Part shown: piece by piece, positions 1 to 59,687 of the stretch
Position numbering within the stretch: position 1 is the stretch's first letter
How the letters are laid out: every line of letters begins with the position of its first letter
IMG/VR virus record: IMGVR_UViG_3300037584_004428
Span: 1 to 59,687 of that record
Length of the DNA stretch: 59,687 nt
Reading direction: 5' to 3' (one strand)
From: a virus
Lineage: Duplodnaviria; Caudoviricetes
The notes under the pieces: generated by a model
Database searches by the model: none
Seen by the model: the letters and a program-made list of their open reading frames with translations, nothing else
Told to the model about the DNA's origin: nothing
Program-made: the position numbers and the translations under genes

Positions 1-2
1 AC

Positions 3-1217
3 AAACACACTTCACACGTAATTAAGAGCTTAGAGAAACAGTCTAAGAAATTGTCTAAGAAAAGACTGCTTGACGTAGCGACGATCTCATCAAACAATGA
101 CAAAGAGATTGGGAAAATAATATACGATACCTATAATAAAGTAGGTCATGACGGACTTGTCACGGTTGAGAACTCACAAGGTCATAACACGTATAGTGAG
201 GTGACAAAGGGGATCCGTGTTGAAAGGGGATATACATCGAACCTCTTTGTGAACAATCAAAAGAAGGACGAGTGTGTGCTTGAGAACGTAAAGGTGCTAG
301 TAGTTGATCAAGAGATTAACAACATACTTAGTATTGAGAAAATATTGAAACCCATTATCAGTAACGGCGACAAACTTCTGATAGTTGGAAATTGCCATAA
401 CAATGTCGTCAATACCCTAGCAGCAAATGTCGTTCGTAACGGTTTGAAAATTTGTAACATAATGCCTCCACAGTTTGGTTACAAGCAACACGAACTAATG
501 AGCGACATCGCGCTAGCGGTCGGTGCGAAATACTTCAGCGAGAAAACAGGTGATGACTTGTCGTTGATTAGTATGGAGGACTTGGGTCATGCTGCCAAAG
601 TAATAGTAGGTAGAGACAATACCATCATTATAAGAAACAACAATGAGGTTGAGGAGATACCGCAAAGAGTTGAGGAGTTATGGGAGCAACACAAGCATAC
701 AAAAATAAAGTCAGAAAAAGATTTTATCTTGCAACGTATAGCGAGTCTTAGTGGCGGGATCGGTGTAATCTATGTTGGAGGGAACTCTGATGTAGAGCAA
801 AAAGAAAAATTCGACCGCGTTGATGACGCGGTATGTGCAGTGCGTTCCGCACTAGAAGAAGGGATAATAGCTGGGGGTGGAGTACCACTACTAAGATTAT
901 CCAAAGAATTGAAAGCTCAGGGTGAAAGTAAAGAGGAATTAGTAGGCGTTAAGATTTTGAAAGACGCTCTTGCAGTTCCTTGCAAACAAATCTTAAGAAA
1001 CGCTGGGGAAAACGAAGACAATGTCATCAAGTTTTTATTAGATGCAAGAAAAGGTTATGATGTAAAGAATCAAAAATTTGGTGATTTATATAGTATGGGT
1101 GTAATAGACCCATTAAAAGTAACAAAGAATGCGCTTATTAATGCTGTATCTGTTGCAACTACAATATTAAGTACGAATGCAATAGTAACATTAGCGAGAA
1201 CATACGATAATAAATAA
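3..1217 (+). CDS. groEL: Chaperonin GroEL (Cpn60), phage-encoded, 5'-truncated by the window edge
   Basis: Frame is open from position 3 (KHTSHVIKSLEKQSKKLSK...). GroEL motifs: VATISSNND, PQFG, RIASLSGGIGVIYVGG, EKFDRVDDAVCAVRSALEEGIIAGGG, GVIDPLKVTKNALINAVSVA. Confidence 0.95.
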   Translation, partial: KHTSHVIKSLEKQSKKLSKKRLLDVATISSNNDKEIGKIIYDTYNKVGHDGLVTVENSQGHNTYSEVTKGIRVERGYTSNLFVNNQKKDECVLENVKVLVVDQEINNILSIEKILKPIISNGDKLLIVGNCHNNVVNTLAANVVRNGLKICNIMPPQFGYKQHELMSDIALAVGAKYFSEKTGDDLSLISMEDLGHAAKVIVGRDNTIIIRNNNEVEEIPQRVEELWEQHKHTKIKSEKDFILQRIASLSGGIGVIYVGGNSDVEQKEKFDRVDDAVCAVRSALEEGIIAGGGVPLLRLSKELKAQGESKEELVGVKILKDALAVPCKQILRNAGENEDNVIKFLLDARKGYDVKNQKFGDLYSMGVIDPLKVTKNALINAVSVATTILSTNAIVTLARTYDNK

Positions 1218-1224
1218 TAACAAG

Positions 1225-1356
1225 ATGCCAATATATAACGAAATATTCGAGTCATATCGAAGAAAACAAAACGAACTTAACAAAGCTATAGAGATGTTGG
1301 AGAAACATGGGTATATAGTTTACAACAAAGAAAGAATGCATGAAACCAGTAAATAA
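1225..1356 (+). CDS. Small hypothetical protein (43 aa, MPIYNEIFESYRRKQNELNKAIEMLEKHGY...), not in ORF track
   Basis: ATG after A-rich leader (aataataacaag); fills the gap between groEL and groES. Confidence 0.6.
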   Translation: MPIYNEIFESYRRKQNELNKAIEMLEKHGYIVYNKERMHETSK

Positions 1357-1597
1357 ATACATAGTAGTAAGAGAGATAGTAGAGGAATATAAAACAGATT
1401 CCGGGTTATTACTATCCTCACAAGATGTAGATACCTATAGATACAAAAAAGGATTAGTATTAAAAGTAGGTAACAATGTAGAGGTCATTAATGAAAATGA
1501 CGTGATATACTATGATAAAGCTGCAGGACATAAAATATTACTACAAGATGAACCGCTTACGATTATTCAGGAGCGTGATGTTGTAGTTGTTTTGTAG
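1340..1597 (+). CDS. groES: Co-chaperonin GroES (Cpn10)
   Basis: MKPVNKYIVV start, mobile loop KTDSGLLL, GLVLKVG, ending IIQERDVVVVL; next to groEL. Confidence 0.9.
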   Translation: MKPVNKYIVVREIVEEYKTDSGLLLSSQDVDTYRYKKGLVLKVGNNVEVINENDVIYYDKAAGHKILLQDEPLTIIQERDVVVVL

Positions 1598-2036
1598 ATT
1601 CATTTATTTTTTTTATTGCATTACGATATACCTTGTCGGTGTAAGATACATTTTTGTTGAACAGAGGATTTCTTTCTGAAATCTCCTCTCCATTTAACTT
1701 TTTATAAATAGTGTCTATAATTCGTCTTGTCTTATAGGTAAGCTCGTAAAGAGTAGCTTGATTGCCTTTTCTTTTTCTCCATACATGAATCCATCCGTCT
1801 CTAAGCATTCTATCAAAACGATTCACGTCCCAAGACATCAGCTCTTCGTATTCTTTGAAATCTGTTTTTTTGAATAGTTGCTCACTATAAAGGAACAATA
1901 ACATTTCAAGATCTGGAGTAGTTAGTCCGTATTTTGCTTTTACCCAATACCTAATTACTCTCCAGTATTTTAAGTAATCATTAGTTGGTTCTTTCCTGTC
2001 GTAGTTGTTTCTGATTGTAGATTTAATAGTTGTCAA
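1563..2036 (-). CDS. Winged-helix (MarR-like) DNA-binding protein, putative regulator
   Basis: GLTTPDLEMLLFLY...FDRMLRDGWI.VWR....ATLYELTYK pattern typical of wHTH; TTG start; 3' end overlaps groES. Confidence 0.6.
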   Translation of the reverse strand: MTTIKSTIRNNYDRKEPTNDYLKYWRVIRYWVKAKYGLTTPDLEMLLFLYSEQLFKKTDFKEYEELMSWDVNRFDRMLRDGWIHVWRKRKGNQATLYELTYKTRRIIDTIYKKLNGEEISERNPLFNKNVSYTDKVYRNAIKKINESTKQLQHHAPE

Positions 2037-2271
2037 GATTTATAGTAGATTTAAAATGTTTTAATACAGCGCACTTTTCAAACTCTTCCTTTTCCTCAAA
2101 ATAATTTATCATATGATTTATATCATCAATGTCAATGTACTCGTTGGTTGGATCGAAAGGCAAAATAACATTATCGAGGAATATAGCAACCTCATCAAAA
2201 GAGTGCTTGCCAATTAACAAACTGTAACCAACATCCATTCCGATGTCGTAAGTTTCTAAAAAATCATCCAT
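2023..2271 (-). CDS. Hypothetical protein with C-terminal UVR-like motif
   Basis: 82-aa ORF; YFEEKEEFEKCAVLK resembles the UvrB/C helical motif. Confidence 0.6.
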   Translation of the reverse strand: MDDFLETYDIGMDVGYSLLIGKHSFDEVAIFLDNVILPFDPTNEYIDIDDINHMINYFEEKEEFEKCAVLKHFKSTINLDNY

Positions 2272-2282
2272 AAAATAATTGT

Positions 2283-2298
2283 TATCTTTGTAAAGATA
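2283..2298. promoter_or_regulatory. Palindromic divergent promoter core TATCTTT-GT-AAAGATA
   Basis: Reads TATCTTTG (Bacteroidota -7 box) on + and TATCTTTA on -, between divergent genes starting at 2271 (-) and 2322 (+). Confidence 0.7.
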
Positions 2299-2321
2299 TT
2301 AATAATTTTAAAATCTTAAAA

Positions 2322-2543
2322 ATGAAACAAGGTTACAACGATAGACTTGACGAGTCAATAGGTGGAAGAGACAAGGGCCCAAAAAAACAATCTATGAAAG
2401 ATAGAAGAGATGAGAGTAAGGCTATGTCTAAAAAAATGTACGGACACTCTTATGGAGCTGATAGCGGAATGTCATACAGACACAAGATTCCAGCACACGT
2501 ACACAACGTAAAAGGACACATATCTTCTCTAATCAAGAAGTAA
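2322..2543 (+). CDS. Small basic hypothetical phage protein
   Basis: 73-aa ORF (MKQGYNDRLDESIG...), first gene after the promoter. Confidence 0.75.
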   Translation: MKQGYNDRLDESIGGRDKGPKKQSMKDRRDESKAMSKKMYGHSYGADSGMSYRHKIPAHVHNVKGHISSLIKK

Positions 2544-2701
2544 TGGCTGGTGGATTTATACAAAAAGCATTTGCACAAGCTAAAAAAAAAGGCACAATAG
2601 GTAAATGTTCAGGTAAAAAACTAGGAAGCAAATCATGCCCTAAAGGATCAAAGGCATATAATTTTGCTATGACATTAAAAAAACTTAGAAAAAAGAAATA
2701 A
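2543..2701 (+). CDS. Small Lys-rich protein (52 aa, MAGGFIQKAFAQAKKKG...), not in ORF track
   Basis: TAATG stop/start coupling; manually translated. Confidence 0.7.
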   Translation: MAGGFIQKAFAQAKKKGTIGKCSGKKLGSKSCPKGSKAYNFAMTLKKLRKKK

Positions 2702-2703
2702 TT

Positions 2704-2841
2704 ATGGGCAAATTATTAGTTAAATTTGGAATGTGGATTCAAAACACTTGGTGCAAAGCACTTTGTTGTTGGAATGCATTACTAGCAAAGTTGACTGTTC
2801 AGGTTGACAGTTGCCCAAATAAATTATGTAAGTGTAAATAA
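2704..2841 (+). CDS. Small Cys/Trp-rich protein (45 aa, 6 Cys), not in ORF track
   Basis: MGKLLVKFGMWIQNTWCKALCCWNALLAKLTVQVDSCPNKLCKCK; packed between neighbouring ORFs. Confidence 0.65.
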   Translation: MGKLLVKFGMWIQNTWCKALCCWNALLAKLTVQVDSCPNKLCKCK

Positions 2842-2843
2842 AA

Positions 2844-3002
2844 ATGAGATCAAGAGGATTAGGAGATACTATTTATAAGACGGCTAAAATGATAGGCGCA
2901 GACAAGGTTGCTAAAGCATACGAAAAAGTGACAGGTAAACCTTGCGGTTGTCAAGAAAGAAGAGACACGTTAAATAGACTCCACCCTTATAAAAATAAAT
3001 AA
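2844..3002 (+). CDS. Small GLGDT...CGC...RRxxLN phage protein (52 aa), not in ORF track
   Basis: MRSRGLGDTIYKTAK...KPCGCQERRDTLNRLHPY; motif I recognise from Bacteroidota phages. Confidence 0.75.
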   Translation: MRSRGLGDTIYKTAKMIGADKVAKAYEKVTGKPCGCQERRDTLNRLHPYKNK

Positions 3003-3010
3003 ATAAAAAA

Positions 3011-3274
3011 ATGGCGTATCAAAAATTACAAGCGTATAGAGCAGCACAGGTAACACCAAGTGACACTGCTGATATTCCTGCAGTATCAACTGCAACCGGT
3101 AAAAATTTCGGTTGTTTATTGTATGTAGGAACAGCAGGCAATGTTAAAATTGAAACAGTTGGTGGAGACGAGGTTACCCTAGTAGGTATCAATACAGGAG
3201 CATTCATCCCTGTTCAAGTAAAAAAAGTTTTTGCAACAGGAACTACTGCATCCAACATTTTAGCACTCTGGTAA
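3011..3274 (+). CDS. Head-spike base protein (RcGTA Rcc01079-like)
   Basis: VTPSDT...LYVGTAGNV...GAFIPVQVKKVFATGTTA..W pattern and 87-aa size match the Rcc01079 family. Confidence 0.75.
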   Translation: MAYQKLQAYRAAQVTPSDTADIPAVSTATGKNFGCLLYVGTAGNVKIETVGGDEVTLVGINTGAFIPVQVKKVFATGTTASNILALW

Positions 3275-3275
3275 G

Positions 3276-3419
3276 ATGCCTATATTCATAGACATAGGAT
3301 TAAATATCGGAAGGAACGTGCAACCTGGATTCCCACCTCCAGGAAGTGATGAAATTATTTCACAACAATCCATACAGATGGTTGACGAAACAAGTAGTGA
3401 CGATTTAATAACGGAATAA
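3276..3419 (+). CDS. 47-aa putative spike-to-fibre adaptor, not in ORF track
   Basis: MPIFIDIGLNIG start (like the Rcc01080 docking peptide), Pro/Gly linker, acidic tail IISQ..MVDE..LITE; 1-nt gaps to both neighbours. Confidence 0.65.
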   Translation: MPIFIDIGLNIGRNVQPGFPPPGSDEIISQQSIQMVDETSSDDLITE

Positions 3420-3420
3420 A

Positions 3421-5643
3421 ATGGCAATAAAGTTCTCTCAATTTGTAGTTCAGACTGATGCTTCTACACTTAGTCATATTGTGGGCTATGATGGAGTGGA
3501 CAATATTCAGATAACTCCAACTAATTTTTTAAATTCCCTTCTAACAGGCACAGCCGGACAAGTATTGTATTACGATACTACGGGAGTAGCTGGAGAAAAT
3601 GCTTTTTTCTGGGACAATACAAACAAGAGATTAGGTATTGGAACTACTAATCCAATAGAAAAACTTCAAGTTGTTGGCCAGCTTATTTCAAGTGGAAGTA
3701 GTAGTACATCCGCAACAACGGGTGTTGAAAGAGCCATTATGGATTTATCAAATTATAGCGCTACTGATCACTCAGCAAGATTTGGACACTTTAGAGGGGT
3801 AGAATCAGCAGGAGCTGGTCAATTAAGACTTTATACAGACAGTGTAGAGCGTTTAAGAATAGATGCAAGCGGTAACGTAGGTATTGGAACAGCTACTCCT
3901 TCTTCTAAATTAGAAGTAGACGGTGATATGAGCGTTACACCTGGCGGTGTGATTTTATTACCAGACAGTAGTTTTTTGAGATTTGGTACTAGCTCTGACG
4001 CTACTATATATCATGACGCTACAGATACTTATTTTAAAAATTTTACTGGAGACTTAATAATACAAAACAATAAAGACGATAAAGACATAATATTTCAAAG
4101 TGATAACGGCTCAGGTGGTTTAGATACATACTATCGTATAGATGGAAGCGCGCATGAAAACTCTTTTTTCAAACAAATTCATTTATATGATAATGTAAAA
4201 GCTGTTTTTGGTGCTTCTGCTGATTTAAATATTGTTCACGATGGCGCAGATTCTGTTATACAAAACAATACAGGTGATTTAGAAATTCAAAATAGGCAAG
4301 ACGATGGTGATATTGTGTTTAAGTCAGATGATGGAAGTGGTGGTGTTGCTACATATTTTTATTTAGATGGTGGCCTTGCTTCTGGCGGGTCATTATTTAC
4401 TCGTTTTCCAGATAATTCAAACATAGGATTTGGTGATAGTAATGATTTAAGAATTTATCACAATGGTATTAATTCTAATATTGAAAATTTTACAGGTAAT
4501 TTACAGATTATTAATAACAAGGATGATGGTGATATTATTTTTAGAAGCGATAATGGTTCTGGCGGAACTGCAGAATATTACAAAATTGATGGTGGATCAG
4601 TTTTAAATATATTTTATAAAGATGTTTTTCTAGGAGATAATGTTAAATCTTTATATGGTAATTCATCAGATTTACAAATATATCACGATTCTGCTAATAG
4701 TATTATAAAAAATGATGTAGGTAATCTTACTATAAGAAATGACGCAAATGATAAAGATATTGAACTTGCTTCTGATGACGGCTCGGGTGGAGTTGCTGTA
4801 TATTTCTATTTAGATGGAAGTGATGTTATGACTAGGTTTGACAAAAGACTTAGAATGTCTGACGCAGTAGGTTTACAACTAGGTTCAGGTGGTAATTTTG
4901 AAATGTATCATTTTAATGGTGTTACTACTATGGATAATTTTACAGGTAATTTAAGTATAAGTAATCAAAAAGACGATGGTGATATTATCTTTCAGTGTGA
5001 TGATGGTTCAGGTGGAGTTACTACTTACTTTTTGTTAGATGGAAGTCTCGCTGATGGCACTAATAAATTTACACGTTTTCCAGACAACAGTAGAGTTGTT
5101 TTTGGCACGGCTAGTGATTTACAAATATTTCACAATGGTACAGCTTCTTTTATTAATAATAATACTGGAGATTTAAATATTGCAAATTATGCTAATGATA
5201 AAGATATTAGATTCTTCTGTGATGATGGAAGTGGTGGTGTAGTAGAATACTTTAGATTAAGTGGTAGTACAACCAAAATTCAGATAAATAAAGAAATGCA
5301 ATTCTTTGATAATGTCAATGCAACTTTTGGTAATGCTGCGGACTTAAAAATATATCACGATGGCAATAATAGTTATATTCAAGATTCAGGAACAGGTAGT
5401 TTAAAAATACTTGCACAAGATTTTGATTTAACTAACGCGGCGGAATCAGCTTCAATGATTAGAGCTATTGATGGCGCACAAGTTGAATTATATTATGGCG
5501 GTTCTAAAAAATTAGAAACAAAAAGCACAGGTATAAATATTCAGGGAGTAACTGAATACGCGAATAACACAGCGGCTGTAGCAGCAGGACTAGTAGTGGG
5601 AGATGTTTACAGAACAGGAGACGATTTAAAAATAGTACATTAA
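3421..5643 (+). CDS. Fibre protein A1 (head or tail fibre) with ~75-aa internal repeats
   Basis: MAIKFSQF N-terminus shared with next two genes; repeated DGDIxFxSDDGSGG..YF.LDG and DL.IYH.G units; ends YRTGDDLKIVH. Confidence 0.8.
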   Translation: MAIKFSQFVVQTDASTLSHIVGYDGVDNIQITPTNFLNSLLTGTAGQVLYYDTTGVAGENAFFWDNTNKRLGIGTTNPIEKLQVVGQLISSGSSSTSATTGVERAIMDLSNYSATDHSARFGHFRGVESAGAGQLRLYTDSVERLRIDASGNVGIGTATPSSKLEVDGDMSVTPGGVILLPDSSFLRFGTSSDATIYHDATDTYFKNFTGDLIIQNNKDDKDIIFQSDNGSGGLDTYYRIDGSAHENSFFKQIHLYDNVKAVFGASADLNIVHDGADSVIQNNTGDLEIQNRQDDGDIVFKSDDGSGGVATYFYLDGGLASGGSLFTRFPDNSNIGFGDSNDLRIYHNGINSNIENFTGNLQIINNKDDGDIIFRSDNGSGGTAEYYKIDGGSVLNIFYKDVFLGDNVKSLYGNSSDLQIYHDSANSIIKNDVGNLTIRNDANDKDIELASDDGSGGVAVYFYLDGSDVMTRFDKRLRMSDAVGLQLGSGGNFEMYHFNGVTTMDNFTGNLSISNQKDDGDIIFQCDDGSGGVTTYFLLDGSLADGTNKFTRFPDNSRVVFGTASDLQIFHNGTASFINNNTGDLNIANYANDKDIRFFCDDGSGGVVEYFRLSGSTTKIQINKEMQFFDNVNATFGNAADLKIYHDGNNSYIQDSGTGSLKILAQDFDLTNAAESASMIRAIDGAQVELYYGGSKKLETKSTGINIQGVTEYANNTAAVAAGLVVGDVYRTGDDLKIVH

Positions 5644-5669
5644 GATATGGCAATAAAATTTTCACAATT
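5633..5669 (+). repeat. 37-bp exact direct repeat across the A1/A2 junction (other copy 8039-8075)
   Basis: tagtacattaagatatggcaataaaattttcacaatt at both positions. Confidence 0.95.
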
Positions 5670-8049
5670 CGTAGTAGAAACTAGCGCATCAACGATGAGC
5701 CATATTGTTGGTTATGATGGGGCGGATAATATACAGATCACACCTAACAATTTCTTTACAAGTTTTGTAACAGGTACAACAGGGCAAGTACCCTTTTTTG
5801 GTAGCACAACCTCATTACTTGGTGACGCTGGATTTAATTGGGACAACACAAACAAAAGATTAGGTATTGGAACGAGTAGTCCTAGTGCTAAATTAGAAAT
5901 AGCAGGAGGTGCTGATAGTATAGTATTAGTTACAGGAACTACAATCGCTTCAAGATTAGACATAAAAACAAATTCACATCATAGATTTTTACAAACAATA
6001 GAATCAGATGGTCGATTTAGATTATTTAATCAAGCTACAAATACAGAACAATTAAGCGTATTAAGCGGGGGTAACGTTGGTATCGGAACTACTAGCCCTG
6101 GGACAACCCTTGATGTTGCCGGGACACTAGCATCGTCAGGCATCACGCAGTTGGGAACAGGAGGGTCTAACGTTTTACTTACTTCTACAGGCGCAGGAAA
6201 TGTAGGTATTGGAAATAATAGCCCTAATAGAAAACTAACTGTTTCATCAAGTGGTGTTATTGCCGATTTCATTTCTTCATCAACATCCTCATATGTTGAT
6301 ATTGTAGGTTCAAGCGCACAATTAAGAGCTGGTGTTTTTGGAGGTGTTGTTGGATTTGCTAACGGAACTGGCACTACAGCTGAATTAGCAATAGATACAT
6401 CAGGAAATGTAGGTATTGGAACTAGTAGTCCTAGTTCTACTTTGACTTTAGGAAATGCCACAGACAACGTTGCTGAATTAAGAGTTTTAAGATCTAACGG
6501 TTCTTCTTCGACTTATGCCTCTGTTAACACGATTGGGGGGACAGGTCAATTTGGTTCAAGCGGATCAACAAGAGTCTACAGCACAGGAAACGAAAAATTA
6601 AACTTAAGAACTAATGGGTCAGATAGATTAACGATACTTTCCGGCGGTAACGTAGGTATAGGAACTACTTCGCCTACCGCTAGATTAAATGTTAAATCTA
6701 GTGGCTCAAATCTTGACGAAATATCTTTAACACATTCGGGTAACACAGTAAATATAGCTTCTCTTGGTCAAGAATCAGGACATGGAAGTTTAGTATTACG
6801 AAATAACAGTGGCGCAATACAAACTAGATTAAGTGCTGGTGGCAATAATTCTTATATTTTAAATTCTAATGTAGGTATTGGAACTAGTAGTCCTGTTACT
6901 AAATTACAAGTAGATAGCGCATCAGATTTTAGTGTTGCTTTATCTAAAAGAGGTTCAACATCTAGTGCTTTAAAATTTACTTTATCTAATCCTGCCACAA
7001 CAACTAATACTTGGAAAATAGAACATGATGCTAGCGAGAATTTAAAAATATTTGGTTATAGCGCAGATAATTTGCTTATTTCTACTAACTCTACTGAAAG
7101 AATGCGTATTACTAGTGCGGGCAACGTAGGTATTGGAACTACTAGTCCTGATCATAAGCTTGAGGTGCAAGGAGTAATATCAAGTGCAGACGCAGGTTTA
7201 CAAAAAGCAACTTTTGCAAATGTTGGTAATGATCTAGTTTTAACAGCAAATGCAGATCAAACAAATGTAACAGCTAAGATATTGTTTAATAGCTCCGGGT
7301 CAGGAGGTGGCGCTGTATCAACTAAAATGATCATTGATGGTGCTGGTAACGTAGGTATCGGGACTCCTAATCCTGCAGGTAAACTTCATGTAAAAGATGT
7401 TGGAGCCATATACACGTCTTTATCTGGTTCTGATTCGACTGTTAATTTTATTGAAAACGGTGGTAATCCATGGCGAATAGGAAACAGATCTTCTGATGAT
7501 AGTTTTAGATTTTCTCAAAGCTCTACTTCATTAGGTACTAACGTTAGGGTTACATTTGCTGACGGTGGCAACGTAGGTATTGGAACTTCTTCACCAAGTG
7601 TTAAAACTCATATACAAGGAGGAAATGCTGTAACAGGAGCATTTTATGATGGCTCAACAGTGTTAGCTGTGGAAGACACAAACCCATATATGCAAATAAT
7701 TGGGACTGATGGCGGCAATCAAGCATCATCACTTATTCTTACAACTGTTCCCGCAGCAGGAACAGGAAATAATAAACATTGGGCAGTTCAACATAGAGGT
7801 ACAACACAAAATGGTAATTTCGGTATTTCTTATGATACAACCTCTGCGTCAGGTCAAGATGGTGCTGATGGTACTGATTTATTTGTTATTAACACTACTG
7901 GTAACGTAGGTATCGGAACAACTAGCCCAACAGCTAAGTTAACAGTAGTAGGTTTAGCAGAACATGCAGATAACGCTGCGGCAATTAGTGCGGGATTAAC
8001 GACTGGTGCTTTTTACAGAACCGGTGATTTATTAAAGGTAGTACATTAA
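5647..8049 (+). CDS. Fibre protein A2 with GNVGIGTTSP repeats
   Basis: Shared N-terminus; many GNVGIGT.SP motifs; ends YRTGDLLKVVH like A1. Confidence 0.85.
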   Translation: MAIKFSQFVVETSASTMSHIVGYDGADNIQITPNNFFTSFVTGTTGQVPFFGSTTSLLGDAGFNWDNTNKRLGIGTSSPSAKLEIAGGADSIVLVTGTTIASRLDIKTNSHHRFLQTIESDGRFRLFNQATNTEQLSVLSGGNVGIGTTSPGTTLDVAGTLASSGITQLGTGGSNVLLTSTGAGNVGIGNNSPNRKLTVSSSGVIADFISSSTSSYVDIVGSSAQLRAGVFGGVVGFANGTGTTAELAIDTSGNVGIGTSSPSSTLTLGNATDNVAELRVLRSNGSSSTYASVNTIGGTGQFGSSGSTRVYSTGNEKLNLRTNGSDRLTILSGGNVGIGTTSPTARLNVKSSGSNLDEISLTHSGNTVNIASLGQESGHGSLVLRNNSGAIQTRLSAGGNNSYILNSNVGIGTSSPVTKLQVDSASDFSVALSKRGSTSSALKFTLSNPATTTNTWKIEHDASENLKIFGYSADNLLISTNSTERMRITSAGNVGIGTTSPDHKLEVQGVISSADAGLQKATFANVGNDLVLTANADQTNVTAKILFNSSGSGGGAVSTKMIIDGAGNVGIGTPNPAGKLHVKDVGAIYTSLSGSDSTVNFIENGGNPWRIGNRSSDDSFRFSQSSTSLGTNVRVTFADGGNVGIGTSSPSVKTHIQGGNAVTGAFYDGSTVLAVEDTNPYMQIIGTDGGNQASSLILTTVPAAGTGNNKHWAVQHRGTTQNGNFGISYDTTSASGQDGADGTDLFVINTTGNVGIGTTSPTAKLTVVGLAEHADNAAAISAGLTTGAFYRTGDLLKVVH

Positions 8050-8075
8050 GATATGGCAATAAAATTTTCACAATT
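8039..8075 (+). repeat. 37-bp exact direct repeat across the A2/A3 junction
   Basis: Identical to 5633-5669. Confidence 0.95.
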
Positions 8076-11000
8076 TATAACACAGACAAGCGCTTCTTCA
8101 CTTAGCCATATAGTAGGCTATAATGGGGCCGATAATATTCAAATAACTCCCGCAGACTTTTTCACAAGTTTTGTAACGGGTACAGCAGGACAAGTAGCAT
8201 ACTTTGATCCATCAAACAATTTAGCAGGAGAAAATGCTTTTTTCTGGGATAATACAAACAAGAGATTAGGTATTGGAACAAATAGTCCAAATCACAAAAT
8301 TCATGTGGTAGATGATTCTGTTACAACTGGAACCGGAACACTACTAGAGTTACAAAGTCCACCTATAAATAATGGTGGTAGCTTGAATTTAGATTTCAGA
8401 GTTAGTAGTGCTAATACAGATGATAGATATGTTGCTAGGATTTCAGGAATGAGAGAAGGAAATGGAGCATTAAGTCAATTACAATTTTGGACTGAAAGCT
8501 CAGGTTTATATCAAAGAATGACTATTACTTCTGAAGGTAACGTAGGTATTGGTACTACTAGTCCATCTTCTAAATTACAAGTATCAGGAACTTTAGATGC
8601 AACTGGTATATCACAACTTGGGTCTAGTGGTGCTAATGTATTTTTAACATCTTCTAGCGCAGGAAATGTAGGTGTTGGTACGAGTAGTCCTACAGATAAA
8701 TTAGATATAGCTGGTGCTGCAAGATTTACCTCTAATATAAGTTTTGATAGCGGAAAAGCTGGTAGAATTTATAAAGCTAGTAATCACGGTTTAGCAATAC
8801 ACGGAGTTACGGGAACTGAAAATGACTTTGCAATGTTTACTCCTACAGGTATGCTTAAAATAGTTGTACCAACTGGAACTAATAATTTAATTTTAAATCG
8901 TGATAACGGCAATGTCGGTATTGGAACAACTAGTCCTGATTCTTTATTACACGTTGCTGCAGATGTTAGCAGTGCGAACACAGGTACTATAACAATAGAA
9001 GGTAGGCCAACTGGTTTTTTAGGTGATGATATAGCAACAATTGATTTTCAGAATAACGGTAGTAAACGTGCTGATATTAGAATGGAAAGAGGTAATACAG
9101 CTACTGATTCTCAACTTGTTTTTTCTACTTCTGACGCAGGTACTCTTAATGATACATTAATAATAAATGAGGCAGGTGACGTAGGTATTGGTATTACTAG
9201 TCCTACAGCAAAGTTGCAAATTGCTGCTGATTTTTCTAGCTCACCTCAACCACTTATATTTTTATCTAATAGTGGAGCAAATAACCCTGGTGGAGGTAGT
9301 GAAATTATTTTTGGATCATCAACTTCTGCAACTACATCACTTTATAATGCAAAAATACAAGTTATTAGAAGTAGTTTAGATAATGGATCATCGGATTTGT
9401 TTTTTCAAACAACCCATGTAGCTACATCTCAATCGCCTAGTACAAAAATGACAATTAAATCTGATGGTAATGTCGGTATTGGAACAACTAGTCCAAATAG
9501 AAAATTAACACTAATTGATGATGGCGCAGCTAATGGATCACAAAATATAACCGCACAATTTTCAAATCAAACTTCAGGAGCAACTTCTAGCGCTTTATAT
9601 ATTGGTGCTAGTGCAGGTGCAGATTGGCTTATAGGTAAAAACATATACGGTGTTTCTAGCCAATCATATTTCCAAATAGGTAACCAAGCTGGAACTACAC
9701 CAGCTTTAACAATAAATCATACAACTAACAACGCAACTTTTACAGGAAGCGCAACTATAAGAAAATCTAGTTTAGGTGGCTCAACACCTATGGCTGATGG
9801 AAGTTTAGTTTTGGGTGCAGGGTCAACTGATTATTATAGTTTCAGGTTAGATTCTAATGCTGATTTATATTTAGATAAAATCTTTGGTGGTACTGCTGCT
9901 AATGTTTTAAGTATAGATAGAAGTTCTACTAATGGAAATATAACTTTTGCAGGAAATATTGAAGCATTAGGTTTGACTTTTTCAAATGGTGGAGATAGGT
10001 CTTTAACAGGTCCACAAAATGAAGATTTAATAATTAATGCTAGACCAAATGACACAACAGAGGGTTTGCATTTACAAATAAATGGCACAGATAAATTATT
10101 TATTAAACAAGATGGCTCTTCAACTTTTGCAGGTTTAGTAAAAGCACCTTTTTTTACAACCGATGGTGGTCGTGGATTCAAACAAAATAGTGTAGCTTTT
10201 GTAGGCACATATTCAAATGGCGCCGCTGCTAATGGAGCAAATGATTTAGGTAGTACAACAAATAAATGGCGAGATATTTATATATCAGGAGATATTACTT
10301 CCTCAGCAGGGGGAGCAACTTTTGCAGATGCTATTAATACAACAGGTAAAGTTAATATTAATATACCAAGTGAGGGAAATTATTTTGAAGGTGGCTCTGC
10401 TAGTTTAAGAAGATTAACAATTACAACTGGGACAAACATTTCACCTCACGCATTACATACTTTTAATATTGCATCAAGTAATGGAAAATATAAATTTGAT
10501 GTTAATGGAACAGAGCAATTTTCTATTGACTCAAGTAACGCAACTTTTGCAGGGAATATAACTGTTAGTACAGCAAGTGCTACGTTAAATTTATTATCAG
10601 GCACAAATGGTAATAGTACAATTAATTTTGCGGATCCAGCAGATAACAATGTAGGTCAAATAATATATAGACATAACGGTAATAGCATGGCGTTTGATAC
10701 TAATGACGTGGAAAGAATGCGTATTGATTCTACAGGAAGTTTATTAGTTAATACAACTACAAATCAAGGTGTTGGTGGTGTTAGTATTGATCCTATCACA
10801 GCAGGACTTACAACTATTGTAAGCAATACAAGTAGCTCAGGTGCTGAATTATTTGTCGCAAGATTTAATTCAACTCAAGTAGGTAGTATTACATTAAGTG
10901 GTACAACTGGTACTCAATTTAACACATCCTCTGATTATAGATTAAAAGAAGATTTACAAGATTTTGCAGGATTAGATATGATTTCTAAAATACTTGTTTA

Positions 11001-11202
11001 TGACTTTAAATGGAAATCAGATGACAGTAGGTCTTATGGTGTAATGGCTCACGAACTTGAAGAAGTTTTACCTCAAGCAGTTAGTGGAGAAAAAGATGCA
11101 GAAGAAATGCAAGGAGTAGATTACAGTAAAATAGTACCACTATTAATTAAATCAATACAAGAGCTTAAGGCAGAAGTAGAAGATTTAAAATCAAAAATAT
11201 AA
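8053..11202 (+). CDS. Fibre protein A3 with C-terminal intramolecular chaperone (peptidase S74)
   Basis: Shared N-terminus; GNVGIGT and ATFAG repeats; SDYRLKE...GVMAHELEEVLP...DYSKIVPLLIKSIQEL. Confidence 0.85.
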   Translation: MAIKFSQFITQTSASSLSHIVGYNGADNIQITPADFFTSFVTGTAGQVAYFDPSNNLAGENAFFWDNTNKRLGIGTNSPNHKIHVVDDSVTTGTGTLLELQSPPINNGGSLNLDFRVSSANTDDRYVARISGMREGNGALSQLQFWTESSGLYQRMTITSEGNVGIGTTSPSSKLQVSGTLDATGISQLGSSGANVFLTSSSAGNVGVGTSSPTDKLDIAGAARFTSNISFDSGKAGRIYKASNHGLAIHGVTGTENDFAMFTPTGMLKIVVPTGTNNLILNRDNGNVGIGTTSPDSLLHVAADVSSANTGTITIEGRPTGFLGDDIATIDFQNNGSKRADIRMERGNTATDSQLVFSTSDAGTLNDTLIINEAGDVGIGITSPTAKLQIAADFSSSPQPLIFLSNSGANNPGGGSEIIFGSSTSATTSLYNAKIQVIRSSLDNGSSDLFFQTTHVATSQSPSTKMTIKSDGNVGIGTTSPNRKLTLIDDGAANGSQNITAQFSNQTSGATSSALYIGASAGADWLIGKNIYGVSSQSYFQIGNQAGTTPALTINHTTNNATFTGSATIRKSSLGGSTPMADGSLVLGAGSTDYYSFRLDSNADLYLDKIFGGTAANVLSIDRSSTNGNITFAGNIEALGLTFSNGGDRSLTGPQNEDLIINARPNDTTEGLHLQINGTDKLFIKQDGSSTFAGLVKAPFFTTDGGRGFKQNSVAFVGTYSNGAAANGANDLGSTTNKWRDIYISGDITSSAGGATFADAINTTGKVNINIPSEGNYFEGGSASLRRLTITTGTNISPHALHTFNIASSNGKYKFDVNGTEQFSIDSSNATFAGNITVSTASATLNLLSGTNGNSTINFADPADNNVGQIIYRHNGNSMAFDTNDVERMRIDSTGSLLVNTTTNQGVGGVSIDPITAGLTTIVSNTSSSGAELFVARFNSTQVGSITLSGTTGTQFNTSSDYRLKEDLQDFAGLDMISKILVYDFKWKSDDSRSYGVMAHELEEVLPQAVSGEKDAEEMQGVDYSKIVPLLIKSIQELKAEVEDLKSKI

Positions 11203-11219
11203 AGTATCTTTGTAAATAT
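11203..11219 (+). promoter_or_regulatory. Putative promoter, -7 box TATCTTTG (11205-11212)
   Basis: Bacteroidota TAnnTTTG; the 17-mer agtatctttgtaaatat is identical to 16379-16395. Confidence 0.75.
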
Positions 11220-11280
11220 GAAATACACAACAACAACAACTTGGGGTAATGACTTAGAGGTCGAATACAAATATGTATAA
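11218..11280 (+). CDS. 20-aa micro-ORF MKYTTTTTWGNDLEVEYKYV
   Basis: ATG 5 nt after the -7 box; manually translated. Confidence 0.4.
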   Translation: MKYTTTTTWGNDLEVEYKYV

Positions 11281-11301
11281 ATTAATAAATAGAATTGAAC
11301 C

Positions 11302-11715
11302 ATGAAATTCTACACTAAGAAAACAACAGAAGAAATTTTAGCTCAAATAGAGATTGATAAAATCAATGCGAAAAGTACAGCTAAAGAAATTGCATCGAAA
11401 CATTTAGGAAAGCATGCAATTAATTATATAACTATACTCGTTGTAATAGGTGTGGTTAGTTCTCAGTTTTTAGAAGGTGGTGCTTTAACAGCGGTTATTG
11501 GATTGGTTTCTACCGCAGCAATGGCTTTGATAGGTATACTCCAACATATTGTTGGCGCTAAAGAAAAAGAGGAGAAGCCAGAACTAGAGATAATAAAAAG
11601 TTTGATTAAAGAACTTTCAGACAAGGAAGATGACCCTATGCAGGTAGATGTGACTGACACAGATGTTACAGTAACTAAAGGAGAAAGCAAAGTAACAGCA
11701 AGTAAAAAGAAATAA
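11302..11715 (+). CDS. Membrane protein (2 TM helices)
   Basis: Two hydrophobic segments: YITILVVIGVVSS and ALTAVIGLVSTAAMALIGIL. Confidence 0.75.
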   Translation: MKFYTKKTTEEILAQIEIDKINAKSTAKEIASKHLGKHAINYITILVVIGVVSSQFLEGGALTAVIGLVSTAAMALIGILQHIVGAKEKEEKPELEIIKSLIKELSDKEDDPMQVDVTDTDVTVTKGESKVTASKKK

Positions 11716-11716
11716 C

Positions 11717-12022
11717 ATGGCACAAAAAATAAGCGAAGAAACAGAAGTAAGATTAGATTTAAAAACAATAGGAATTATTGTTGGCGGCGTAATCTCTCTT
11801 ACTAGCATGTACTTTGTTTTGAAGTCAGATATAGCATTGGCTATGGAAAGACCAGAGCCTGAAGTTTCTAAAATTGAGTGGTCTTATAAAGACGAGCTTG
11901 TGCGTTCGGAAATATCTAACACTAATGAAAAGGTGCAAGGTTTAGAAAAATCAGTAGAAGAAATAAAACAACAACTAAATAAAATTGACGAAAGACTATA
12001 TGAAATTAGCAAACAAAGATGA
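11717..12022 (+). CDS. Single-TM coiled-coil protein
   Basis: TM segment TIGIIVGGVISLTSMYFVL followed by a heptad C-terminus. Confidence 0.75.
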   Translation: MAQKISEETEVRLDLKTIGIIVGGVISLTSMYFVLKSDIALAMERPEPEVSKIEWSYKDELVRSEISNTNEKVQGLEKSVEEIKQQLNKIDERLYEISKQR

Positions 12023-12342
12023 GATGTGCAATAATTGCCTTTTTCCTGACATGTGTCACTTTTGCTCAAACTGATATTGAAATAATTCAGTTTAGCGCCT
12101 CTTTCGTTAAAGATAATGAGATTGAATTAAAAAGTTTTAGATATGATTCTGAAACTATCTATATGTCTGACTCCAAAGACAAATTCAATAAATACAATAT
12201 TAAATACATACCAACCATTATATTATTTTATAATGACGAAGAATACTATAGGGTAGAGTCAGGCATAAGTTTGAAATTGCCGGATAACTCTATTGAATTA
12301 ATAGAAAACAAAATAGAAGAAATTATAGAAAGTAAATTTTAA
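12019..12342 (+). CDS. Secreted thioredoxin-fold protein lacking CxxC
   Basis: Signal peptide ending TFA-Q; IIQFSASF where FxAxWCxxC would be; KYNIKYIPTIILF cis-Pro motif. Confidence 0.6.
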   Translation: MRCAIIAFFLTCVTFAQTDIEIIQFSASFVKDNEIELKSFRYDSETIYMSDSKDKFNKYNIKYIPTIILFYNDEEYYRVESGISLKLPDNSIELIENKIEEIIESKF

Positions 12343-12344
12343 AT

Positions 12345-13574
12345 ATGAAACAATTAATAACATTAATATTTATACTATCTACATTAAATGTATCATCACA
12401 AGTTATAGATACAGATAAAAAGCTAGAAGATAAGATTGTAAAAAAATATAAAGCAAAAGATTTTTTTAAAAACATTTATAAAGATATTTTTAAATACAGC
12501 ACTGTTTATGTGGCTGGAAACGTAGACAATCCTAAAGAAAATCCTAAAGATTATTTTGTGCGAACCAACCCCGATGGTAACCTATACACTCCACCCGTCG
12601 TAGTTGACGGCACGGACTATTACGACTTTGATTATCGTTATGGTTTTGGAATCCGTAAGTTAGCACGTTTTGATTACGAGATCAAAGGGAAACACTACTA
12701 CGATGGCACAGAAAACAATATTGGACTATCAGCACCTAACTCACCTGTTGATGGCTTAGAGTACACGATTCATTATGAAAAAGAAAGATCTAGAGACGAT
12801 GTCTTTACAAATCATAGATATTTCGTTAAACACAGTGGTAAGTATCACATAGCAAAACTAGAAAGTAGAAAGCAAGGAAAAGTAGATTTTAATTACAAGT
12901 CGGCAGAGTTAAGAGCAAAACTCCCAATAGGTAAAAAACTTTCTTTATCCGCCGGTGCAATTTACAGGACTCATTTGCGTCCTTATGGATACAACCCGGT
13001 AGAAATATGGCTTAATGAAACAGATGAGAATGGATGGCCAATCAACCCTTGGTATTCTTTAGGATTTCAATATGGCTATGATGATATATATTACACACAA
13101 GAAGATCAAAATGGCAATGAAATATCAGATTGGTATTGGGTGAATCCTCAAGGTGAGGTTGTGGCTCATACAGATTTAGAATTTAGAGATACAGTATTTG
13201 CAGATCTAATGAATAGGTATAATGAGGAGATTTGGAGTGAGCTAGATACATTTGGCGTTGTCAGCCCAATTGTCGGATTTGACGTGTACCACTACAAAAG
13301 AAATTTCTGGTTACACGCGTTTGGATCATATTTACTACCTTTTCATAAGTATGTGCAGGGAGACGAATCTTTCAGTTATTTGAATCGAAATAATTGGGGG
13401 CTCGGAGGATTAAGAGAAGATGTAGATTTAGAACAATGGGAGGATTGGCAGGCAGGCATTTCATTTGGATGGAAGCTGTCAAAAAATATTGGGGTATTTG
13501 TTGAGGGAGAATATACAAGGTTTTGGGATTCTGAAATCTATCAATCTTCTGTAGGTATAAACTTTAGATTATGA
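12345..13574 (+). CDS. Putative outer-membrane beta-barrel protein
   Basis: Signal peptide; aromatic amphipathic strands; C-terminus GISFGWKL..IGVFVEGEY..SSVGINFRL resembling a beta-signal. Confidence 0.65.
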   Translation: MKQLITLIFILSTLNVSSQVIDTDKKLEDKIVKKYKAKDFFKNIYKDIFKYSTVYVAGNVDNPKENPKDYFVRTNPDGNLYTPPVVVDGTDYYDFDYRYGFGIRKLARFDYEIKGKHYYDGTENNIGLSAPNSPVDGLEYTIHYEKERSRDDVFTNHRYFVKHSGKYHIAKLESRKQGKVDFNYKSAELRAKLPIGKKLSLSAGAIYRTHLRPYGYNPVEIWLNETDENGWPINPWYSLGFQYGYDDIYYTQEDQNGNEISDWYWVNPQGEVVAHTDLEFRDTVFADLMNRYNEEIWSELDTFGVVSPIVGFDVYHYKRNFWLHAFGSYLLPFHKYVQGDESFSYLNRNNWGLGGLREDVDLEQWEDWQAGISFGWKLSKNIGVFVEGEYTRFWDSEIYQSSVGINFRL

Positions 13575-13804
13575 TGAATAAAATACCTAACGATAAACTC
13601 CTTCATTTTTTTTGGGGAGGTATATCTGCTTTCCCCTTAATCTATTTATTCTCTATTTACGGATTTATTTTTTCCTTAACTTTGTATGCAGCAAAAGAAA
13701 TCATTTATGATTGGCGAATGGGTAAGGGTAATCCAGAGTTTTTAGATTTTGTTTATTCTAGTGTACCTGCGATATTTTATTTAATATTAAAATTAAATTT
13801 ATGA
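13571..13804 (+). CDS. Small membrane protein (DKLLHF...KE..D type)
   Basis: Hydrophobic 77-aa ORF with DKLLHF motif. Confidence 0.65.
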   Translation: MMNKIPNDKLLHFFWGGISAFPLIYLFSIYGFIFSLTLYAAKEIIYDWRMGKGNPEFLDFVYSSVPAIFYLILKLNL

Positions 13805-14262
13805 ATAGAATTAGTGATCACATAACGTATGCAGAAGCTATACATTCTAATACGGCTAAAAGAAAGAAGATAGATAACACACCAAACCCCACTCAAATCG
13901 CATCAATGGCAACAGTTGCTGAAATGGTTTTTGAGCCTTTAAGGTCTTGGGTTGGTGGGCCGATAAAAGTAAATTCATTTTTCAGGTCACCATCTTTGAA
14001 TGAAGCTATTGGCGGAGTTAGTTCCAGCCAGCATTGCAAGGGTCAAGCGATTGATTTAGATGATGTTTATGGATACAAATCCAATGCTGAAATGTTCATG
14101 TATATACGAGAGAATTTAGACTTTGATCAATTGATATGGGAGTTTGGAACTGATATGAATCCCAACTGGATTCACGTATCATATGTATCAAAAGATGAAA
14201 ATAGAAACAGATGTTTGAAGGCATATAAAGAAGATGATAAAACTAAATATAAAGTAATATGA
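13801..14262 (+). CDS. Endolysin, peptidase M15A-like Zn peptidase
   Basis: SFFRS..LN.AIGG..SSQHCKGQAID and WIHVSY motifs. Confidence 0.85.
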   Translation: MNRISDHITYAEAIHSNTAKRKKIDNTPNPTQIASMATVAEMVFEPLRSWVGGPIKVNSFFRSPSLNEAIGGVSSSQHCKGQAIDLDDVYGYKSNAEMFMYIRENLDFDQLIWEFGTDMNPNWIHVSYVSKDENRNRCLKAYKEDDKTKYKVI

Positions 14263-14693
14263 GTTCTAAAAAAAAATTTTCTGAAACGAAAGTAGGTTTG
14301 TTTTTAAAAAAAACTGCACCAGGTATATTAGATACTGTGGGAGATGTGTTGCCAGATGCAGGAGTTATGGGATTGGTAAAGAATTTAATTAAAAAAGAAT
14401 CGGATGTAGTTTTGCCAGTTGAGGATAAAGAAAAGGCTATGAAATTATTAGAACTAGATATTATAGAGATGCAGGAAGTTAGTAAAAGATGGACGGCCGA
14501 TATGTCCAGTACATCTTGGATGGCTCAAAATGTAAGGCCAATGACGCTTATATTTTTTTCAGTAGCATATATAGTTGGGTGGTATGCGGGTTATGAATTA
14601 GACAGTGTGGCTGGAGTCCTTTCGCTTATTGTAGGAGCATACTTTGGTTCTAGAGGGATTGAAAAGGTAATGGGTAATAATAAACATAAATAG
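14259..14693 (+). CDS. Putative holin
   Basis: RW.AD..S.W..NVRP, two TM segments, YFGSRGIEK; adjacent to the endolysin. Confidence 0.7.
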   Translation: MSSKKKFSETKVGLFLKKTAPGILDTVGDVLPDAGVMGLVKNLIKKESDVVLPVEDKEKAMKLLELDIIEMQEVSKRWTADMSSTSWMAQNVRPMTLIFFSVAYIVGWYAGYELDSVAGVLSLIVGAYFGSRGIEKVMGNNKHK

Positions 14694-14697
14694 TAAA

Positions 14698-14832
14698 ATG
14701 GCTAGAAGAGTAATAAATCCTATTGAGTACAAAAGAGTAAGAAAAAAAAGACCCGGCATTCACGCTAAGACTAAAATTAGTAAATTAAAAAGTAGTAAAT
14801 TGTATAAAAAATTAAACATAGGTCAAGGATAA
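14698..14832 (+). CDS. Small basic protein (44 aa, ...KKRPGIHAK...YKKLNIGQG), not in ORF track
   Basis: Manually translated; TAATG-coupled to the next gene. Confidence 0.7.
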   Translation: MARRVINPIEYKRVRKKRPGIHAKTKISKLKSSKLYKKLNIGQG

Positions 14833-14987
14833 TGGCAAAAAAAGGAAGAACAAAAGGAAACAAAATATGTCCAGCTGGAATAGCTTGGGCAAAAAGGACT
14901 TTCGATAGATACCCATCAGCTTATGCAAATATGGCTGCGAGTAAATATTGTAAAGACCCCAACTATGCAAAAAAAAGTAAAAAATGA
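14832..14987 (+). CDS. Small basic protein (51 aa, YPSAYAN motif), not in ORF track
   Basis: MAKKGRTKGNKICPAGIAWAKRTFDRYPSAYANMAASKYCK... Confidence 0.7.
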   Translation: MAKKGRTKGNKICPAGIAWAKRTFDRYPSAYANMAASKYCKDPNYAKKSKK

Positions 14988-15103
14988 TAGATAAGAAAAA
15001 ATTAAGAACTATTTCAGCAGAATTAAAAAAAGCTTCAGCTCTTCATAAAGGGCAAGCGGCTAAAATTGACAGGATGCTTAAATCACTTAGTAAAAAAAAA
15101 TAA
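14984..15103 (+). CDS. Small basic protein (39 aa), not in ORF track
   Basis: ATGA overlap; MIDKKKLRTISAELKKASALHKGQAAKID... Confidence 0.65.
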   Translation: MIDKKKLRTISAELKKASALHKGQAAKIDRMLKSLSKKK

Positions 15104-15128
15104 TAAATAACAAGTAAAAAAATAAATC

Positions 15129-15509
15129 ATGAAAATGAAAAAAACGATGCTTAATGCTGTGCAAAAAGTAAAAATGGCAATGGGTAAAAAAATGCCTAAG
15201 CTATCTATGGAATATCCAAAAATGAATAAAGGTTTCGATTCACTTCCTTCTGATGTTCAAAATAAGATTATGAAAAAAAAACCTAAAATGACTGAAAAAG
15301 GAATGGCTAAAAGAAAAAAAATAATAGCAGGAGTAAGAAAAGAAGGTGAGGCTAAAATAAGCAAAGAGGCAGAAGAAAGAAATAAGCGTATAGGTGGAAG
15401 AAGTGGAGTGCGTGAACCCCTGCCGCCTAGGATGGTAATGGCTAAAAAGAAGCCTAAAATGGCAATGAGAAAGAAGAAGCCTAAGATGGCAATGAGAAAG
15501 AAAAAGTAA
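15129..15509 (+). CDS. Lys/Met-rich protein with repeated P-K/R-M/L motif
   Basis: Six PK(R)M(L) motifs; 27-bp tandem repeat at 15447-15500. Confidence 0.7.
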   Translation: MKMKKTMLNAVQKVKMAMGKKMPKLSMEYPKMNKGFDSLPSDVQNKIMKKKPKMTEKGMAKRKKIIAGVRKEGEAKISKEAEERNKRIGGRSGVREPLPPRMVMAKKKPKMAMRKKKPKMAMRKKK

Positions 15510-15874
15510 TGGCATTTAACTTAAAAAATATTTATGAGGTTTTCGGACACAATAAAGAATTCTCTAACGGGGATAGAATTGTTGTGGAAAAAAAAATGTC
15601 TAAAAAAGTTTTAGGTCAAATAAATCCCAACGGTGTAATTGAAATAAATAAAGATGCAACACCTGCAAATAAACGCAGGGCGGTAAAGCATGAGCAAGTT
15701 CATTTAGATCAAATTAGATTAGGCTTGTTGCATTTTGATCATAACAATTATCATTATAGAGAAAGCATAACCTCACCAATACAGACAATACCAAGTAGTA
15801 AGATTAACACACACGACAGAAGTTTGCCGTGGGAAATAGAAGCACACAATGGGCGAATTAAAAAAATGGGTTAA
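15509..15874 (+). CDS. Zincin-like metallopeptidase
   Basis: HEQVH motif with downstream PWEIEA. Confidence 0.65.
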   Translation: MAFNLKNIYEVFGHNKEFSNGDRIVVEKKMSKKVLGQINPNGVIEINKDATPANKRRAVKHEQVHLDQIRLGLLHFDHNNYHYRESITSPIQTIPSSKINTHDRSLPWEIEAHNGRIKKMG

Positions 15875-16088
15875 ACAAAAGTGGGTTCGTATTGGAACCG
15901 ATGGTACAATTAAAGGCCCTTGTGGTACATCTAAAAATAAAAAGAATCCTGACAGGTGCTTACCACTAGCGAAAGCCAGAAGATTAAGTAAAAAACAATT
16001 AGCAGCAACAGCTAAGAAAAAAAAGAGACAAGGCAGAGGTCGTCAATTTGTTTCTAATACTAGTGCTGCAAAAGTAAGAAACGCGTAA
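15849..16088 (+). CDS. Small basic protein (KWV.I...CG...CLP type)
   Basis: 79 aa, highly basic. Confidence 0.7.
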   Translation: MGELKKWVKQKWVRIGTDGTIKGPCGTSKNKKNPDRCLPLAKARRLSKKQLAATAKKKKRQGRGRQFVSNTSAAKVRNA

Positions 16089-16089
16089 C

Positions 16090-16380
16090 ATGGCAACTAA
16101 AAAAAACATGCCTTGTAATAGAGTGAGGCCGTCTACAAGACCAGGTAAAAAGAAAATGGTAAAAGCTTGTGAGGGTGGTAGAGAGAAGTTAATTCACTTT
16201 GGAGCTAAGGGTTACGGTCATAATTATTCTGCAGCAGCAAGAAAAAGTTTTAGAGCAAGACATAAGTGCGGAACAGCCAAATCAAAACTAACAGCGAGAT
16301 ATTGGGCGTGTAAAAAATTATGGGCAGGTAAGGGTGGCAGCACCAAATCTTCACCTAAAAATAGACAGGGAAAATATTAG
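16090..16380 (+). CDS. Small basic protein (IHFGAKGY...FRARHKC...ARYW type)
   Basis: 96 aa; motif recurrent in phages and large DNA viruses. Confidence 0.75.
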   Translation: MATKKNMPCNRVRPSTRPGKKKMVKACEGGREKLIHFGAKGYGHNYSAAARKSFRARHKCGTAKSKLTARYWACKKLWAGKGGSTKSSPKNRQGKY

Positions 16381-16395
16381 TATCTTTGTAAATAT
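16379..16395 (+). promoter_or_regulatory. Putative promoter, -7 box TATCTTTG (16381-16388)
   Basis: About 30 nt upstream of fibre B1; same 17-mer as 11203-11219. Confidence 0.75.
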
Positions 16396-16417
16396 TTAAT
16401 AATCTAAAAAAACAATC

Positions 16418-17647
16418 ATGGCAATAATTCCGGATGCGCAACAATTCCATACACTGTCATCTACAGTGGATACTACAGAGAGAGGATCAGCATTGGCTAA
16501 TGCAAGTAGAGAGGTATACACAATGCAAGATATTAAGGAGTCAATATCAGCAATAGATGGTTCAGGTGTACAATACGCTGTTCCTGTATTTACAGATGCA
16601 AATACTTTAACTAGCTTACCAATAGGTAGCTCCGGTCAAGTTTTAACTTCAAATGGCTCTGGATCAAACCCTTCATTTCAAGCACTACAAGTAGTTACAA
16701 GTGGAGAAACAGCGTCAAACCCTAAATCATTATTTATTGGAACGCTTGCGTACGCTACAGCTTTAGCAGACGCAGATGTTGCAACGTTTCAAGGCAACTT
16801 GGCAGTTGGCCCTGGTGCTTTACAGACAAGTGTTCTTTCTAATAATGTAACAGGAATAGGTCTTTTTGCTTTTAGAAATCAAAATCAATCTGGTGGCTTA
16901 CCTTTTGCAACTGATGTAGACAGTGTAGCAGTAGGATCATACGCTGGATTTCTTCAAACGACTGCATCTAACAACACCTATGTTGGTCATGAAGCAGGAT
17001 ATTCAAACACCACTAGTAGTAACAACACTGCTATGGGTAATGAAGCATTGAAATCAAACAGTGGCGCTTCAAATACAGCTTTAGGAGGCGATGCTTTAAG
17101 AAATGCAACTGGTGTTAGTAACCACGTGGCTGTAGGTACAGGGGCTGGATCAAATAAAGCAACTGGAGGTAATTGTATTATTATTGGTAGCCAAGCACAA
17201 GCTTCAACTACTAGTATTAGCAATGAAATAACTTTAGGAGATTCTAACATTACATCTTTGAGATGTAATGTGACCTCTATTACATCTTTGTCTGACGAAA
17301 GAGATAAAACAGATATAGAAGATTTAGACACAGGATTAGATTTTATAAAATCATTAAAGCCTCGTAAATTTGTATGGGACAATAGACCTGTTGTTGTTAA
17401 AGAATTTTATAAAGATGAAGAAAATAATCCTCTAGAACGTGAGGTTGAAGTAACAAGCGTTAAAAAAGGTAGTAAGGATATAGGTTTTATAGCTCAAGAA
17501 TTAAAAACTATAGATAACGAATGGAGTCAGTTGGTAAATTCTAATAATCCTGATAAATTAGAAGCGAGTTACGGCAGGCTAATTCCAGTGCTTGTAAAAG
17601 CTATACAGGACTTATCAGCTGAATTAGATAAAAAACAAGATAAATAA
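16418..17647 (+). CDS. Fibre protein B1 with N.A.G..AL repeats and S74 chaperone
   Basis: MAIIP..QQFHTLSSTV N-terminus; SDERDK.DI.DL..GLDF..LKPRKFVWDNR; GFIAQE. Confidence 0.85.
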   Translation: MAIIPDAQQFHTLSSTVDTTERGSALANASREVYTMQDIKESISAIDGSGVQYAVPVFTDANTLTSLPIGSSGQVLTSNGSGSNPSFQALQVVTSGETASNPKSLFIGTLAYATALADADVATFQGNLAVGPGALQTSVLSNNVTGIGLFAFRNQNQSGGLPFATDVDSVAVGSYAGFLQTTASNNTYVGHEAGYSNTTSSNNTAMGNEALKSNSGASNTALGGDALRNATGVSNHVAVGTGAGSNKATGGNCIIIGSQAQASTTSISNEITLGDSNITSLRCNVTSITSLSDERDKTDIEDLDTGLDFIKSLKPRKFVWDNRPVVVKEFYKDEENNPLEREVEVTSVKKGSKDIGFIAQELKTIDNEWSQLVNSNNPDKLEASYGRLIPVLVKAIQDLSAELDKKQDK

Positions 17648-17659
17648 AAAACAAGATAA
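17628..17659 (+). repeat. 16-bp tandem duplication ataaaaaacaagataa at the B1 stop
   Basis: Two exact adjacent copies. Confidence 0.85.
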
Positions 17660-17669
17660 ATAATATACT

Positions 17670-19091
17670 ATGGCTATTATACCTACAGGACAACAATTCC
17701 ATACACTGTCATCTACGGTAAGCACACTTGAAAGAGGTTCTGCTTTTGCAAATGCAAGCAGAGAATCATTCACAATGCAAGATATAATAGACACTGTGTC
17801 AGCAGGCGGTGGGGGATTTCCCTTTTTAATAGACACACAATCTTTATATGCTGGTTTTGTTCCTCAGTTTTTATCAGGAAACCCACAAGGAAACACATTT
17901 TTAGGAATCGATACTGGTCAATTTCACACTACAGGTGTGTCTAATACTGCTATAGGCTACAAAGCAATGGTTGGGGGATTTGATGGAGAGGGTGATGAAT
18001 GTGTGTTTATTGGTTATGAAGCAGGGACAGGCAATAATACTCAAGATAGAAACGTCGGTATTGGGTACCAAGCAGCGCTTTCCCCCTCTGGTAATGATAA
18101 CGTAGCTGTAGGTTATAACGCTCAATCAGGAAGTTCTAAAAATGTTTCAATAGGTTCACAAGCAGGAGCTAGTTTAAGTAATGGAGGTGAAAATATATTT
18201 ATGGGAGCAAATGCTGGAGATGCTTTAACATCTGGAGATAGAAACATAGCAATCGGTACTGATGCATTAGGAGCAGCTACTGGATGCAGTGAAAACATAG
18301 CTATAGGAGACGATGCTTTAGCTACAAATAATGTATCTGGTAATTGGAATGTAGGTGTAGGAAAAAGTGCTTTAAAAAAATTAACTAGCGGAGAAAGAAA
18401 TGTCGGTATTGGTGGATATTTTGCTGGTGACGCTTTAACAACGGGGTCGAATAATACAACAGTAGGCTTTTGGAGTTTAAGCGCGGAGCAAACAGGTAGT
18501 GGAAACGTTGCGTTAGGTGAAGCTGCATTAAAAAATCAAAATGCTTCAACATCCACCTCCAATGCAAATATAGGTATAGGATACAGCGCTGGAAGTTCTT
18601 TATCAACAGGAACTAATAATATCGTTATAGGTACTAATGCTCAAGCTTCAAGTGGCACTGTAACAAATGAAATAACTTTAGGTAATTCTAGCATTACAGT
18701 AATAAGGGCAGCTGTAACAAGCATAACTTCTTTATCTGACGAAAGAGATAAAACAGATATACAGGATTTAGATACTGGATTAGATTTCGTGAATGCATTG
18801 AAGCCCCGTAAATTTGTATGGGACAATAGAAGTGAAACTGTAACAGAGCAGCAGATTGATGAAAATGGAGATATTACTGACATAGAAAAAGAATTGATAA
18901 ATTCTAATAGAGGTAAAAAAGACTTTGGATTTATAGCTCAAGAAGTTAAATCATTAGATAATGACACTTTAAGATTAATATACGACGAAAATCCTGACAA
19001 ACTAGAAATGAGTTATGGAAAATTAGTACCAATATTAGTAAAAGCGATACAGGACTTATCAGCTAAAGTAACAGAATTAGAAAATAAATAA
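17670..19091 (+). CDS. Fibre protein B2 with N.A.G..AL repeats and S74 chaperone
   Basis: Paralog of B1 and B3 at both ends. Confidence 0.85.
   Translation: MAIIPTGQQFHTLSSTVSTLERGSAFANASRESFTMQDIIDTVSAGGGGFPFLIDTQSLYAGFVPQFLSGNPQGNTFLGIDTGQFHTTGVSNTAIGYKAMVGGFDGEGDECVFIGYEAGTGNNTQDRNVGIGYQAALSPSGNDNVAVGYNAQSGSSKNVSIGSQAGASLSNGGENIFMGANAGDALTSGDRNIAIGTDALGAATGCSENIAIGDDALATNNVSGNWNVGVGKSALKKLTSGERNVGIGGYFAGDALTTGSNNTTVGFWSLSAEQTGSGNVALGEAALKNQNASTSTSNANIGIGYSAGSSLSTGTNNIVIGTNAQASSGTVTNEITLGNSSITVIRAAVTSITSLSDERDKTDIQDLDTGLDFVNALKPRKFVWDNRSETVTEQQIDENGDITDIEKELINSNRGKKDFGFIAQEVKSLDNDTLRLIYDENPDKLEMSYGKLVPILVKAIQDLSAKVTELENK
17709..17795 (+). repeat. 87-bp exact direct repeat (other copy 19141-19227)
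   Basis: tcatctacggtaagcacac...gatataatagacact is identical in B2 and B3. Confidence 0.95.
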
Positions 19092-19101
19092 ATAATATAC
19101 T

Positions 19102-20616
19102 ATGGCAATAATACCCACAGGACAACAATTTCACACCCTTTCATCTACGGTAAGCACACTTGAAAGAGGTTCTGCTTTTGCAAATGCAAGCAGAGAATCA
19201 TTCACAATGCAAGATATAATAGACACTATCTCAGCAACAGGAGGATCAATTGACGGCTCCGGTACAGCTAGAACAATTCCTTTTTTTACAGATGCAAATA
19301 CTATTGGTGATTCACCTTTAATAGTAAACACTTTTGTCCCTGGTGATGGTTTAGCGCAAATAAAATTTACTGACGGGTATAGGTTTATTATAAATAGGCC
19401 AGCAACTGTAACTAGTGGGGATATGGAATACGCAATTACTCAAGATGATGTTAATAAGGTTTCATTCGGCTGGGATGATGACGGGGGAGGTTTTGGATTT
19501 TTATATAACTGGTCTGGAGATGGCTGGAGAATGGGAGCTGCTGGAAACAATCCTATGCTTGAACTTGTTACAACTTCAGGATCAGAAAGTGTAAACTTGC
19601 ATAAACAGGTTAAATTTATAGATTATGGAAGTGGTACTTATACAGGCACAGCAGCTTATACTCTAGCAGTTGATGCTAGCGGTAATGTAATAGAAGAAAC
19701 TGCTGGAGGCGCCGGAGTTCCTTTTATTTTAGGGGGAACAAATTTTACAGACTCTCTTAAAGTTGGAGATACTACTACCGGTGTTTTAAGTGCTGCACAG
19801 TATAATGTAGGAGTAGGTGTTGCCTCTTTAGATGCTATCACAAGTGCCGATAGTTGTACGGCGGTAGGGTGGAGCAGTCTTGGTAATCTTACATCAGGAC
19901 AAGACAATACAGCTATGGGTAGTTTAGCAGGTGGCGGTATAAGTTCAGGACAGAACAATGTAAATATTGGAGCAAAATCATGTCAAAGTGGTAATATAAA
20001 TTTTAGCACAGGTGTGGGAGCTAGAACTTTGAGGTTTGGAGCAGTAGGAGCAGATAATAATGTAGCAGTAGGATTTAGCGCAGGTATACAAACGGAAGGA
20101 GCTCAAAACACAATGTTAGGAGCCCAAGCTGGAGGTAATTTAACTACAGGGGCTAACAATACAATTGTGGGATATAACGCAGAGCCATCATCCGCTACAG
20201 TGTCCAATGAAATAACTTTAGGTAATTCAAGTGTTTCTGTCATAAGGGCAGCTGTAACAAGTATAACTTCATTATCAGATGAAAGAGATAAAAAAGATAT
20301 AAAAGACATTACATACGGATTAGATTTTGTAAGTAAACTACAACCAAGAGAATTTGTATGGGATAACAGAGTAGAAAAAAGAGTTGTATTAGATGACGAG
20401 GGTAATGTAGAAAGTGAAATAGAGCATTACAGTGATAACAAAAACAAAAAAGATTTTGGGTTTATCGCACAAGAAGTTCAGGCTCATGATGACGATACCT
20501 TAAGATTAATATATGATGCCAATCCTGATAAATTAGAAATGAGTTATGGAAAATTAGTACCAATATTAGTAAAAGCTATTCAAGAATTAAAAGCTGAACT
20601 AGATTTGTTAAAATAA
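19102..20616 (+). CDS. Fibre protein B3 with extra domain and S74 chaperone
   Basis: Shared ends; a 43-bp stretch at 20534-20576 is identical to 19003-19045. Confidence 0.85.
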   Translation: MAIIPTGQQFHTLSSTVSTLERGSAFANASRESFTMQDIIDTISATGGSIDGSGTARTIPFFTDANTIGDSPLIVNTFVPGDGLAQIKFTDGYRFIINRPATVTSGDMEYAITQDDVNKVSFGWDDDGGGFGFLYNWSGDGWRMGAAGNNPMLELVTTSGSESVNLHKQVKFIDYGSGTYTGTAAYTLAVDASGNVIEETAGGAGVPFILGGTNFTDSLKVGDTTTGVLSAAQYNVGVGVASLDAITSADSCTAVGWSSLGNLTSGQDNTAMGSLAGGGISSGQNNVNIGAKSCQSGNINFSTGVGARTLRFGAVGADNNVAVGFSAGIQTEGAQNTMLGAQAGGNLTTGANNTIVGYNAEPSSATVSNEITLGNSSVSVIRAAVTSITSLSDERDKKDIKDITYGLDFVSKLQPREFVWDNRVEKRVVLDDEGNVESEIEHYSDNKNKKDFGFIAQEVQAHDDDTLRLIYDANPDKLEMSYGKLVPILVKAIQELKAELDLLK

Positions 20617-20663
20617 ATAATAATATATAAATTTGAAAAACATTAATATTAAAATTAAATAAA

Positions 20664-20921
20664 ATGAGTGAACAAGTAAGAAAAGTAAGTGAAGAACATT
20701 TAAGTAAACTTCAAGAATTAAACCAACAATTCACCACCATGCACCAACAAGTTGCTGAGTTAGAAGTAAGGAAATTCCAGGTAGTAGCTGGTATTGAAAC
20801 TTTAAGAGCTGAGTTTAAAACTTTTGAAGGCGAGTTAATTAAAGAATACGGAGACAACGTAGTCATTAATTTACAAACTGGTGAAATAAAAGACAAACCA
20901 GAAGATGGCGAAAATAAGTAA
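20664..20921 (+). CDS. Coiled-coil hypothetical protein (possible fibre chaperone)
   Basis: Heptad pattern ending KEYGD.VINLQTGEI; TAAATTTG box at 20628-20635 upstream. Confidence 0.7.
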   Translation: MSEQVRKVSEEHLSKLQELNQQFTTMHQQVAELEVRKFQVVAGIETLRAEFKTFEGELIKEYGDNVVINLQTGEIKDKPEDGENK

Positions 20922-21453
20922 TATAACAGCATATCCTACAATCAGTAATCTAAATGGAAGCGATTATTTAATCATAACAGATGCAAATAATTCATTAGCA
21001 ACTAAAACCGTAACCCTTTCACAAGTTCAAAGTTTTTTAGGTCTAGCTTCGGATTCTCCTGTAATAGCAAATGTTTCTGTAAGCAGCGCAACCTTATTAA
21101 CATTAGCTACTACTCCAGCAACTCTAGTTGCAGCACCAGGATTAGGAAAGGTTCTTGATATAATAAGCATAATGTGTTATATGGACGCAGGGGCAACTCC
21201 TTATGATTTCACACCTAGCTTGCCAGTTAAAATAGGTTCTGAAACGATAGGATCGGTTTCAAATGGCGCAACAGCTATGAATACAGCGGTGGACGCAGTT
21301 TTTAAACCTGAGACTCCTAATTCCTCTACAGAAATTATAGCGCAAAACACTGCGTTAACTTTACACGCTGGTGGAAGTAATCCTACACAGGGTACAGGAG
21401 TTTTATATGTAAATGTATACTACAGGGTGTTAACTGTCGGTTCAAGCTTCTAA
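20905..21453 (+). CDS. Short virion appendage protein (MAKIS... N-terminal docking motif)
   Basis: KIS...DYLIITD....TKTVTLSQV N-terminus followed by a beta-rich domain. Confidence 0.65.
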   Translation: MAKISNITAYPTISNLNGSDYLIITDANNSLATKTVTLSQVQSFLGLASDSPVIANVSVSSATLLTLATTPATLVAAPGLGKVLDIISIMCYMDAGATPYDFTPSLPVKIGSETIGSVSNGATAMNTAVDAVFKPETPNSSTEIIAQNTALTLHAGGSNPTQGTGVLYVNVYYRVLTVGSSF

Positions 21454-21458
21454 TCAAA

Positions 21459-21683
21459 ATGGATATTAGGAAGATTTCAATAGGCTCGGACTATAAGTCT
21501 AGCGCTATGCATTATCTTGTGGGTCAATCAATATTAGGCGGCTCGTATACTATTCATTTAATTCAATACGAAAGCAGTAGTGATTCAATAAAAATATGGA
21601 TAGAAAGGCAAAATGAAATATTGCTATGGAAAGAGTTTAACTCTAACATGCCTATATCTATAGAATATAATATTAATTTTTAA
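21459..21683 (+). CDS. Hypothetical phage protein (IRKISIG.DYK..AMHY.VGQ)
   Basis: 74-aa ORF coupled to the next gene. Confidence 0.75.
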   Translation: MDIRKISIGSDYKSSAMHYLVGQSILGGSYTIHLIQYESSSDSIKIWIERQNEILLWKEFNSNMPISIEYNINF

Positions 21684-22246
21684 TGAAATCCCCACACTAT
21701 TTTATCGTAAAACCTTTGAAGGGTAGAAGGTATGATAATATAAAAAAAATAGGTGGAATAGATTTTTACACTAGCGTATCTCAGGAAGATCATACGGCTA
21801 CAAACAGATTTGCAGAAGTTGTAAGCACCCCTTTAAATTACAAAGGCGATATAGATAAGGGGGATATTCTGCTAGTTCATCATAATGTATTTAAGATATA
21901 TTATGACATGAAGGGTAGGGAGAAAAGCGGTAGAAGTTTTTTCAAAGAGGATTTGTTTTTTATAGACTATGATCAGTTTTATATGTATTGCAAAAATAAT
22001 AAATGGAAAACTCATTCAAAGTATTGTTTTATAAAACCTGTTTCAGTTCGTGAATCCATAATCATGAAGCCAGTTGAAGAAGAACCATTAGTGGGTATTG
22101 TTAAATATACTAATCCAATATTGACAAAACTAGGCGTAAAAGAAAATGATGAAGTGGTGTTTGAGCCAGAATGCGAATATCCATTTTACATAAATGGAGA
22201 GAAGCTCTACAGGATGTTTTGGAATAATATAACTATGGTATTATGA
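21683..22246 (+). CDS. Tandem GroES-like protein (two Cpn10-like halves)
   Basis: FIVKP...AEVVSTP...IDKGDILLVHH, then CFIKP...GIVKY...GVKENDEVVF...FYINGEKLYRM. Confidence 0.6.
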   Translation: MKSPHYFIVKPLKGRRYDNIKKIGGIDFYTSVSQEDHTATNRFAEVVSTPLNYKGDIDKGDILLVHHNVFKIYYDMKGREKSGRSFFKEDLFFIDYDQFYMYCKNNKWKTHSKYCFIKPVSVRESIIMKPVEEEPLVGIVKYTNPILTKLGVKENDEVVFEPECEYPFYINGEKLYRMFWNNITMVL

Positions 22247-22521
22247 AGTCATCAGAAGATTTAAAGTTAGATATAATTAGCGCAGGAAGAGAGGCTGTAG
22301 CTCAACTTATTAAAGTTGCTAAAGAAGATATAATTAAGTACGATAAAGATGATGAGTTGGCGGCAGATAGATTAAAAAATGCAGCGGCTACAAAAAAGCT
22401 AGCTATATTCGATGCATTTGAAATACTAACCAGAATTGAATTAGAAAAAGATTTGTTGAACGGAGTGGAAAAAGAAGAGGAAAAATCAAGACAGGGGTTT
22501 GCAGAAAGAAGGTCAAAATAA
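22243..22521 (+). CDS. Putative terminase small subunit
   Basis: Helical 92-aa protein directly upstream of and overlapping terL; call rests on position. Confidence 0.5.
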   Translation: MKSSEDLKLDIISAGREAVAQLIKVAKEDIIKYDKDDELAADRLKNAAATKKLAIFDAFEILTRIELEKDLLNGVEKEEEKSRQGFAERRSK

Positions 22522-24745
22522 ATTATACAAAGTAGTTGATAATCATATATCTAAGCAGTCTATGCTTAAGATGAATCAAAATAAATCTTGGCAATATGGA
22601 TACAATCCAAAACACGATTTAGTTGTAATTAGTAAAGACGGCACCATAGGTGAAATTTATAATATAAATGGTTTACTAATAGGATTACCTAAAGCGCCTA
22701 AAAACATACATAAAAATTCAAAAAAATCAGTCGATCAATATTGGCTTGCATTTAAATATCCTAAATCATTATCTCGAATAAATTCAATATTTCAATGGCA
22801 TGAAATGAGTAGTGAATTTAAAAATGAATGGGTAAATTATATAGAGTCTGAGTTTGATAGAAGGGAAGAAGGTTTTTGGTTTTATAATAATGGCACGCCT
22901 ACATATATTACAGGCACGCACTACATGTATTTACAGTGGACTAAAATAGATATAGGAAAGCCAGAGTTTAGGGAAGCCAATAGAATATTTTATATATTTT
23001 GGGAGGCGTGTAAAGCAGACAAAAGAAGTTTTGGAATGTGTTACCTTAAAATTAGACGTTCGGGGTTTTCTTTTATGGGGTCTTGTGAAGCTGTTAATAC
23101 CGCTACAATTAGCAAGGACGCAAGAGTGGGTATACTATCTAAAACAGGATCCGATGCAAAAAAAATGTTTACTGACAAAGTAGTGCCCATCTCCAACAAC
23201 TATCCTTTCTTTTTCAAGCCTATACAGGATGGTATGGATAGACCTAAAACAGAATTGGCTTACAGGGTGCCCGCTTCTAAGATAACAAAAAAGAATATGT
23301 TTGAAACAGAAGATGAAGAGCTGGAGGGGTTAGATACAACTATCGACTGGAAAAATACTGCAGATAACAGTTATGATGGTGAGAAACTAAAATTACTAAT
23401 TCATGATGAATCAGGTAAATGGCTCAAGCCAGATAACATTATAAATAACTGGAATGTTACTAAAACTTGTTTAAGATTAGGTAGTAAAGTTATAGGAAAA
23501 TGTATGATGGGCTCCACTTCAAACGCCTTGGATAAGGGGGGTGAAAATTTTAAAAAACTATTCTACAATTCAGATGTAACTAAGAGAAATCAAAACGGTC
23601 AAACAAAAAGTGGATTATACAATTTGTTCATACCTATGGAATGGAACTTTGAAGGCTATATAGATAAGTATGGCATGCCAGTATTTAATACACCTGACAC
23701 GGGAGTAGAGGGTTCGGATGGTGAATTAATATATCAAGGCGCATTAAATTATTGGGAAAATGAAGTTGAGTCTTTAAAAAAAGATCCAGATGTATTAAAT
23801 GAATTTTACAGGCAGTTTCCAAGAACAGACTCTCATGCGTTTAGAGACGAGAGTAAGCAATCTTTATTTAATCTAACTAAAATTTATCAGCAAATAGATT
23901 ACAATGATTCTTTAATTAAAGAGCACTATTTAACAAGAGGTAGATTTAGTTGGAAGGATGGAATAAAAGACACTAAGGTAGTTTGGTCACCTGACAATAG
24001 AGGTAGGTTTTTAGTATCATGGATACCAGAAAAGAACTTACAAAACTGTAGGGTGAATCAAAATGGAAAGTATCTCCCAGGTAACGAACACTTAGGTAGC
24101 TTTGGTTGTGATTCCTATGATATATCCGGAACAGTTGGTGGTGGAGGATCAAACGGCGCTTTACATGGACTAACAAAATTCAATATGGATAACGCTCCTA
24201 GTAATGAATTTTTTTTAGAATACGTAGCTAGACCTCAAACAGCAGAATTATTTTTTGAAGATGTTTTAATGGCTTGTGTTTTTTATGGAATGCCTATATT
24301 AGTAGAAAATAACAAACCGAGATTGTTGTATCATTTCAAAAACAGAGGTTATAGAAAATATTGTATGAATCGACCAGATAAAGTATACAACAAACTTTCT
24401 AAGTCTGAAAAAGAAATAGGAGGTATACCTAATTCCTCCGAAGAGGTAAAGCAAGCTCATGCAAGTGCGATTGAAAGTTATATAGAAAAACATGTAGGGA
24501 TGGATATGGATGGTATGTTTAGAGAAAAATTAGACATGGGTTCTATGTATTTTAACAGAACTTTAGAGGATTGGGCAAGGTTTAATATTAATAACCGAAC
24601 TAAGTTTGATGCAACTATTAGCTCTGGGTTAGCTATTATGGCTAATCAAAAGCACTTATATACACCACAAAAAAAAGAGTCAAAAATAAAGATTAACTTT
24701 GCAAGGTATAATAATAAAGGATTATATAGCGAAATACGCAATTAA
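22499..24745 (+). CDS. terL: Terminase large subunit
   Basis: Walker A-like LKIRRSGFS, Walker B LLIHDESGKW, coupling motif GSTSN, nuclease GCDSYD, LVENNKP and KFDATISSG; TTG start. Confidence 0.92.
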   Translation: MQKEGQNKLYKVVDNHISKQSMLKMNQNKSWQYGYNPKHDLVVISKDGTIGEIYNINGLLIGLPKAPKNIHKNSKKSVDQYWLAFKYPKSLSRINSIFQWHEMSSEFKNEWVNYIESEFDRREEGFWFYNNGTPTYITGTHYMYLQWTKIDIGKPEFREANRIFYIFWEACKADKRSFGMCYLKIRRSGFSFMGSCEAVNTATISKDARVGILSKTGSDAKKMFTDKVVPISNNYPFFFKPIQDGMDRPKTELAYRVPASKITKKNMFETEDEELEGLDTTIDWKNTADNSYDGEKLKLLIHDESGKWLKPDNIINNWNVTKTCLRLGSKVIGKCMMGSTSNALDKGGENFKKLFYNSDVTKRNQNGQTKSGLYNLFIPMEWNFEGYIDKYGMPVFNTPDTGVEGSDGELIYQGALNYWENEVESLKKDPDVLNEFYRQFPRTDSHAFRDESKQSLFNLTKIYQQIDYNDSLIKEHYLTRGRFSWKDGIKDTKVVWSPDNRGRFLVSWIPEKNLQNCRVNQNGKYLPGNEHLGSFGCDSYDISGTVGGGGSNGALHGLTKFNMDNAPSNEFFLEYVARPQTAELFFEDVLMACVFYGMPILVENNKPRLLYHFKNRGYRKYCMNRPDKVYNKLSKSEKEIGGIPNSSEEVKQAHASAIESYIEKHVGMDMDGMFREKLDMGSMYFNRTLEDWARFNINNRTKFDATISSGLAIMANQKHLYTPQKKESKIKINFARYNNKGLYSEIRN

Positions 24746-27180
24746 TGGTAGATGTTAAAATTGATATAAACCCAGTTGGGTTTCCGGATTTATTTGTTTC
24801 TGATAGTGAAAAAGATACAGTAGAGTATGGATTGCAAATTGGACAGGCAATTCAGTACGAATGGTTTCGTAAAGATAGTAGCACTTGTAGGTTTTATTCT
24901 CAATGGAGAGATTACCATAGACTACGACTTTATGCTAGAGGCGAACAGTCAGTTCAGAAATATAAAAATGAATTAGCAATTGATGGAGATTTAAGTTATT
25001 TAAACTTAGATTGGACTCCAGTTCCTATCATTCCAAAGTTTGTAGACATTGTTGTAAATGGTATGTCGGACAGATTATTTAAGGTACAAGCGTATGCTCA
25101 AGATGCCTTGTCTGCAGAAAAAAGATCTTCCTTTCAAGACATGATCGAATCAGACATGGTTGCTAAACCTATACTTTCTCAAATACAAAAAGGCTTTGGA
25201 GTAAATCCTTTTGCTACTGATCCTGATGAACTTCCAAACAATGATGAAGAACTGGCTTTATACATGCAATTAAATTACAAGCCAGGGATAGAGATAGCTG
25301 AAGAAGAGGCTATAAATACTTTGTTTGAAGAAAATCATTATTCACATATTAGAAGACGCGTTGATTATGACATTACAGTATTAGGTATTGGAATTACTAA
25401 ACAGTATTTTTTACCGGGTGAGGGTGTAAAAATAGATTATGTGGATCCTGCAAATGTAGTGTACAGTTATACTGAAGACCCTTACTTCAAAGATTGTTTT
25501 TATTGGGGTGAAATAAAAACTGTTCCAATGACTGAGCTTCCTAAAATAGACCCTACGTTGACAAATGAAGATTTAGAGGAGATAGCAAAATATAGTCAAG
25601 CTTGGTATGATTATTATAATGTAGCTCAGTTTTATGAAAACAGTGTTTTTTATAGAGACACAGCAACCTTGTTATACTTTAATTATAAAACTACAAATTC
25701 AATAGTATACAAAAAGAAAAAATTAGACGGTGGAGGCGCTAGGGTTATTGAGAAAAACGATGAGTTCAACCCTCCAGAAGAAATGATGGAAGAAGGCAAC
25801 TTTGAAAAAGTTGAAAAGAAAATTGATGTTTGGTATGAGGGTGTTATGGTAATGGGTACAAACATAGTGTTACAGTGGAAAAAAATGGAGAACATGGTTA
25901 GACCTCAATCGGCTTCTCAACACGCTATGCCTAATTACATCGCTTGTGCCCCAAGAATGTATAAGGGAATTATAGAGTCTTTGGTAAGACGTATGATTAC
26001 GTTTGCTGATTTAATACAGATGACTCACTTAAAATTACAACAGGTAATTGCTAGAACTGTGCCAGATGGTGTGTTCATTGATGCAGATGGATTAAATGAG
26101 GTTGATTTAGGAACAGGAAACGCTTATAACCCACAAGACGCATTAAGGTTGTATTTTCAAACAGGTTCTGTAATAGGAAGAAGTTACACTCAAGATGGGG
26201 AGTTTAATAATGCTAGAGTGCCAATACAGCAATTAACAGCTAGTAGTGGTCAGGGAAAAATAAATAGTTTGGTTGGTACGTACAATCATTATATGGATAT
26301 GTTAAGAAGTGTAACCGGATTGAATGAAGCGAGAGACGGAACTAAGCCAGATCCTTATGCGTTAGTAGGTGTTCAAAAATTAGCAGCATTAAATTCAAAT
26401 ACTGCAACTAGACATATTCTACAAGGTAGCTTATATATTACGCAAACATTAGCTGAAGCCCTGTCTATTAGAGTAGCTGATATTTTACAATATGCAGAAT
26501 TCAAAGAAGAGTTTAAAATGCAGATAGGTAAATATAATGTAGGAATCCTGGAGGAGATAAATGATTTATACATATATGACTTTGGTATATTTATAGAGGT
26601 TGCTCCTGACGAAGAAGAGAAAGCTCAATTAGAGCAAAACATTCAGATGGCATTATCTAAAAACGATATTAACTTAGAAGATGCAATAGATATAAGAGAG
26701 CTTAAAAACATAAAGTTAGCTAATCAATTACTAAAAGTAAAAAGACAAAAGAAACAAGAAAAAGATCAGCAGTTTGCCATGACTCAAAAACAAATGGATG
26801 CGCAGACAAAAATGCAGGTTCAACAAATGCAGGCCGAACAAGAAATGAGAAAGATACAAATGGAAGGTCAAATGCAAATGCAAGCTAAACAGGCTGAAGT
26901 AGCTTTTGATATAGAGAAGTTGAAAAACGAAGCAATGTTAAAACGTGAGTTGATGCAAGTAGAGTTCGATTTCAACATGCAGTTAAAGGGTAGAGAAGAG
27001 CAGGCTATAGATAAAAGAGAACAGGAAAGGGAAAAAGCTAAAAACAAACGAATTAGTCAAGCTAACACTGAGCAGTCACAATTGATTCAGCAAAGAAAAA
27101 ACAATCTACCGCCGATTAGCTTTGAATCAAATGAAGATACACTGGATGGATTTGACTTAGCAGAATTCGAGCCTAGATAA
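24745..27180 (+). CDS. Portal protein (crAss-like)
   Basis: 811 aa directly after terL; LDWTPVPIIPKFVDIVVNG, TGLNEARDG, Q-rich C-terminal coiled coil. Confidence 0.85.
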   Translation: MVDVKIDINPVGFPDLFVSDSEKDTVEYGLQIGQAIQYEWFRKDSSTCRFYSQWRDYHRLRLYARGEQSVQKYKNELAIDGDLSYLNLDWTPVPIIPKFVDIVVNGMSDRLFKVQAYAQDALSAEKRSSFQDMIESDMVAKPILSQIQKGFGVNPFATDPDELPNNDEELALYMQLNYKPGIEIAEEEAINTLFEENHYSHIRRRVDYDITVLGIGITKQYFLPGEGVKIDYVDPANVVYSYTEDPYFKDCFYWGEIKTVPMTELPKIDPTLTNEDLEEIAKYSQAWYDYYNVAQFYENSVFYRDTATLLYFNYKTTNSIVYKKKKLDGGGARVIEKNDEFNPPEEMMEEGNFEKVEKKIDVWYEGVMVMGTNIVLQWKKMENMVRPQSASQHAMPNYIACAPRMYKGIIESLVRRMITFADLIQMTHLKLQQVIARTVPDGVFIDADGLNEVDLGTGNAYNPQDALRLYFQTGSVIGRSYTQDGEFNNARVPIQQLTASSGQGKINSLVGTYNHYMDMLRSVTGLNEARDGTKPDPYALVGVQKLAALNSNTATRHILQGSLYITQTLAEALSIRVADILQYAEFKEEFKMQIGKYNVGILEEINDLYIYDFGIFIEVAPDEEEKAQLEQNIQMALSKNDINLEDAIDIRELKNIKLANQLLKVKRQKKQEKDQQFAMTQKQMDAQTKMQVQQMQAEQEMRKIQMEGQMQMQAKQAEVAFDIEKLKNEAMLKRELMQVEFDFNMQLKGREEQAIDKREQEREKAKNKRISQANTEQSQLIQQRKNNLPPISFESNEDTLDGFDLAEFEPR

Positions 27181-27725
27181 TGTTTGATAATTTTAATATT
27201 GAGAAATACAAGCAAATTAGTTTCCCTAAAGACAACTCCTTAAGAACATTGGGCGAAATAAAAAAATTAAAACTAATGCCATTAAATAAAGTTTTGCCAT
27301 TTAAATATGACGATATAGGTAATGTATTTCAAAATATTTTTTCACACCGAGCAGAATCTTTTCCATACAGGGTGGTGCAAAAATTGATAGAAGAATCTGA
27401 GCCTGTAATTAAAAAAATAAAAAACTATCATAATAGACCAAGGCCTAATGTAAATGCAAAAAAATTTAAGATTGATTTAGATTATTTAAAAATGAAAAGT
27501 GCACAAACGCCAGCATTTCCATCAGGTCACTCAGCGCAATCAAAATTAGTGGCATTAGCATTAACAGATATTTACCCTCATTTAAAAAGAGAATTTGATA
27601 AAGCCGCTGAAAATATATCTAATAGTAGAATAGTTGCAAGAGTGCATTATGAATCAGATAAAACAGTGGGGGAAAAATTAGGAGTAGATCTTTATAACCA
27701 TATAAAGCATCTTAAATATATTTAG
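27180..27725 (+). CDS. PAP2-superfamily phosphatase (haloperoxidase-like)
   Basis: All three motifs present: K-X6-RP (KNYHNRPRP), PSGH, SR-X5-H-X3-D (SRIVARVHYESD). Confidence 0.85.
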   Translation: MFDNFNIEKYKQISFPKDNSLRTLGEIKKLKLMPLNKVLPFKYDDIGNVFQNIFSHRAESFPYRVVQKLIEESEPVIKKIKNYHNRPRPNVNAKKFKIDLDYLKMKSAQTPAFPSGHSAQSKLVALALTDIYPHLKREFDKAAENISNSRIVARVHYESDKTVGEKLGVDLYNHIKHLKYI

Positions 27726-27735
27726 AATTATTGTT

Positions 27736-27743
27736 TAACTTTG
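27736..27743 (+). promoter_or_regulatory. Putative -7 box TAACTTTG upstream of scaffold and capsid genes
   Basis: TAnnTTTG 15 nt before ATG 27759. Confidence 0.65.
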
Positions 27744-27758
27744 TAAAAATTAAATCAA

Positions 27759-28928
27759 ATGGAAATAAAAGTAAGAGATTTAGGTGAAATAGAATCTAAG
27801 TCAACACAAGAAATCGAAAAACAACTATTGGAGAAACACGAAGCTCAACAAGAGTCGATGGATAATCCAAAGCCACAAGACGAGGTTCAACGAGTAAACC
27901 TCCAAGAGACTCCAAAGGAAACTCCCAAGGAAGAAAAAGTGGTTGAAGAAAAAATTGAAGAACCTGTTGTAGAAGCACCTAGTGAGCCTACACCAGAGAT
28001 GTCTGAAAATGACGTTCTTTCATATATTGCAAACAAGTATGGCGAAGAAGTAAGTTCGCTAGACGACTTCATTGTAAAGCGAAGTTCATCTGAAGAATTA
28101 CCGGAGGATGTAAAAGCTTACTTTGATTATAAAAAAGAAACAGGAAGAGGAATAGATGATTTTGTTAGATTACAACAAGATTATGATTCAATGAATCCTG
28201 ATTCTTTGATTGCTAATTATTATTCTGCAACAGAAGAAGGATTAGATTCAGAGGATATTAAATATCTAATGGATGATAAATTTGGATTTGATGAAGAATT
28301 AGATGATGAAAAAGAAAAAAAGAAAAAACAATTAGCAAAAAAAAGAGAGCTATCTAAAGCTAAGAAATACTTTAAAGAGCAAAAAGAAAAATACAAACTA
28401 CCTCTTGAGTCAAGAGAAGTTGTTTCTGAAAGCAATAAAAAGGAAGTCGAAGCTTATAGAAAGTACATAGAGGAAAATGCTGCGTATGAAAAAGATGCAG
28501 CGCAGAAGCTACAGTGGTTCAAAGAAGAAACTAATAAAGTCTTTAATAAAGATTTCAAAGGTTTTGAGTTTGTTATTAACGAAAAGAAAATTTCTTATTT
28601 ACCTGGGTCTGTAGAGGAGGTTAAAAATAGTCAATCAAGTATCGAAAATTTTATTGGAAGATATGTTGACGATAAAGGATTGGTTAAAAACACCTCGCAG
28701 TATCATAGGGCTTTATCTATGGCAATGAATCCGGACAAGTACGCCAAGTTCTTTTACGAGCAAGGCAAGGCGGATGCAGTAGACAGTATATCTAAAAAAA
28801 CAAAAAATATAAATATGGATGTAAGGTCTGCTCCACAAGTCACATCAAAATCTGGATTTAAAGTAAGATCATTAAATCAAGACTCAGGTCGAGGTTTGAA
28901 GATCAGGAGTATAAAAAAAAGTAATTAA
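27759..28928 (+). CDS. Putative capsid scaffolding protein
   Basis: Acidic, helical 389 aa immediately upstream of the major capsid gene. Confidence 0.65.
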   Translation: MEIKVRDLGEIESKSTQEIEKQLLEKHEAQQESMDNPKPQDEVQRVNLQETPKETPKEEKVVEEKIEEPVVEAPSEPTPEMSENDVLSYIANKYGEEVSSLDDFIVKRSSSEELPEDVKAYFDYKKETGRGIDDFVRLQQDYDSMNPDSLIANYYSATEEGLDSEDIKYLMDDKFGFDEELDDEKEKKKKQLAKKRELSKAKKYFKEQKEKYKLPLESREVVSESNKKEVEAYRKYIEENAAYEKDAAQKLQWFKEETNKVFNKDFKGFEFVINEKKISYLPGSVEEVKNSQSSIENFIGRYVDDKGLVKNTSQYHRALSMAMNPDKYAKFFYEQGKADAVDSISKKTKNINMDVRSAPQVTSKSGFKVRSLNQDSGRGLKIRSIKKSN

Positions 28929-28951
28929 TAACAATTTAAAAATTAAAAATT

Positions 28952-30382
28952 ATGGCTGGTTCAGTTAAAGCTACTCCTACTTTTGCATTACAACCTAGTG
29001 CAGAAAGAGTAGCCGTACAATCAAACTATATAACTAACTTTAACTTCTTAAATCAGTATCTACCGGATACTTATGAAAAGGAGTTTGAGAGATACGGGAA
29101 TAGAACAGTGGCATCATTCTTAAGAATGGTAGGCGCTGAAATGCCTTCTAACTCTGACCTTATCAAATGGGCGGAGCAAGGAAGATTACACACTAAATAC
29201 ACTAACGTTACTTCAGGTGCGGCAGCAGCTCAAGACGTAGCTACATTAACAGTTAATGACGCACTTGTACCAGGTACAGGCGGAATTGCTATTAGAGTAG
29301 GTCAAACATTTATGTTATCTGACAGTTCAATTGGTTCTACTAACAGCAACAAAGGTATCGTTACTGCAGTAAACTATGGTGCAGGTACTATTGATGTTGC
29401 ATACTATGAAGCAGGTGGTCAGACAATGGCTGCAGGTGTACAGTGTTCATTATTTATCTATGGTTCTGAATTCCAAAAAGGTTCAGTTGCTATGGCTAAT
29501 TCATTAGAGGCTGATGACGTGATCTTCAGCAATAGCCCAATTATCATTAAAGATCTTTACGAAGTATCTGGTTCTGATATGGCGCAAATCGGATGGATTG
29601 AAGTAACTACTGAAAATGGAGCTACAGGATACCTATGGTATTTAAAATCAGAGCATGAAACAAGACTAAGATTTGAAGATTACCTAGAGACAGCAATGGT
29701 GGAAGCAGTTCCAGCAGAAGCAGGTTCTGGTGTGGCAGCTATCGCGGCTGGTGTAGCATCAGGTACAGGTAACAAAGGATCTGAAGGATTATTTTATGTA
29801 TTAGGTCAAAGAGGAAATGTATGGGGCGGTGGAATTCCAGCGGCTTTAGCAGACTTTGACGCTGTTATTCAGAGATTAGATAAGCAAGGTGCTATCGAAG
29901 AAAATGTATTATTCGTGAACAGAGAGTTTTCTTTTGACATTGATGATATGTTAGCTGCACAGAATTCATACGGTGCAGGTGGTAGTTCTTACGGATTATT
30001 TGATAATGACGAAGAAATGGCATTGAATTTAGGATTCTCTGGGTTCAGAAGAGGTTATGACTTCTACAAAACAGATTGGAAATACCTTAACGATCCTACT
30101 ATGAGAGGAGATATTGTTGGAGGAAAAATCAACGGTGTACTTGTACCTGCTGGTTCTACTTCAGTATATGATCAAATCTTAGGTAAGAACGCTAAGAGAC
30201 CATTCTTACACGTAAGATATAGAGCTTCTGAAACTGAAGATAGAAGATACAAAACATGGATTACTGGTTCTGCTGGTGGCGCTGCTACTTCAGGAACTGA
30301 CGTAATGCAGGTTAACTTCTTATCAGAAAGAGCGCTTTGTACTTTAGGTGCAAACAACTTCTTCTTATTCCAAAATGCATAA
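28952..30382 (+). CDS. Major capsid protein (crAss-like)
   Basis: 476 aa; QYLPD.YEKEFERYGNR, WAEQGRLH, GF..FRRGYDFYK, FLSERALCTLGANNF; followed by a hairpin. Confidence 0.85.
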   Translation: MAGSVKATPTFALQPSAERVAVQSNYITNFNFLNQYLPDTYEKEFERYGNRTVASFLRMVGAEMPSNSDLIKWAEQGRLHTKYTNVTSGAAAAQDVATLTVNDALVPGTGGIAIRVGQTFMLSDSSIGSTNSNKGIVTAVNYGAGTIDVAYYEAGGQTMAAGVQCSLFIYGSEFQKGSVAMANSLEADDVIFSNSPIIIKDLYEVSGSDMAQIGWIEVTTENGATGYLWYLKSEHETRLRFEDYLETAMVEAVPAEAGSGVAAIAAGVASGTGNKGSEGLFYVLGQRGNVWGGGIPAALADFDAVIQRLDKQGAIEENVLFVNREFSFDIDDMLAAQNSYGAGGSSYGLFDNDEEMALNLGFSGFRRGYDFYKTDWKYLNDPTMRGDIVGGKINGVLVPAGSTSVYDQILGKNAKRPFLHVRYRASETEDRRYKTWITGSAGGAATSGTDVMQVNFLSERALCTLGANNFFLFQNA

Positions 30383-30396
30383 TAAGTAGTTTAATA

Positions 30397-30431
30397 ATAT
30401 CAGGGGGTGATTTTCACCCCCTAGATATTTT
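30397..30431 (+). terminator. Putative intrinsic terminator after the major capsid gene
   Basis: AGGGGGTGA-TTT-TCACCCCCT 9-bp stem, ATATC/GATAT extension, short T tract. Confidence 0.7.
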
Positions 30432-30454
30432 ACATAAATTTTAAATTAAATCAA

Positions 30455-31207
30455 ATGAAAAAAATAAAAAAAGTATACGAAGATAAAGTATACAGACTTA
30501 GAAGGGATGCAGCACCTCTTTCTTACATGCTGTCAACTAAACACACTAAAAGAAAAGCATTATTATATTTTGACGAAGAGACGGGAGTCAATAGAGCTTT
30601 GCGTTATGCTAGAAATCAAAAATCAGTTTTTGAAGATGAGCAAGATGGCAACGCCATATTAGAGCCTATAATTTTTGAAGAAGGAATGCTTAGAGTCGCA
30701 AGACAAAACCAAATACTACAAGAGTTTCTTTCATTACATCCAGGTAATGGTAATATTTTTTATGAAGTAAATAATGAAAAAGACGCAAATGCTGACATGG
30801 AAGCTATGAACTTTGAATTAGAAGCTCAGGTCGCTGCACGCGATTTAAGCCTATCTAAGCTCGAAAGTATCTCTAGGGTTATATTAGGGGTAAGAGCGGA
30901 TAAAATGACGACAGCGGAGCTTAAAAGAGATATTATGATATTTGCTAGAAGAGATCCTCAAGAATTTTTAGATCTTATAAATGATCCTATGGTTGAACTA
31001 CAGGATGAAGTGGTTAGATTTTTTAGTGCCACTTTGCTTCAAATGAGAAATAAAAATAGAGATGTGTATTTTAATTTAAAGAAAAATAAAACTAAAATGC
31101 TTACTGTTCCTCATGGGGAAGAGCCATCTTATATTGTAGCGTCATATTTTCAAACAGATGAAGGAGTAGAATCTTACAAGTTGTTAAAGAAAATGTTAGA
31201 CAAATAA
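30455..31207 (+). CDS. Hypothetical protein in the structural module
   Basis: 250-aa ORF between the capsid and tail genes. Confidence 0.7.
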   Translation: MKKIKKVYEDKVYRLRRDAAPLSYMLSTKHTKRKALLYFDEETGVNRALRYARNQKSVFEDEQDGNAILEPIIFEEGMLRVARQNQILQEFLSLHPGNGNIFYEVNNEKDANADMEAMNFELEAQVAARDLSLSKLESISRVILGVRADKMTTAELKRDIMIFARRDPQEFLDLINDPMVELQDEVVRFFSATLLQMRNKNRDVYFNLKKNKTKMLTVPHGEEPSYIVASYFQTDEGVESYKLLKKMLDK

Positions 31208-31249
31208 AGGAGTATATCCTCGAATAAATCAAATCGTCTTTTTTTTATG

Positions 31250-31257
31250 TATCTTTG
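31250..31257 (+). promoter_or_regulatory. Putative -7 box TATCTTTG upstream of tail genes
   Basis: Intergenic TAnnTTTG 17 nt before ATG 31275. Confidence 0.7.
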
Positions 31258-31274
31258 TATAAACACGTGATACG

Positions 31275-32225
31275 ATGATAAACGAAGTACGAAATGCAGT
31301 CATGGCTGTAATAAATAAAAATAACTACGGATATATTTCTCCCAGTGATTTTAATTTATTTGCAGAGCAAGCTCAACTTGATATATTCGAGGATTATTTC
31401 TATTTATATAACAATCAGCTAAATGCTGAGGTGATGCGTAAATCCGGAACGGGATATGCAAATATCACTAAAGGTATTATTGAAGTTATAGATAGTTTTT
31501 CTGTTAACACATTTTTAACTCAAGCTAACGCCAACACCTACACATTACCTAGTGATTATTATTTAGTAGATAAAATATTTTACTACTCAAACGTACTAAC
31601 GTCAGGGGTTTCAGACACCTCTGGTGCATTTGATCTTACAGATATTAATCAGACTTTTAAAAGTACAGTTCAGGTTGGAAACCTAGTGGTTAACACGACA
31701 GACAAAACACAAGCTTTTGTTACAATAGTTGCAAGCGACAAACAAATTCGTTTAAGTGAAGATATTTTAAGCACTGCAGGAAAAAATTATGTTATTTACT
31801 CAAACACTCACATAAGAGAAGTAGAAAGAGTTACACAAAATAAAATATTTTATCTAACCAATTCTAATATTGCTGCTCCTACTACTATGTTCCCAGCATA
31901 TGTATTAGATAGTGCAACTGGAACGGCATTAGGGAATACAGTTACCGTTTACCCTACAACTATCACTGGAGCAGCGGATATACATGCACAATATGTCAGG
32001 TATCCATTAGCGCCGAAATGGACGTTTACTACTTTATCAGGAGGTGAGCCAGTGTTTAATGCGTCTGCAGCAGACTACCAAGATTTTGAACTACCTACCT
32101 CAGACATGAATGGCTTAGTAAATAAAATATTACAATACGCAGGCGTCTCAATAAGAGAGGTAGATGTAGCTAAGTTTGGGCAATCATTAGAATCAGAAGA
32201 TAGATTAACAGAAACCACACAATAA
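31275..32225 (+). CDS. Tail ring / head-tail adaptor protein
   Basis: INKNNYGYISP.DFNLFA.QAQ and QDFELP...KILQYAGVSIRE; position after the capsid gene. Confidence 0.65.
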   Translation: MINEVRNAVMAVINKNNYGYISPSDFNLFAEQAQLDIFEDYFYLYNNQLNAEVMRKSGTGYANITKGIIEVIDSFSVNTFLTQANANTYTLPSDYYLVDKIFYYSNVLTSGVSDTSGAFDLTDINQTFKSTVQVGNLVVNTTDKTQAFVTIVASDKQIRLSEDILSTAGKNYVIYSNTHIREVERVTQNKIFYLTNSNIAAPTTMFPAYVLDSATGTALGNTVTVYPTTITGAADIHAQYVRYPLAPKWTFTTLSGGEPVFNASAADYQDFELPTSDMNGLVNKILQYAGVSIREVDVAKFGQSLESEDRLTETTQ

Positions 32226-32229
32226 GATT

Positions 32230-33150
32230 ATGGCATACTTAACAGGTTATCAATATTATGAAAATTCAGGAACCGCTCCTACAAATCAAAACTGGGGTAG
32301 CTATCAATATGTTTCATTGGAAGATATTGTAAACAACTTCATGCTTATATACAATGACAATCTTCAGCTTATTAATAATGTTACTAGGTATCAAGTTTTG
32401 TTTTTTGCAAAACGAGCTATTCAAGAATTAAATTACGATGCATTCAAAGAAGTAAAAGTTTTAGAGCTAGATGTTAGTGATCAACTACGTTTTGTTTTAC
32501 CACCAGATTTTGTAAACTACGTAAGAATATCAATGTTTAAAGATGGAATGCTTTATCCATTAAGTGAGAACATACAAATTAACTCAGCCACAAGTTATCT
32601 GCAGGATAACAATTGTGATATTTTATTTGATGTAAATGGAAATATTTTGCAAGCTGAATTTTCTACAGTAGATAGAGAAAGAATTGCTGGTACAAAAAAA
32701 TCAATCTACTTAGGTCACGGCCCTTACAACGGAAGAGAAGGGTTCTGCGTGGATGGATGCTGGTATTTTAACTACAGAATTGGAGCTAGATTTGGATTGA
32801 ATACTGAAACAGCAAACATAAATCCAACATATAGAATAGATAAAAAAGCAGGTGTAATTAATTTTAGTTCAGGTATGGCTAATCAATTATGTGTACTAGA
32901 GTATGTTTCTGATGGAATGGAAAACGGAGATGACAGCGCTGTGAGTGTTAACAAATTATTTGAAGACTATATATATGCATATATTAAATACGCTATATTG
33001 AATTCAAAGCTAGGAGTACAAGAGTATATAGTTAATAGAGTAAGAAAAGATAAATCAGCTCTTCTAAGAAATGCAAAAATTCGCCTAAGCGACATACATC
33101 CAGGTAGGCTTTTAATGAATCTTAGAGGTCAAGCAAAGTGGATTAAATGA
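32230..33150 (+). CDS. Tail ring / tubular protein
   Basis: KRAIQELNYD, LPPDFVNYVRIS, LEYVSDG, LRNAKIRLS. Confidence 0.65.
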   Translation: MAYLTGYQYYENSGTAPTNQNWGSYQYVSLEDIVNNFMLIYNDNLQLINNVTRYQVLFFAKRAIQELNYDAFKEVKVLELDVSDQLRFVLPPDFVNYVRISMFKDGMLYPLSENIQINSATSYLQDNNCDILFDVNGNILQAEFSTVDRERIAGTKKSIYLGHGPYNGREGFCVDGCWYFNYRIGARFGLNTETANINPTYRIDKKAGVINFSSGMANQLCVLEYVSDGMENGDDSAVSVNKLFEDYIYAYIKYAILNSKLGVQEYIVNRVRKDKSALLRNAKIRLSDIHPGRLLMNLRGQAKWIK

Positions 33151-36100
33151 CAGTAATACAAACTAATTTTATTAAAGGCCGAATGAATAAATCGGTCGAT
33201 GAAAGATTACTTCCGCCGGGAGAATATGTAGATGCACTGAATGTAAGGCTTGGGTCTACTGAAGATACAGAAATAGGTTCTGTAGAAAATTCCAAAGGAA
33301 ACTCTATATTAGCTACTCTCTCTTATAATGGAGTGAACTTAGATCCTCAGGTTACGGATACAAGATGCATTGGAACCTTGGAGGATGGAGTAAATAACAC
33401 GATTTATTGGTTTGTTCACTCGATAGACAAAACACTAACTATATTGCCAACAGGGAAAGCTGACATGATTGTGTCATACAATGTGATAAACAATAACTTA
33501 ATATACCATGTAATATCTACAAGTGTTTTAAATTTTGATTCTTCGTATTTGATTAACGCAGTAAATAAAATTGACAACCTTTTGTTTTTTACAGATAATA
33601 TAAACCCTCCTAGGTGTATTAATGTAGAAAGAACTTATTTGCCGCCAACCGCTTTGAATGTAGATCAAATTACAGCCGCAGAATTAAATGTTATCAAGGC
33701 GCCACCAATGAGCGCCCCTACTGTAAATCTTTTGCAGTCAGGACAAGAAGAAAATTTTCTTAAAAAAAACATAATTAGTTTTGCTTACAGGTATCAATAC
33801 TTAGACAACGAATACTCCGCTATATCTCAATTTAGTGACATCGCTTTTGTGCCTGACTTTTTTAGTTTAAATACCAGTGATTTATCTAATTCAGGGATGC
33901 AGAACGTGTTCAATACCGCAGAGATTTCATTTAATACAGGAAGTAAATTAGTCAAAGAAATAGATTTGCTGTTTAAATATGCAAATCAACCCGGTGTGTA
34001 TGTTATTGAAAAATTTAACAAAGGTATTTTAGGGTGGTCTAATAATATAACTAGAACACAAAGTTTTAGACACAACCAAATATATACTGCATTAGCCGAC
34101 AATCAACTAACAAGACTATTTGACAATGTTCCTAGAACAGCTAAGTCACAAACGATTATGGCCAATAGATTGATGTACGGTAATTATGTTGATGGATACA
34201 ATGTAAATAGCCAGCTGAATTATACCGTTGCATTAAACAGAGAGTTAATTAATCTAAATGAATTTACAGGCGTATTGTCAAATGGCGCTTATACTATAGA
34301 CATTAGCAAAACAATAACTAATTCAGTTGTCACATTTGATTACACAGATATTGATAGTCCAGACTCATTAAAGAAAGATTCCCAAATCGGTTTTCAATTT
34401 AATTTTAGATCAGCTGATTTTGATGCGCCGGGCGGAGGGGCTCCCCCAGGTACACCGAATCAAGGTTTAACTGAAATTACTTTTACCATTACACTTAATC
34501 AAGACTACAATAGTATTTATGACTTCTTTAATGGAACTTTTGTAGCCCAGCAAGTAAGCTCAGGGGTTGCAGGCCCATTTATGACTAACAATCCTTGTAA
34601 CGAAACTACCTTTACAGATATTTTAAATTGCGCTATTGCAGATCAATCTTCATTCTTACACTCATATTCTGGTATAGACAATAGAGATGAGGGTATAAAA
34701 ATTACAACCAGTCCGGGTAGCTCATCAGTTAGTTTACAATTAGTAGCGGCTGAATTTGACGACTCTTCATCGGGTGCCGCAACTACTGATATGTATGGGT
34801 ACTATCAATTTACAGCTGCACAATCAGATTACTCTTCAAAAGGAAATAGAAAAAGTCTACATAGCAATAGAAATTATGATGTGGGAATAGTGTACATGGA
34901 TGAATATTTAAGAAGCACCACAGCTTTAACTTCTCCAAATAACACAATTTATGTGCAGCCCTCGAGCTCGATAACAGCAAACAGCTTAAAGGTTACAATA
35001 CCTACTACAATGAATCCGCCAAGTTGGGCAAGCAAATATAAGTTTGTGGTGAAAAGGGCGGAAGATACTTATGAAACAATATATTCAGTAATTGCATTTG
35101 ATGACGACTCTACTAATTCAGTGTGGATTAGGCTTGAAGGTGATAATCAAGTAAAAACAAAGAAAGGGGACACATTAGTTGTAAAAGCAGATGTTAGTGG
35201 CCCTCTAAACACAATAGTAACCACTAAGGTATTAGCGATAGAGTCAAAAGCAAATAACTTTTTGACACCCGAAGCATCACAAGGTATTGGTAGCAACGCG
35301 CCATTTATTTCAGAGCCTGCGGGATTATACATGAACCTTAAACCTCAAGGCTTTACAATAACTGATGATGTGAATGGATTTTTTGATAGCGGTCAAATAG
35401 GTGGTAGAAGTGGTAAAAGAGGTGGGCCGGCGGCAAAAGCAGGGATTCCATGTTTTAAAGAAGTTATAGATGCAGGAACTGGAGCAACACAAGTTGAAAA
35501 TATAGATATACCTGAAGGATCATTAGTAAACTTTGCGTTAAGATTTAATAGAAATGCAAGTGACGGCGGATTTTTGGTGGGTAGTTCAGAACAAAAAACA
35601 TATGACTACAATAGAACAGTAGTTGCCTCTCAAGATTACAATTCAATGTTTGAATTTGTTAACGGTGAAGGTATTGATTTTACAGAAGGTGTAGCATCAG
35701 GAACTGGAACACAACCGACTAATGTATATACTAACACTATTGGTAATTTAGCGAATGATTTTGACAATATTACTTTTCAACCTAATGGTGAAAATAAATA
35801 TAGATTTTATACGGTAAACGCTACAAATCCACCTGCTCCAGGGGCAGTGGCACCCACAGATAATGGAGCAAAACTTACCCTTGGGCTTGTAAGTGGAAAT
35901 GGAGGGGATAGTGGTCAAAGAACTAGAATAGAAGGTCAGATAACAATTAATATAGGTACAGCTTCACTGATATTAGAAACAGAGCCCTTGAACGCTGACT
36001 TAGATATATACTATGAAAACAACGAAGTGTTTGAAATTACAGGAGGCTTTCATCAATCTGGAAGTAAAACAGGAGATCAAAACCAAACTGGATCGCAAGC

Positions 36101-38117
36101 AGCTATTGTAAACCTAGGATTTTTTGACTGTTTTTCATTTGGTAATGGAGTTGAAAGCTATAAATATTTAGACGATCTTGATGGCTCAAGCTTTAACCTT
36201 GGTCAAAGAACTACTTCGGTTTCCGAAGAAGATTACAAGGAGGCAAATAGATATGCAGGGGTAACATATAGTGGCTTGTATAACGCAAACACAAACATTA
36301 ATAGGTTTAACGAGTTTAATTTAAGCGACGGAAACTTTAAAGATTTAGAAAAATCATTTGGAGATATTCAGGTTCTTCATTCATTTGAAACAAACCTATT
36401 AGTATTACAAGAAGATAAAATCTCAAATGTATTGCTTAGTAAACAAGCTCTGCAAGCAGCTGAAGGATCAGGGATTGTAGCTACATCTACCGCAGTATTA
36501 GGAACTCAGGTAGCTAGAATAGAAGAATATGGAATTAGTAATAACCCGGAGAGTTTTGCTGCATACGGAGATAGTAGATATTTTACAGACACCAAGAGGG
36601 GGGCTGTTATACAGCTTAAAGGAACAGGTGGCGTAAGTGATAGGTTAAATTTAATCTCAGAACTTGGAATGAGAAGTTATTTTAGAGATAACTTCATCAC
36701 CTATCCTGATACACAAAAAATTGGAGGATTTGATCCTTATATGAATGAGTATGTATTAAGTTCTAATACAGTTGGATTACCTAATGCTTATCAAGCAACT
36801 ACAGAAATACCTGTTAGTTGTGGTGCTGTTTTTGGCCCTGCTGAGTATAGCGACCCTATTATATACAATGTCGATTTAGGAGAGGCGCAAGGTAATGTTG
36901 TAGTGGATTATAAAATTACAGGAACTGTGGCAATCGCATATGAGTGGAGCTCAGTCACAGGAAGTGTTCCTGCGGCAACAGGTGTGGGTAGTTTTAATTT
37001 TAACAAGACCACGTCTACACCAACTAATTTAAAAATTACAATAACCCCAACAGGATCCTACACAGCAAGAATACAAGTGGCTTGTCCAACTGTTAGTGAA
37101 TTAACTATCGTGAATGTAGCGCTGGGATCAGTATCAGATGATGGGTTGTTTATACACGATGAATTTTATTGGAGTGATGGAACAACAACAAGCCCAGTAG
37201 AAAGCACTCAAACCTCATTTAGCTTTTCACCTTTTAGCACAAACAGACTGGCAAGATATACAAGCATTACAGGATTGGAGTCTGAAGGTATATTCCCTCC
37301 TAGTGGAGCAGCCGTGCGCATGGCTTCAAACAAAATAGATTTTGATACTTTAAACTTCACACCCTCTGCAGGTTACTCTGGTTCTATTCCACCGGCAGCA
37401 GATAAGTTTTCGTTTTTAGTCTCCAATACATTATACACATCTTCGCAAGCAGACATCAATGCATTAGTGGCTGCAGCTACAGATATAACCACGGTTACCA
37501 ATCCTTCAACAGGATACTATGAGGCTAGCTTTACATACAACAACCCAAGTAATCAAACGTATTTATATTTAATATACAATTACGCAGGAGTAGCTTCAAC
37601 TACTTTAACATTTGGCGCAACATCATTGATCGCTTGTTGTACAGGTGCTAACGGAACATACTATTTAAATAGCACAAGTTTTGCAACTGCAACTTCAATA
37701 TTCACTGACTCAGGGTTAACAACTCTAGCCACCGATGGTTTCTACAAAAGCGGATCAACTGTAAGAGAGTTATCAAGTGGAGTTCTTGGAACTGCGGCTA
37801 CTTGCTCAACTTGTAATTATATTTACATAACTGGTGCTCGAACAAATAAATCTGATTTTTGTAGTGGAACTAGTTACATAATGTCGCAACAAGCACAGAC
37901 AACAAATAATCATAATTTTGCAAGTGTAACAATTGGTGATGTGTTCAGTGAGCTTCCATCAGGCGCTGGCCCTGGCACTAAATATGTAGCATATAGCGCA
38001 GTAAGCGGTGAATCCACACCATCGGGTACAACATACAGAATAGCTGAAATAAATGCTAGTGGTCTAATAACAGGATTATTCTTTGGAGGTACAGGAACAT
38101 GTGGTAATCCATTATAA
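33147..38117 (+). CDS. Tail nozzle/stabilisation protein (P22 gp10 / crAss muzzle-like) with C-terminal accessory domains
   Basis: GRMNKSVDERLLPPGEYVDALNVR start; LLFFTDNINPPRCIN, NRLMYGNYVDGY, YGISNNPESF, GGFDPYMNEYVLS. Confidence 0.75.
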   Translation: MTVIQTNFIKGRMNKSVDERLLPPGEYVDALNVRLGSTEDTEIGSVENSKGNSILATLSYNGVNLDPQVTDTRCIGTLEDGVNNTIYWFVHSIDKTLTILPTGKADMIVSYNVINNNLIYHVISTSVLNFDSSYLINAVNKIDNLLFFTDNINPPRCINVERTYLPPTALNVDQITAAELNVIKAPPMSAPTVNLLQSGQEENFLKKNIISFAYRYQYLDNEYSAISQFSDIAFVPDFFSLNTSDLSNSGMQNVFNTAEISFNTGSKLVKEIDLLFKYANQPGVYVIEKFNKGILGWSNNITRTQSFRHNQIYTALADNQLTRLFDNVPRTAKSQTIMANRLMYGNYVDGYNVNSQLNYTVALNRELINLNEFTGVLSNGAYTIDISKTITNSVVTFDYTDIDSPDSLKKDSQIGFQFNFRSADFDAPGGGAPPGTPNQGLTEITFTITLNQDYNSIYDFFNGTFVAQQVSSGVAGPFMTNNPCNETTFTDILNCAIADQSSFLHSYSGIDNRDEGIKITTSPGSSSVSLQLVAAEFDDSSSGAATTDMYGYYQFTAAQSDYSSKGNRKSLHSNRNYDVGIVYMDEYLRSTTALTSPNNTIYVQPSSSITANSLKVTIPTTMNPPSWASKYKFVVKRAEDTYETIYSVIAFDDDSTNSVWIRLEGDNQVKTKKGDTLVVKADVSGPLNTIVTTKVLAIESKANNFLTPEASQGIGSNAPFISEPAGLYMNLKPQGFTITDDVNGFFDSGQIGGRSGKRGGPAAKAGIPCFKEVIDAGTGATQVENIDIPEGSLVNFALRFNRNASDGGFLVGSSEQKTYDYNRTVVASQDYNSMFEFVNGEGIDFTEGVASGTGTQPTNVYTNTIGNLANDFDNITFQPNGENKYRFYTVNATNPPAPGAVAPTDNGAKLTLGLVSGNGGDSGQRTRIEGQITINIGTASLILETEPLNADLDIYYENNEVFEITGGFHQSGSKTGDQNQTGSQAAIVNLGFFDCFSFGNGVESYKYLDDLDGSSFNLGQRTTSVSEEDYKEANRYAGVTYSGLYNANTNINRFNEFNLSDGNFKDLEKSFGDIQVLHSFETNLLVLQEDKISNVLLSKQALQAAEGSGIVATSTAVLGTQVARIEEYGISNNPESFAAYGDSRYFTDTKRGAVIQLKGTGGVSDRLNLISELGMRSYFRDNFITYPDTQKIGGFDPYMNEYVLSSNTVGLPNAYQATTEIPVSCGAVFGPAEYSDPIIYNVDLGEAQGNVVVDYKITGTVAIAYEWSSVTGSVPAATGVGSFNFNKTTSTPTNLKITITPTGSYTARIQVACPTVSELTIVNVALGSVSDDGLFIHDEFYWSDGTTTSPVESTQTSFSFSPFSTNRLARYTSITGLESEGIFPPSGAAVRMASNKIDFDTLNFTPSAGYSGSIPPAADKFSFLVSNTLYTSSQADINALVAAATDITTVTNPSTGYYEASFTYNNPSNQTYLYLIYNYAGVASTTLTFGATSLIACCTGANGTYYLNSTSFATATSIFTDSGLTTLATDGFYKSGSTVRELSSGVLGTAATCSTCNYIYITGARTNKSDFCSGTSYIMSQQAQTTNNHNFASVTIGDVFSELPSGAGPGTKYVAYSAVSGESTPSGTTYRIAEINASGLITGLFFGGTGTCGNPL

Positions 38118-38126
38118 AATAAAAAT

Positions 38127-38888
38127 ATGGGAGCAGTAACATTAACATATAGCGAAACTTCAAAAGGATGGCCATCCTTTTATTCATTCATTCCTGAAAA
38201 AGTAATTGGAATGAACAACTACCTTTATTCATTTAAAGACGGCAATCTGTATAGACACAATACTAATACCCTTAGAAATAATTACTATGGAGTTCAATAC
38301 AGTTCTAGTATATCTAGTGTATTTAATATAAAACCTCTAGAAGTTAAATTATTCAAAACTATATCATTAGAATCAGATAGTGCGTGGTCGGCAACCTACA
38401 ACACAGACATGCATAATCCAGGTGGGGATTTATTAGCTTCTTACTTTGTACAAAAAGAAACTGATTGGTACTCATTTATTAGATCAGCTACCCATACAGT
38501 TAATTTTAATTTAAGATCTGCAAATGGATTAGGTGATGTGAGCAGTGTCGATTCAAGTGTGGCCGCAGCGGTTGTGCTTACATTTGCATTTAACATAGGA
38601 TCAATTATTTCTATTGGAGACAAAGCATATCACGGAAACACACCTACGTTTGCAGGAACGGTAGTGGCAACAACTACTAACACGATAACTATTGATACCA
38701 CAATAGGCGGATCGGTTCCTCCAGGGGGAGCGTTTATTTGCTACATAAAAGATAGTGTGGCGGAATCACATGGAATAAGAGGTCATTACTTAGAGTTTAT
38801 TCTAAAGAATGGCCCTACTGAAAATCCAAGTGCAAGTGCGGTTGAACTATTTGCTGTCAAAAGCAGCATGTTTAAAAGTTACCCTTAA
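38127..38888 (+). CDS. Separately encoded C-terminal part of the nozzle protein
   Basis: TLTYSE..KGWPSFYSFIPE, KLFKTISLES, GIRGHY...ELFAV.S. Confidence 0.65.
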   Translation: MGAVTLTYSETSKGWPSFYSFIPEKVIGMNNYLYSFKDGNLYRHNTNTLRNNYYGVQYSSSISSVFNIKPLEVKLFKTISLESDSAWSATYNTDMHNPGGDLLASYFVQKETDWYSFIRSATHTVNFNLRSANGLGDVSSVDSSVAAAVVLTFAFNIGSIISIGDKAYHGNTPTFAGTVVATTTNTITIDTTIGGSVPPGGAFICYIKDSVAESHGIRGHYLEFILKNGPTENPSASAVELFAVKSSMFKSYP

Positions 38889-38894
38889 AATTTG

Positions 38895-38902
38895 TATCTT
38901 TG
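38895..38902 (+). promoter_or_regulatory. Putative -7 box TATCTTTG upstream of ejection-protein genes
   Basis: Intergenic TAnnTTTG 25 nt before ATG 38928. Confidence 0.7.
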
Positions 38903-38927
38903 TTGTTAATATTTTAAATTTATCAAT

Positions 38928-39743
38928 ATGGCAGACGGAAAATTTGCACAAGCAATGTCAAATGCATCAGCAGCTTTAGGTGTTGTAGGTGCGGCATTTG
39001 GATTAGCTGGAAGTATTTCTCAGTTTACTACAGCTAACAGAGCTTTAGAAAGAGCAAATAAAGAAGCGGCTTTAGCTGTTGCTCAAGCCAGAGATAAGAT
39101 TAGTAAGATCCCTATGTTAGAAAAGGGTATACCTGCAATAGCCACAGAACAAATACAAAAAGATGCGTTAAGACAAAGAAAACAATTGCTTGATGCAGTT
39201 AGAGGTTCAGGTCAAAGAAGTGTGTTAGGAGCAGCTCCAACAATCGGAGAACAAATATTAAAAGAAAAAGAAACGCAAAGAGGGGCTATTGAAAAACAAT
39301 TACAAGCTCGTGAGGATGAGATAGTTAAAGCTAAACAAGCTCAACAAGATACAGAGCTTGAGATGTTAACCGCAGCAGGCACAGCGGCTCAACAAAGAGC
39401 GGCGGCCGCAGCAAATCAAAAAGCAGCAGCAGTTGGATCTGCTGTTTCTTCAGCAGGAGCATTGACTGGATCCCTAATGGAAGCCGCAAATTTATATGGA
39501 GGCGAAGATAGATTCCAAAGAAATGTAGATAAATTTTTAGCAGAAAAAAACCCTGGTGAAAATTTTGATAGAGATGGGTTTGTTTCGTTTGTAGAAGAGA
39601 AAGCGGGATTCGGTGTTGATTCAGGTGCTACATATGGAGACGCAACTGATTTAATTAAATCGGGAGAGGTGGATGATTTATATGAATTATTTTTACAAGA
39701 AAATCCTTCTGATGAATCAGGGTTTGAGGTAAGCAGAATATAA
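38928..39743 (+). CDS. Putative internal virion (ejection) protein 1
   Basis: Ala/Gly-rich hydrophobic N-terminus plus Ala/Gln coiled coil; podovirus gene order. Confidence 0.6.
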   Translation: MADGKFAQAMSNASAALGVVGAAFGLAGSISQFTTANRALERANKEAALAVAQARDKISKIPMLEKGIPAIATEQIQKDALRQRKQLLDAVRGSGQRSVLGAAPTIGEQILKEKETQRGAIEKQLQAREDEIVKAKQAQQDTELEMLTAAGTAAQQRAAAAANQKAAAVGSAVSSAGALTGSLMEAANLYGGEDRFQRNVDKFLAEKNPGENFDRDGFVSFVEEKAGFGVDSGATYGDATDLIKSGEVDDLYELFLQENPSDESGFEVSRI

Positions 39744-39744
39744 T

Positions 39745-41577
39745 ATGGCAAGCAATAAAACTTATTACAACCGAGGTGGCAATAGATTTACAGGGATGTT
39801 TGATTCCGGTGAGCAATTTGTTCCAGTAGACTGGTCTAAGATAACAGGTGATATTGTAGATGAACTACAAACTATTCAGTCTGAGAAACAAAAAAAACGA
39901 GACGACATCCAAACAAAAACGGATGAGCTACTTACAGATCTTAGAGATTATCAAGCAGGAGGAAACAATACGTTTAACGGATATGTATTAGACGGATCAA
40001 AGCAGGTTAAAGATTACATGCTGATGCAAAACAAACTATTAAAGCAAGGTAAGTTAGATCCAAACTCTTATACAAGAAGCCAGCAATTGCTTCAAGATGA
40101 CTGGAATTCTTTTCAAGCTGCGGCTGAAACTTTCAATACAGATTATGCAGAGGCTATGAAAGCAGCGAATGCAGGTGATACTTCAAAGCTAGGTATGCTT
40201 AGTTTTGATAAACTACAAAGCGCTACAGATATTCAGAAAAGTAGATTAGTAATTAACACAGATGGTAGATTGTATTCACAAACTGGTGAAGGTCAACTGA
40301 TTGGTTTTACCAATATGAATGCTAGGCAAAAAGATATTCCTAAAAACTATAACATAATAGAAGGAACTAAAGCTTTTGCATCTACGCTAGGGACATATAG
40401 AGAAGCTAATCCTAATTTAACGATAGAAGACATTACAAAACAACCTGCATTTACAAAAGCTAGAGATACATTTATAGAGGGTGTACTTAATCAAGGAACG
40501 GGTAGAGATTTTTTAAGTATACTTACTCAAAATGGATACGAGCTAACAGAAAATCCTGATGAAGTAAACGAGAATACAATACTAGTAAAAGCAGACTCAA
40601 ACGGCATGCTTCAACCCGATAAAGATTCTTTAAATAAACACAGAGATGCTGCTAAGAAAATATTACAAGAAGCGATTGGGGCGCAACTAGATTATAAAGA
40701 ATCACCGGGTACTAAAACTGCTCAAGAAAGAATTATAGAAAAAGGAGAGGCAGAGAAAATAAAAAGTGCAGGAGATAATTATGCGTTAACCGCGCAATTG
40801 TTTAGCACAAACGGTGACTTGAATGAGTCTGCAGCTACTGAATTAGCACAAGCAAATCCAAACATAGATAGAATTCAATTAACAAAAGATGGTATTAATA
40901 TTGAGCTAGCAACAGGTCAACCCCCTATTCCTGTTAAATTTAAAAATGATGATGGTTCTTTCAAGACACCTTCAAACTTAACAAATGAAGTGTTTGCTGT
41001 ATTTTATCGTGGTGATAATGCTTTAACAGGCACACAGCTTGAGGAAGTAGAGTCATCTTACTTTGATGGTTTAAGTGAAAGTGCTACTACTGCGTTTGCT
41101 GGAACTGAATATGATATTGCTGAGTTGAGTGAAAACATACCAGGTTTCTTGTTTGATGTAAAAAGGGCTAAAAAATTAGCTAGGTTTGATTTTGAAAAAA
41201 TAAAAATTGGAGGATTAGATAGTGGAACAGCTGTAAATAATCACAACAAAGATGTTACTAAAATAAATAATACAGATAGTTCAGAAGCTGAGAAAAAAAA
41301 TCAAATAAAACAAGCTAATCTATCAATGATGAATTTATTGATGCCTAGTTTGAAATACACTGATGCTCAAACAAAAAAACAAACCCTATTGCCTATAGAG
41401 CAATTTAATGATGGTGCCGTGGTGTACGTAGATGATGCTGGAAAAACACAAACAATTATAGACACAAATGGTCAAGTTAACACAACCTTGCTGTCAAATA
41501 TTATAAATCAAAAACAAGTAGATCCGGGGACAACAGGTGTGTCTGAAGGCATTGATACTTCAAAATATGATAAATAG
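39745..41577 (+). CDS. Putative internal virion (ejection) protein 2
   Basis: 610-aa helical protein between ejection protein 1 and the giant gene. Confidence 0.55.
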   Translation: MASNKTYYNRGGNRFTGMFDSGEQFVPVDWSKITGDIVDELQTIQSEKQKKRDDIQTKTDELLTDLRDYQAGGNNTFNGYVLDGSKQVKDYMLMQNKLLKQGKLDPNSYTRSQQLLQDDWNSFQAAAETFNTDYAEAMKAANAGDTSKLGMLSFDKLQSATDIQKSRLVINTDGRLYSQTGEGQLIGFTNMNARQKDIPKNYNIIEGTKAFASTLGTYREANPNLTIEDITKQPAFTKARDTFIEGVLNQGTGRDFLSILTQNGYELTENPDEVNENTILVKADSNGMLQPDKDSLNKHRDAAKKILQEAIGAQLDYKESPGTKTAQERIIEKGEAEKIKSAGDNYALTAQLFSTNGDLNESAATELAQANPNIDRIQLTKDGINIELATGQPPIPVKFKNDDGSFKTPSNLTNEVFAVFYRGDNALTGTQLEEVESSYFDGLSESATTAFAGTEYDIAELSENIPGFLFDVKRAKKLARFDFEKIKIGGLDSGTAVNNHNKDVTKINNTDSSEAEKKNQIKQANLSMMNLLMPSLKYTDAQTKKQTLLPIEQFNDGAVVYVDDAGKTQTIIDTNGQVNTTLLSNIINQKQVDPGTTGVSEGIDTSKYDK

Positions 41578-41580
41578 AAT

Positions 41581-44500
41581 ATGAATGAAGAAGCTTTACA
41601 AGATGCGTATAGGTTGTTTTCCAATGGCGGTTACAGTGGTTCTCTAGAAGAATTTAAAGTTTTAATTGATTCAAATCCAGAGGCCCTAAATGATTCTTAC
41701 AAATTGTTTAGAGGTGGAGGTTATTCTGGAGACTTTGAAGCCTACAAAACCTTGATAGGTCAAAAAAAAAAAGAAGAAATTACCGAAGAACTTTCAGACT
41801 CAACTTCGGAAGATTCTCTATTGGATTCACAATTTTCTATCACCGAAAGTAAAACCGCAAAAGGTGTAAATAAAGGTATTGATGTAGTTACTGATGCTAT
41901 TACAGGGTTTAATCCCACGAATCCCATATCCACAATTACTAATCTGTTAACAAAGCCTAAAAACATTTCAAAAATATTTGATATTGTTTCTGAGCCAGGT
42001 GTTAGTAGTGAGGTAAAAGAAAAAAAAGAAACTACAGAAGAGCCTAAGTTTACAGACCCAACTATCCTTAGCAAATCTTTTGAAGAAGATGCAGGGGTAA
42101 ATGTTGAGACGGATGAAACCAAACTTAATATGGTTCAAGATTTGTATAGTGGAATGTCAGGTTTGAACTTAGATGAACTATCTAGATACCTGGATTCAGA
42201 TGTAGAATATGAAGGTGTTAAATCAAAAAGAAATCGTATTATAGATCAGGCCCTAGCTGGCACTATAGACAGTGATGCAAAACTTGAAAGCTTGCAAGAA
42301 GATTTTAAGGACTTGTCTGATGCGGGTATATACGCTGACATGAAAAGACAAGAGGCTTTAAGTGTATACACTAAAGATAAAGTCAACTATATAAATAAAA
42401 AAATTCAAGCCATTGATTCCTTGATGGCGGAAGGCAAAGAAGATTACGAAGGATTAAACTTATTAGATACTAAACAAAACTTAATCAACGAAAGAACCTC
42501 TTTAATAAAATCTGTCAACAGATTTTCCAGACAGTATCTTCCCTTCTTTAATAAGTACATGCAAGATAAGAAACAAGATTTAGCTAATAAATATGTTTCT
42601 GGAGATATGGGATTATATAACATGGGGGACATTACCTCTGGTATTGGAACTGGGTTGTCAAAATTTGAACAAGGGGCCGGCAAAGCAGTTAGTGATGTAA
42701 CAAGCGTTGTGTTTGACGCAATTGGATTGGATAATGTGGCGGACAGAATAAGAAAGAATAGCGAAATGGAGGAATTAAAAAAACTAGATCCGTCTTCTTT
42801 TATGATCGCTAGAGGTAAAGTTGTAAACCATGAGGGTAAAAAATATATTGTCACTCCTGAAGGTCAAATTATAGATGAAGAAAGAGAGGTAGATGTATCC
42901 TTTTTTGGTGAGCAAGCAGGTATAGATTTAGGGGCCATACGTAATAAAGCCAAAGAATCAAATGAATTAGAAACAACTTCTAGTTTCTATGGTATGATGA
43001 CAGGTAGCTCTAATGTCTTAGGTAATTTAGCCGTTCAAATAATAGGAATGAAGGGTAGTGGTAAGGTTTTAAAAGCCGGTGGCAAATATGTGACTAAACC
43101 ACTAACCGGTTTAGCATTAGGAAAACAAGCTACAATGCGTGCAAACGCTATGCTTAGTACAGGAGCTATAGTTTACAGTGGTACGTATAACCAGACATAC
43201 CAAGAGGCTTTGGATCTAGGGTTGAATGATGCGCAAGCACAAGTATTGGCGGATGACATTGCAGATGTAACCGGTATTGTAGGTGGGTTAACTGCAGTTT
43301 TAATATCTCCAAACATTGGTGGTCAAAAACTACTTGACAAAATAAGCGTTAAAGAAATGACTAAACGAGTTGTTGAAGGTAAAACCACAAATACTAGAAA
43401 ACAAATAGCTTTAGATTTTATAAAAGGAGCTTTGCCTGAAGGTACATTAGAAGCAGTGCAAGAAAACCTTGAATTAGTTGCTGAAGATTATGGAAGGAAA
43501 AAAGCAAACTTAAAATTGGGTGATGAAATATTTAAACCTGTATTAACAACCAACAGTGTACTTAATAATTCCGCAGCGGCATTTGCTACCGCGGGTCTTT
43601 TAGGTGGTGCGGGTAATGTAGGTAAGTCAAAAATTGTATTATACAATAGATTAGGAAGTAGTCAGGAATTGTTTCAGAAGTACATGAAAATGTATGTGAA
43701 TCAAGATAGAATATCTCAGCCAGAAGCTGACAGGATAGTTAAGGAAGTTGAGAGTTATCATCAATTTAAAAACTCAGTTCCATCTAACATAAGAAATAAG
43801 CCGGAGGCTATTGAAATAACCAACTTGCTTGCACAAAAAAATCAACTGAAAGATAAATTAAAAACACAAGATGAAGTTTTTCATGAGGGAATTAATAAAG
43901 AAATTAGTGAGATAGATGCGCAGATACAAACATTAACAAATCAATCTACATCTACAACTAAAGAACCTGAAGTAGAACCTAAAACAACAGAACAAGATGC
44001 CAGTACGAAGCCGAGCGCAGTGGCGCAAACTAGCCCAGACGAATCCACAACTACTGAGGAAGTGGTTGAAGGAGTATCCAGTGAGGTTCAGCAACCTACC
44101 GGAACGAGTCAAACCCAAACTGACAGTGACGTCGACACGACAACGCAGGAGGAAATAACACCTGAAGATGAATTAACTGCTGAAGTAGAAGTGGTGACTG
44201 AACAAGAAGCAGAACAGGAGTTAGACGAACTTCTTAATGAAGCTGAGGCTAAAAATCAAAATGTTACAACTGTAGGTACTGAAGGTAGAAATAGAAGTAT
44301 ATCTACTAAAGCAAGTGCGCAAACAAAAGCTGAAGGATTTAACACTAGGACGCCACAAGGAAAAAGAAGATTTAATAAAATTAAAAGTGAAATAACACAG
44401 GCTTTTAACAAAAAATTAAGAACATTAACTAGAGCATCAAATTTATTAACTAAAATTTTACCAAACACTAAAATTATTTTTGCAGAAACAAAAGCTGACT

Positions 44501-47500
44501 ATAACAGGTTAAGAGGCAAAGATTCTAATTCAGTAGGAGTTTTTAGGGTTACGGATGATGGAAAGACTGCTATATTTATTGACGTTAGCGCTCTCAGCAC
44601 TGATAAAGGTATAGAGACTTTAGCCCACGAATTATTTCATGCGGTATTATATAAGAAATTCGGCACAGACAAGGCAAAGATTAGAAGAGTGACTAACAAG
44701 ATGGTCAAAGAACTTCAAAAAACTTTACAGAATTCTAATGATCAAGAGCTTAAAGATGTGGGTAATGCGTTAGTTAAATTTAGTAAACAGTATCCAGAGG
44801 CAAAACAAACAGAAGAGTTCTTATCAGAAACTTTAGGTTATCTGGCTGAAAAATTTGATGCGGTACGAAGAGATTCAAAAGCTTTAAAAATTGTAACTGA
44901 TTTTGTAAATAAAATTAGTAACCTTTTAGGTTTAGGTAAAGTAAAAAAAGAATTAGCTAAGGATCCTGACAGAGTGTTAAGAGCTTTAGCTTTGGTCGCT
45001 AAAAAACTTCAGAGCGGTGAAGTACTACAGGATACAGACTTTGATATTATAAACGAGATAGAAACAGAGGTGGATCAAGAAGGGGTCGATGCGCCTATAG
45101 TTACAGGTGCAGTAGACTTTGTTAGTGATACAGATACAACCACAGATGAAGAAGTAACTGTTACCGTGCTCGAAGATGTTGAGGTAGATGAAACAACTAC
45201 GGAAGACAGAGTAGTTGAAAAAAAGAAAAAGCCTACGACCACTGATGCCACATCAACTACATTGCTTAGAAAAATATCTACTGAAATTAAAAAGGCAATC
45301 AAACAAGCAAAGAGCCAACAAAAGAAAATTAAAAGAGAAGTGGCTTTAGCTATAAGAGAATCCGTAAAGCAAGGTACACTGTCAGCAAAGCAAGCCTTGG
45401 TACTCGCCAAGAGAGCTTTGACCTTGAATGTAGATAGCCCCTTAGCCGTTGAAAGATTTATCTTATATACAAAGAAAGCTTTTGCTGATGCAGATAGTAT
45501 ATTCAAATTAAAAACAGCAAACACATTTAGAAAACAATTAAAGAAAATTGGTAATAGTAAAACTATAGATGCAGCTATTGCGGCATCTGCAAAAAACTTT
45601 TCACTTATGGATCCTATCTATGTAGAGGATCTTGACCTATACAATCAGTTAGCGAAAGAACTTATTGATGGATCTAAATCTAGTAGAGTATTAAAAGGTG
45701 AAGTAAAACAAAAGAGAACCGCTGACCTTGCAAAGATAAACGCATTTGCTGACAACCAACTTGAAAAAGAAAAAGTTGAAATAGAGGCTACAATGAGAGA
45801 TGAGTTTGAAGCCATGACTGGCATCGACGCAAAGGATATGACTTATGCACAGATGAAAAGTTATTTAGATGATAAAACTCCAGCACCTAGTGAACAAGAT
45901 GAATCGATCATTCGTAAAGCTGTAACAACTATGTTCAATAAATATTCCGAAACCATCAAACAAATGTTATCAAGTGGTGTGGATGCGGCGACAGGAAACC
46001 CCTTAGACTTAAGTACGAATCAAAAATCTATTGTGAAAGAGTTTATGGATATGGACTTATCAGTAATGGGAATCAAAGATGTTATAAGATCAGTTGATGC
46101 ATTAAATAATTTTATTGTTAACAGAAACACTGGCGGTATGGAAACAGTGGTAAAAAACAATACTGGAGCTTCTAACGTATCACAAATGGTGAAGGATAAT
46201 AAAACCGTTAAGCCCAGAATCAAATTTAAAGAGTTATACGAAGGTGTAGTTATTCCTTATTTTAAACAAATTGCAACAATGCCTATGACACTTAAGACTG
46301 TGTTGGGTAGCTTAGATAATTACATAGATCTTCAAATTAAAAGTGGGCTAAGAGATTTTATTAGCGGTCAAGCCAAGGCTATAGTTAATACCAATAATAT
46401 GGTAAAAGATTATGTGAAAAAGTTTGGCGATTTAAAACCAAATAATGAAGTATTTGATTCGACAAGAAACAATATAGAAAGGGGTTTATATGCGTTTTTA
46501 GCTAGAACTACTAGTGGGGATTTAGATTCTAGTAAAAAAGAATTTAAAAGAAGGTTAAGATTGGTAGAGCAATCTATAGCAAAATATCAAAGAGGCGATA
46601 AAGAGCAGAAAGAAACAGCAGAGATTTTACAAAACATATATGACAAAATTAAAGATGCTAATAGTTCATCTGAAATAGAAAATTCTTTTGAACAAGTTAA
46701 CAAAGATGCAGTTCTTTTCTGGCAAAATGAATGGGCAAAAGTTTATCCAACATTAGCTCAAACAAGTTACAATATATATAATCAGATATTAGGCAATGAT
46801 GTTAACTATACACCAGATAAATTTTCAGTATTTGAAGCTGATGTAGAAGTTGACTTAGACAATGAAAGTGCGTTTGGATCTTTTTCAGGGACTTTGTTTA
46901 ATAAAAAAGCAGGAGTATTATTTGAATCAACAAAACCACAGCAATTACCAAAAAATAGAATTATTAACTTTAACTTTGATTCTAATATGTCAAACTCTAT
47001 GGAGGCTGCTCAAATGGATGTACAAACAGCTCCAGCTTATAATCAAATAAAGGGATTCGTTCAATCACCTGAGCTAAATAAACTAATTCCTGATGAAAGC
47101 GTAAGAAAATTAGTTGTTGATAAGATAGTCAGTTTTATTAACACCGCAAAAAAACAAAAATATTTACCTAAAGAAGAAGCGGGGGCGGTGTCTAAAGGAC
47201 TTGATTTCCTTGCAAACCTTGGTGTGGGTAGAGCTTTGATACAAGTATTTCAACCTGTAAAACAAGTATTACCTGTTGCACTGAACACCATTATAAATTC
47301 TAAAGGAAATCTAGATATTGCTTCTTTTACCAACGTACCTCTTCAGAAATGGATTGACTCTGTTGGCACATCTATAGCTATAAGAGGCGGTTTATCAAGC
47401 GCTGATTTAGCAAAGCTTGAAAATTTTACAAATAGCATGGAATTTTTGGAATTACTTAAAGATATTAAATTAAATCCTGTAAAAAGTTCTATAAAATTAA

Positions 47501-48435
47501 TTAAAAAATTAAACACTTTAGGTTTAGAAATATTTTTAGTGAAACCAGATAAAGCAATTGCCAGGGTCTCTTTCATTACATATTACAAACAAAAATTAAA
47601 AGAAAAAGGAGTTGATGTTAACACTATTGATTGGGAAACACACAAGGCAGATAAAGAAGCGTTAGCATATGCAGAAGCTCAAGTTGATTTACAACAAAAT
47701 ATTTCTAGCTCTGACATGTTTGGTGAATTTTTTAAGTCAGATAACTTTTACAAAAAAAATCTCAGAAGAATATTTCTCTCTTTTGCATCTTTCGCAATGA
47801 ATTTAAAAACCAGGATATATACAGATCTACCTGTGTTGTTTAGCAAGACCGCTAGTAAATCAGAAAAGCAAAGAGCTGCGCTGTCTATTGCTTCAGCAGG
47901 CGTAGAGATAGCGGCTTTTCAAGCTATCGGAGGATTAATAAGCGCTATGATGTCTAAAATTGGATATGATGATGATGAGAAAAAAAGAAAAAAACGAATT
48001 GACAATATAATAAAAGGAAGAAAAGGAAATATAGTTACGGAATTTTTAAATCCCGTTGCTCATCCACTTGTTGATGATTATGTTTTAAAAGGAATAAATG
48101 AAACCATGAGCCTTATTACCGGAGATGATGAGAAGATATTTTTTGACAGTGACACTGGCAACATAGAGGTAAGTACTGTAACCGGTCAATTCGGTATTGC
48201 AATTAGTCGTGGTACTGAAATTATAAGGATGGGCATGCTTGCATTTGGAGATGGAGTGTTTACAAATCGATTTGGAAATAAAAGAAAGATAAGTAAAGAG
48301 TCTCAAGAAAAATTAAAACCATTACTAATACCTGCATTGTTATACAACCTTGGTTTGTTGCCGGCAGAGGCAGGCACTTATACAAGGTACCAAGTAAGAG
48401 AAGCTAAAAGCAAAAATACTACGAAGGCTAAATAA
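41581..48435 (+). CDS. Giant internal virion protein (2284 aa) with zincin HExxH domain
   Basis: LAHELFH...EEFLSE; duplicated N-terminal AY.LF..GGYSG..E.FK.LI motif; Gly/Ala hydrophobic stretches. Confidence 0.7.
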   Translation: MNEEALQDAYRLFSNGGYSGSLEEFKVLIDSNPEALNDSYKLFRGGGYSGDFEAYKTLIGQKKKEEITEELSDSTSEDSLLDSQFSITESKTAKGVNKGIDVVTDAITGFNPTNPISTITNLLTKPKNISKIFDIVSEPGVSSEVKEKKETTEEPKFTDPTILSKSFEEDAGVNVETDETKLNMVQDLYSGMSGLNLDELSRYLDSDVEYEGVKSKRNRIIDQALAGTIDSDAKLESLQEDFKDLSDAGIYADMKRQEALSVYTKDKVNYINKKIQAIDSLMAEGKEDYEGLNLLDTKQNLINERTSLIKSVNRFSRQYLPFFNKYMQDKKQDLANKYVSGDMGLYNMGDITSGIGTGLSKFEQGAGKAVSDVTSVVFDAIGLDNVADRIRKNSEMEELKKLDPSSFMIARGKVVNHEGKKYIVTPEGQIIDEEREVDVSFFGEQAGIDLGAIRNKAKESNELETTSSFYGMMTGSSNVLGNLAVQIIGMKGSGKVLKAGGKYVTKPLTGLALGKQATMRANAMLSTGAIVYSGTYNQTYQEALDLGLNDAQAQVLADDIADVTGIVGGLTAVLISPNIGGQKLLDKISVKEMTKRVVEGKTTNTRKQIALDFIKGALPEGTLEAVQENLELVAEDYGRKKANLKLGDEIFKPVLTTNSVLNNSAAAFATAGLLGGAGNVGKSKIVLYNRLGSSQELFQKYMKMYVNQDRISQPEADRIVKEVESYHQFKNSVPSNIRNKPEAIEITNLLAQKNQLKDKLKTQDEVFHEGINKEISEIDAQIQTLTNQSTSTTKEPEVEPKTTEQDASTKPSAVAQTSPDESTTTEEVVEGVSSEVQQPTGTSQTQTDSDVDTTTQEEITPEDELTAEVEVVTEQEAEQELDELLNEAEAKNQNVTTVGTEGRNRSISTKASAQTKAEGFNTRTPQGKRRFNKIKSEITQAFNKKLRTLTRASNLLTKILPNTKIIFAETKADYNRLRGKDSNSVGVFRVTDDGKTAIFIDVSALSTDKGIETLAHELFHAVLYKKFGTDKAKIRRVTNKMVKELQKTLQNSNDQELKDVGNALVKFSKQYPEAKQTEEFLSETLGYLAEKFDAVRRDSKALKIVTDFVNKISNLLGLGKVKKELAKDPDRVLRALALVAKKLQSGEVLQDTDFDIINEIETEVDQEGVDAPIVTGAVDFVSDTDTTTDEEVTVTVLEDVEVDETTTEDRVVEKKKKPTTTDATSTTLLRKISTEIKKAIKQAKSQQKKIKREVALAIRESVKQGTLSAKQALVLAKRALTLNVDSPLAVERFILYTKKAFADADSIFKLKTANTFRKQLKKIGNSKTIDAAIAASAKNFSLMDPIYVEDLDLYNQLAKELIDGSKSSRVLKGEVKQKRTADLAKINAFADNQLEKEKVEIEATMRDEFEAMTGIDAKDMTYAQMKSYLDDKTPAPSEQDESIIRKAVTTMFNKYSETIKQMLSSGVDAATGNPLDLSTNQKSIVKEFMDMDLSVMGIKDVIRSVDALNNFIVNRNTGGMETVVKNNTGASNVSQMVKDNKTVKPRIKFKELYEGVVIPYFKQIATMPMTLKTVLGSLDNYIDLQIKSGLRDFISGQAKAIVNTNNMVKDYVKKFGDLKPNNEVFDSTRNNIERGLYAFLARTTSGDLDSSKKEFKRRLRLVEQSIAKYQRGDKEQKETAEILQNIYDKIKDANSSSEIENSFEQVNKDAVLFWQNEWAKVYPTLAQTSYNIYNQILGNDVNYTPDKFSVFEADVEVDLDNESAFGSFSGTLFNKKAGVLFESTKPQQLPKNRIINFNFDSNMSNSMEAAQMDVQTAPAYNQIKGFVQSPELNKLIPDESVRKLVVDKIVSFINTAKKQKYLPKEEAGAVSKGLDFLANLGVGRALIQVFQPVKQVLPVALNTIINSKGNLDIASFTNVPLQKWIDSVGTSIAIRGGLSSADLAKLENFTNSMEFLELLKDIKLNPVKSSIKLIKKLNTLGLEIFLVKPDKAIARVSFITYYKQKLKEKGVDVNTIDWETHKADKEALAYAEAQVDLQQNISSSDMFGEFFKSDNFYKKNLRRIFLSFASFAMNLKTRIYTDLPVLFSKTASKSEKQRAALSIASAGVEIAAFQAIGGLISAMMSKIGYDDDEKKRKKRIDNIIKGRKGNIVTEFLNPVAHPLVDDYVLKGINETMSLITGDDEKIFFDSDTGNIEVSTVTGQFGIAISRGTEIIRMGMLAFGDGVFTNRFGNKRKISKESQEKLKPLLIPALLYNLGLLPAEAGTYTRYQVREAKSKNTTKAK
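43997..44158 (+). CDS. Nested +1-frame basic microprotein (53 aa)
   Basis: MPVRSRAQWRKLAQTNPQLLRKWLKEYPVRFSNLPERVKPKLTVTSTRQRRRK; A-rich leader; visible local GC increase. Confidence 0.65.
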   Translation: MPVRSRAQWRKLAQTNPQLLRKWLKEYPVRFSNLPERVKPKLTVTSTRQRRRK

Positions 48436-49546
48436 AGTAATGAGTAAGCCTAGCTACTTGTCCGTGCTCTAGGTGATGAACAAATCCTTCAACGGCTTTA
48501 GGAGATCCAGTGTATCCTTTGCGACTATGCCAGCTATCTGCAGACGAAGGACTTCTTAAATACTCTACAGTCACCCCAACAAAATCTTTTCCGTCTAGCC
48601 ATTTGTGTTTTACTTTGTGGTGCAAATGATGTAAGTACCAATATCTTCTTTTAGCTTGCGCCCACATCATAGGTTTTTCTTGAGCCATCAGCAAAGGTAG
48701 ATCAGAAAGTTTAGCGCCATCGCCATGCTCTAATCCAATCAAAGAATTACCATACTGATAATACTTTCTATGGTTTACTGTTATGTCAAACTTAATATCC
48801 TTGGCCTTTCTAAACCATGCTTGTAATGTATGAGCTAAATGAAAACCGGATTGATAATCATGATTACTCATACTATGCACCACGTCGACAGGTGCAATGG
48901 CTCTAAGCATTTCAATACACTTCACATATAACTTCAAAGCTATTTCATAATGCTCCCACCACTTACCATCTGTATCTTGTCTTGTACCTTTGGTTGTGGT
49001 ATTATATACATTATCTACATGAAGCACGTCATTACCAATACAGAATAATATTTTATCTATGTCAAATCCAATTGATTTAGCAAGCAATCCTTTTACACCT
49101 TCAATAACTCTTTCACATGCAACATCAGTGTTGTATACTTCACCAGTCTCAACTTCTTGTGCGTACTTACCAATATGTATGTCAGCTGGATTTACAACTA
49201 ATAGATGTGGATCCTTGCTTTTAGACCTTCTAATACTTTTATATGTAGGTGCATGATCGTGAATAAATTTATTTACATTCTTCATCATCTGACCTTCATC
49301 TAAACCATAGTCATCTTTGGTGACTATAGAAAACCTATACTCACCTGATGCGCTCTGCCAATGCTTTACGCTTACTACTGATTCTGGATCTATACCTCTT
49401 TCATGAAGATGTTTAGATAACTCAGAGTTTTCATTTTCATTTACATTTACAAATGTATTAGAGCGATATTCAAGTATCAACTCTTCTTCTTGTGGTGAAA
49501 GACGTAGCCTTCTACCATATGTTTTTTTCTCAGATTTAGATTTCAT
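48428..49546 (-). CDS. Calcineurin-like metallophosphoesterase
   Basis: ADIHIG, GNDVLH, SNHD, EHGD and HHLHH motifs. Confidence 0.85.
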   Translation of the reverse strand: MKSKSEKKTYGRRLRLSPQEEELILEYRSNTFVNVNENENSELSKHLHERGIDPESVVSVKHWQSASGEYRFSIVTKDDYGLDEGQMMKNVNKFIHDHAPTYKSIRRSKSKDPHLLVVNPADIHIGKYAQEVETGEVYNTDVACERVIEGVKGLLAKSIGFDIDKILFCIGNDVLHVDNVYNTTTKGTRQDTDGKWWEHYEIALKLYVKCIEMLRAIAPVDVVHSMSNHDYQSGFHLAHTLQAWFRKAKDIKFDITVNHRKYYQYGNSLIGLEHGDGAKLSDLPLLMAQEKPMMWAQAKRRYWYLHHLHHKVKHKWLDGKDFVGVTVEYLRSPSSADSWHSRKGYTGSPKAVEGFVHHLEHGQVARLTHYFI

Positions 49547-49724
49547 CCTGGTAGTTTAATTGGGTTTGTTTGAGTAGTTGAATCAAAGAAGTAATGTTGT
49601 GATCTAAGGTTATATAATCTTGATCAGCAAGTGATTCGTAAATTTCGTCAGAGTGGTCGTGAATTTCCTCCATCAACTTATTGATGTAAGTAAAGTTAAC
49701 TTTTGAAGGATTATTAAAGGTCAT
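49536..49724 (-). CDS. Hypothetical protein
   Basis: 62-aa ORF in operon context. Confidence 0.6.
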   Translation of the reverse strand: MTFNNPSKVNFTYINKLMEEIHDHSDEIYESLADQDYITLDHNITSLIQLLKQTQLNYQDEI

Positions 49725-49799
49725 TTAATCTACGTCCATAATGAAACAATAGTAATTTCCCGATTTAATATGTGTTTTGCTAAGTGTTAGATATGTAAG

Positions 49800-50168
49800 T
49801 TAGTAAAATAATATGATTAAAACACAAAAAATAGAAGAATATTTTGCAAATTCCTTGATACCTAGGTTTGTTGTAATGTAAAACCTCTCTAATTGCGTTA
49901 AATCATCGTCAGTAAAAACTGTTTTTTGTTTTATTTTAATTGTTTTTTCCGAACCATTGTCTGAAAAAAGATAAAAGGTATTATCATCACTAAGACTTGA
50001 AGACATACATATATCATAATAAGCTACGTTTTGTGTGTGATAGTCTGCAATGACTCCTTTAACATAATACTCAGAGCTATTGGTTAAAGCGCATATATTT
50101 TGTATAGGCATTTTAGGATCCTCTTTATATAAATCTAATATCTTAAAACGTTTGGTTGCTTTTCTCAT
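49800..50168 (-). CDS. Hypothetical protein with possible N-terminal HTH
   Basis: ILDLYKEDPKMPIQNICALTNSSEYYVKGVI pattern. Confidence 0.5.
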   Translation of the reverse strand: MRKATKRFKILDLYKEDPKMPIQNICALTNSSEYYVKGVIADYHTQNVAYYDICMSSSLSDDNTFYLFSDNGSEKTIKIKQKTVFTDDDLTQLERFYITTNLGIKEFAKYSSIFCVLIILFY

Positions 50169-50478
50169 AATGTAAATAGTATCCTGCGTTTATATAGTCT
50201 AAATAATCATTTACGTCTATCTCACGGATGTTTATTAAAATTAGTGAATTTGGTAGATATTTCAAAAATTCTATCTCAAAATATAATATTTCTGATTTAA
50301 TTTTTAAAGCGCCCGCAATAATTTGTTCTTGATCATCCACCTCAACTTGATTGATCATGTCTTCTAGGTACCTAGAGATAGGTATGGCTCTTTTGATTCC
50401 AAAATTTCTTATGTTTTCAATAAATAAATCTTCTACTTCAACGTTTTTCTCCTCTATATACCTCGACTGTAAACCCAT
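50143..50478 (-). CDS. Hypothetical protein
   Basis: 111-aa ORF overlapping both neighbours. Confidence 0.6.
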   Translation of the reverse strand: MGLQSRYIEEKNVEVEDLFIENIRNFGIKRAIPISRYLEDMINQVEVDDQEQIIAGALKIKSEILYFEIEFLKYLPNSLILINIREIDVNDYLDYINAGYYLHYEKSNQTF

Positions 50479-50686
50479 AATCCTCTAATTCTTTTAGTCT
50501 ATATTCTTGTAGCTTTGATACTTTACCATTGGGTTTTTTTATTTCAGAAAAAATAACATCCGCGCCATGTGGTATAGCTATCACATCGGGGATACCATTC
50601 TTATTTGTTTTAATTAATTTAATTACGTAGTAACCAGCTGACTCTAACTGCTTAATTCTCTTGGCTTGAATTTGCTGTTCAGTCAT
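50438..50686 (-). CDS. VRR-NUC domain nuclease (probable start MTEQQIQ)
   Basis: E..IQ, GIPD, FSEIKKP.G.VS.LQ..R...L...GF.V.V. Confidence 0.85.
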   Translation of the reverse strand: MTEQQIQAKRIKQLESAGYYVIKLIKTNKNGIPDVIAIPHGADVIFSEIKKPNGKVSKLQEYRLKELEDYGFTVEVYRGEKR

Positions 50687-50687
50687 A

Positions 50688-51932
50688 TTATAAAGATAAT
50701 AAATCTCTTTTGAAATGTTGAAGTGTGTAGTCTTTCTTTTTGGATACAGCTTTGTAAATCTGATCTTCGATTCCACCCTCGCTGAAAATCCAGTAGATGT
50801 CGTTTTTTAATCTATCCTTGGTTGTCATCCTATCTCTTGACTGCCAATAAGATGTGGCGCTAAAGTCAATATTATAATACACTAAGCAATCAGCTTGCTT
50901 CAAACTGATACCTTCTCTTCCGCTCACAATTTGTAGAGCAATATTTTTATTTGTGGCTTCAAACTCAGTCAACTCTGTGCATAGACTATCGCCAAATTCC
51001 TCCTTCAATGCTTTTAATTCTGCAGTAAATTTATAGAAGATTCCAATCTTTTTATTCTTAAATCTTTTCTTAATAAACTTAGCTTTACTTGAATCAATTA
51101 CCATAGACTTACCGCTTTCAAATTTAACTGTGCCAGAATACATTTGATGCAACTTACTCATTAGCTTTACACCAGTGTCAGCTAAAATAACTTCATCCTT
51201 CCCTTGTATAACTAGATCTTTTCTTAATCTTTTGCATAAGCTATAAGTAGACTTTAACATTGTCACCTTCAATACACTTTCTTTTGTTTGGACTTTATAC
51301 CCTGCTTCTTTTTGAGTATATGAAATTGTATATGGTTTCATCGCATCAACAATACCAATCATTCCATCTGAATAATCTTTGGTGTTAAATCCGTGTAAAT
51401 ATCTTAAGGTTATGTTTACATACAGCCTAGCAAACTTATAAAAAGTAGAATATTTTTTGAAAGGATTATTGGGATGCCCATAAATTTGATGATACATTTG
51501 AGAATAAGATTCAGGTGTTGGGGTACCTGATAATAAAATATAATAAGGATTGTTTATCTGTATTAATTCTTTAACTTGCTTTGCTCGTTTGCTAGGTTTC
51601 GGATAAGCCCCCATACTATGAGCCTCATCGCATACTATTACATCCCATCCTCTTTTTTTTATTTTATGTAAACTTTCGTAATTAATAACTTGAAGTTCAA
51701 AACCAGGTAGTAGCATTCGATAATCGTTTTCAATACTACTTATTGCTTTTTTCTTGGTAATAAATAAAACATTATCAATATATAAATTATTACATATACC
51801 CAAACTGGTAAGCGTTTTACCTGTCCTTACCTCCATAGCTAAATAAAGTAATCTATCACGAATTAAAATACCTGTTCCTTGATTGATTATTTTTTTCTGA
51901 TAATCTCTATATTCAAATGGTCTTAACCTCAT
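50688..51932 (-). CDS. SNF2-like superfamily 2 helicase
   Basis: RDYQ, MEVRTGKT, DEAH, LSGTP, SGREGISL, QSRDR. Confidence 0.88.
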   Translation of the reverse strand: MRLRPFEYRDYQKKIINQGTGILIRDRLLYLAMEVRTGKTLTSLGICNNLYIDNVLFITKKKAISSIENDYRMLLPGFELQVINYESLHKIKKRGWDVIVCDEAHSMGAYPKPSKRAKQVKELIQINNPYYILLSGTPTPESYSQMYHQIYGHPNNPFKKYSTFYKFARLYVNITLRYLHGFNTKDYSDGMIGIVDAMKPYTISYTQKEAGYKVQTKESVLKVTMLKSTYSLCKRLRKDLVIQGKDEVILADTGVKLMSKLHQMYSGTVKFESGKSMVIDSSKAKFIKKRFKNKKIGIFYKFTAELKALKEEFGDSLCTELTEFEATNKNIALQIVSGREGISLKQADCLVYYNIDFSATSYWQSRDRMTTKDRLKNDIYWIFSEGGIEDQIYKAVSKKKDYTLQHFKRDLLSL

Positions 51933-52218
51933 ATTTATTTCTTATTTGCTTATATACATTTTTTAAATTAAGCATTGCTTCTTTCTGAGTCTTATATAAT
52001 TTTGATCCAACAATCTCACTACTATAATATTCTGTCCCATAAACATCTCTTCTAAAATCCTTACCATGAGCTGTAATACCGCCCTTACGTATGGCAATCC
52101 TGTGATCTTTATATGTTCCAGGTATTATATATACCTGCCAATCATTATCCACACACCAATTAAAATCAGAAATCCAACTGGGATCTTGCCTCATCAGTAA
52201 TTTGTTTTGTTTCGTCAT
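51913..52218 (-). CDS. Hypothetical protein
   Basis: ORF between primase and helicase; the start may be ATG 52194. Confidence 0.6.
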   Translation of the reverse strand: MTKQNKLLMRQDPSWISDFNWCVDNDWQVYIIPGTYKDHRIAIRKGGITAHGKDFRRDVYGTEYYSSEIVGSKLYKTQKEAMLNLKNVYKQIRNKYEVKTI

Positions 52219-54595
52219 TAAATAATATCCATCTACTCTTACTATCTCTACCCTCTTCTGGGTTTACACCTGTGGCATACATGCCATACGAAACCAACCA
52301 TTGATAAAACTTTACTCTTGATACAGTCATCTTTGCCTTGGGGGCAAAGTCAGGATTGTCTTGTATGAAATCAATATATAGTTCATGTTTATAAAGCTTT
52401 TCATTAAATCTTAGTTTGTCAGAACCTGGTGTGCCGGCAAGCAAACCGCACCACTCAATAAATTCATGACAGGTTTCCGCAGATAACTTTCTAATCTTAA
52501 GGTTTACAAATTCACTTTTGATTAATCCGCTTTTTAAATATAATTGCAAGGATTCAATCATGTAATTGTCAAATGCACACCATTCATTCTCATTCCAATC
52601 ACCAAAAAATAATTTTCCAAACTCCATGTAAGGAGTATTGGTTGTTGTGTAATGTTGTTTAAATTCTAACTCCCATTTTCTCCTTTCAAAACTTTGACCA
52701 GCTCCTTTCACAGCATAGTTAGTTGTAAGAATAAGTTTTGGAGATTTTTCAAATGGTATTTTAATTGCGTCTTTGTTTTTCTTTTCTAATGTAATACCTT
52801 CGGTAACAACACTAAACAATCTTTCAAATTCAAAATGTTTTTTTATATCATCAAAGCATAAAAGCTGAGTGTCAGCAGAGACTAACTGATATGCAAAGGA
52901 TCTTTCAAAGGCAAAAGCCTTACCATCTATTATAACTAATTTTTTCATTTGACCTAAAGCGTTGACTAACAACGACTTACCCGTACCGCCATTGGGTTGA
53001 TCTGAAATCACCTCATCATTAAGAATGACAGCTGGTGAATAGGATAGGTTTTTATGACCATGTAGTAAATAACCCAGGGTACTTTCCATAGATTTTATTC
53101 TCACTGCATCTGTACTGCATACGTTAGAAATAAAAGTTTTGAAATCACAATGCGTGTCTTCACACTCTGTATATGTTCTGTGTATGACATGATCTTTCCA
53201 AACAAATCCTTCAAGATCTAGGTAATCAATTATGGTTGTTGTTTCTTTATCAATTTTAACTGCACAATTTTGAAAATATAAATAAGCAGTATCTTTTGTG
53301 TCAGCAATAAAGTATACATCAACTGATTTCAACATTGACAAGAAGTCGTCTTTAAAATACCTGGTCTTGTCAGCAAAAAAATTATACACTGATTTATCTT
53401 CTAATGAATCAAGGTATTGTAAAACAAAATCTTTAATCTCATCCTCACTTGTATGGTCAATCAAATTGTTTTCAACTCTAACAAATATAGAGCTCTTACT
53501 ACCTTCAGGTGTATATTTATAAAAACCGTTAAGGTGTAGAAAGTCTCTAAATAAGTTATGGATGATAGTTATTTTACCTTTTTCACTTTTGTGCCAAAAA
53601 ATTTTATTAGAACTTTTAGTATCAAAATCATATATGATTTGATCAATGGCTTCAGTGCTTACATTCTGTGATTTTAAGAATTGTCTTACTTGTTGCTTAG
53701 ACTCTCCGCTTTTTAATTTTTTTTTTACGTTATTTATTTTTGATTCATCTTCGTAAAACTTAGTACCAAAGTTTGATACGTTTCGATAAGCCGAGTCAAT
53801 GGTCGTTTGTATTTCAACAGCAGAAAATGAAGAGCTTTCAAAATCTTTCATAATATATTCTGCTAAATTTTTATTAACTCCAAAGTCATTAAAGGCGGCG
53901 GCCAGTATATATACATTATTATTTCTTTCACCTTCAATCAATCCATACTTTTTTACCCACCACTTCATTAGTATTTCCACAATTTTATTTTCATTCTTAA
54001 TTGGAAACACCGGGACACTTGTATAAGTGTTTTTTTCTTCAAAGTCTTCTTCTATTATTTCATCAAATACTTTGCTGTCTTCATTTATATATATAAAAGG
54101 GTCGTATGATTCATAACATACCCTACTAATATTTTTACTTGTTGAGTCAAAATATTCATTATTAAATTGTTTAGATAATGCCTTGAAATAATTTGTGTGG
54201 TTGTCAGGGTCTATTGGAACTTTAATTAAAACTTTTAATCCGTAGCCACTAGGAGAATGAAATGCACTATGTACAAATTCATTATCCATTAAAGATATTT
54301 TATAATCTTCTAAATCTTTTTTTGTTTTAAATCCGTCAAAGTCTAAGCAGATAATACCGCTATACTCAACCAATGAATCGTCATTTCTTTTTTGAAACTT
54401 ACCAGAAAAACATATTGCTGGTAGTTCTTGCTTTAATAAATTTCTTTTTGTTTTATCTTTTTCTTTACGAATTCTTTGAATCAAATCTTTTGACTTACCT
54501 AACTCAATCCTTTGAAGAATGAAAGAGAGTGGTCGGTAGAAAGGAGTAGAAGTATCCTTTATATTTTTAAATATTGTTATTTCTATTTGATTCAA
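52166..54595 (-). CDS. Primase-helicase (BT4734/VirE-N-like primase, PriCT, P-loop helicase)
   Basis: KQELPAICFSG, SGIICLDFD, SPSGYGLK, SRVCYESYDP; GERNNN; Walker A GGTGKS, FDD, TTNY. Confidence 0.85.
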   Translation of the reverse strand: MNQIEITIFKNIKDTSTPFYRPLSFILQRIELGKSKDLIQRIRKEKDKTKRNLLKQELPAICFSGKFQKRNDDSLVEYSGIICLDFDGFKTKKDLEDYKISLMDNEFVHSAFHSPSGYGLKVLIKVPIDPDNHTNYFKALSKQFNNEYFDSTSKNISRVCYESYDPFIYINEDSKVFDEIIEEDFEEKNTYTSVPVFPIKNENKIVEILMKWWVKKYGLIEGERNNNVYILAAAFNDFGVNKNLAEYIMKDFESSSFSAVEIQTTIDSAYRNVSNFGTKFYEDESKINNVKKKLKSGESKQQVRQFLKSQNVSTEAIDQIIYDFDTKSSNKIFWHKSEKGKITIIHNLFRDFLHLNGFYKYTPEGSKSSIFVRVENNLIDHTSEDEIKDFVLQYLDSLEDKSVYNFFADKTRYFKDDFLSMLKSVDVYFIADTKDTAYLYFQNCAVKIDKETTTIIDYLDLEGFVWKDHVIHRTYTECEDTHCDFKTFISNVCSTDAVRIKSMESTLGYLLHGHKNLSYSPAVILNDEVISDQPNGGTGKSLLVNALGQMKKLVIIDGKAFAFERSFAYQLVSADTQLLCFDDIKKHFEFERLFSVVTEGITLEKKNKDAIKIPFEKSPKLILTTNYAVKGAGQSFERRKWELEFKQHYTTTNTPYMEFGKLFFGDWNENEWCAFDNYMIESLQLYLKSGLIKSEFVNLKIRKLSAETCHEFIEWCGLLAGTPGSDKLRFNEKLYKHELYIDFIQDNPDFAPKAKMTVSRVKFYQWLVSYGMYATGVNPEEGRDSKSRWILFNDETKQITDEARSQLDF

Positions 54596-54607
54596 TTGTT
54601 ATGATTT

Positions 54608-54675
54608 AATAAAAGGGATGCAAGTTAGTGTAACTTAATTGTGATGCATCACAGTTTCCTATTTCTTACATCCCT
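54608..54675 (-). other. Branched intergenic stem-loop followed by a U tract
   Basis: Outer stem 54614-54624 with 54665-54675; inner palindrome TGTGATGCATCACA; competing AAGTTA/TAACTT hairpin. Confidence 0.55.
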
Positions 54676-54690
54676 AATGATTAACTAAAT

Positions 54691-54951
54691 TTAGAAGTCG
54701 ATTGATAAATCATCTTCTGGTGTGCCCACACTCGGTGCCGTTTGCTCTACCTTTGGCTTTGGTGTTTGAAAATTCAAACTTAGATAAGTTTTTTTGCCGT
54801 CTTGAGATTTTGCTTTCCATGCTGAGATTTGCCAATCTACTCCGTTCGGATCCTTACAACTACCTGTATAATGTGGTTGGTTGTTTTCCTCTGTTCTATT
54901 CTCGTTTACAAAAATACTACCTTTTCCAGTTTTATGTACGTATGTACTCAT
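54691..54951 (-). CDS. Putative single-stranded DNA-binding protein (DUF736-like)
   Basis: GSIFVNE...PHYTG...ISAW....YLSL with acidic tail ending DDLSIDF. Confidence 0.7.
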   Translation of the reverse strand: MSTYVHKTGKGSIFVNENRTEENNQPHYTGSCKDPNGVDWQISAWKAKSQDGKKTYLSLNFQTPKPKVEQTAPSVGTPEDDLSIDF

Positions 54952-55100
54952 TTTTTTACTTTTATGTTACGCTCCAATAAATCCATTAAGGTTAAGATTA
55001 TATCTGTCTTATCCTCATTTGATTCGCAGGTCATTGGAACTTTAACCCACAATTCAAATCTATTTCTTCTGTAAAACCAATTATAAATCTTGTTCCACAT
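54948..55100 (-). CDS. Hypothetical protein (50 aa, MWNKIYNWFY...), not in ORF track
   Basis: Fills the exonuclease-SSB gap with an ATGA overlap. Confidence 0.55.
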   Translation of the reverse strand: MWNKIYNWFYRRNRFELWVKVPMTCESNEDKTDIILTLMDLLERNIKVKK

Positions 55101-55812
55101 AGAATGTTTCATTTCCAATTACATATTTGTTATAATAATCAATTGCCTGTAATACTTTATCTTCTCCATGCTGTCTTGCCCAATCAGATGATACTTGAAA
55201 CTTGCCAAGTATTTTATTTTTTTTACATACAACGAAGAACAACATTGGTTTACCAAACATTTTTTCATACAACCACGCCTGACATGAATAATAGTAGTCG
55301 GTAAAACTATACTTAAACCTATGTATGTTACTAGTTGTCTTCAAGTCTATGACATGATAAGGAGAAATAACATCGGCTTTCCCTTTCCAAATTGTATTTT
55401 GAATCTTAATCAGCCCAGGTTTTTCATATTCGTTTTGATCGTCATATATATATGGTGCAAACTCATCATTGCTTTGCATTATGTTTGCTAACTCCATTGC
55501 CAATTCACTTTCTTCAATAGTTAAAATCTTTTTATTAGATTTCCACGCTTCTTCAAATTTTTTAGTACGTCTTGATTTTACATCAATAAAATCATATAGT
55601 TTAGCTTTGTATGGCTCCAGCATTAACGCATGAAAATAAATTCCAAACTCAAAATTAGCAATAGACAAGTGATCATGATCTACTTTCTTGTAAAATTCGT
55701 AGGGTGCGTTAAGTATCGTGCCTATTTTAGATTGAGATAGGTACTGACTTCCAAACTCACCATAGTAGTCCTCATCATTATCGAGTCTTTTAAGAATTTC
55801 TTCTTCTGTCAT
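55081..55812 (-). CDS. PD-(D/E)XK exonuclease (RecE/DUF3799-like)
   Basis: YLSQS, FG.YFH..MLEP, KGKAD, IDLKTT, Y..QAWLY. Confidence 0.85.
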   Translation of the reverse strand: MTEEEILKRLDNDEDYYGEFGSQYLSQSKIGTILNAPYEFYKKVDHDHLSIANFEFGIYFHALMLEPYKAKLYDFIDVKSRRTKKFEEAWKSNKKILTIEESELAMELANIMQSNDEFAPYIYDDQNEYEKPGLIKIQNTIWKGKADVISPYHVIDLKTTSNIHRFKYSFTDYYYSCQAWLYEKMFGKPMLFFVVCKKNKILGKFQVSSDWARQHGEDKVLQAIDYYNKYVIGNETFYVEQDL

Positions 55813-55871
55813 GTCTTTCTAATATTAGATTTATGTTTGATTTCATTATCCAATCTGTCTTTTGCTCTATT

Positions 55872-56525
55872 TTATTTAACAGATTTTGTATTTCCTTTAA
55901 CTTTTTCTTGTTCATTTTTAATTTTGTTGAGTTCTTGTTTTAATTTTTTTAATGTAGCTACATCAGGGTTATGTCTTTTTTTAACTTGTGCCATAACTGA
56001 TTCAATACTATGCTCCATGTTTTGCTTATATACTTTTAAAGTATTTGAAAACTTTTCTGAGCCATACATATATGCATCACCAATCTTTTCAACCTTGACA
56101 GGTTTAACTGCAATTACTTTATCGCTAACATCAACCAGATCTTCCCCCGCCCATAATGACAATCCTAATCCATGCATTGCGATTGCTTTTACTGTACTTC
56201 TTTGTATGGTTTTATTGACATGAAACGAACTAACTCTATCAATTGTAAGTGAGTTGTTTCTATTATCCATGACAGGAAGATAATCGATATGCTCTACGTC
56301 ATTGATCGTAACACCTACTTTAACGTAAGCAGTTTTTCCGTCAGTAAAATAATTTAAACCTGTGTGTTCACTTTCGTAAACCTTTCTTGTGCTATCAGGA
56401 TATTTATCTTTAACTATTGCCCAAGCATATGCCCAAGACAAATAACTAAATCCCCCTTTGCTTTTTAACTTATCGTCTATACTTATAGCCGTAAGTTCTT
56501 TAAACGTTGATTTCATTTTTCCCAT
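55872..56525 (-). CDS. sak: Sak (DUF1071) single-strand annealing protein
   Basis: YLSWAYAW, YLPVMDNRN, NKTIQRSTVKAIAMHGLGLSLWAGED. Confidence 0.85.
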   Translation of the reverse strand: MGKMKSTFKELTAISIDDKLKSKGGFSYLSWAYAWAIVKDKYPDSTRKVYESEHTGLNYFTDGKTAYVKVGVTINDVEHIDYLPVMDNRNNSLTIDRVSSFHVNKTIQRSTVKAIAMHGLGLSLWAGEDLVDVSDKVIAVKPVKVEKIGDAYMYGSEKFSNTLKVYKQNMEHSIESVMAQVKKRHNPDVATLKKLKQELNKIKNEQEKVKGNTKSVK

Positions 56526-56925
56526 TATTAATTAATTTTTCTTTATAATTTTTAGCATGAAGAAACTTCTGCAATACTTTACTTCTCATTTCTTTTAATG
56601 CATTGAAATGTCTTGCGTTATTTCTTATGTTAATTTCTAGTTGAATTTTGTTTGTTATTCTTTGTAAACTATTTTGAAGGTTGTCAGTCATGACATTGTA
56701 AACTCCATACTCAAAGCCGTAGGTTTCAAACATTTCATATTGATCTTCAGTTATTTCCTGATAGAAATCTCCTTTCATCTTAGTATTAAATATTCTGTAC
56801 AACCCATCACACTTCATAATCTTTATACCTTTATATATATATGAGTCGCATTCTCTATCCATTACAGATGCAATGCCGTGTTGTCTACTTGCCTGTTCCC
56901 AAACCTCTTTCCTAGTCATTTGCAA
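56500..56925 (-). CDS. Hypothetical protein
   Basis: 141-aa ORF in operon context. Confidence 0.65.
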   Translation of the reverse strand: MQMTRKEVWEQASRQHGIASVMDRECDSYIYKGIKIMKCDGLYRIFNTKMKGDFYQEITEDQYEMFETYGFEYGVYNVMTDNLQNSLQRITNKIQLEINIRNNARHFNALKEMRSKVLQKFLHAKNYKEKLINNGKNEINV

Positions 56926-57205
56926 TGTTGTTTATTAATTCTTTCCAATCAGGATCCGTATTAATTAACTCCTCCATTTTTGCTTTACCTCTAGTGATCT
57001 GGCTATCATCTAAGTCTAGTCCGTATTCTCTACACCTATCCAAGATGAAATTGCCTCGCATATTTCTTTGCGAACACAGGTAAAATAATAAATCTCTGGC
57101 TTCAACATTCTCCCTCTTTCTTGTCTTAGTGAAAATGTCATCTTTAGAAATTTCAAGTGCGTCTTCCACTACTTCAACGTACTTGTCAAATATTTTTCTT
57201 TTCAT
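56912..57205 (-). CDS. DnaA domain IV-like HTH protein
   Basis: DIFTKTRKRENVEARDLLFYLC...DDSQITRG pattern. Confidence 0.65.
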   Translation of the reverse strand: MKRKIFDKYVEVVEDALEISKDDIFTKTRKRENVEARDLLFYLCSQRNMRGNFILDRCREYGLDLDDSQITRGKAKMEELINTDPDWKELINNIAND

Positions 57206-57262
57206 TTAATTAAATTTAATTCAAGCAAAATACAATTATTTTGCAACAAGACAAAATTTATA

Positions 57263-57406
57263 TTACATTAAATCTGCCTCAAAACATGCGTCAGAACAAT
57301 AACCTTTTCGTTCTATTGGTTTTTCACAATGCATACAGGTATGGTCTGGCTCATTCCAACCTCTTTGGTCATGTTCTTGCCAGACTAACCAATTATCGTA
57401 GTCCAT
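57263..57406 (-). CDS. Small zinc-finger protein (CxxC...CSxxC)
   Basis: Probable start MDYDNW; CMHCEKP...YCSDACFEAD. Confidence 0.65.
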   Translation of the reverse strand: MDYDNWLVWQEHDQRGWNEPDHTCMHCEKPIERKGYCSDACFEADLM

Positions 57407-57612
57407 AGTTGATATATAAAATAAATTAATACAATACTTATACTGCCTAGAAGACTTATTGCACAACCTGTCGTATCTTTCCCCCTTTCAATCTTTCTTT
57501 CTGTTTTTATTCGTATAGTTTTAAGATCACGAATAATTTGTTGCATCTTTTTTCTATCCCTAGTATCAATTAAGTCTAATGATTGTTGAAGAGTTTGAAT
57601 TATTTTTTTCAT
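57385..57612 (-). CDS. Hypothetical protein with C-terminal TM segment
   Basis: 75-aa ORF with a hydrophobic tail. Confidence 0.6.
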   Translation of the reverse strand: MKKIIQTLQQSLDLIDTRDRKKMQQIIRDLKTIRIKTERKIERGKDTTGCAISLLGSISIVLIYFIYQLWTTIIG

Positions 57613-57821
57613 AGCTCATCATCATTATCAAAGTTCTCCTCATATTCCTCATCTCCATCTGCATAACCGCATGCCTCTGCATCAACATTTCGGTTTACCT
57701 GAGCGACATATTGTCCATAAGTCCTGAACCAATCTAATTCGCTAGATAGTTTTTCGTTTTCCTCTTGCAATGCTTTAATCATTTGCATGTATTGTTGTAT
57801 TAAGTCTTCAGTTCCTGTCAT
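57609..57821 (-). CDS. Hypothetical acidic protein
   Basis: 70-aa ORF with A-rich leader. Confidence 0.65.
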   Translation of the reverse strand: MTGTEDLIQQYMQMIKALQEENEKLSSELDWFRTYGQYVAQVNRNVDAEACGYADGDEEYEENFDNDDEL

Positions 57822-57859
57822 AATTTTAAATTTATTTTTTTATTAATGTTACGTTAGTT

Positions 57860-57975
57860 TTAAGATACTCCCCCTCTACTATTATGATGAAAATTAACTA
57901 TTTATTATGAAAAGAGGGGGAAATATCAACTAACAATTAAACTAAACATATCATGAAAATCACAATAATTCTTTT
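57860..57975 (-). ncRNA. Candidate antisense sRNA or structured leader with three anti-AUG (UUUUCAU) motifs
   Basis: Downstream of a promoter; 9-bp GC clamp 57869-57877 with 57913-57921; + strand ATGAAAA at 57887, 57907 and 57953. Ends are approximate. Confidence 0.5.
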
Positions 57976-57981
57976 GAGTTA

Positions 57982-58012
57982 TAAATGTAATGTATTTGTA
58001 ACTTGTTTGCAA
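57982..58012 (-). promoter_or_regulatory. Bacteroidota-type promoter TTG-N20-TACATTTA
   Basis: Minus strand reads cTTGcaaacaagttacaaatacatTACATTTAt. Confidence 0.6.
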
Positions 58013-58019
58013 GTTTTTT

Positions 58020-58184
58020 TTAATAAATTTTATTTGTATGTATAATTTCTTCTATATGCCTGATTAATCTATCCAGACCATCAACAACACCTTTGTGCTG
58101 TGCAAAAGTATGGCTATCATTTACCCATTCTTTGTCTTCCTTAATATCTTTTGCGATATTTTTAATTTGTTCTAGTGTTATCAT
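58020..58184 (-). CDS. Hypothetical protein (54 aa, MITLEQIKNIAKDI...), not in ORF track
   Basis: Manually translated; leader aaataactATG is shared with the 58390 gene. Confidence 0.65.
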   Translation of the reverse strand: MITLEQIKNIAKDIKEDKEWVNDSHTFAQHKGVVDGLDRLIRHIEEIIHTNKIY

Positions 58185-58186
58185 AG

Positions 58187-58390
58187 TTATTTATTTAAAT
58201 TAAAGTTATGACAGAACACTTCTGCCTTTTTTTCTGTTTCAAAATATTTCCAATCAGTACCTGACTCTATAAAATTTTCGTCATGGTCATAAACATCAAG
58301 ACACACACCATAAGGTCTGTCGCCATAATGTTCATCTCCAACCATGTCAAAATCAGGCACTCGGATTGCTTTTAATTTATATTTACTCAT
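58187..58390 (-). CDS. Hypothetical early protein
   Basis: 67-aa ORF. Confidence 0.65.
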   Translation of the reverse strand: MSKYKLKAIRVPDFDMVGDEHYGDRPYGVCLDVYDHDENFIESGTDWKYFETEKKAEVFCHNFNLNK

Positions 58391-58403
58391 AGTTATTTAA
58401 TTA

Positions 58404-58580
58404 TTAGTAATTATTTTTAATAAAGTTTATTATTTCTTTCAATGTTAAATTTTCGTATCCGTTGGCTTTAATATCCTCCATAACTTGCTGAGGATTTATA
58501 AAATATTCTGAACAGATTGAGTTTAATAATAATCTGTTTTGCCTTTTTTGATCTACTCCTAAAAATCTTCTAGTTCCCAT
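58404..58580 (-). CDS. Hypothetical early protein (probable start MGTRRF)
   Basis: Shortened from track ORF 58404-58649 to reduce the overlap. Confidence 0.55.
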   Translation of the reverse strand: MGTRRFLGVDQKRQNRLLLNSICSEYFINPQQVMEDIKANGYENLTLKEIINFIKNNY

Positions 58581-58785
58581 ATATAATTCTTTTAATGTCT
58601 TCTGATTTATAATTTCTTTGTTTAGGGTAATTGATATATCTGGTTTCAATGTCCCTAGCTTTTAATATTTCCTCATTCCATAACCTTTGATCTATTTTAT
58701 AATAAGTATAAAACACACCAGAAAAGAAACAGAATCCGCCCAACAAGGCACAGCATATTAAACGCTCTAATGTTTTAGTTTTCAT
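58570..58785 (-). CDS. Hypothetical early membrane protein
   Basis: N-terminal TM segment. Confidence 0.6.
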   Translation of the reverse strand: MKTKTLERLICCALLGGFCFFSGVFYTYYKIDQRLWNEEILKARDIETRYINYPKQRNYKSEDIKRIIYGN

Positions 58786-59030
58786 AGTTCTTCTTTATTG
58801 TCAATTTTATAAATTCCTTTATTATATATGAATAAAGCTTCTTTAATTGAATTTACAGGTGTTGTGTTTAGAATCTCACCTCCTACCTCAAATGTTATTT
58901 CATTTTTTGCGGTTAATACATATTTACCGAAATCATAATCCCAAACACCTTTATTGAATTGAATTTTACAATGCCCCTGTAATTCTAACTCCCCTTTGGT
59001 TTTTACTTTTTTTAATATGATTTTTTCCAT
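58782..59030 (-). CDS. Hypothetical early protein
   Basis: 82 aa; preceded by the 24-bp leader. Confidence 0.7.
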   Translation of the reverse strand: MEKIILKKVKTKGELELQGHCKIQFNKGVWDYDFGKYVLTAKNEITFEVGGEILNTTPVNSIKEALFIYNKGIYKIDNKEEL

Positions 59031-59051
59031 AATATTAATTTTAATTGTTAG
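59028..59051 (-). repeat. 24-bp leader CTAACAATTAAAATTAATATTATG (other copies 59251-59274 and 59502-59525)
   Basis: Three exact copies, each ending in a start codon. Confidence 0.95.
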
Positions 59052-59053
59052 TT

Positions 59054-59092
59054 AGTGTGGGCGGAATCGAACCGCCCTACAACCATTACACC
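59054..59092 (-). ncRNA. tRNA-elbow-like element A
   Basis: GGUGU-AAUGGUUGUA-GGGCGG-UUCGAUU-CCGCCC-ACACU. Confidence 0.7.
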
Positions 59093-59094
59093 TT

Positions 59095-59253
59095 TTAATA
59101 TCCGCTATAAAATCCGCCCTCAAAATCAAAATAGGTTGGGAGTTCTTTTTTCTCTAGCTTTGCAATCTTCTTTTTAAGTTTGGCTATTTTCTTTTTTCTA
59201 TTTTTTTCAATTCGATCTAAATACGCTAAATATCTTTTAAATTTATCATTCAT
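59095..59253 (-). CDS. Basic early protein (52 aa, MNDKFKRYLAYLDRIEK...), not in ORF track
   Basis: Starts at the second copy of the 24-bp leader. Confidence 0.7.
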   Translation of the reverse strand: MNDKFKRYLAYLDRIEKNRKKKIAKLKKKIAKLEKKELPTYFDFEGGFYSGY

Positions 59254-59270
59254 AATATTAATTTTAATTG

Positions 59271-59504
59271 TTAGTAATCTCCTTTTTTAATTTGTTCCGC
59301 TTTATATTGTGCCTCAAACAAAAGATCAACCAATTCGTCGAGGGCTTCAGTTTTAGAAGTATAATGACAGCCTTTGTCGCTATATTCCCAACCCTCCCAC
59401 TTATCGATTTGGTTATCTGTTTGTTCCTCTCTATCGTAAATCTCATCTTTGATTTTTTCAATGTGATTTTCCAATTGAGTTATAATTTTGGTTAATTGTG
59501 CCAT
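59271..59504 (-). CDS. Hypothetical early protein (probable start MAQLTK at 59504)
   Basis: The third copy of the 24-bp leader ends at this ATG. Confidence 0.75.
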   Translation of the reverse strand: MAQLTKIITQLENHIEKIKDEIYDREEQTDNQIDKWEGWEYSDKGCHYTSKTEALDELVDLLFEAQYKAEQIKKGDY

Positions 59505-59527
59505 AATATTAATTTTAATTGTTAGAT

Positions 59528-59567
59528 GATAAAGGGGGAATCGAACCCCCTCGAGAACCATTTTATC
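59528..59567 (-). ncRNA. tRNA-elbow-like element B
   Basis: GAUAAA-AUGGUUCUCGA-GGGGG-UUCGAUU-CCCCC-UUUAUC. Confidence 0.7.
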
Positions 59568-59569
59568 TT

Positions 59570-59683
59570 TTAAAATACCCTTATTAAGTGGCTAACTAGC
59601 ACAAGCAAACCGCACACAAAGAGCGAGGCTAAACCCATTAATAAGCCGTTAATAATTCCGTTTAGTAAAGTTTTATTTTTCAT
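59570..59683 (-). CDS. Small membrane protein (37 aa), not in ORF track
   Basis: MKNKTLLNGIINGLLMGLASLFVCGLLVLVSHLIRVF. Confidence 0.6.
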   Translation of the reverse strand: MKNKTLLNGIINGLLMGLASLFVCGLLVLVSHLIRVF

Positions 59684-59687
59684 AATT

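What the first reader, a model, noticed from the sequence alone, without database searches (positions are those of the whole stretch)
43997..44158. Hidden gene nested in the +1 frame of the giant ejection-protein gene
Seen: a 53-codon ORF (MPVRSRAQWRKLAQTNPQLLRKWLKEYPVRFSNLPERVKPK...RRRK) begins after an A-rich leader (aaaacaacagaacaagATGcca; the same acaagATGcca precedes ORF 1225). It coincides with a visibly GC/CpG-rich patch where the main frame encodes an acidic low-complexity linker. It resembles small phage proteins of the MPFKS.AQ...W....LPERV type that I recall as free-standing genes. Inference: real dual coding of a basic peptide over an acidic linker, perhaps a partner or DNA-binding cargo of the ejection protein.
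Basis: partly seen in the sequence, partly recalled or inferred. Interest (0 to 1): 0.75.

Follow-up and report, generated by a model that had tools for sequence, protein, structure and literature searches.

The report
Small gene hidden inside giant gene
A 53-codon gene for a small, strongly basic protein is written in a second reading frame inside a marine phage's giant virion-protein gene, and the same hidden gene is kept in many other phages, including cultured ones where it is not annotated.

Summary
ORF 43997..44158 (+) lies in the +1 frame of the 2,284-aa ORF 41581..48435, in that gene's most GC-rich stretch.

ORF length alone is unremarkable. It is the second longest +1 ATG-ORF in the gene.

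Comparison shows selection on the nested frame:
- 7 of 7 relatives covering the site keep the same start, stop and length.
- Frame-0 third positions vary in 15% of codons here against 62% elsewhere in the gene.
- dN/dS is 0.19 in +1 against 1.22 in frame 0.
- The four next-longest +1 ORFs are each broken in 2 to 4 of 4 relatives.

A profile of nested copies alone finds free-standing 40-82-aa proteins (MPxxSxAQW...LPE+V plus a basic tail) at E down to 1e-11. The family has no Pfam match and no known function.

In 55 loci (30 distinct peptides) members lie inside long ORFs, always in +1. This includes the cultured Flavobacterium phage elemoC_14-1A, where it is unannotated. A genome about 93% identical to the window carries an unalignable giant gene except for this island.

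The most likely mechanism is independent internal initiation. Function is unknown. My guess is a virion-associated, nucleic-acid-binding protein. Translation has not been shown.

The parts
43997..44158 (+). Nested gene: 53 codons plus TAA, in the +1 frame of the giant gene. Product is a 6.5-kDa, pI-12 protein, MPVRSRAQWRKLAQTNPQLLRKWLKEYPVRFSNLPERV followed by a basic tail.
   Evidence: Retained in 7 of 7 relatives covering the site. dN/dS is 0.19 in +1 against 1.22 in frame 0. It is a family member: the window's only match to profile A2 has E 1.4e-25 (A2 contains the peptide itself). A profile of nested copies alone finds free-standing proteins at 1e-11.
41581..48435 (+). Host gene: 2,284-aa ORF, the last gene of the + strand structural block. 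It is hypervariable between otherwise near-identical phages.
   Evidence: tblastn matches the 'structural protein' of 68 Flavobacterium elemo phage records over aa 907-1118. It is unalignable with G002 except for the nested island.
43996..44157 (+). Frame-0 codons 806-859 of the giant protein. This is an acidic Ser/Thr-rich linker that shares its DNA with the nested gene.
   Evidence: Frame-0 third positions vary in 8 of 54 codons here against 1,358 of 2,193 elsewhere.
43976..43996 (+). A-rich leader, in the +1 frame between the TAG stop at 43973-43975 and the ATG. It is the presumed internal ribosome entry region. It has no Shine-Dalgarno motif.
   Evidence: The start-context score beats 88% of other + strand ATGs but falls below 82% of real starts.
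43980..43996 (.). Mosaic breakpoint. Alignments to L002-L005 restart at 43980. Identity is about 66% with gaps upstream and 77-84% downstream.
   Evidence: In G002 the conserved island is 43959-44158.
44626..44640 (+). HELFH (HExxH) motif, aa 1016-1020 of the giant protein, about 470 nt downstream of the nested gene. It may mark a zincin-like peptidase module.
   Evidence: The only support is a weak phrog_87 'metallo-protease' match (E 0.011). There is no Pfam match.

Best explanation
The 162 nt at 43997..44158 code in two frames. Frame 0 gives a tolerant acidic linker (aa 806-859) between the N- and C-terminal modules of a giant virion protein. Frame +1 gives a separate 53-aa basic protein.

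How it is made (inferred): ribosomes start on their own at ATG 43997 on the late mRNA of the giant gene.

What the protein is (shown): a member of a widespread, uncharacterised family of small phage proteins. The AlphaFold2 model has an N-terminal two-helix hairpin, then a PV.[YF]..LPE+V segment and a Lys/Arg tail. In other phages the family is either nested in the same way or stands free, in some cases beside portal, terminase or capsid genes.

What it does (inferred, about 35%): a virion-assembly or head-internal protein that binds nucleic acid through its tail and acts with a conserved component (portal, capsid, DNA or a host target), not with a particular giant-protein domain.

Origin (inferred): the small gene is the conserved unit, and the N and C modules of the giant gene are joined, and swapped, across it.
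For: Retention:
- The same ATG, stop and length are kept in 7 of 7 relatives covering the site, whose giant proteins are 54-83% identical.
- It is also kept in 4 further loci whose giant protein shares only 28% identity.

Selection on the +1 frame:
- Of 42 variable columns, 21 fall at +1 third positions and 9 at frame-0 third positions.
- Frame-0 third positions vary in 8 of 54 codons here against 1,358 of 2,193 elsewhere, while frame-0 amino-acid variability is equal (0.43 against 0.44). The five 54-codon windows with the least frame-0 third-position variation, out of 244, all overlap the ORF.
- NG86 over 78 pairs of 13 distinct sequences gives dN/dS 0.19 in +1 (0.12 for codons 1-37) against 1.22 in frame 0.
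- Controls: the four next-longest +1 ORFs of the gene each lose the start or gain a stop in 2 to 4 of 4 relatives.

Homology:
- A profile of nested copies only (A1) found 50 proteins at E<=1e-3 among 1.84 billion. Of the 36 I read, most are 40-82 aa and aligned from residue 1.

Ancient nesting:
- L009 (giant protein 32% identical) and the cultured phage elemoC_14-1A carry diverged members (45 and 42 aa) in the same +1 frame.
- In 55 of 55 nested loci (32 distinct DNA sequences, 30 distinct peptides) the small frame is +1 of the long frame.

Own start:
- GGAG-type motifs lie 9-14 nt upstream in 4 of 16 nested loci examined, 2 of which (L031, L032) are the higher-GC loci of the 16. The low-GC loci have A-rich leaders instead.
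- A +1 stop lies 0-12 codons before the ATG in all but one locus, and directly abuts it in L029.

Only copy and context:
- It is the only copy of the family in this 98%-complete genome.
- Free-standing copies lie next to portal or TerL in 3 loci, and near MCP or TerL in 2 more, of 8 free-standing loci looked at.
Against: No expression data exist. RNA-library contigs are sparse and none covers the start.

The start context is only middling. It ranks 19 of 134 ATGs in the giant gene and scores below 82% of real starts in this genome.

No family or structure gives a function: Pfam, PHROGs, PDB sequences and BFVD folds were all uninformative.

One ENA-derived protein (P0003) has the domain joined in frame to the N-terminal module without a Met. 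A fused product is therefore conceivable in some genomes.

dN/dS estimates in overlapping frames are biased. The contrast between frames is what counts, not the absolute values.

Many of the 55 loci are the same or closely related contigs held in two collections.
Confidence: 0.87

Rival explanations
1. The +1 sequence is not a separate protein. Ribosomes translating the giant gene shift frame just before it and make a truncated N-terminal module of about 860 aa with a basic C-terminal domain.
For: P0003 (764 aa) carries the domain in frame at the end of the N-terminal module. The domain also occurs at the C-end of a 325-aa protein, P0013.
Against: The +1 frame is closed by TAG 7 codons before the ATG in the window. 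It is closed 0-12 codons before the ATG in all nested loci but one, and directly in L029. No slippery run was seen in the window's 21 open nt (read by eye).

The ATG is present in all 30 distinct nested peptides and aligns with Met1 of free-standing members. SD-like motifs precede it in 4 loci.

P0003 differs from its full-length cluster mate P0094 by a gap of about 30 aa. Its cluster holds many fragment lengths, so it may be a deletion variant or an assembly error.
Confidence: 0.05
2. The conserved block is a nucleic-acid element, such as an RNA structure, a recombination site or a packaging or regulatory site. The open +1 frame is a by-product.
For: Conservation is sharply bounded at the DNA level and mosaic breakpoints sit at its edge.
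Against: Substitutions follow +1 codon periodicity and are mostly synonymous there.

Distant members (L009, elemo, L029-L045) are recognised by the protein profile, for example at E 1.5e-15, in genomes of 31-61% GC.

The RNA fold is unremarkable: z = -1.12, and 28 of 200 shuffles fold as well. There is no Rfam match.
Confidence: 0.03
3. It is a relic. A once free-standing small gene was swallowed when two genes fused, it is no longer translated, and it is kept only because the linker DNA is constrained.
For: Free-standing homologues exist and the flanking modules behave as separate mosaic units.
Against: Frame 0 is not conserved here (dN/dS 1.22) while +1 is (0.19). Start and stop are kept in 30 distinct variants spanning deep divergence. 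It is the genome's only copy.
Confidence: 0.03
4. It is a chance ORF that stays open because the patch is GC-rich.
For: Length alone is not exceptional: second of 62 +1 ATG-ORFs.
Against: All the comparative evidence above. The four control ORFs of similar length are broken in relatives.
Confidence: 0.01

Closest known systems
Rz/Rz1 spanin genes of phage lambda and relatives (recalled, not tested here)
   Same: A small gene lies wholly embedded in the +1 frame of a larger same-strand gene. As I recall, across phages the pair occurs embedded, overlapped or separated. That parallels the nested and free-standing forms seen here.
   Different: Rz1 is a lipoprotein with a signal sequence and lipobox Cys. 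This peptide has no Cys and no hydrophobic stretch. The host gene is a giant virion protein rather than a lysis gene. No interaction between the two products is shown.
Unnamed family of small phage proteins, MPxxSxAQW...LPE+V plus a basic tail; partly covered by phrog_1375, 'unknown function'
   Same: The window's peptide aligns from Met1 with free-standing members at 33-59% identity. M1, S5, L34 and P35 are invariant. The profile of nested copies finds these proteins at E down to 1.4e-11.
   Different: The window's copy is nested rather than free-standing. The window peptide itself does not reach phrog_1375 at E<=1. Only 4 of 34 aligned members (best E 0.002) and the L047 fusion (E 2.2e-11) do.
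DUF3008 (PF11450)
   Same: From recall only: small proteins that start MPxKSKAQ and end near LPE. The protein atlas placed a cluster with 15% DUF3008 members at score 0.84.
   Different: The Pfam model does not match the peptide, any of the 34 family members, or any frame of the window. It is not filed here.
Polyvalent / giant packaged phage proteins (Iyer et al. 2017, PMC5512222; passages read)
   Same: The host gene is a giant multi-module protein with an HExxH motif, encoded in the structural module.
   Different: No Pfam polyvalent-protein domain is matched. The paper's text has no occurrence of 'overlapping' or 'frameshift'. No nested gene is described in the passages searched.
Small basic head-internal, ejected proteins such as T4 internal proteins and T7 gp6.7 (recalled; analogy of function only)
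   Same: Small, basic, and encoded among head genes.
   Different: No sequence similarity was tested or claimed. Packaging and ejection of this protein are not shown.

Membership tests
Embedded same-strand overlapping gene | ORF wholly inside a longer ORF, on the same strand, in another frame | tested here: met
   43997..44158 lies inside 41581..48435 at offset 1.
Embedded same-strand overlapping gene | Purifying selection on the embedded frame, seen as suppressed synonymous change in the host frame | tested here: met
   Frame-0 third positions vary in 15% of codons against 62% elsewhere. dN/dS is 0.19 in +1 against 1.22 in frame 0. Control ORFs are broken in relatives.
Embedded same-strand overlapping gene | Its own translation start | tested here: inconclusive
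   The ATG is kept in all 30 distinct nested peptides. SD-like motifs occur in 4 of 16 loci examined. The window's own start context scores only middling.
Embedded same-strand overlapping gene | Protein product detected | not testable with these tools
   RNA-library contigs are sparse and none covers the start. No proteomics data are at hand.
Small phage protein family MPxxSxAQW...LPE+V (unnamed) | Significant profile match over the 40-aa N-terminal domain, starting at Met1 | tested here: met
   Profile A1 (nested copies only) hits free-standing proteins of 45-72 aa at E 1.4e-11 to 1e-7. See alignment A2.
Small phage protein family MPxxSxAQW...LPE+V (unnamed) | Basic C-terminal tail | tested here: met
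   The tail reads ...STRQRRRK and pI is 12.0. Tails are Lys/Arg-rich in most A2 rows.
phrog_1375 | HMM match | tested here: inconclusive
   The window peptide has no match at E<=1. 4 of 34 family members match (best E 0.002). The L047 N-terminal domain matches at 2.2e-11.
DUF3008 (PF11450) | Pfam model match | tested here: not met
   No match for the peptide at E<=1. None of 34 members match at E<=0.1. No frame of the window matches at E<=10.
Spanin outer-membrane subunit (Rz1-like) | Signal peptide with lipobox Cys | tested here: not met
   The peptide has no Cys and no hydrophobic segment.
Programmed-frameshift extension | Open +1 frame and a slippery site upstream of the shifted part | tested here: not met
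   A +1 stop lies 7 codons upstream in the window. It lies 0-12 codons upstream in all nested loci but L031. No slippery run was seen by eye.
Polyvalent protein (host gene) | Match to the zincin MPTase or other polyvalent-protein-associated Pfam domains | tested here: not met
   No Pfam family reaches its cut-off. There is only an HELFH motif and a weak phrog_87 match at E 0.011.

The most novel reading that the evidence does not exclude
The small nested gene is the real conserved unit of this locus across many podovirus-like phages. It may encode a near-universal head-internal or ejected factor. Giant virion-protein genes would then have been built, and be continually rebuilt, by joining interchangeable N- and C-terminal modules across it, read in the -1 frame as a harmless acidic linker. 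On this reading the nested gene also acts as the homologous crossover point that lets phages swap giant-protein halves, which would explain why it is the only island of identity in an otherwise replaced gene.
Probability: 0.3. Interest if true: 0.85.

Novelty: new variant of a known kind. Interest (0 to 1): 0.78.

Why it matters
Gene callers discard ORFs nested inside longer genes. A conserved phage protein family has therefore gone unannotated in dozens of genomes, including 68 records of cultured Flavobacterium phages (one record checked in detail).

The case is unusually clean. Nested and free-standing homologues both exist, and the host gene is hypervariable. Selection on the second frame can therefore be read directly.

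It offers three things:
- a tractable model (Flavobacterium sp. BAL314 with elemo phages) for how internal initiation works in Bacteroidota, which as I recall do not rely on Shine-Dalgarno pairing;
- a marker for finding giant virion-protein genes that have diverged beyond sequence recognition;
- a lead to a small basic protein that may take part in head assembly or genome delivery in abundant marine phages.

Tried and rejected
Searches that found nothing useful:
- Pfam and PHROGs gave no family for the window peptide. tblastn of the window peptide against 50,697 phage records gave nothing below E 5. The same search with the L036, L032 and P0025 peptides gave no match. Short queries have low power, and the L044 peptide later did find the elemo phages.
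- blastn of the region against phage records gave no match.
- P0003 was not found in viral contigs, so its DNA and the nature of its fusion could not be checked.
- The PDB sequence profile search gave nothing below E 0.8. In the BFVD fold search the best hits are uncharacterised 44-aa phage proteins at E 0.14, with none at E<=0.001. The two-helix AlphaFold2 model (pLDDT 81) is too small to name a fold.
- The genome-contig scan gave one locus, a MAG contig, so prophage context could not be studied.

Tests without a verdict:
- Complex prediction of the small protein with the window's portal gave no answer (score 0.00), so nothing follows from it.
- Sequencing runs: RNA-library runs hold only small shares of the stretch. 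The nine contig pieces laid (six of them 151 nt, at least 97% alike) lie at 43000-44471 and none crosses the nested ATG. DNA carry-over cannot be excluded, so nothing follows about expression.

Alternatives rejected:
- RNA element: the fold z-score is -1.12 and there is no Rfam family.
- DUF3008 membership.
- The idea that ORF 1225 is a paralogue. It shares the 11-mer ACAAGATGCCA but not the protein sequence, and profile A2 finds one copy only in the window.

- Alignments A2 and A3 were too diverse for pattern scans, so narrower ones were used.

Literature: searches found no description of this nested gene (passages of PMC5512222). The paper describing the elemo phages was not found in the library.
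Full report
WHAT IS THERE

The window is a whole, 98%-complete virus record of 59,687 bp with 34% GC. It lies in the +1 frame of the 2,284-aa ORF 41581..48435.

That long ORF closes a + strand block holding large terminase, portal and several 'virion structural protein' genes. The stretch has 52.5% GC and 11 CpG, and is the most GC-rich 162 nt of the gene. Frame 0 reads an acidic Ser/Thr-rich linker there (pI 4.05), while the nested peptide has pI 12.0.

By length alone the ORF is not special. It is the second longest of 62 ATG-ORFs in the gene's +1 frame.

IS IT A GENE? COMPARATIVE EVIDENCE

A scan of viral contigs with the giant protein gave 9 loci.
- All 7 loci that cover the site (giant proteins 54-83% identical) keep the same ATG, the same stop and 53 codons. 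The +1 peptide is better conserved than frame 0.
- One locus ends before the site.
- The ninth, L009 (32% identical), has its own diverged nested copy elsewhere in the alignment.

Substitution pattern:
- Of 42 variable columns, 21 fall on +1 third positions and only 9 on frame-0 third positions.
- In five full-length genes, frame-0 third positions vary in 62% of 2,193 codons outside the ORF but in 15% (8 of 54) inside. Frame-0 amino-acid variability is the same (0.44 and 0.43).
- The five 54-codon windows with the least frame-0 third-position change, out of 244, all overlap the ORF. All 9 windows in which first positions vary more than third lie within aa 755-871.
- Nei-Gojobori estimates over 78 pairs of 13 distinct sequences give dN/dS 0.19 in +1 (0.12 for codons 1-37) and 1.22 in frame 0. 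Such estimates are biased in overlaps, so it is the contrast that counts.

As negative controls, the four next-longest +1 ORFs of the gene each lose their start or gain stops in 2 to 4 of 4 relatives. The finding's ORF is intact in all 4.

An RNA-element reading is not supported. The fold z-score is -1.12 and there is no Rfam match.

HOMOLOGUES

A profile built only from nested copies (A1) was scored against 1.84 billion proteins. It found 50 at E<=1e-3 and 3 at E<=1e-10. Of the 36 I read, most are 40-82 aa and align from residue 1: MP[IVF][KR]S[KR]AQW..LA...P.L..KWQ.E.PV.[YF]..LPE[RHK]V, followed by a basic tail.

The family has no Pfam match and no informative name. A few members reach phrog_1375, 'unknown function'. 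DUF3008 is not matched.

AlphaFold2 with the family alignment gives two helices (residues 6-15 and 17-26), then an extended segment and a loose tail (pLDDT 81). Fold and PDB searches name nothing.

NESTING IS WIDESPREAD

Pattern scans with family alignments gave these counts:
- 22 viral loci: in 13 the small ORF lies inside a long same-strand ORF (411-2,909 aa, some cut by the locus end), in 8 it stands free, and in 1 it is the N-terminus of a 733-aa ORF.
- 30 metagenome loci: 28 nested and 2 free.
- 1 locus in 185,579 species genomes.

Counting the window and the loci, there are 55 nested loci. They hold 32 distinct DNA sequences and 30 distinct peptides, and many loci are the same contigs held in two collections. 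In all 55 the small frame is +1 of the long frame. The nested loci span 31-61% GC.

Most of their giant proteins show no BLASTP likeness to the window's. Of the 13 compared, only L009, L012, L030 and L035 do.

The cultured Flavobacterium phage vB_FspP_elemoC_14-1A (NC_062743.1) carries a 42-aa member in the +1 frame of its 3,694-aa 'structural protein' gp20, and no annotation marks it. The same tblastn match lies under 'structural protein' in 68 elemo records.

HOW IT IS PROBABLY MADE

I infer independent initiation, for four reasons:
- The ATG is present in all 30 distinct nested peptides and aligns with Met1 of free-standing members.
- A +1 stop lies 0-12 codons upstream in all nested loci but one.
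- GGAG-type motifs sit 9-14 nt upstream in 4 of 16 nested loci examined. Two of these, L031 and L032, are the higher-GC loci of the 16 (54% and 61% GC); L039 and L045 have 43% and 35%.
- The low-GC loci, the window among them, have A-rich leaders instead. As I recall, this fits initiation in Bacteroidota.

Against a strong start, the window's context scores better than 88% of other ATGs but below 82% of real starts.

One ENA protein, P0003, has the domain fused in frame to the N-terminal module. Compared with its full-length cluster mate it lacks about 30 aa, and its cluster holds many fragments. It may be a deletion variant or an assembly error.

MOSAIC CONTEXT

The window and record G002 are about 93% identical in DNA over most of their length. 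Positions 40710-48434 are unalignable except for an island at 43959-44158. Within the ORF 153 of 162 nt are identical, and 7 of the 9 differences fall at +1 third positions. Against L002-L005 the alignment breaks at 43980: about 66% identity upstream and 77-84% downstream.

The nested gene thus follows the genome backbone while the halves of the giant gene are exchanged around it. This argues that its partner is a conserved component, not a particular giant-protein domain.

FUNCTION

Function is not shown. Free-standing copies have these neighbours:
- L040: the small gene's ATG overlaps the portal gene's stop.
- L027: between TerL and portal.
- L044: between portal and the capsid genes.
- L046: after capsid and tail-fibre-like genes.
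- L041: 1.5 kb from TerL.
- The other three free-standing loci (L028, L038, L048) gave no readable context.

With its basic tail, this suggests a virion-assembly or head-internal, nucleic-acid-binding protein (my estimate about 35%). A complex prediction with the portal gave no answer, and RNA-library contigs were uninformative.

NOVELTY

Embedded +1 genes are known in phages; Rz1 in Rz is the example I recall. I found no description of this family or of a gene nested in giant virion-protein genes (searches; passages of PMC5512222). The library lacks many subscription papers, and the paper describing the elemo phages was not found.

VERDICT

This is a real overlapping gene (about 0.87). It is a new variant of a known kind. 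Its function is open.

Noticed in passing
window 3..1217, 1225..1356, 1340..1597: The translations read like a chaperonin pair: a GroEL-like ORF cut by the window start and an 85-aa GroES-like ORF. This is my reading, and no family search was run. A 43-aa ORF (MPIYNEIF...) sits between them and is preceded by the same 11-mer ACAAGATGCCA as the nested gene (2 matches against 0.07 expected).
   Followed up: partly
window 40710..48434: The giant gene is a replaced or hypervariable cassette between two genomes that are otherwise about 93% identical in DNA. Only the nested ORF aligns.
   Followed up: partly
window 44626..44640: An HELFH (HExxH) motif lies at aa 1016 of the giant protein. There is a weak phrog_87 'metallo-protease' match (E 0.011) and a 30% identical stretch (aa 907-1118) in elemo phage 'structural protein'. 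It may be a zincin-like peptidase module.
   Followed up: no
window 3421..11202: Three large adjacent ORFs (740, 800 and 1,049 aa) each hit several places in the 7.5-13.1 kb region of record G002 at 65-90% identity. This suggests a family of repeated, recombining genes, possibly tail fibre-like. It was not examined.
   Followed up: no
P0003 and P0094 (ENA proteins; no DNA held): In one contig a gap of about 30 aa joins the N-terminal module of a related giant protein in frame to the small-protein domain. This is either a natural fusion variant or an assembly error. The cluster of 33 members holds many fragment lengths.
   Followed up: partly
L047:5001-7202; P0009; P0013; P0021: The 40-aa domain also occurs fused to other proteins. 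It is at the N-end of a 733-aa ORF in a 71%-GC contig, before a DUF5661 domain (P0009, E 1.3e-11), at the C-end of a 325-aa protein, and near the N-end of a 1,565-aa protein with an intein-like insert.
   Followed up: partly
L009:4622-4759; L080:7001-7129: Diverged nested members (45 and 42 aa) sit at different relative positions in their giant proteins, aa 541 of 2,497 and aa 1,220 of 3,694. In each case frame 0 reads a Gln/Glu/Gly/Val-rich linker over the nested gene.
   Followed up: yes

Follow-up and report, generated by a model that had tools for sequence, protein, structure and literature searches.

The gap and its surroundings

The window, by which we mean the whole 59,687-bp stretch of DNA that was analysed, is an entire IMG/VR virus record with a completeness estimate of 98%. 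The + strand carries the structural genes as far as about 48.4 kb. Between 59.7 and 48.4 kb the genes run on the minus strand and comprise small early genes together with recombination and replication genes, among them those for a Sak-like annealing protein, an ExoVIII-like nuclease and an 809-aa primase-helicase. Matches of the primase in 20 phage records came solely from Bacteroidota phages or uncultured records; all cultured relatives were Bacteroidota phages, with hosts in Flavobacterium, Nonlabens, Polaribacter, Cellulophaga, Maribacter and Bacteroides. The DNA runs that hold the early region are marine metagenomes, and a blastn search of this region against cultured phages gave zero matches.

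Our subject is a gap of 198 bp between two minus-strand ORFs of the early region, neither of which belongs to a known family in PHROGs or Pfam. More generally, every Pfam match of the small early proteins fell under the cut-off and PHROGs was blank for the gap's neighbours, and judged by such comparisons the proteins next to the gap are ORFans. ARAGORN found no tRNA or tmRNA genes, Rfam returned no match at the gathering score and, with the E limit relaxed to 10, nothing but T-arm look-alikes of 17 nt, all outside the gap, and a search for sigma-70-type promoters gave no signal (16 observed vs 17.6 expected). Among the RNA runs, a single oligo-dT run carries part of the region, in contigs that span only 58411-58671, outside the gap. 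The features of the gap are listed here by their position in the window.

58020-58184, minus strand: ORF of 54 aa, bordering the gap
57822-58019: the gap, 198 bp
57982-58012, minus strand: block A, with TTG at 58012-58010, a 20-nt spacer and TACATTTA at 57989-57982
57969-57981, minus strand: joint of blocks A and B, 13 nt, the cargo site in relatives, with the deletion joint at about 57974/57973
57926-57968, minus strand: block B, an invariant 43-nt non-coding element with the sequence TTATTGTGATTTTCATGATAWGTTTAGTTTAATTGTTARTTGA
57967-57949, minus strand: 5' hairpin of block B, UAUUGUGA-UUU-UCAUGAUA, invariant and hence uninformative
57948-57928, minus strand: predicted single-stranded stretch of block B, including the anti-leader UUUAAUUGUUAGUU at 57941-57928
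57941-57959: third start-site unit, ACTAAACATATCATGAAAA, inside block B
57927-57923 and 57868-57864, minus strand: closing stem GAUAU/GUAUC, which encloses the GC stem (57921-57913/57877-57869) and its loop (57912-57878)
57869-57877 and 57913-57921: GC stem of 9 bp, in which + strand TCCCCCTCT pairs with AGAGGGGGA around a loop of 35 nt
57878-57912, + strand: the loop, two tandem units, ACTATTATGATGAAAA and ACTATTTATTATGAAAA
57822-57863, minus strand: A-rich leader of the 70-aa ORF, beginning with UUAAAACUAAC
57609-57821, minus strand: ORF of 70 aa, bordering the gap

Two conserved borders and the cargo between them

An earlier note on this DNA had proposed a minus-strand promoter at 57982-58012, and this stretch turned out to be a conserved promoter-like block. 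In gene orientation, block A reads AACTTGCAAA-N6-ACAAATACATTACATTTA and has a predicted transcription start at about 57975-57977, which places the TTG at -36..-33 and the TAnnTTTA box at -12..-5. Its spacing is that of the Bacteroidetes promoter consensus, given as -33 TTTG and -7 TAnnTTTG in a host study (PMC6847099) that describes the last G of the -7 box as nearly invariant; in block A this box ends in A, not G, in all copies, an exchange that sits awkwardly with the reading of the gap that we prefer. Relatives have a consensus-type site of the same geometry, TTTG-N20-TAGTTTTG, before their first early gene. Block A is kept upstream of cargo genes in 17 other contigs, where the ATG of the gene follows 15-25 nt after it, and it comes in four variants whose differences are confined to the spacer, a comparison in which the search pattern itself had fixed part of the sequence. 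A search of viral contigs with its 18-mer returned eight stretches, of which three were true, and a strict scan for TTG-N18-21-TAnnTTTG was uninformative, with 12 matches that lay mostly within genes and none in the gap. All in all, the sequence of block A suggests a host-type (Bacteroidetes sigma-A-like) promoter, whose activity we infer.

Relatives were gathered through the Sak-like protein, which yielded 47 loci, five of them (L002-L006) similar in DNA sequence in this region, and by scanning metagenomes for the middle 21 nt of block B, which yielded 24 stretches, 18 true and six due to chance (L088, L089, L098, L100, L106 and L107). A 17-mer of block B met 28 stretches in viral contigs, and the four true ones were all in contigs already known. 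Some metagenome contigs duplicate IMG/VR records, so the rows compared below are partly non-independent.

Block A was found upstream in 18 of the 22 rows with a full block B, and the other four hold just 27-402 nt of upstream DNA. The two blocks stand 390-1176 nt apart in the 17 non-window rows and 13 nt apart in the window. Between them, these 17 rows carry nine distinct sets of ORFs, and the window carries none. The sets are given here by the lengths of their ORFs in aa.

Single ORFs: 120; 156; 154
Two ORFs: 120-50; 56-81; 88-156; 154-50
Three ORFs: 43-89-154
Five ORFs: 42-77-157-52-50

The closest view of the missing cargo comes from L002, in which a leader, the 120-aa ORF and its stop codon lie exactly between CTCAA and AAGAATTATTG, a clean insertion relative to the window at the joint CTCAA|AAGAA; L002 also has an extra, second 70-aa gene after the stem. 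Cargo type, the type of insert in the stem behind block B and the downstream gene reassort independently around block B. L091, for example, combines a cargo array that ends in a 50-aa gene, like that of L005 with its type 4 insert, with a type 1 hairpin, and L104 joins the 3' end of the 156-aa gene (within its 27 nt of upstream DNA) to a type 4 insert. The empty form is spanned unchanged by DNA contigs from three runs of three studies (X3, 56900-58035; X4, 57852-58031; X8, 57518-58173), and a second X4 contig departs from the window at 57984, the border of block A. The exact 28-mer of the empty joint had no match in viral contigs, a set that possibly excludes near-identical records.

We regard it as a firm architectural result of these sequence comparisons that the gap is a collapsed slot of promoter, cargo and boundary. 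The compact RNA gene of about 110 nt that had been proposed here exists only through the missing cargo, and in relatives the same promoter-like block precedes protein-coding cargo.

Block B, its stem and the leader modules

In relatives, block B always comes after a stop codon and is followed by a stem structure and then by a UUAAAAC-type leader. Among 13 distinct aligned sequences, of which the search had fixed only the central 21 nt, it is unchanged save for one W (A/T) position, one R (G/A) position and a 5-nt duplication in two of them. This makes its 43 nt more conserved than any neighbouring gene: adjoining coding DNA of the same phages is 74-80% identical, and cargo, stem insert and downstream gene all differ. 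Because block B is invariant next to coding DNA of such modest identity, it must have a sequence-specific function. A promoter is an unlikely candidate for this function, as the sequence TAWGTTTA has a G where host promoters almost never do and there is no TTG at -33. A role as a linker, taken alone, leaves the invariance unexplained.

The closing stem behind block B encloses all four types of insert, in the versions GAUAU/GUAUC, GAUAG/UUGUC, GAUAA/UUAUA and GAGAU/AUCUC, with 96.9% of cells paired and changes on both sides at two of the five pairs. Its covariation score of 0.182 compares with 0.053 for shuffled sequences and is reached by none of 500 shuffles; the stem was derived from the sequences tested, and the four insert types amount to few independent events. 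Its G-U pairs are mismatches on the + strand, and pairing and covariation alike fit the minus strand alone, which bears out the earlier choice of that strand as the relevant one. The insert types are as follows.

Type 1: CCCCCUCU, the 35-nt loop and AGAGGGGG (window, L002, L091, L094 and others)
Type 2: CCCCUC-GAAA-GAGGGG, a GC stem of 6-7 bp with a GAAA tetraloop and a UUGUCUU tail
Type 3: loop of 17 nt on a CCCCC...GGGGG stem
Type 4: a long, AT-richer insert

The inner CCCCUC/GAGGGG stem of the window is common to types 2 and 3. In types 1-3 the predicted folds consist of a 5' hairpin, 16-21 nt of single strand and a 3' stem; fold z-scores were -2.5, -5.6, -4.4 and -5.4, and -0.35 for type 4. 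An outer helix GUUAGUU/AACUAAC of the window fold was dropped as absent from type 2 relatives. Right after the closing stem, 12 of the 13 aligned sequences have the UUAAAAC anchor and L094 has UUAUGAC; the L002 version is listed as UUAAAGC.

As an intrinsic terminator, which would be expected to have a loop of about 3-8 nt and a U-rich tail, the window hairpin falls short with its 35-nt loop and the tail AGUAUCUU. The 8 nt after the stem contain just four U, and a terminator scan predicted none at this place; type 2 relatives, with their GAAA loop and UUGUCUU tail, would fit by inspection. From the hairpin to the next ATG it is about 45 nt in the window and about 20 nt in type 2 relatives. Given the negative scan and this short distance, the downstream genes need read-through. 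GC-rich hairpins are scarce in the early region, with three in the window's 11.3 kb, all intergenic and each followed by a CTAAC-type leader.

On the + strand, the 9-bp GC clamp with its 35-nt loop and the three initiation-site look-alikes that the earlier note had described are all found where it had placed them. ATGAAAA starts at 57887, 57907 and 57953 and opens ORFs of 7-8, 8 and 30 aa, respectively. This motif occurs 26 times on the + strand and 14 times on the minus strand of the genome, and the gap is the sole spot with three inside 80 nt. The longer unit ACTA-N4-10-ATGAAAA is found four times in the genome (both strands summed), and three of the four are in the gap; with the whole unit repeated, the three motifs are copies of one unit and not independent signals. 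The forward modules that precede several early genes are listed here.

59028-59076, minus strand: forward module with hairpin GGGCGGUUCGAUUCCGCCC, leader ACUAACUAACAAUUAAAAUUAAUAUU and AUG at 59030
59502-59550, minus strand: further forward copy
59251-59275, minus strand: further forward copy, without hairpin

In the window as in relatives, two or three such forward modules stand in the first 650 nt of the early region. They run from a short stem (GATAAA...TTTATC or GGTGT...ACACT) through a T-arm-like GC hairpin (GGGGGTTCGATTCCCCC or GGGCGGTTCGATTCCGCCC) to a leader, TATCA(T/A)CTAACAATTAAA, with the ATG about 10 nt later. Read on the + strand, the gap presents the same order: GATAC, a GC hairpin, TATCAACTAACAATTAAACTAAACATATC and ATG. 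The 14-nt inverted copy of the early leader that had been noticed at 57928-57941 is exact, matching 59040-59053 perfectly, and extends to 22 of 26 nt against 59506-59531. A local alignment of the gap with the three leader modules scored 16.0, and three of 2000 dinucleotide-shuffled versions of the gap reached the same value. Judged by this genome only, the match is borderline, since one of 595 genomic tiles ties at 16.0. This tile, at 28.8-29.0 kb, holds the leader of a late + strand gene at 28952, and its tie indicates that TAACAATT-AAAATT...ATG is a generally good leader in this phage. What makes the inverted-leader match convincing is that the module recurs directly beside a GC hairpin in both L002 (score 18.5) and L003 (17.5). 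These alignments identify block B as the phage's hairpin-leader-ATG module in inverted form; the exact 24-nt leader had no match in viral contigs.

The type 1 loop consists of two further partial tandem copies of the ATG-proximal unit of the leader module, so that the three look-alikes are accounted for by the inverted module in block B plus the two copies in the loop. This loop is restricted to type 1 sequences (the window, L002, L091, L094, L099, L102 and L109), and no source for it was found elsewhere in the DNA searched. The earlier note had suggested a search of relatives for clamp covariation with retained UUUUCAU; covariation was seen in the closing stem, and the loop copies of the motif are confined to type 1. 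Folded as a whole, the gap reaches -40.5 kcal/mol (z -3.9) as + strand RNA and -34.2 kcal/mol (z -2.75) as minus strand RNA. The better + strand value arises because the two loop units pair with each other via G-U pairs on that strand only, and, like the A in the -7 box, it stands somewhat against our preferred reading.

Readings of the gap and related systems

Our preferred reading, which we consider probable though far from secure, is that the gap is an empty variable gene-cassette slot that acts as a structured 5' UTR and whose borders also exchange as linkers. The slot would belong to the hyperplastic early region of a marine Flavobacteriia-type phage and be bordered by the promoter of block A on one side and, on the other, by block B and the closing stem as a structured RNA element of the minus (gene) strand. 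Relatives house one to five or more small ORFan genes between these borders. A microhomology deletion would have removed the cargo in this phage, and the promoter would then fire almost straight into block B. Transcription would read through the large-loop hairpin into the 70-aa gene and on into the recombination and replication genes, the gap serving chiefly as a structured 5' UTR, and the borders would double as homologous linkers for cargo swapping, akin to the PeSLs (promoter-early stem-loops), which are mobile regulatory cassettes in T4-type phages. In addition, block B and its stem may have an attenuator, stability or processing role. We rate continued transcription into the 70-aa gene no less likely than a separate RNA of 110 nt. 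Read-through is the simpler assumption for the window because the loop is 35 nt long, the U tail is weak and no terminator is called, because only about 45 nt remain to the next ATG, and because the essential downstream genes have no other recognisable promoter nearby.

A different function, which we think rather unlikely but worth setting out in full, would make block B a putative same-strand anti-leader RNA. Through its predicted single-stranded core UUUAAUUGUUAG it would bind the AACAAUUAAA leaders of immediate-early genes, 9-26 nt upstream of the AUG, and stop their translation once the second promoter fires. Such an RNA could come off the 3' end of the cargo transcript, could in this phage be made directly from block A, or could act within the long early transcript. 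The region that it would cover is where ribosomes of Bacteroidota, which do without Shine-Dalgarno (SD) sequences, need unpaired A-rich RNA; A-rich positions at -11 to -14 are described as promoting initiation in Flavobacterium (PMC6847099).

The predicted pairing is well above chance in the window. Among 69 start regions, the three early genes that bear the leader give block B RNA its best duplexes (-28.0, -27.8 and -22.6 kcal/mol), and of 250 dinucleotide shuffles only one matches the best value and none the third-best or the mean over the 69 regions. With unfolding costs included, the same genes still rank 1-3 of 69, at -21.3, -20.2 and -17.7 kcal/mol against a median of -7.1. The loop behaves differently: 83, 30 and 185 of the 250 shuffles pair with start regions equally well or better, which is chance level. 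Complementarity beyond AT-matched chance, which the earlier note had asked about, is therefore found for the core of block B against early leaders and is absent from the loop motifs. The note's picture of several UUUUCAU seeds is not supported: the loop pair is specific to type 1 and pairs at chance, its place in other relatives being taken by a tetraloop (GAAA), a loop of 17 nt or an unrelated long insert, and the third CAU lies inside the predicted 5' hairpin. Moreover, ATGAAAA opens only five of the 69 crude gene calls in the phage genome.

The layout of block B also speaks for pairing. In types 1-3 the core lies in a predicted single strand between two hairpins, and it stays constant while the stems change, a pattern typical of base-pairing RNAs; this small-RNA-like layout and the significant leader complementarity favour an anti-leader RNA over our preferred reading. 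Leaders with AACAATTAAA lie upstream of block B in all five phages examined, which have 6, 4, 8, 8 and 8 sites of at least 10 nt complementary to it vs 0-4 in controls, and the top-ranked partners in L003 and G003 are again early genes upstream of block B, with modest energies. In L003, however, the best energy of -14.5 is barely off a background whose 5th percentile is -11.5, the top partners in G004 are not early leaders, and contiguous pairing in type 2 and type 4 phages is down to 10-13 nt. The complementarity would moreover be automatic if block B is an inverted duplicate of the leader module, and the 5' half of block B is equally invariant without having a target. Inverted 12-mers of start regions are not enriched across 48 early regions of the wider family (78 sites vs 73 in the control), and in the window the stem with its 35-nt loop and four U in the next 8 nt argues against release of a discrete RNA. 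Covariation between core and leader is not visible because both are invariant, and the sole variable position (C/T before TAAC) shows no consistent pairing.

Base-pairing RNAs of this kind have parallels. The C4 RNA of P1 and P7 and the CI RNA of P4 are short structured same-strand RNAs that pair near the starts of their targets via inverted repeats, and an anti-leader RNA would resemble them in all of these respects. The C4 RNA of P1 and the CI RNA of P4 have been named as RNase P substrates, whereas the gap has no signs of processing or of an immunity role, its host does not use SD-based initiation, and its targets would be several immediate-early genes that share one leader. Bacterial base-pairing small RNAs derived from 3' UTRs typically have a conserved single-stranded core followed by a GC stem, a layout that is predicted for block B at the end of a coding transcript; the differences are the weak U tail in this phage and the large inserts in the stem. 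For a phylum in which the choice of starts relies on unpaired A-rich leaders, an anti-leader RNA would be a novel means of timing early expression; placed where immediate-early genes give way to delayed-early ones, it would be an RNA-based counterpart of early-mRNA shut-off systems. In most relatives it would be carried at the 3' end of a cargo gene, and in this phage it would be an RNA of its own. Otherwise, the region would be an ordinary structured 5' UTR left by a deletion.

Still less probable, in our estimate, is that block B is a putative recognition site for a protein on DNA or nascent RNA, with its resemblance to the leaders merely historical. It could be an operator on the imperfect palindrome TTATTGTGA-N3-TCATGATAA, or a nut/put-like antitermination site before the delayed-early replication genes. 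Such a site would explain why both halves of block B are invariant, including the one without leader complementarity, which forms the 9+9 imperfect palindrome, and it would suit the fixed place of block B, which has the early ORFans on one side and the recombination and replication genes on the other and comes just before a terminator-like stem. Against it, no DNA- or RNA-binding protein is recognised among the small early proteins by Pfam or PHROGs, the palindrome has no second copy in the genome, and the G-U pairs of the 5' hairpin point to RNA and not to a DNA operator.

Transcription of the + strand, with the look-alikes as genuine starts of micro-ORFs (MMKINYLL, MKRGGNIN and MKITII...), is hardly credible. 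In its favour, all three have good A-rich leaders and AAA as second codon, and RNA of the + strand folds slightly better over the entire gap. Against it, inspection shows no -7 box of the Bacteroidetes type upstream on that strand (the strict scan likewise had none in the gap), the first two ORFs are confined to insert type 1, the one from 57953 shrinks from 30 aa here to 8 in L002, 13 in L003 and 7 in L005 with only its MKITII stretch kept, and the G-U pairs of the stem would be mismatches.

Read as a cassette slot, the gap works most like the PeSL cassettes, yet it is not one of that family. PeSLs are described as cassettes of promoter and stem-loop that flank ORFan indels and in whose loop crossovers can lie (PMC2839356, PMC4122927). 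As far as these accounts go, both systems consist of short conserved intergenic blocks with a host-type early promoter, putative in the gap, and a GC stem-loop among small ORFans, both border sites at which close relatives differ by inserted, deleted or replaced ORFs, with a collapsed ORF-less form in one relative, and in both the loop is a site of rearrangement. The gap system has nine cargo sets and an empty form between the same borders. Its borders are unlike each other and each is single-copy per genome, whereas PeSLs are multi-copy; only the hairpin-leader module is repeated here, with two or three forward copies and one inverted. The order of parts differs as well, being promoter, cargo, element and stem here and stem-loop, then promoter, in one composite for PeSLs; the stem is present in four insert types and is adjacent to the promoter only in the window. 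That blocks A and B are single-copy and their parts ordered otherwise than in PeSLs counts against our preferred reading. Finally, the putative gap promoter is of the Bacteroidetes -33/-7 type and not of the sigma-70 type, and the 3' border of the gap is the 43-nt invariant inverted-leader element, for which the PeSL accounts cited above describe no equivalent.

Lambdoid morons, consisting of promoter, gene and terminator, are similar in being expression units between operon genes that are present or absent among relatives. They differ in that they need no conserved flanks, according to the discussion in PMC2839356, whereas here the flanks are conserved, the cargo is exchanged and the terminator is only putative. 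Bordered by a constant promoter-like block and a constant RNA element, and seen with at least nine cargo sets as well as in one natural empty form, the slot is a sequence-defined example of the swapping of small ORFans in marine Flavobacteriia phages, and slots of this kind show the points at which accessory genes enter and leave phage genomes.

T-arm-like hairpins and the early transcript

Two hairpin sequences located between immediate-early genes, GGGGGUUCGAUUCCCCC and GGGCGGUUCGAUUCCGCCC, exactly copy the T-arm of tRNA/tmRNA and occur both in the window and in related loci (L numbers):

Window 59534-59550 and 59060-59076, minus strand: T-arm-like hairpin
L003 2823-2841: T-arm-like hairpin
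L087 1152-1170 and 2157-2175: T-arm-like hairpins
L086 7955-7973, reverse complement: T-arm-like hairpin

Around each hairpin lies a short stem that covaries (GAUAAA/UUUAUC, GGUGU/ACACU) and has a conserved AAUGGUU bulge; the shared early leader follows. ARAGORN detected no tRNA, and the Rfam match is limited to the 17-nt T-arm, at 13.9 bits. The hairpins may punctuate the early transcript, acting as signals for processing or stability.

Promoter and leader motifs

In relatives, a consensus-type Bacteroidetes promoter, TTTG-N20-TAGTTTTG, stands immediately upstream of the first early leader and is itself preceded by a duplicated TTTGCAT motif:

L002 about 1270-1320: consensus-type promoter
L003 about 2120-2170: consensus-type promoter
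L087 about 75-125: consensus-type promoter
L086 about 6720-6770, reverse complement: consensus-type promoter

The window's own copy is cut off because the record stops at 59687, a position that still lies in the first early gene's leader.

The leader motif is not confined to early genes, since the leader of a late 476-aa gene (ATG 28952; window 28925-28954, + strand) also matches the early module of hairpin, leader and ATG, and is the sole other site in the genome to equal the gap's match to it. The primase-helicase ORF starts with TTG within a conserved ATAACAATTG...ATAACAAT motif, which shares a TAACAAT core with the early leaders; a terminator-like GC hairpin lies ahead of this ORF in L003 and L005.

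Window 54596-54640, minus strand: primase-helicase start motif
L003 7849-7900: primase-helicase start motif

Gene presence and absence in the early region

Among contigs of the marine DNA sequencing run X4, one skips 301 nt (window 58786-59088), removing the 82-aa gene at 58782-59030 together with its hairpin-leader module; a different contig lacks 127 nt (window 58052-58180). Presence or absence in natural populations thus extends to other small early genes.

L092 represents a second nearly collapsed state of the cargo slot (small ORFs between blocks A and B in relatives), with the site 24 nt upstream of block B. The final reading frame ahead of block B comprises 8 codons (MKEIKILL), and its end matches that of the 50-aa cargo gene; this suggests an internal deletion inside the cargo array of that gene.
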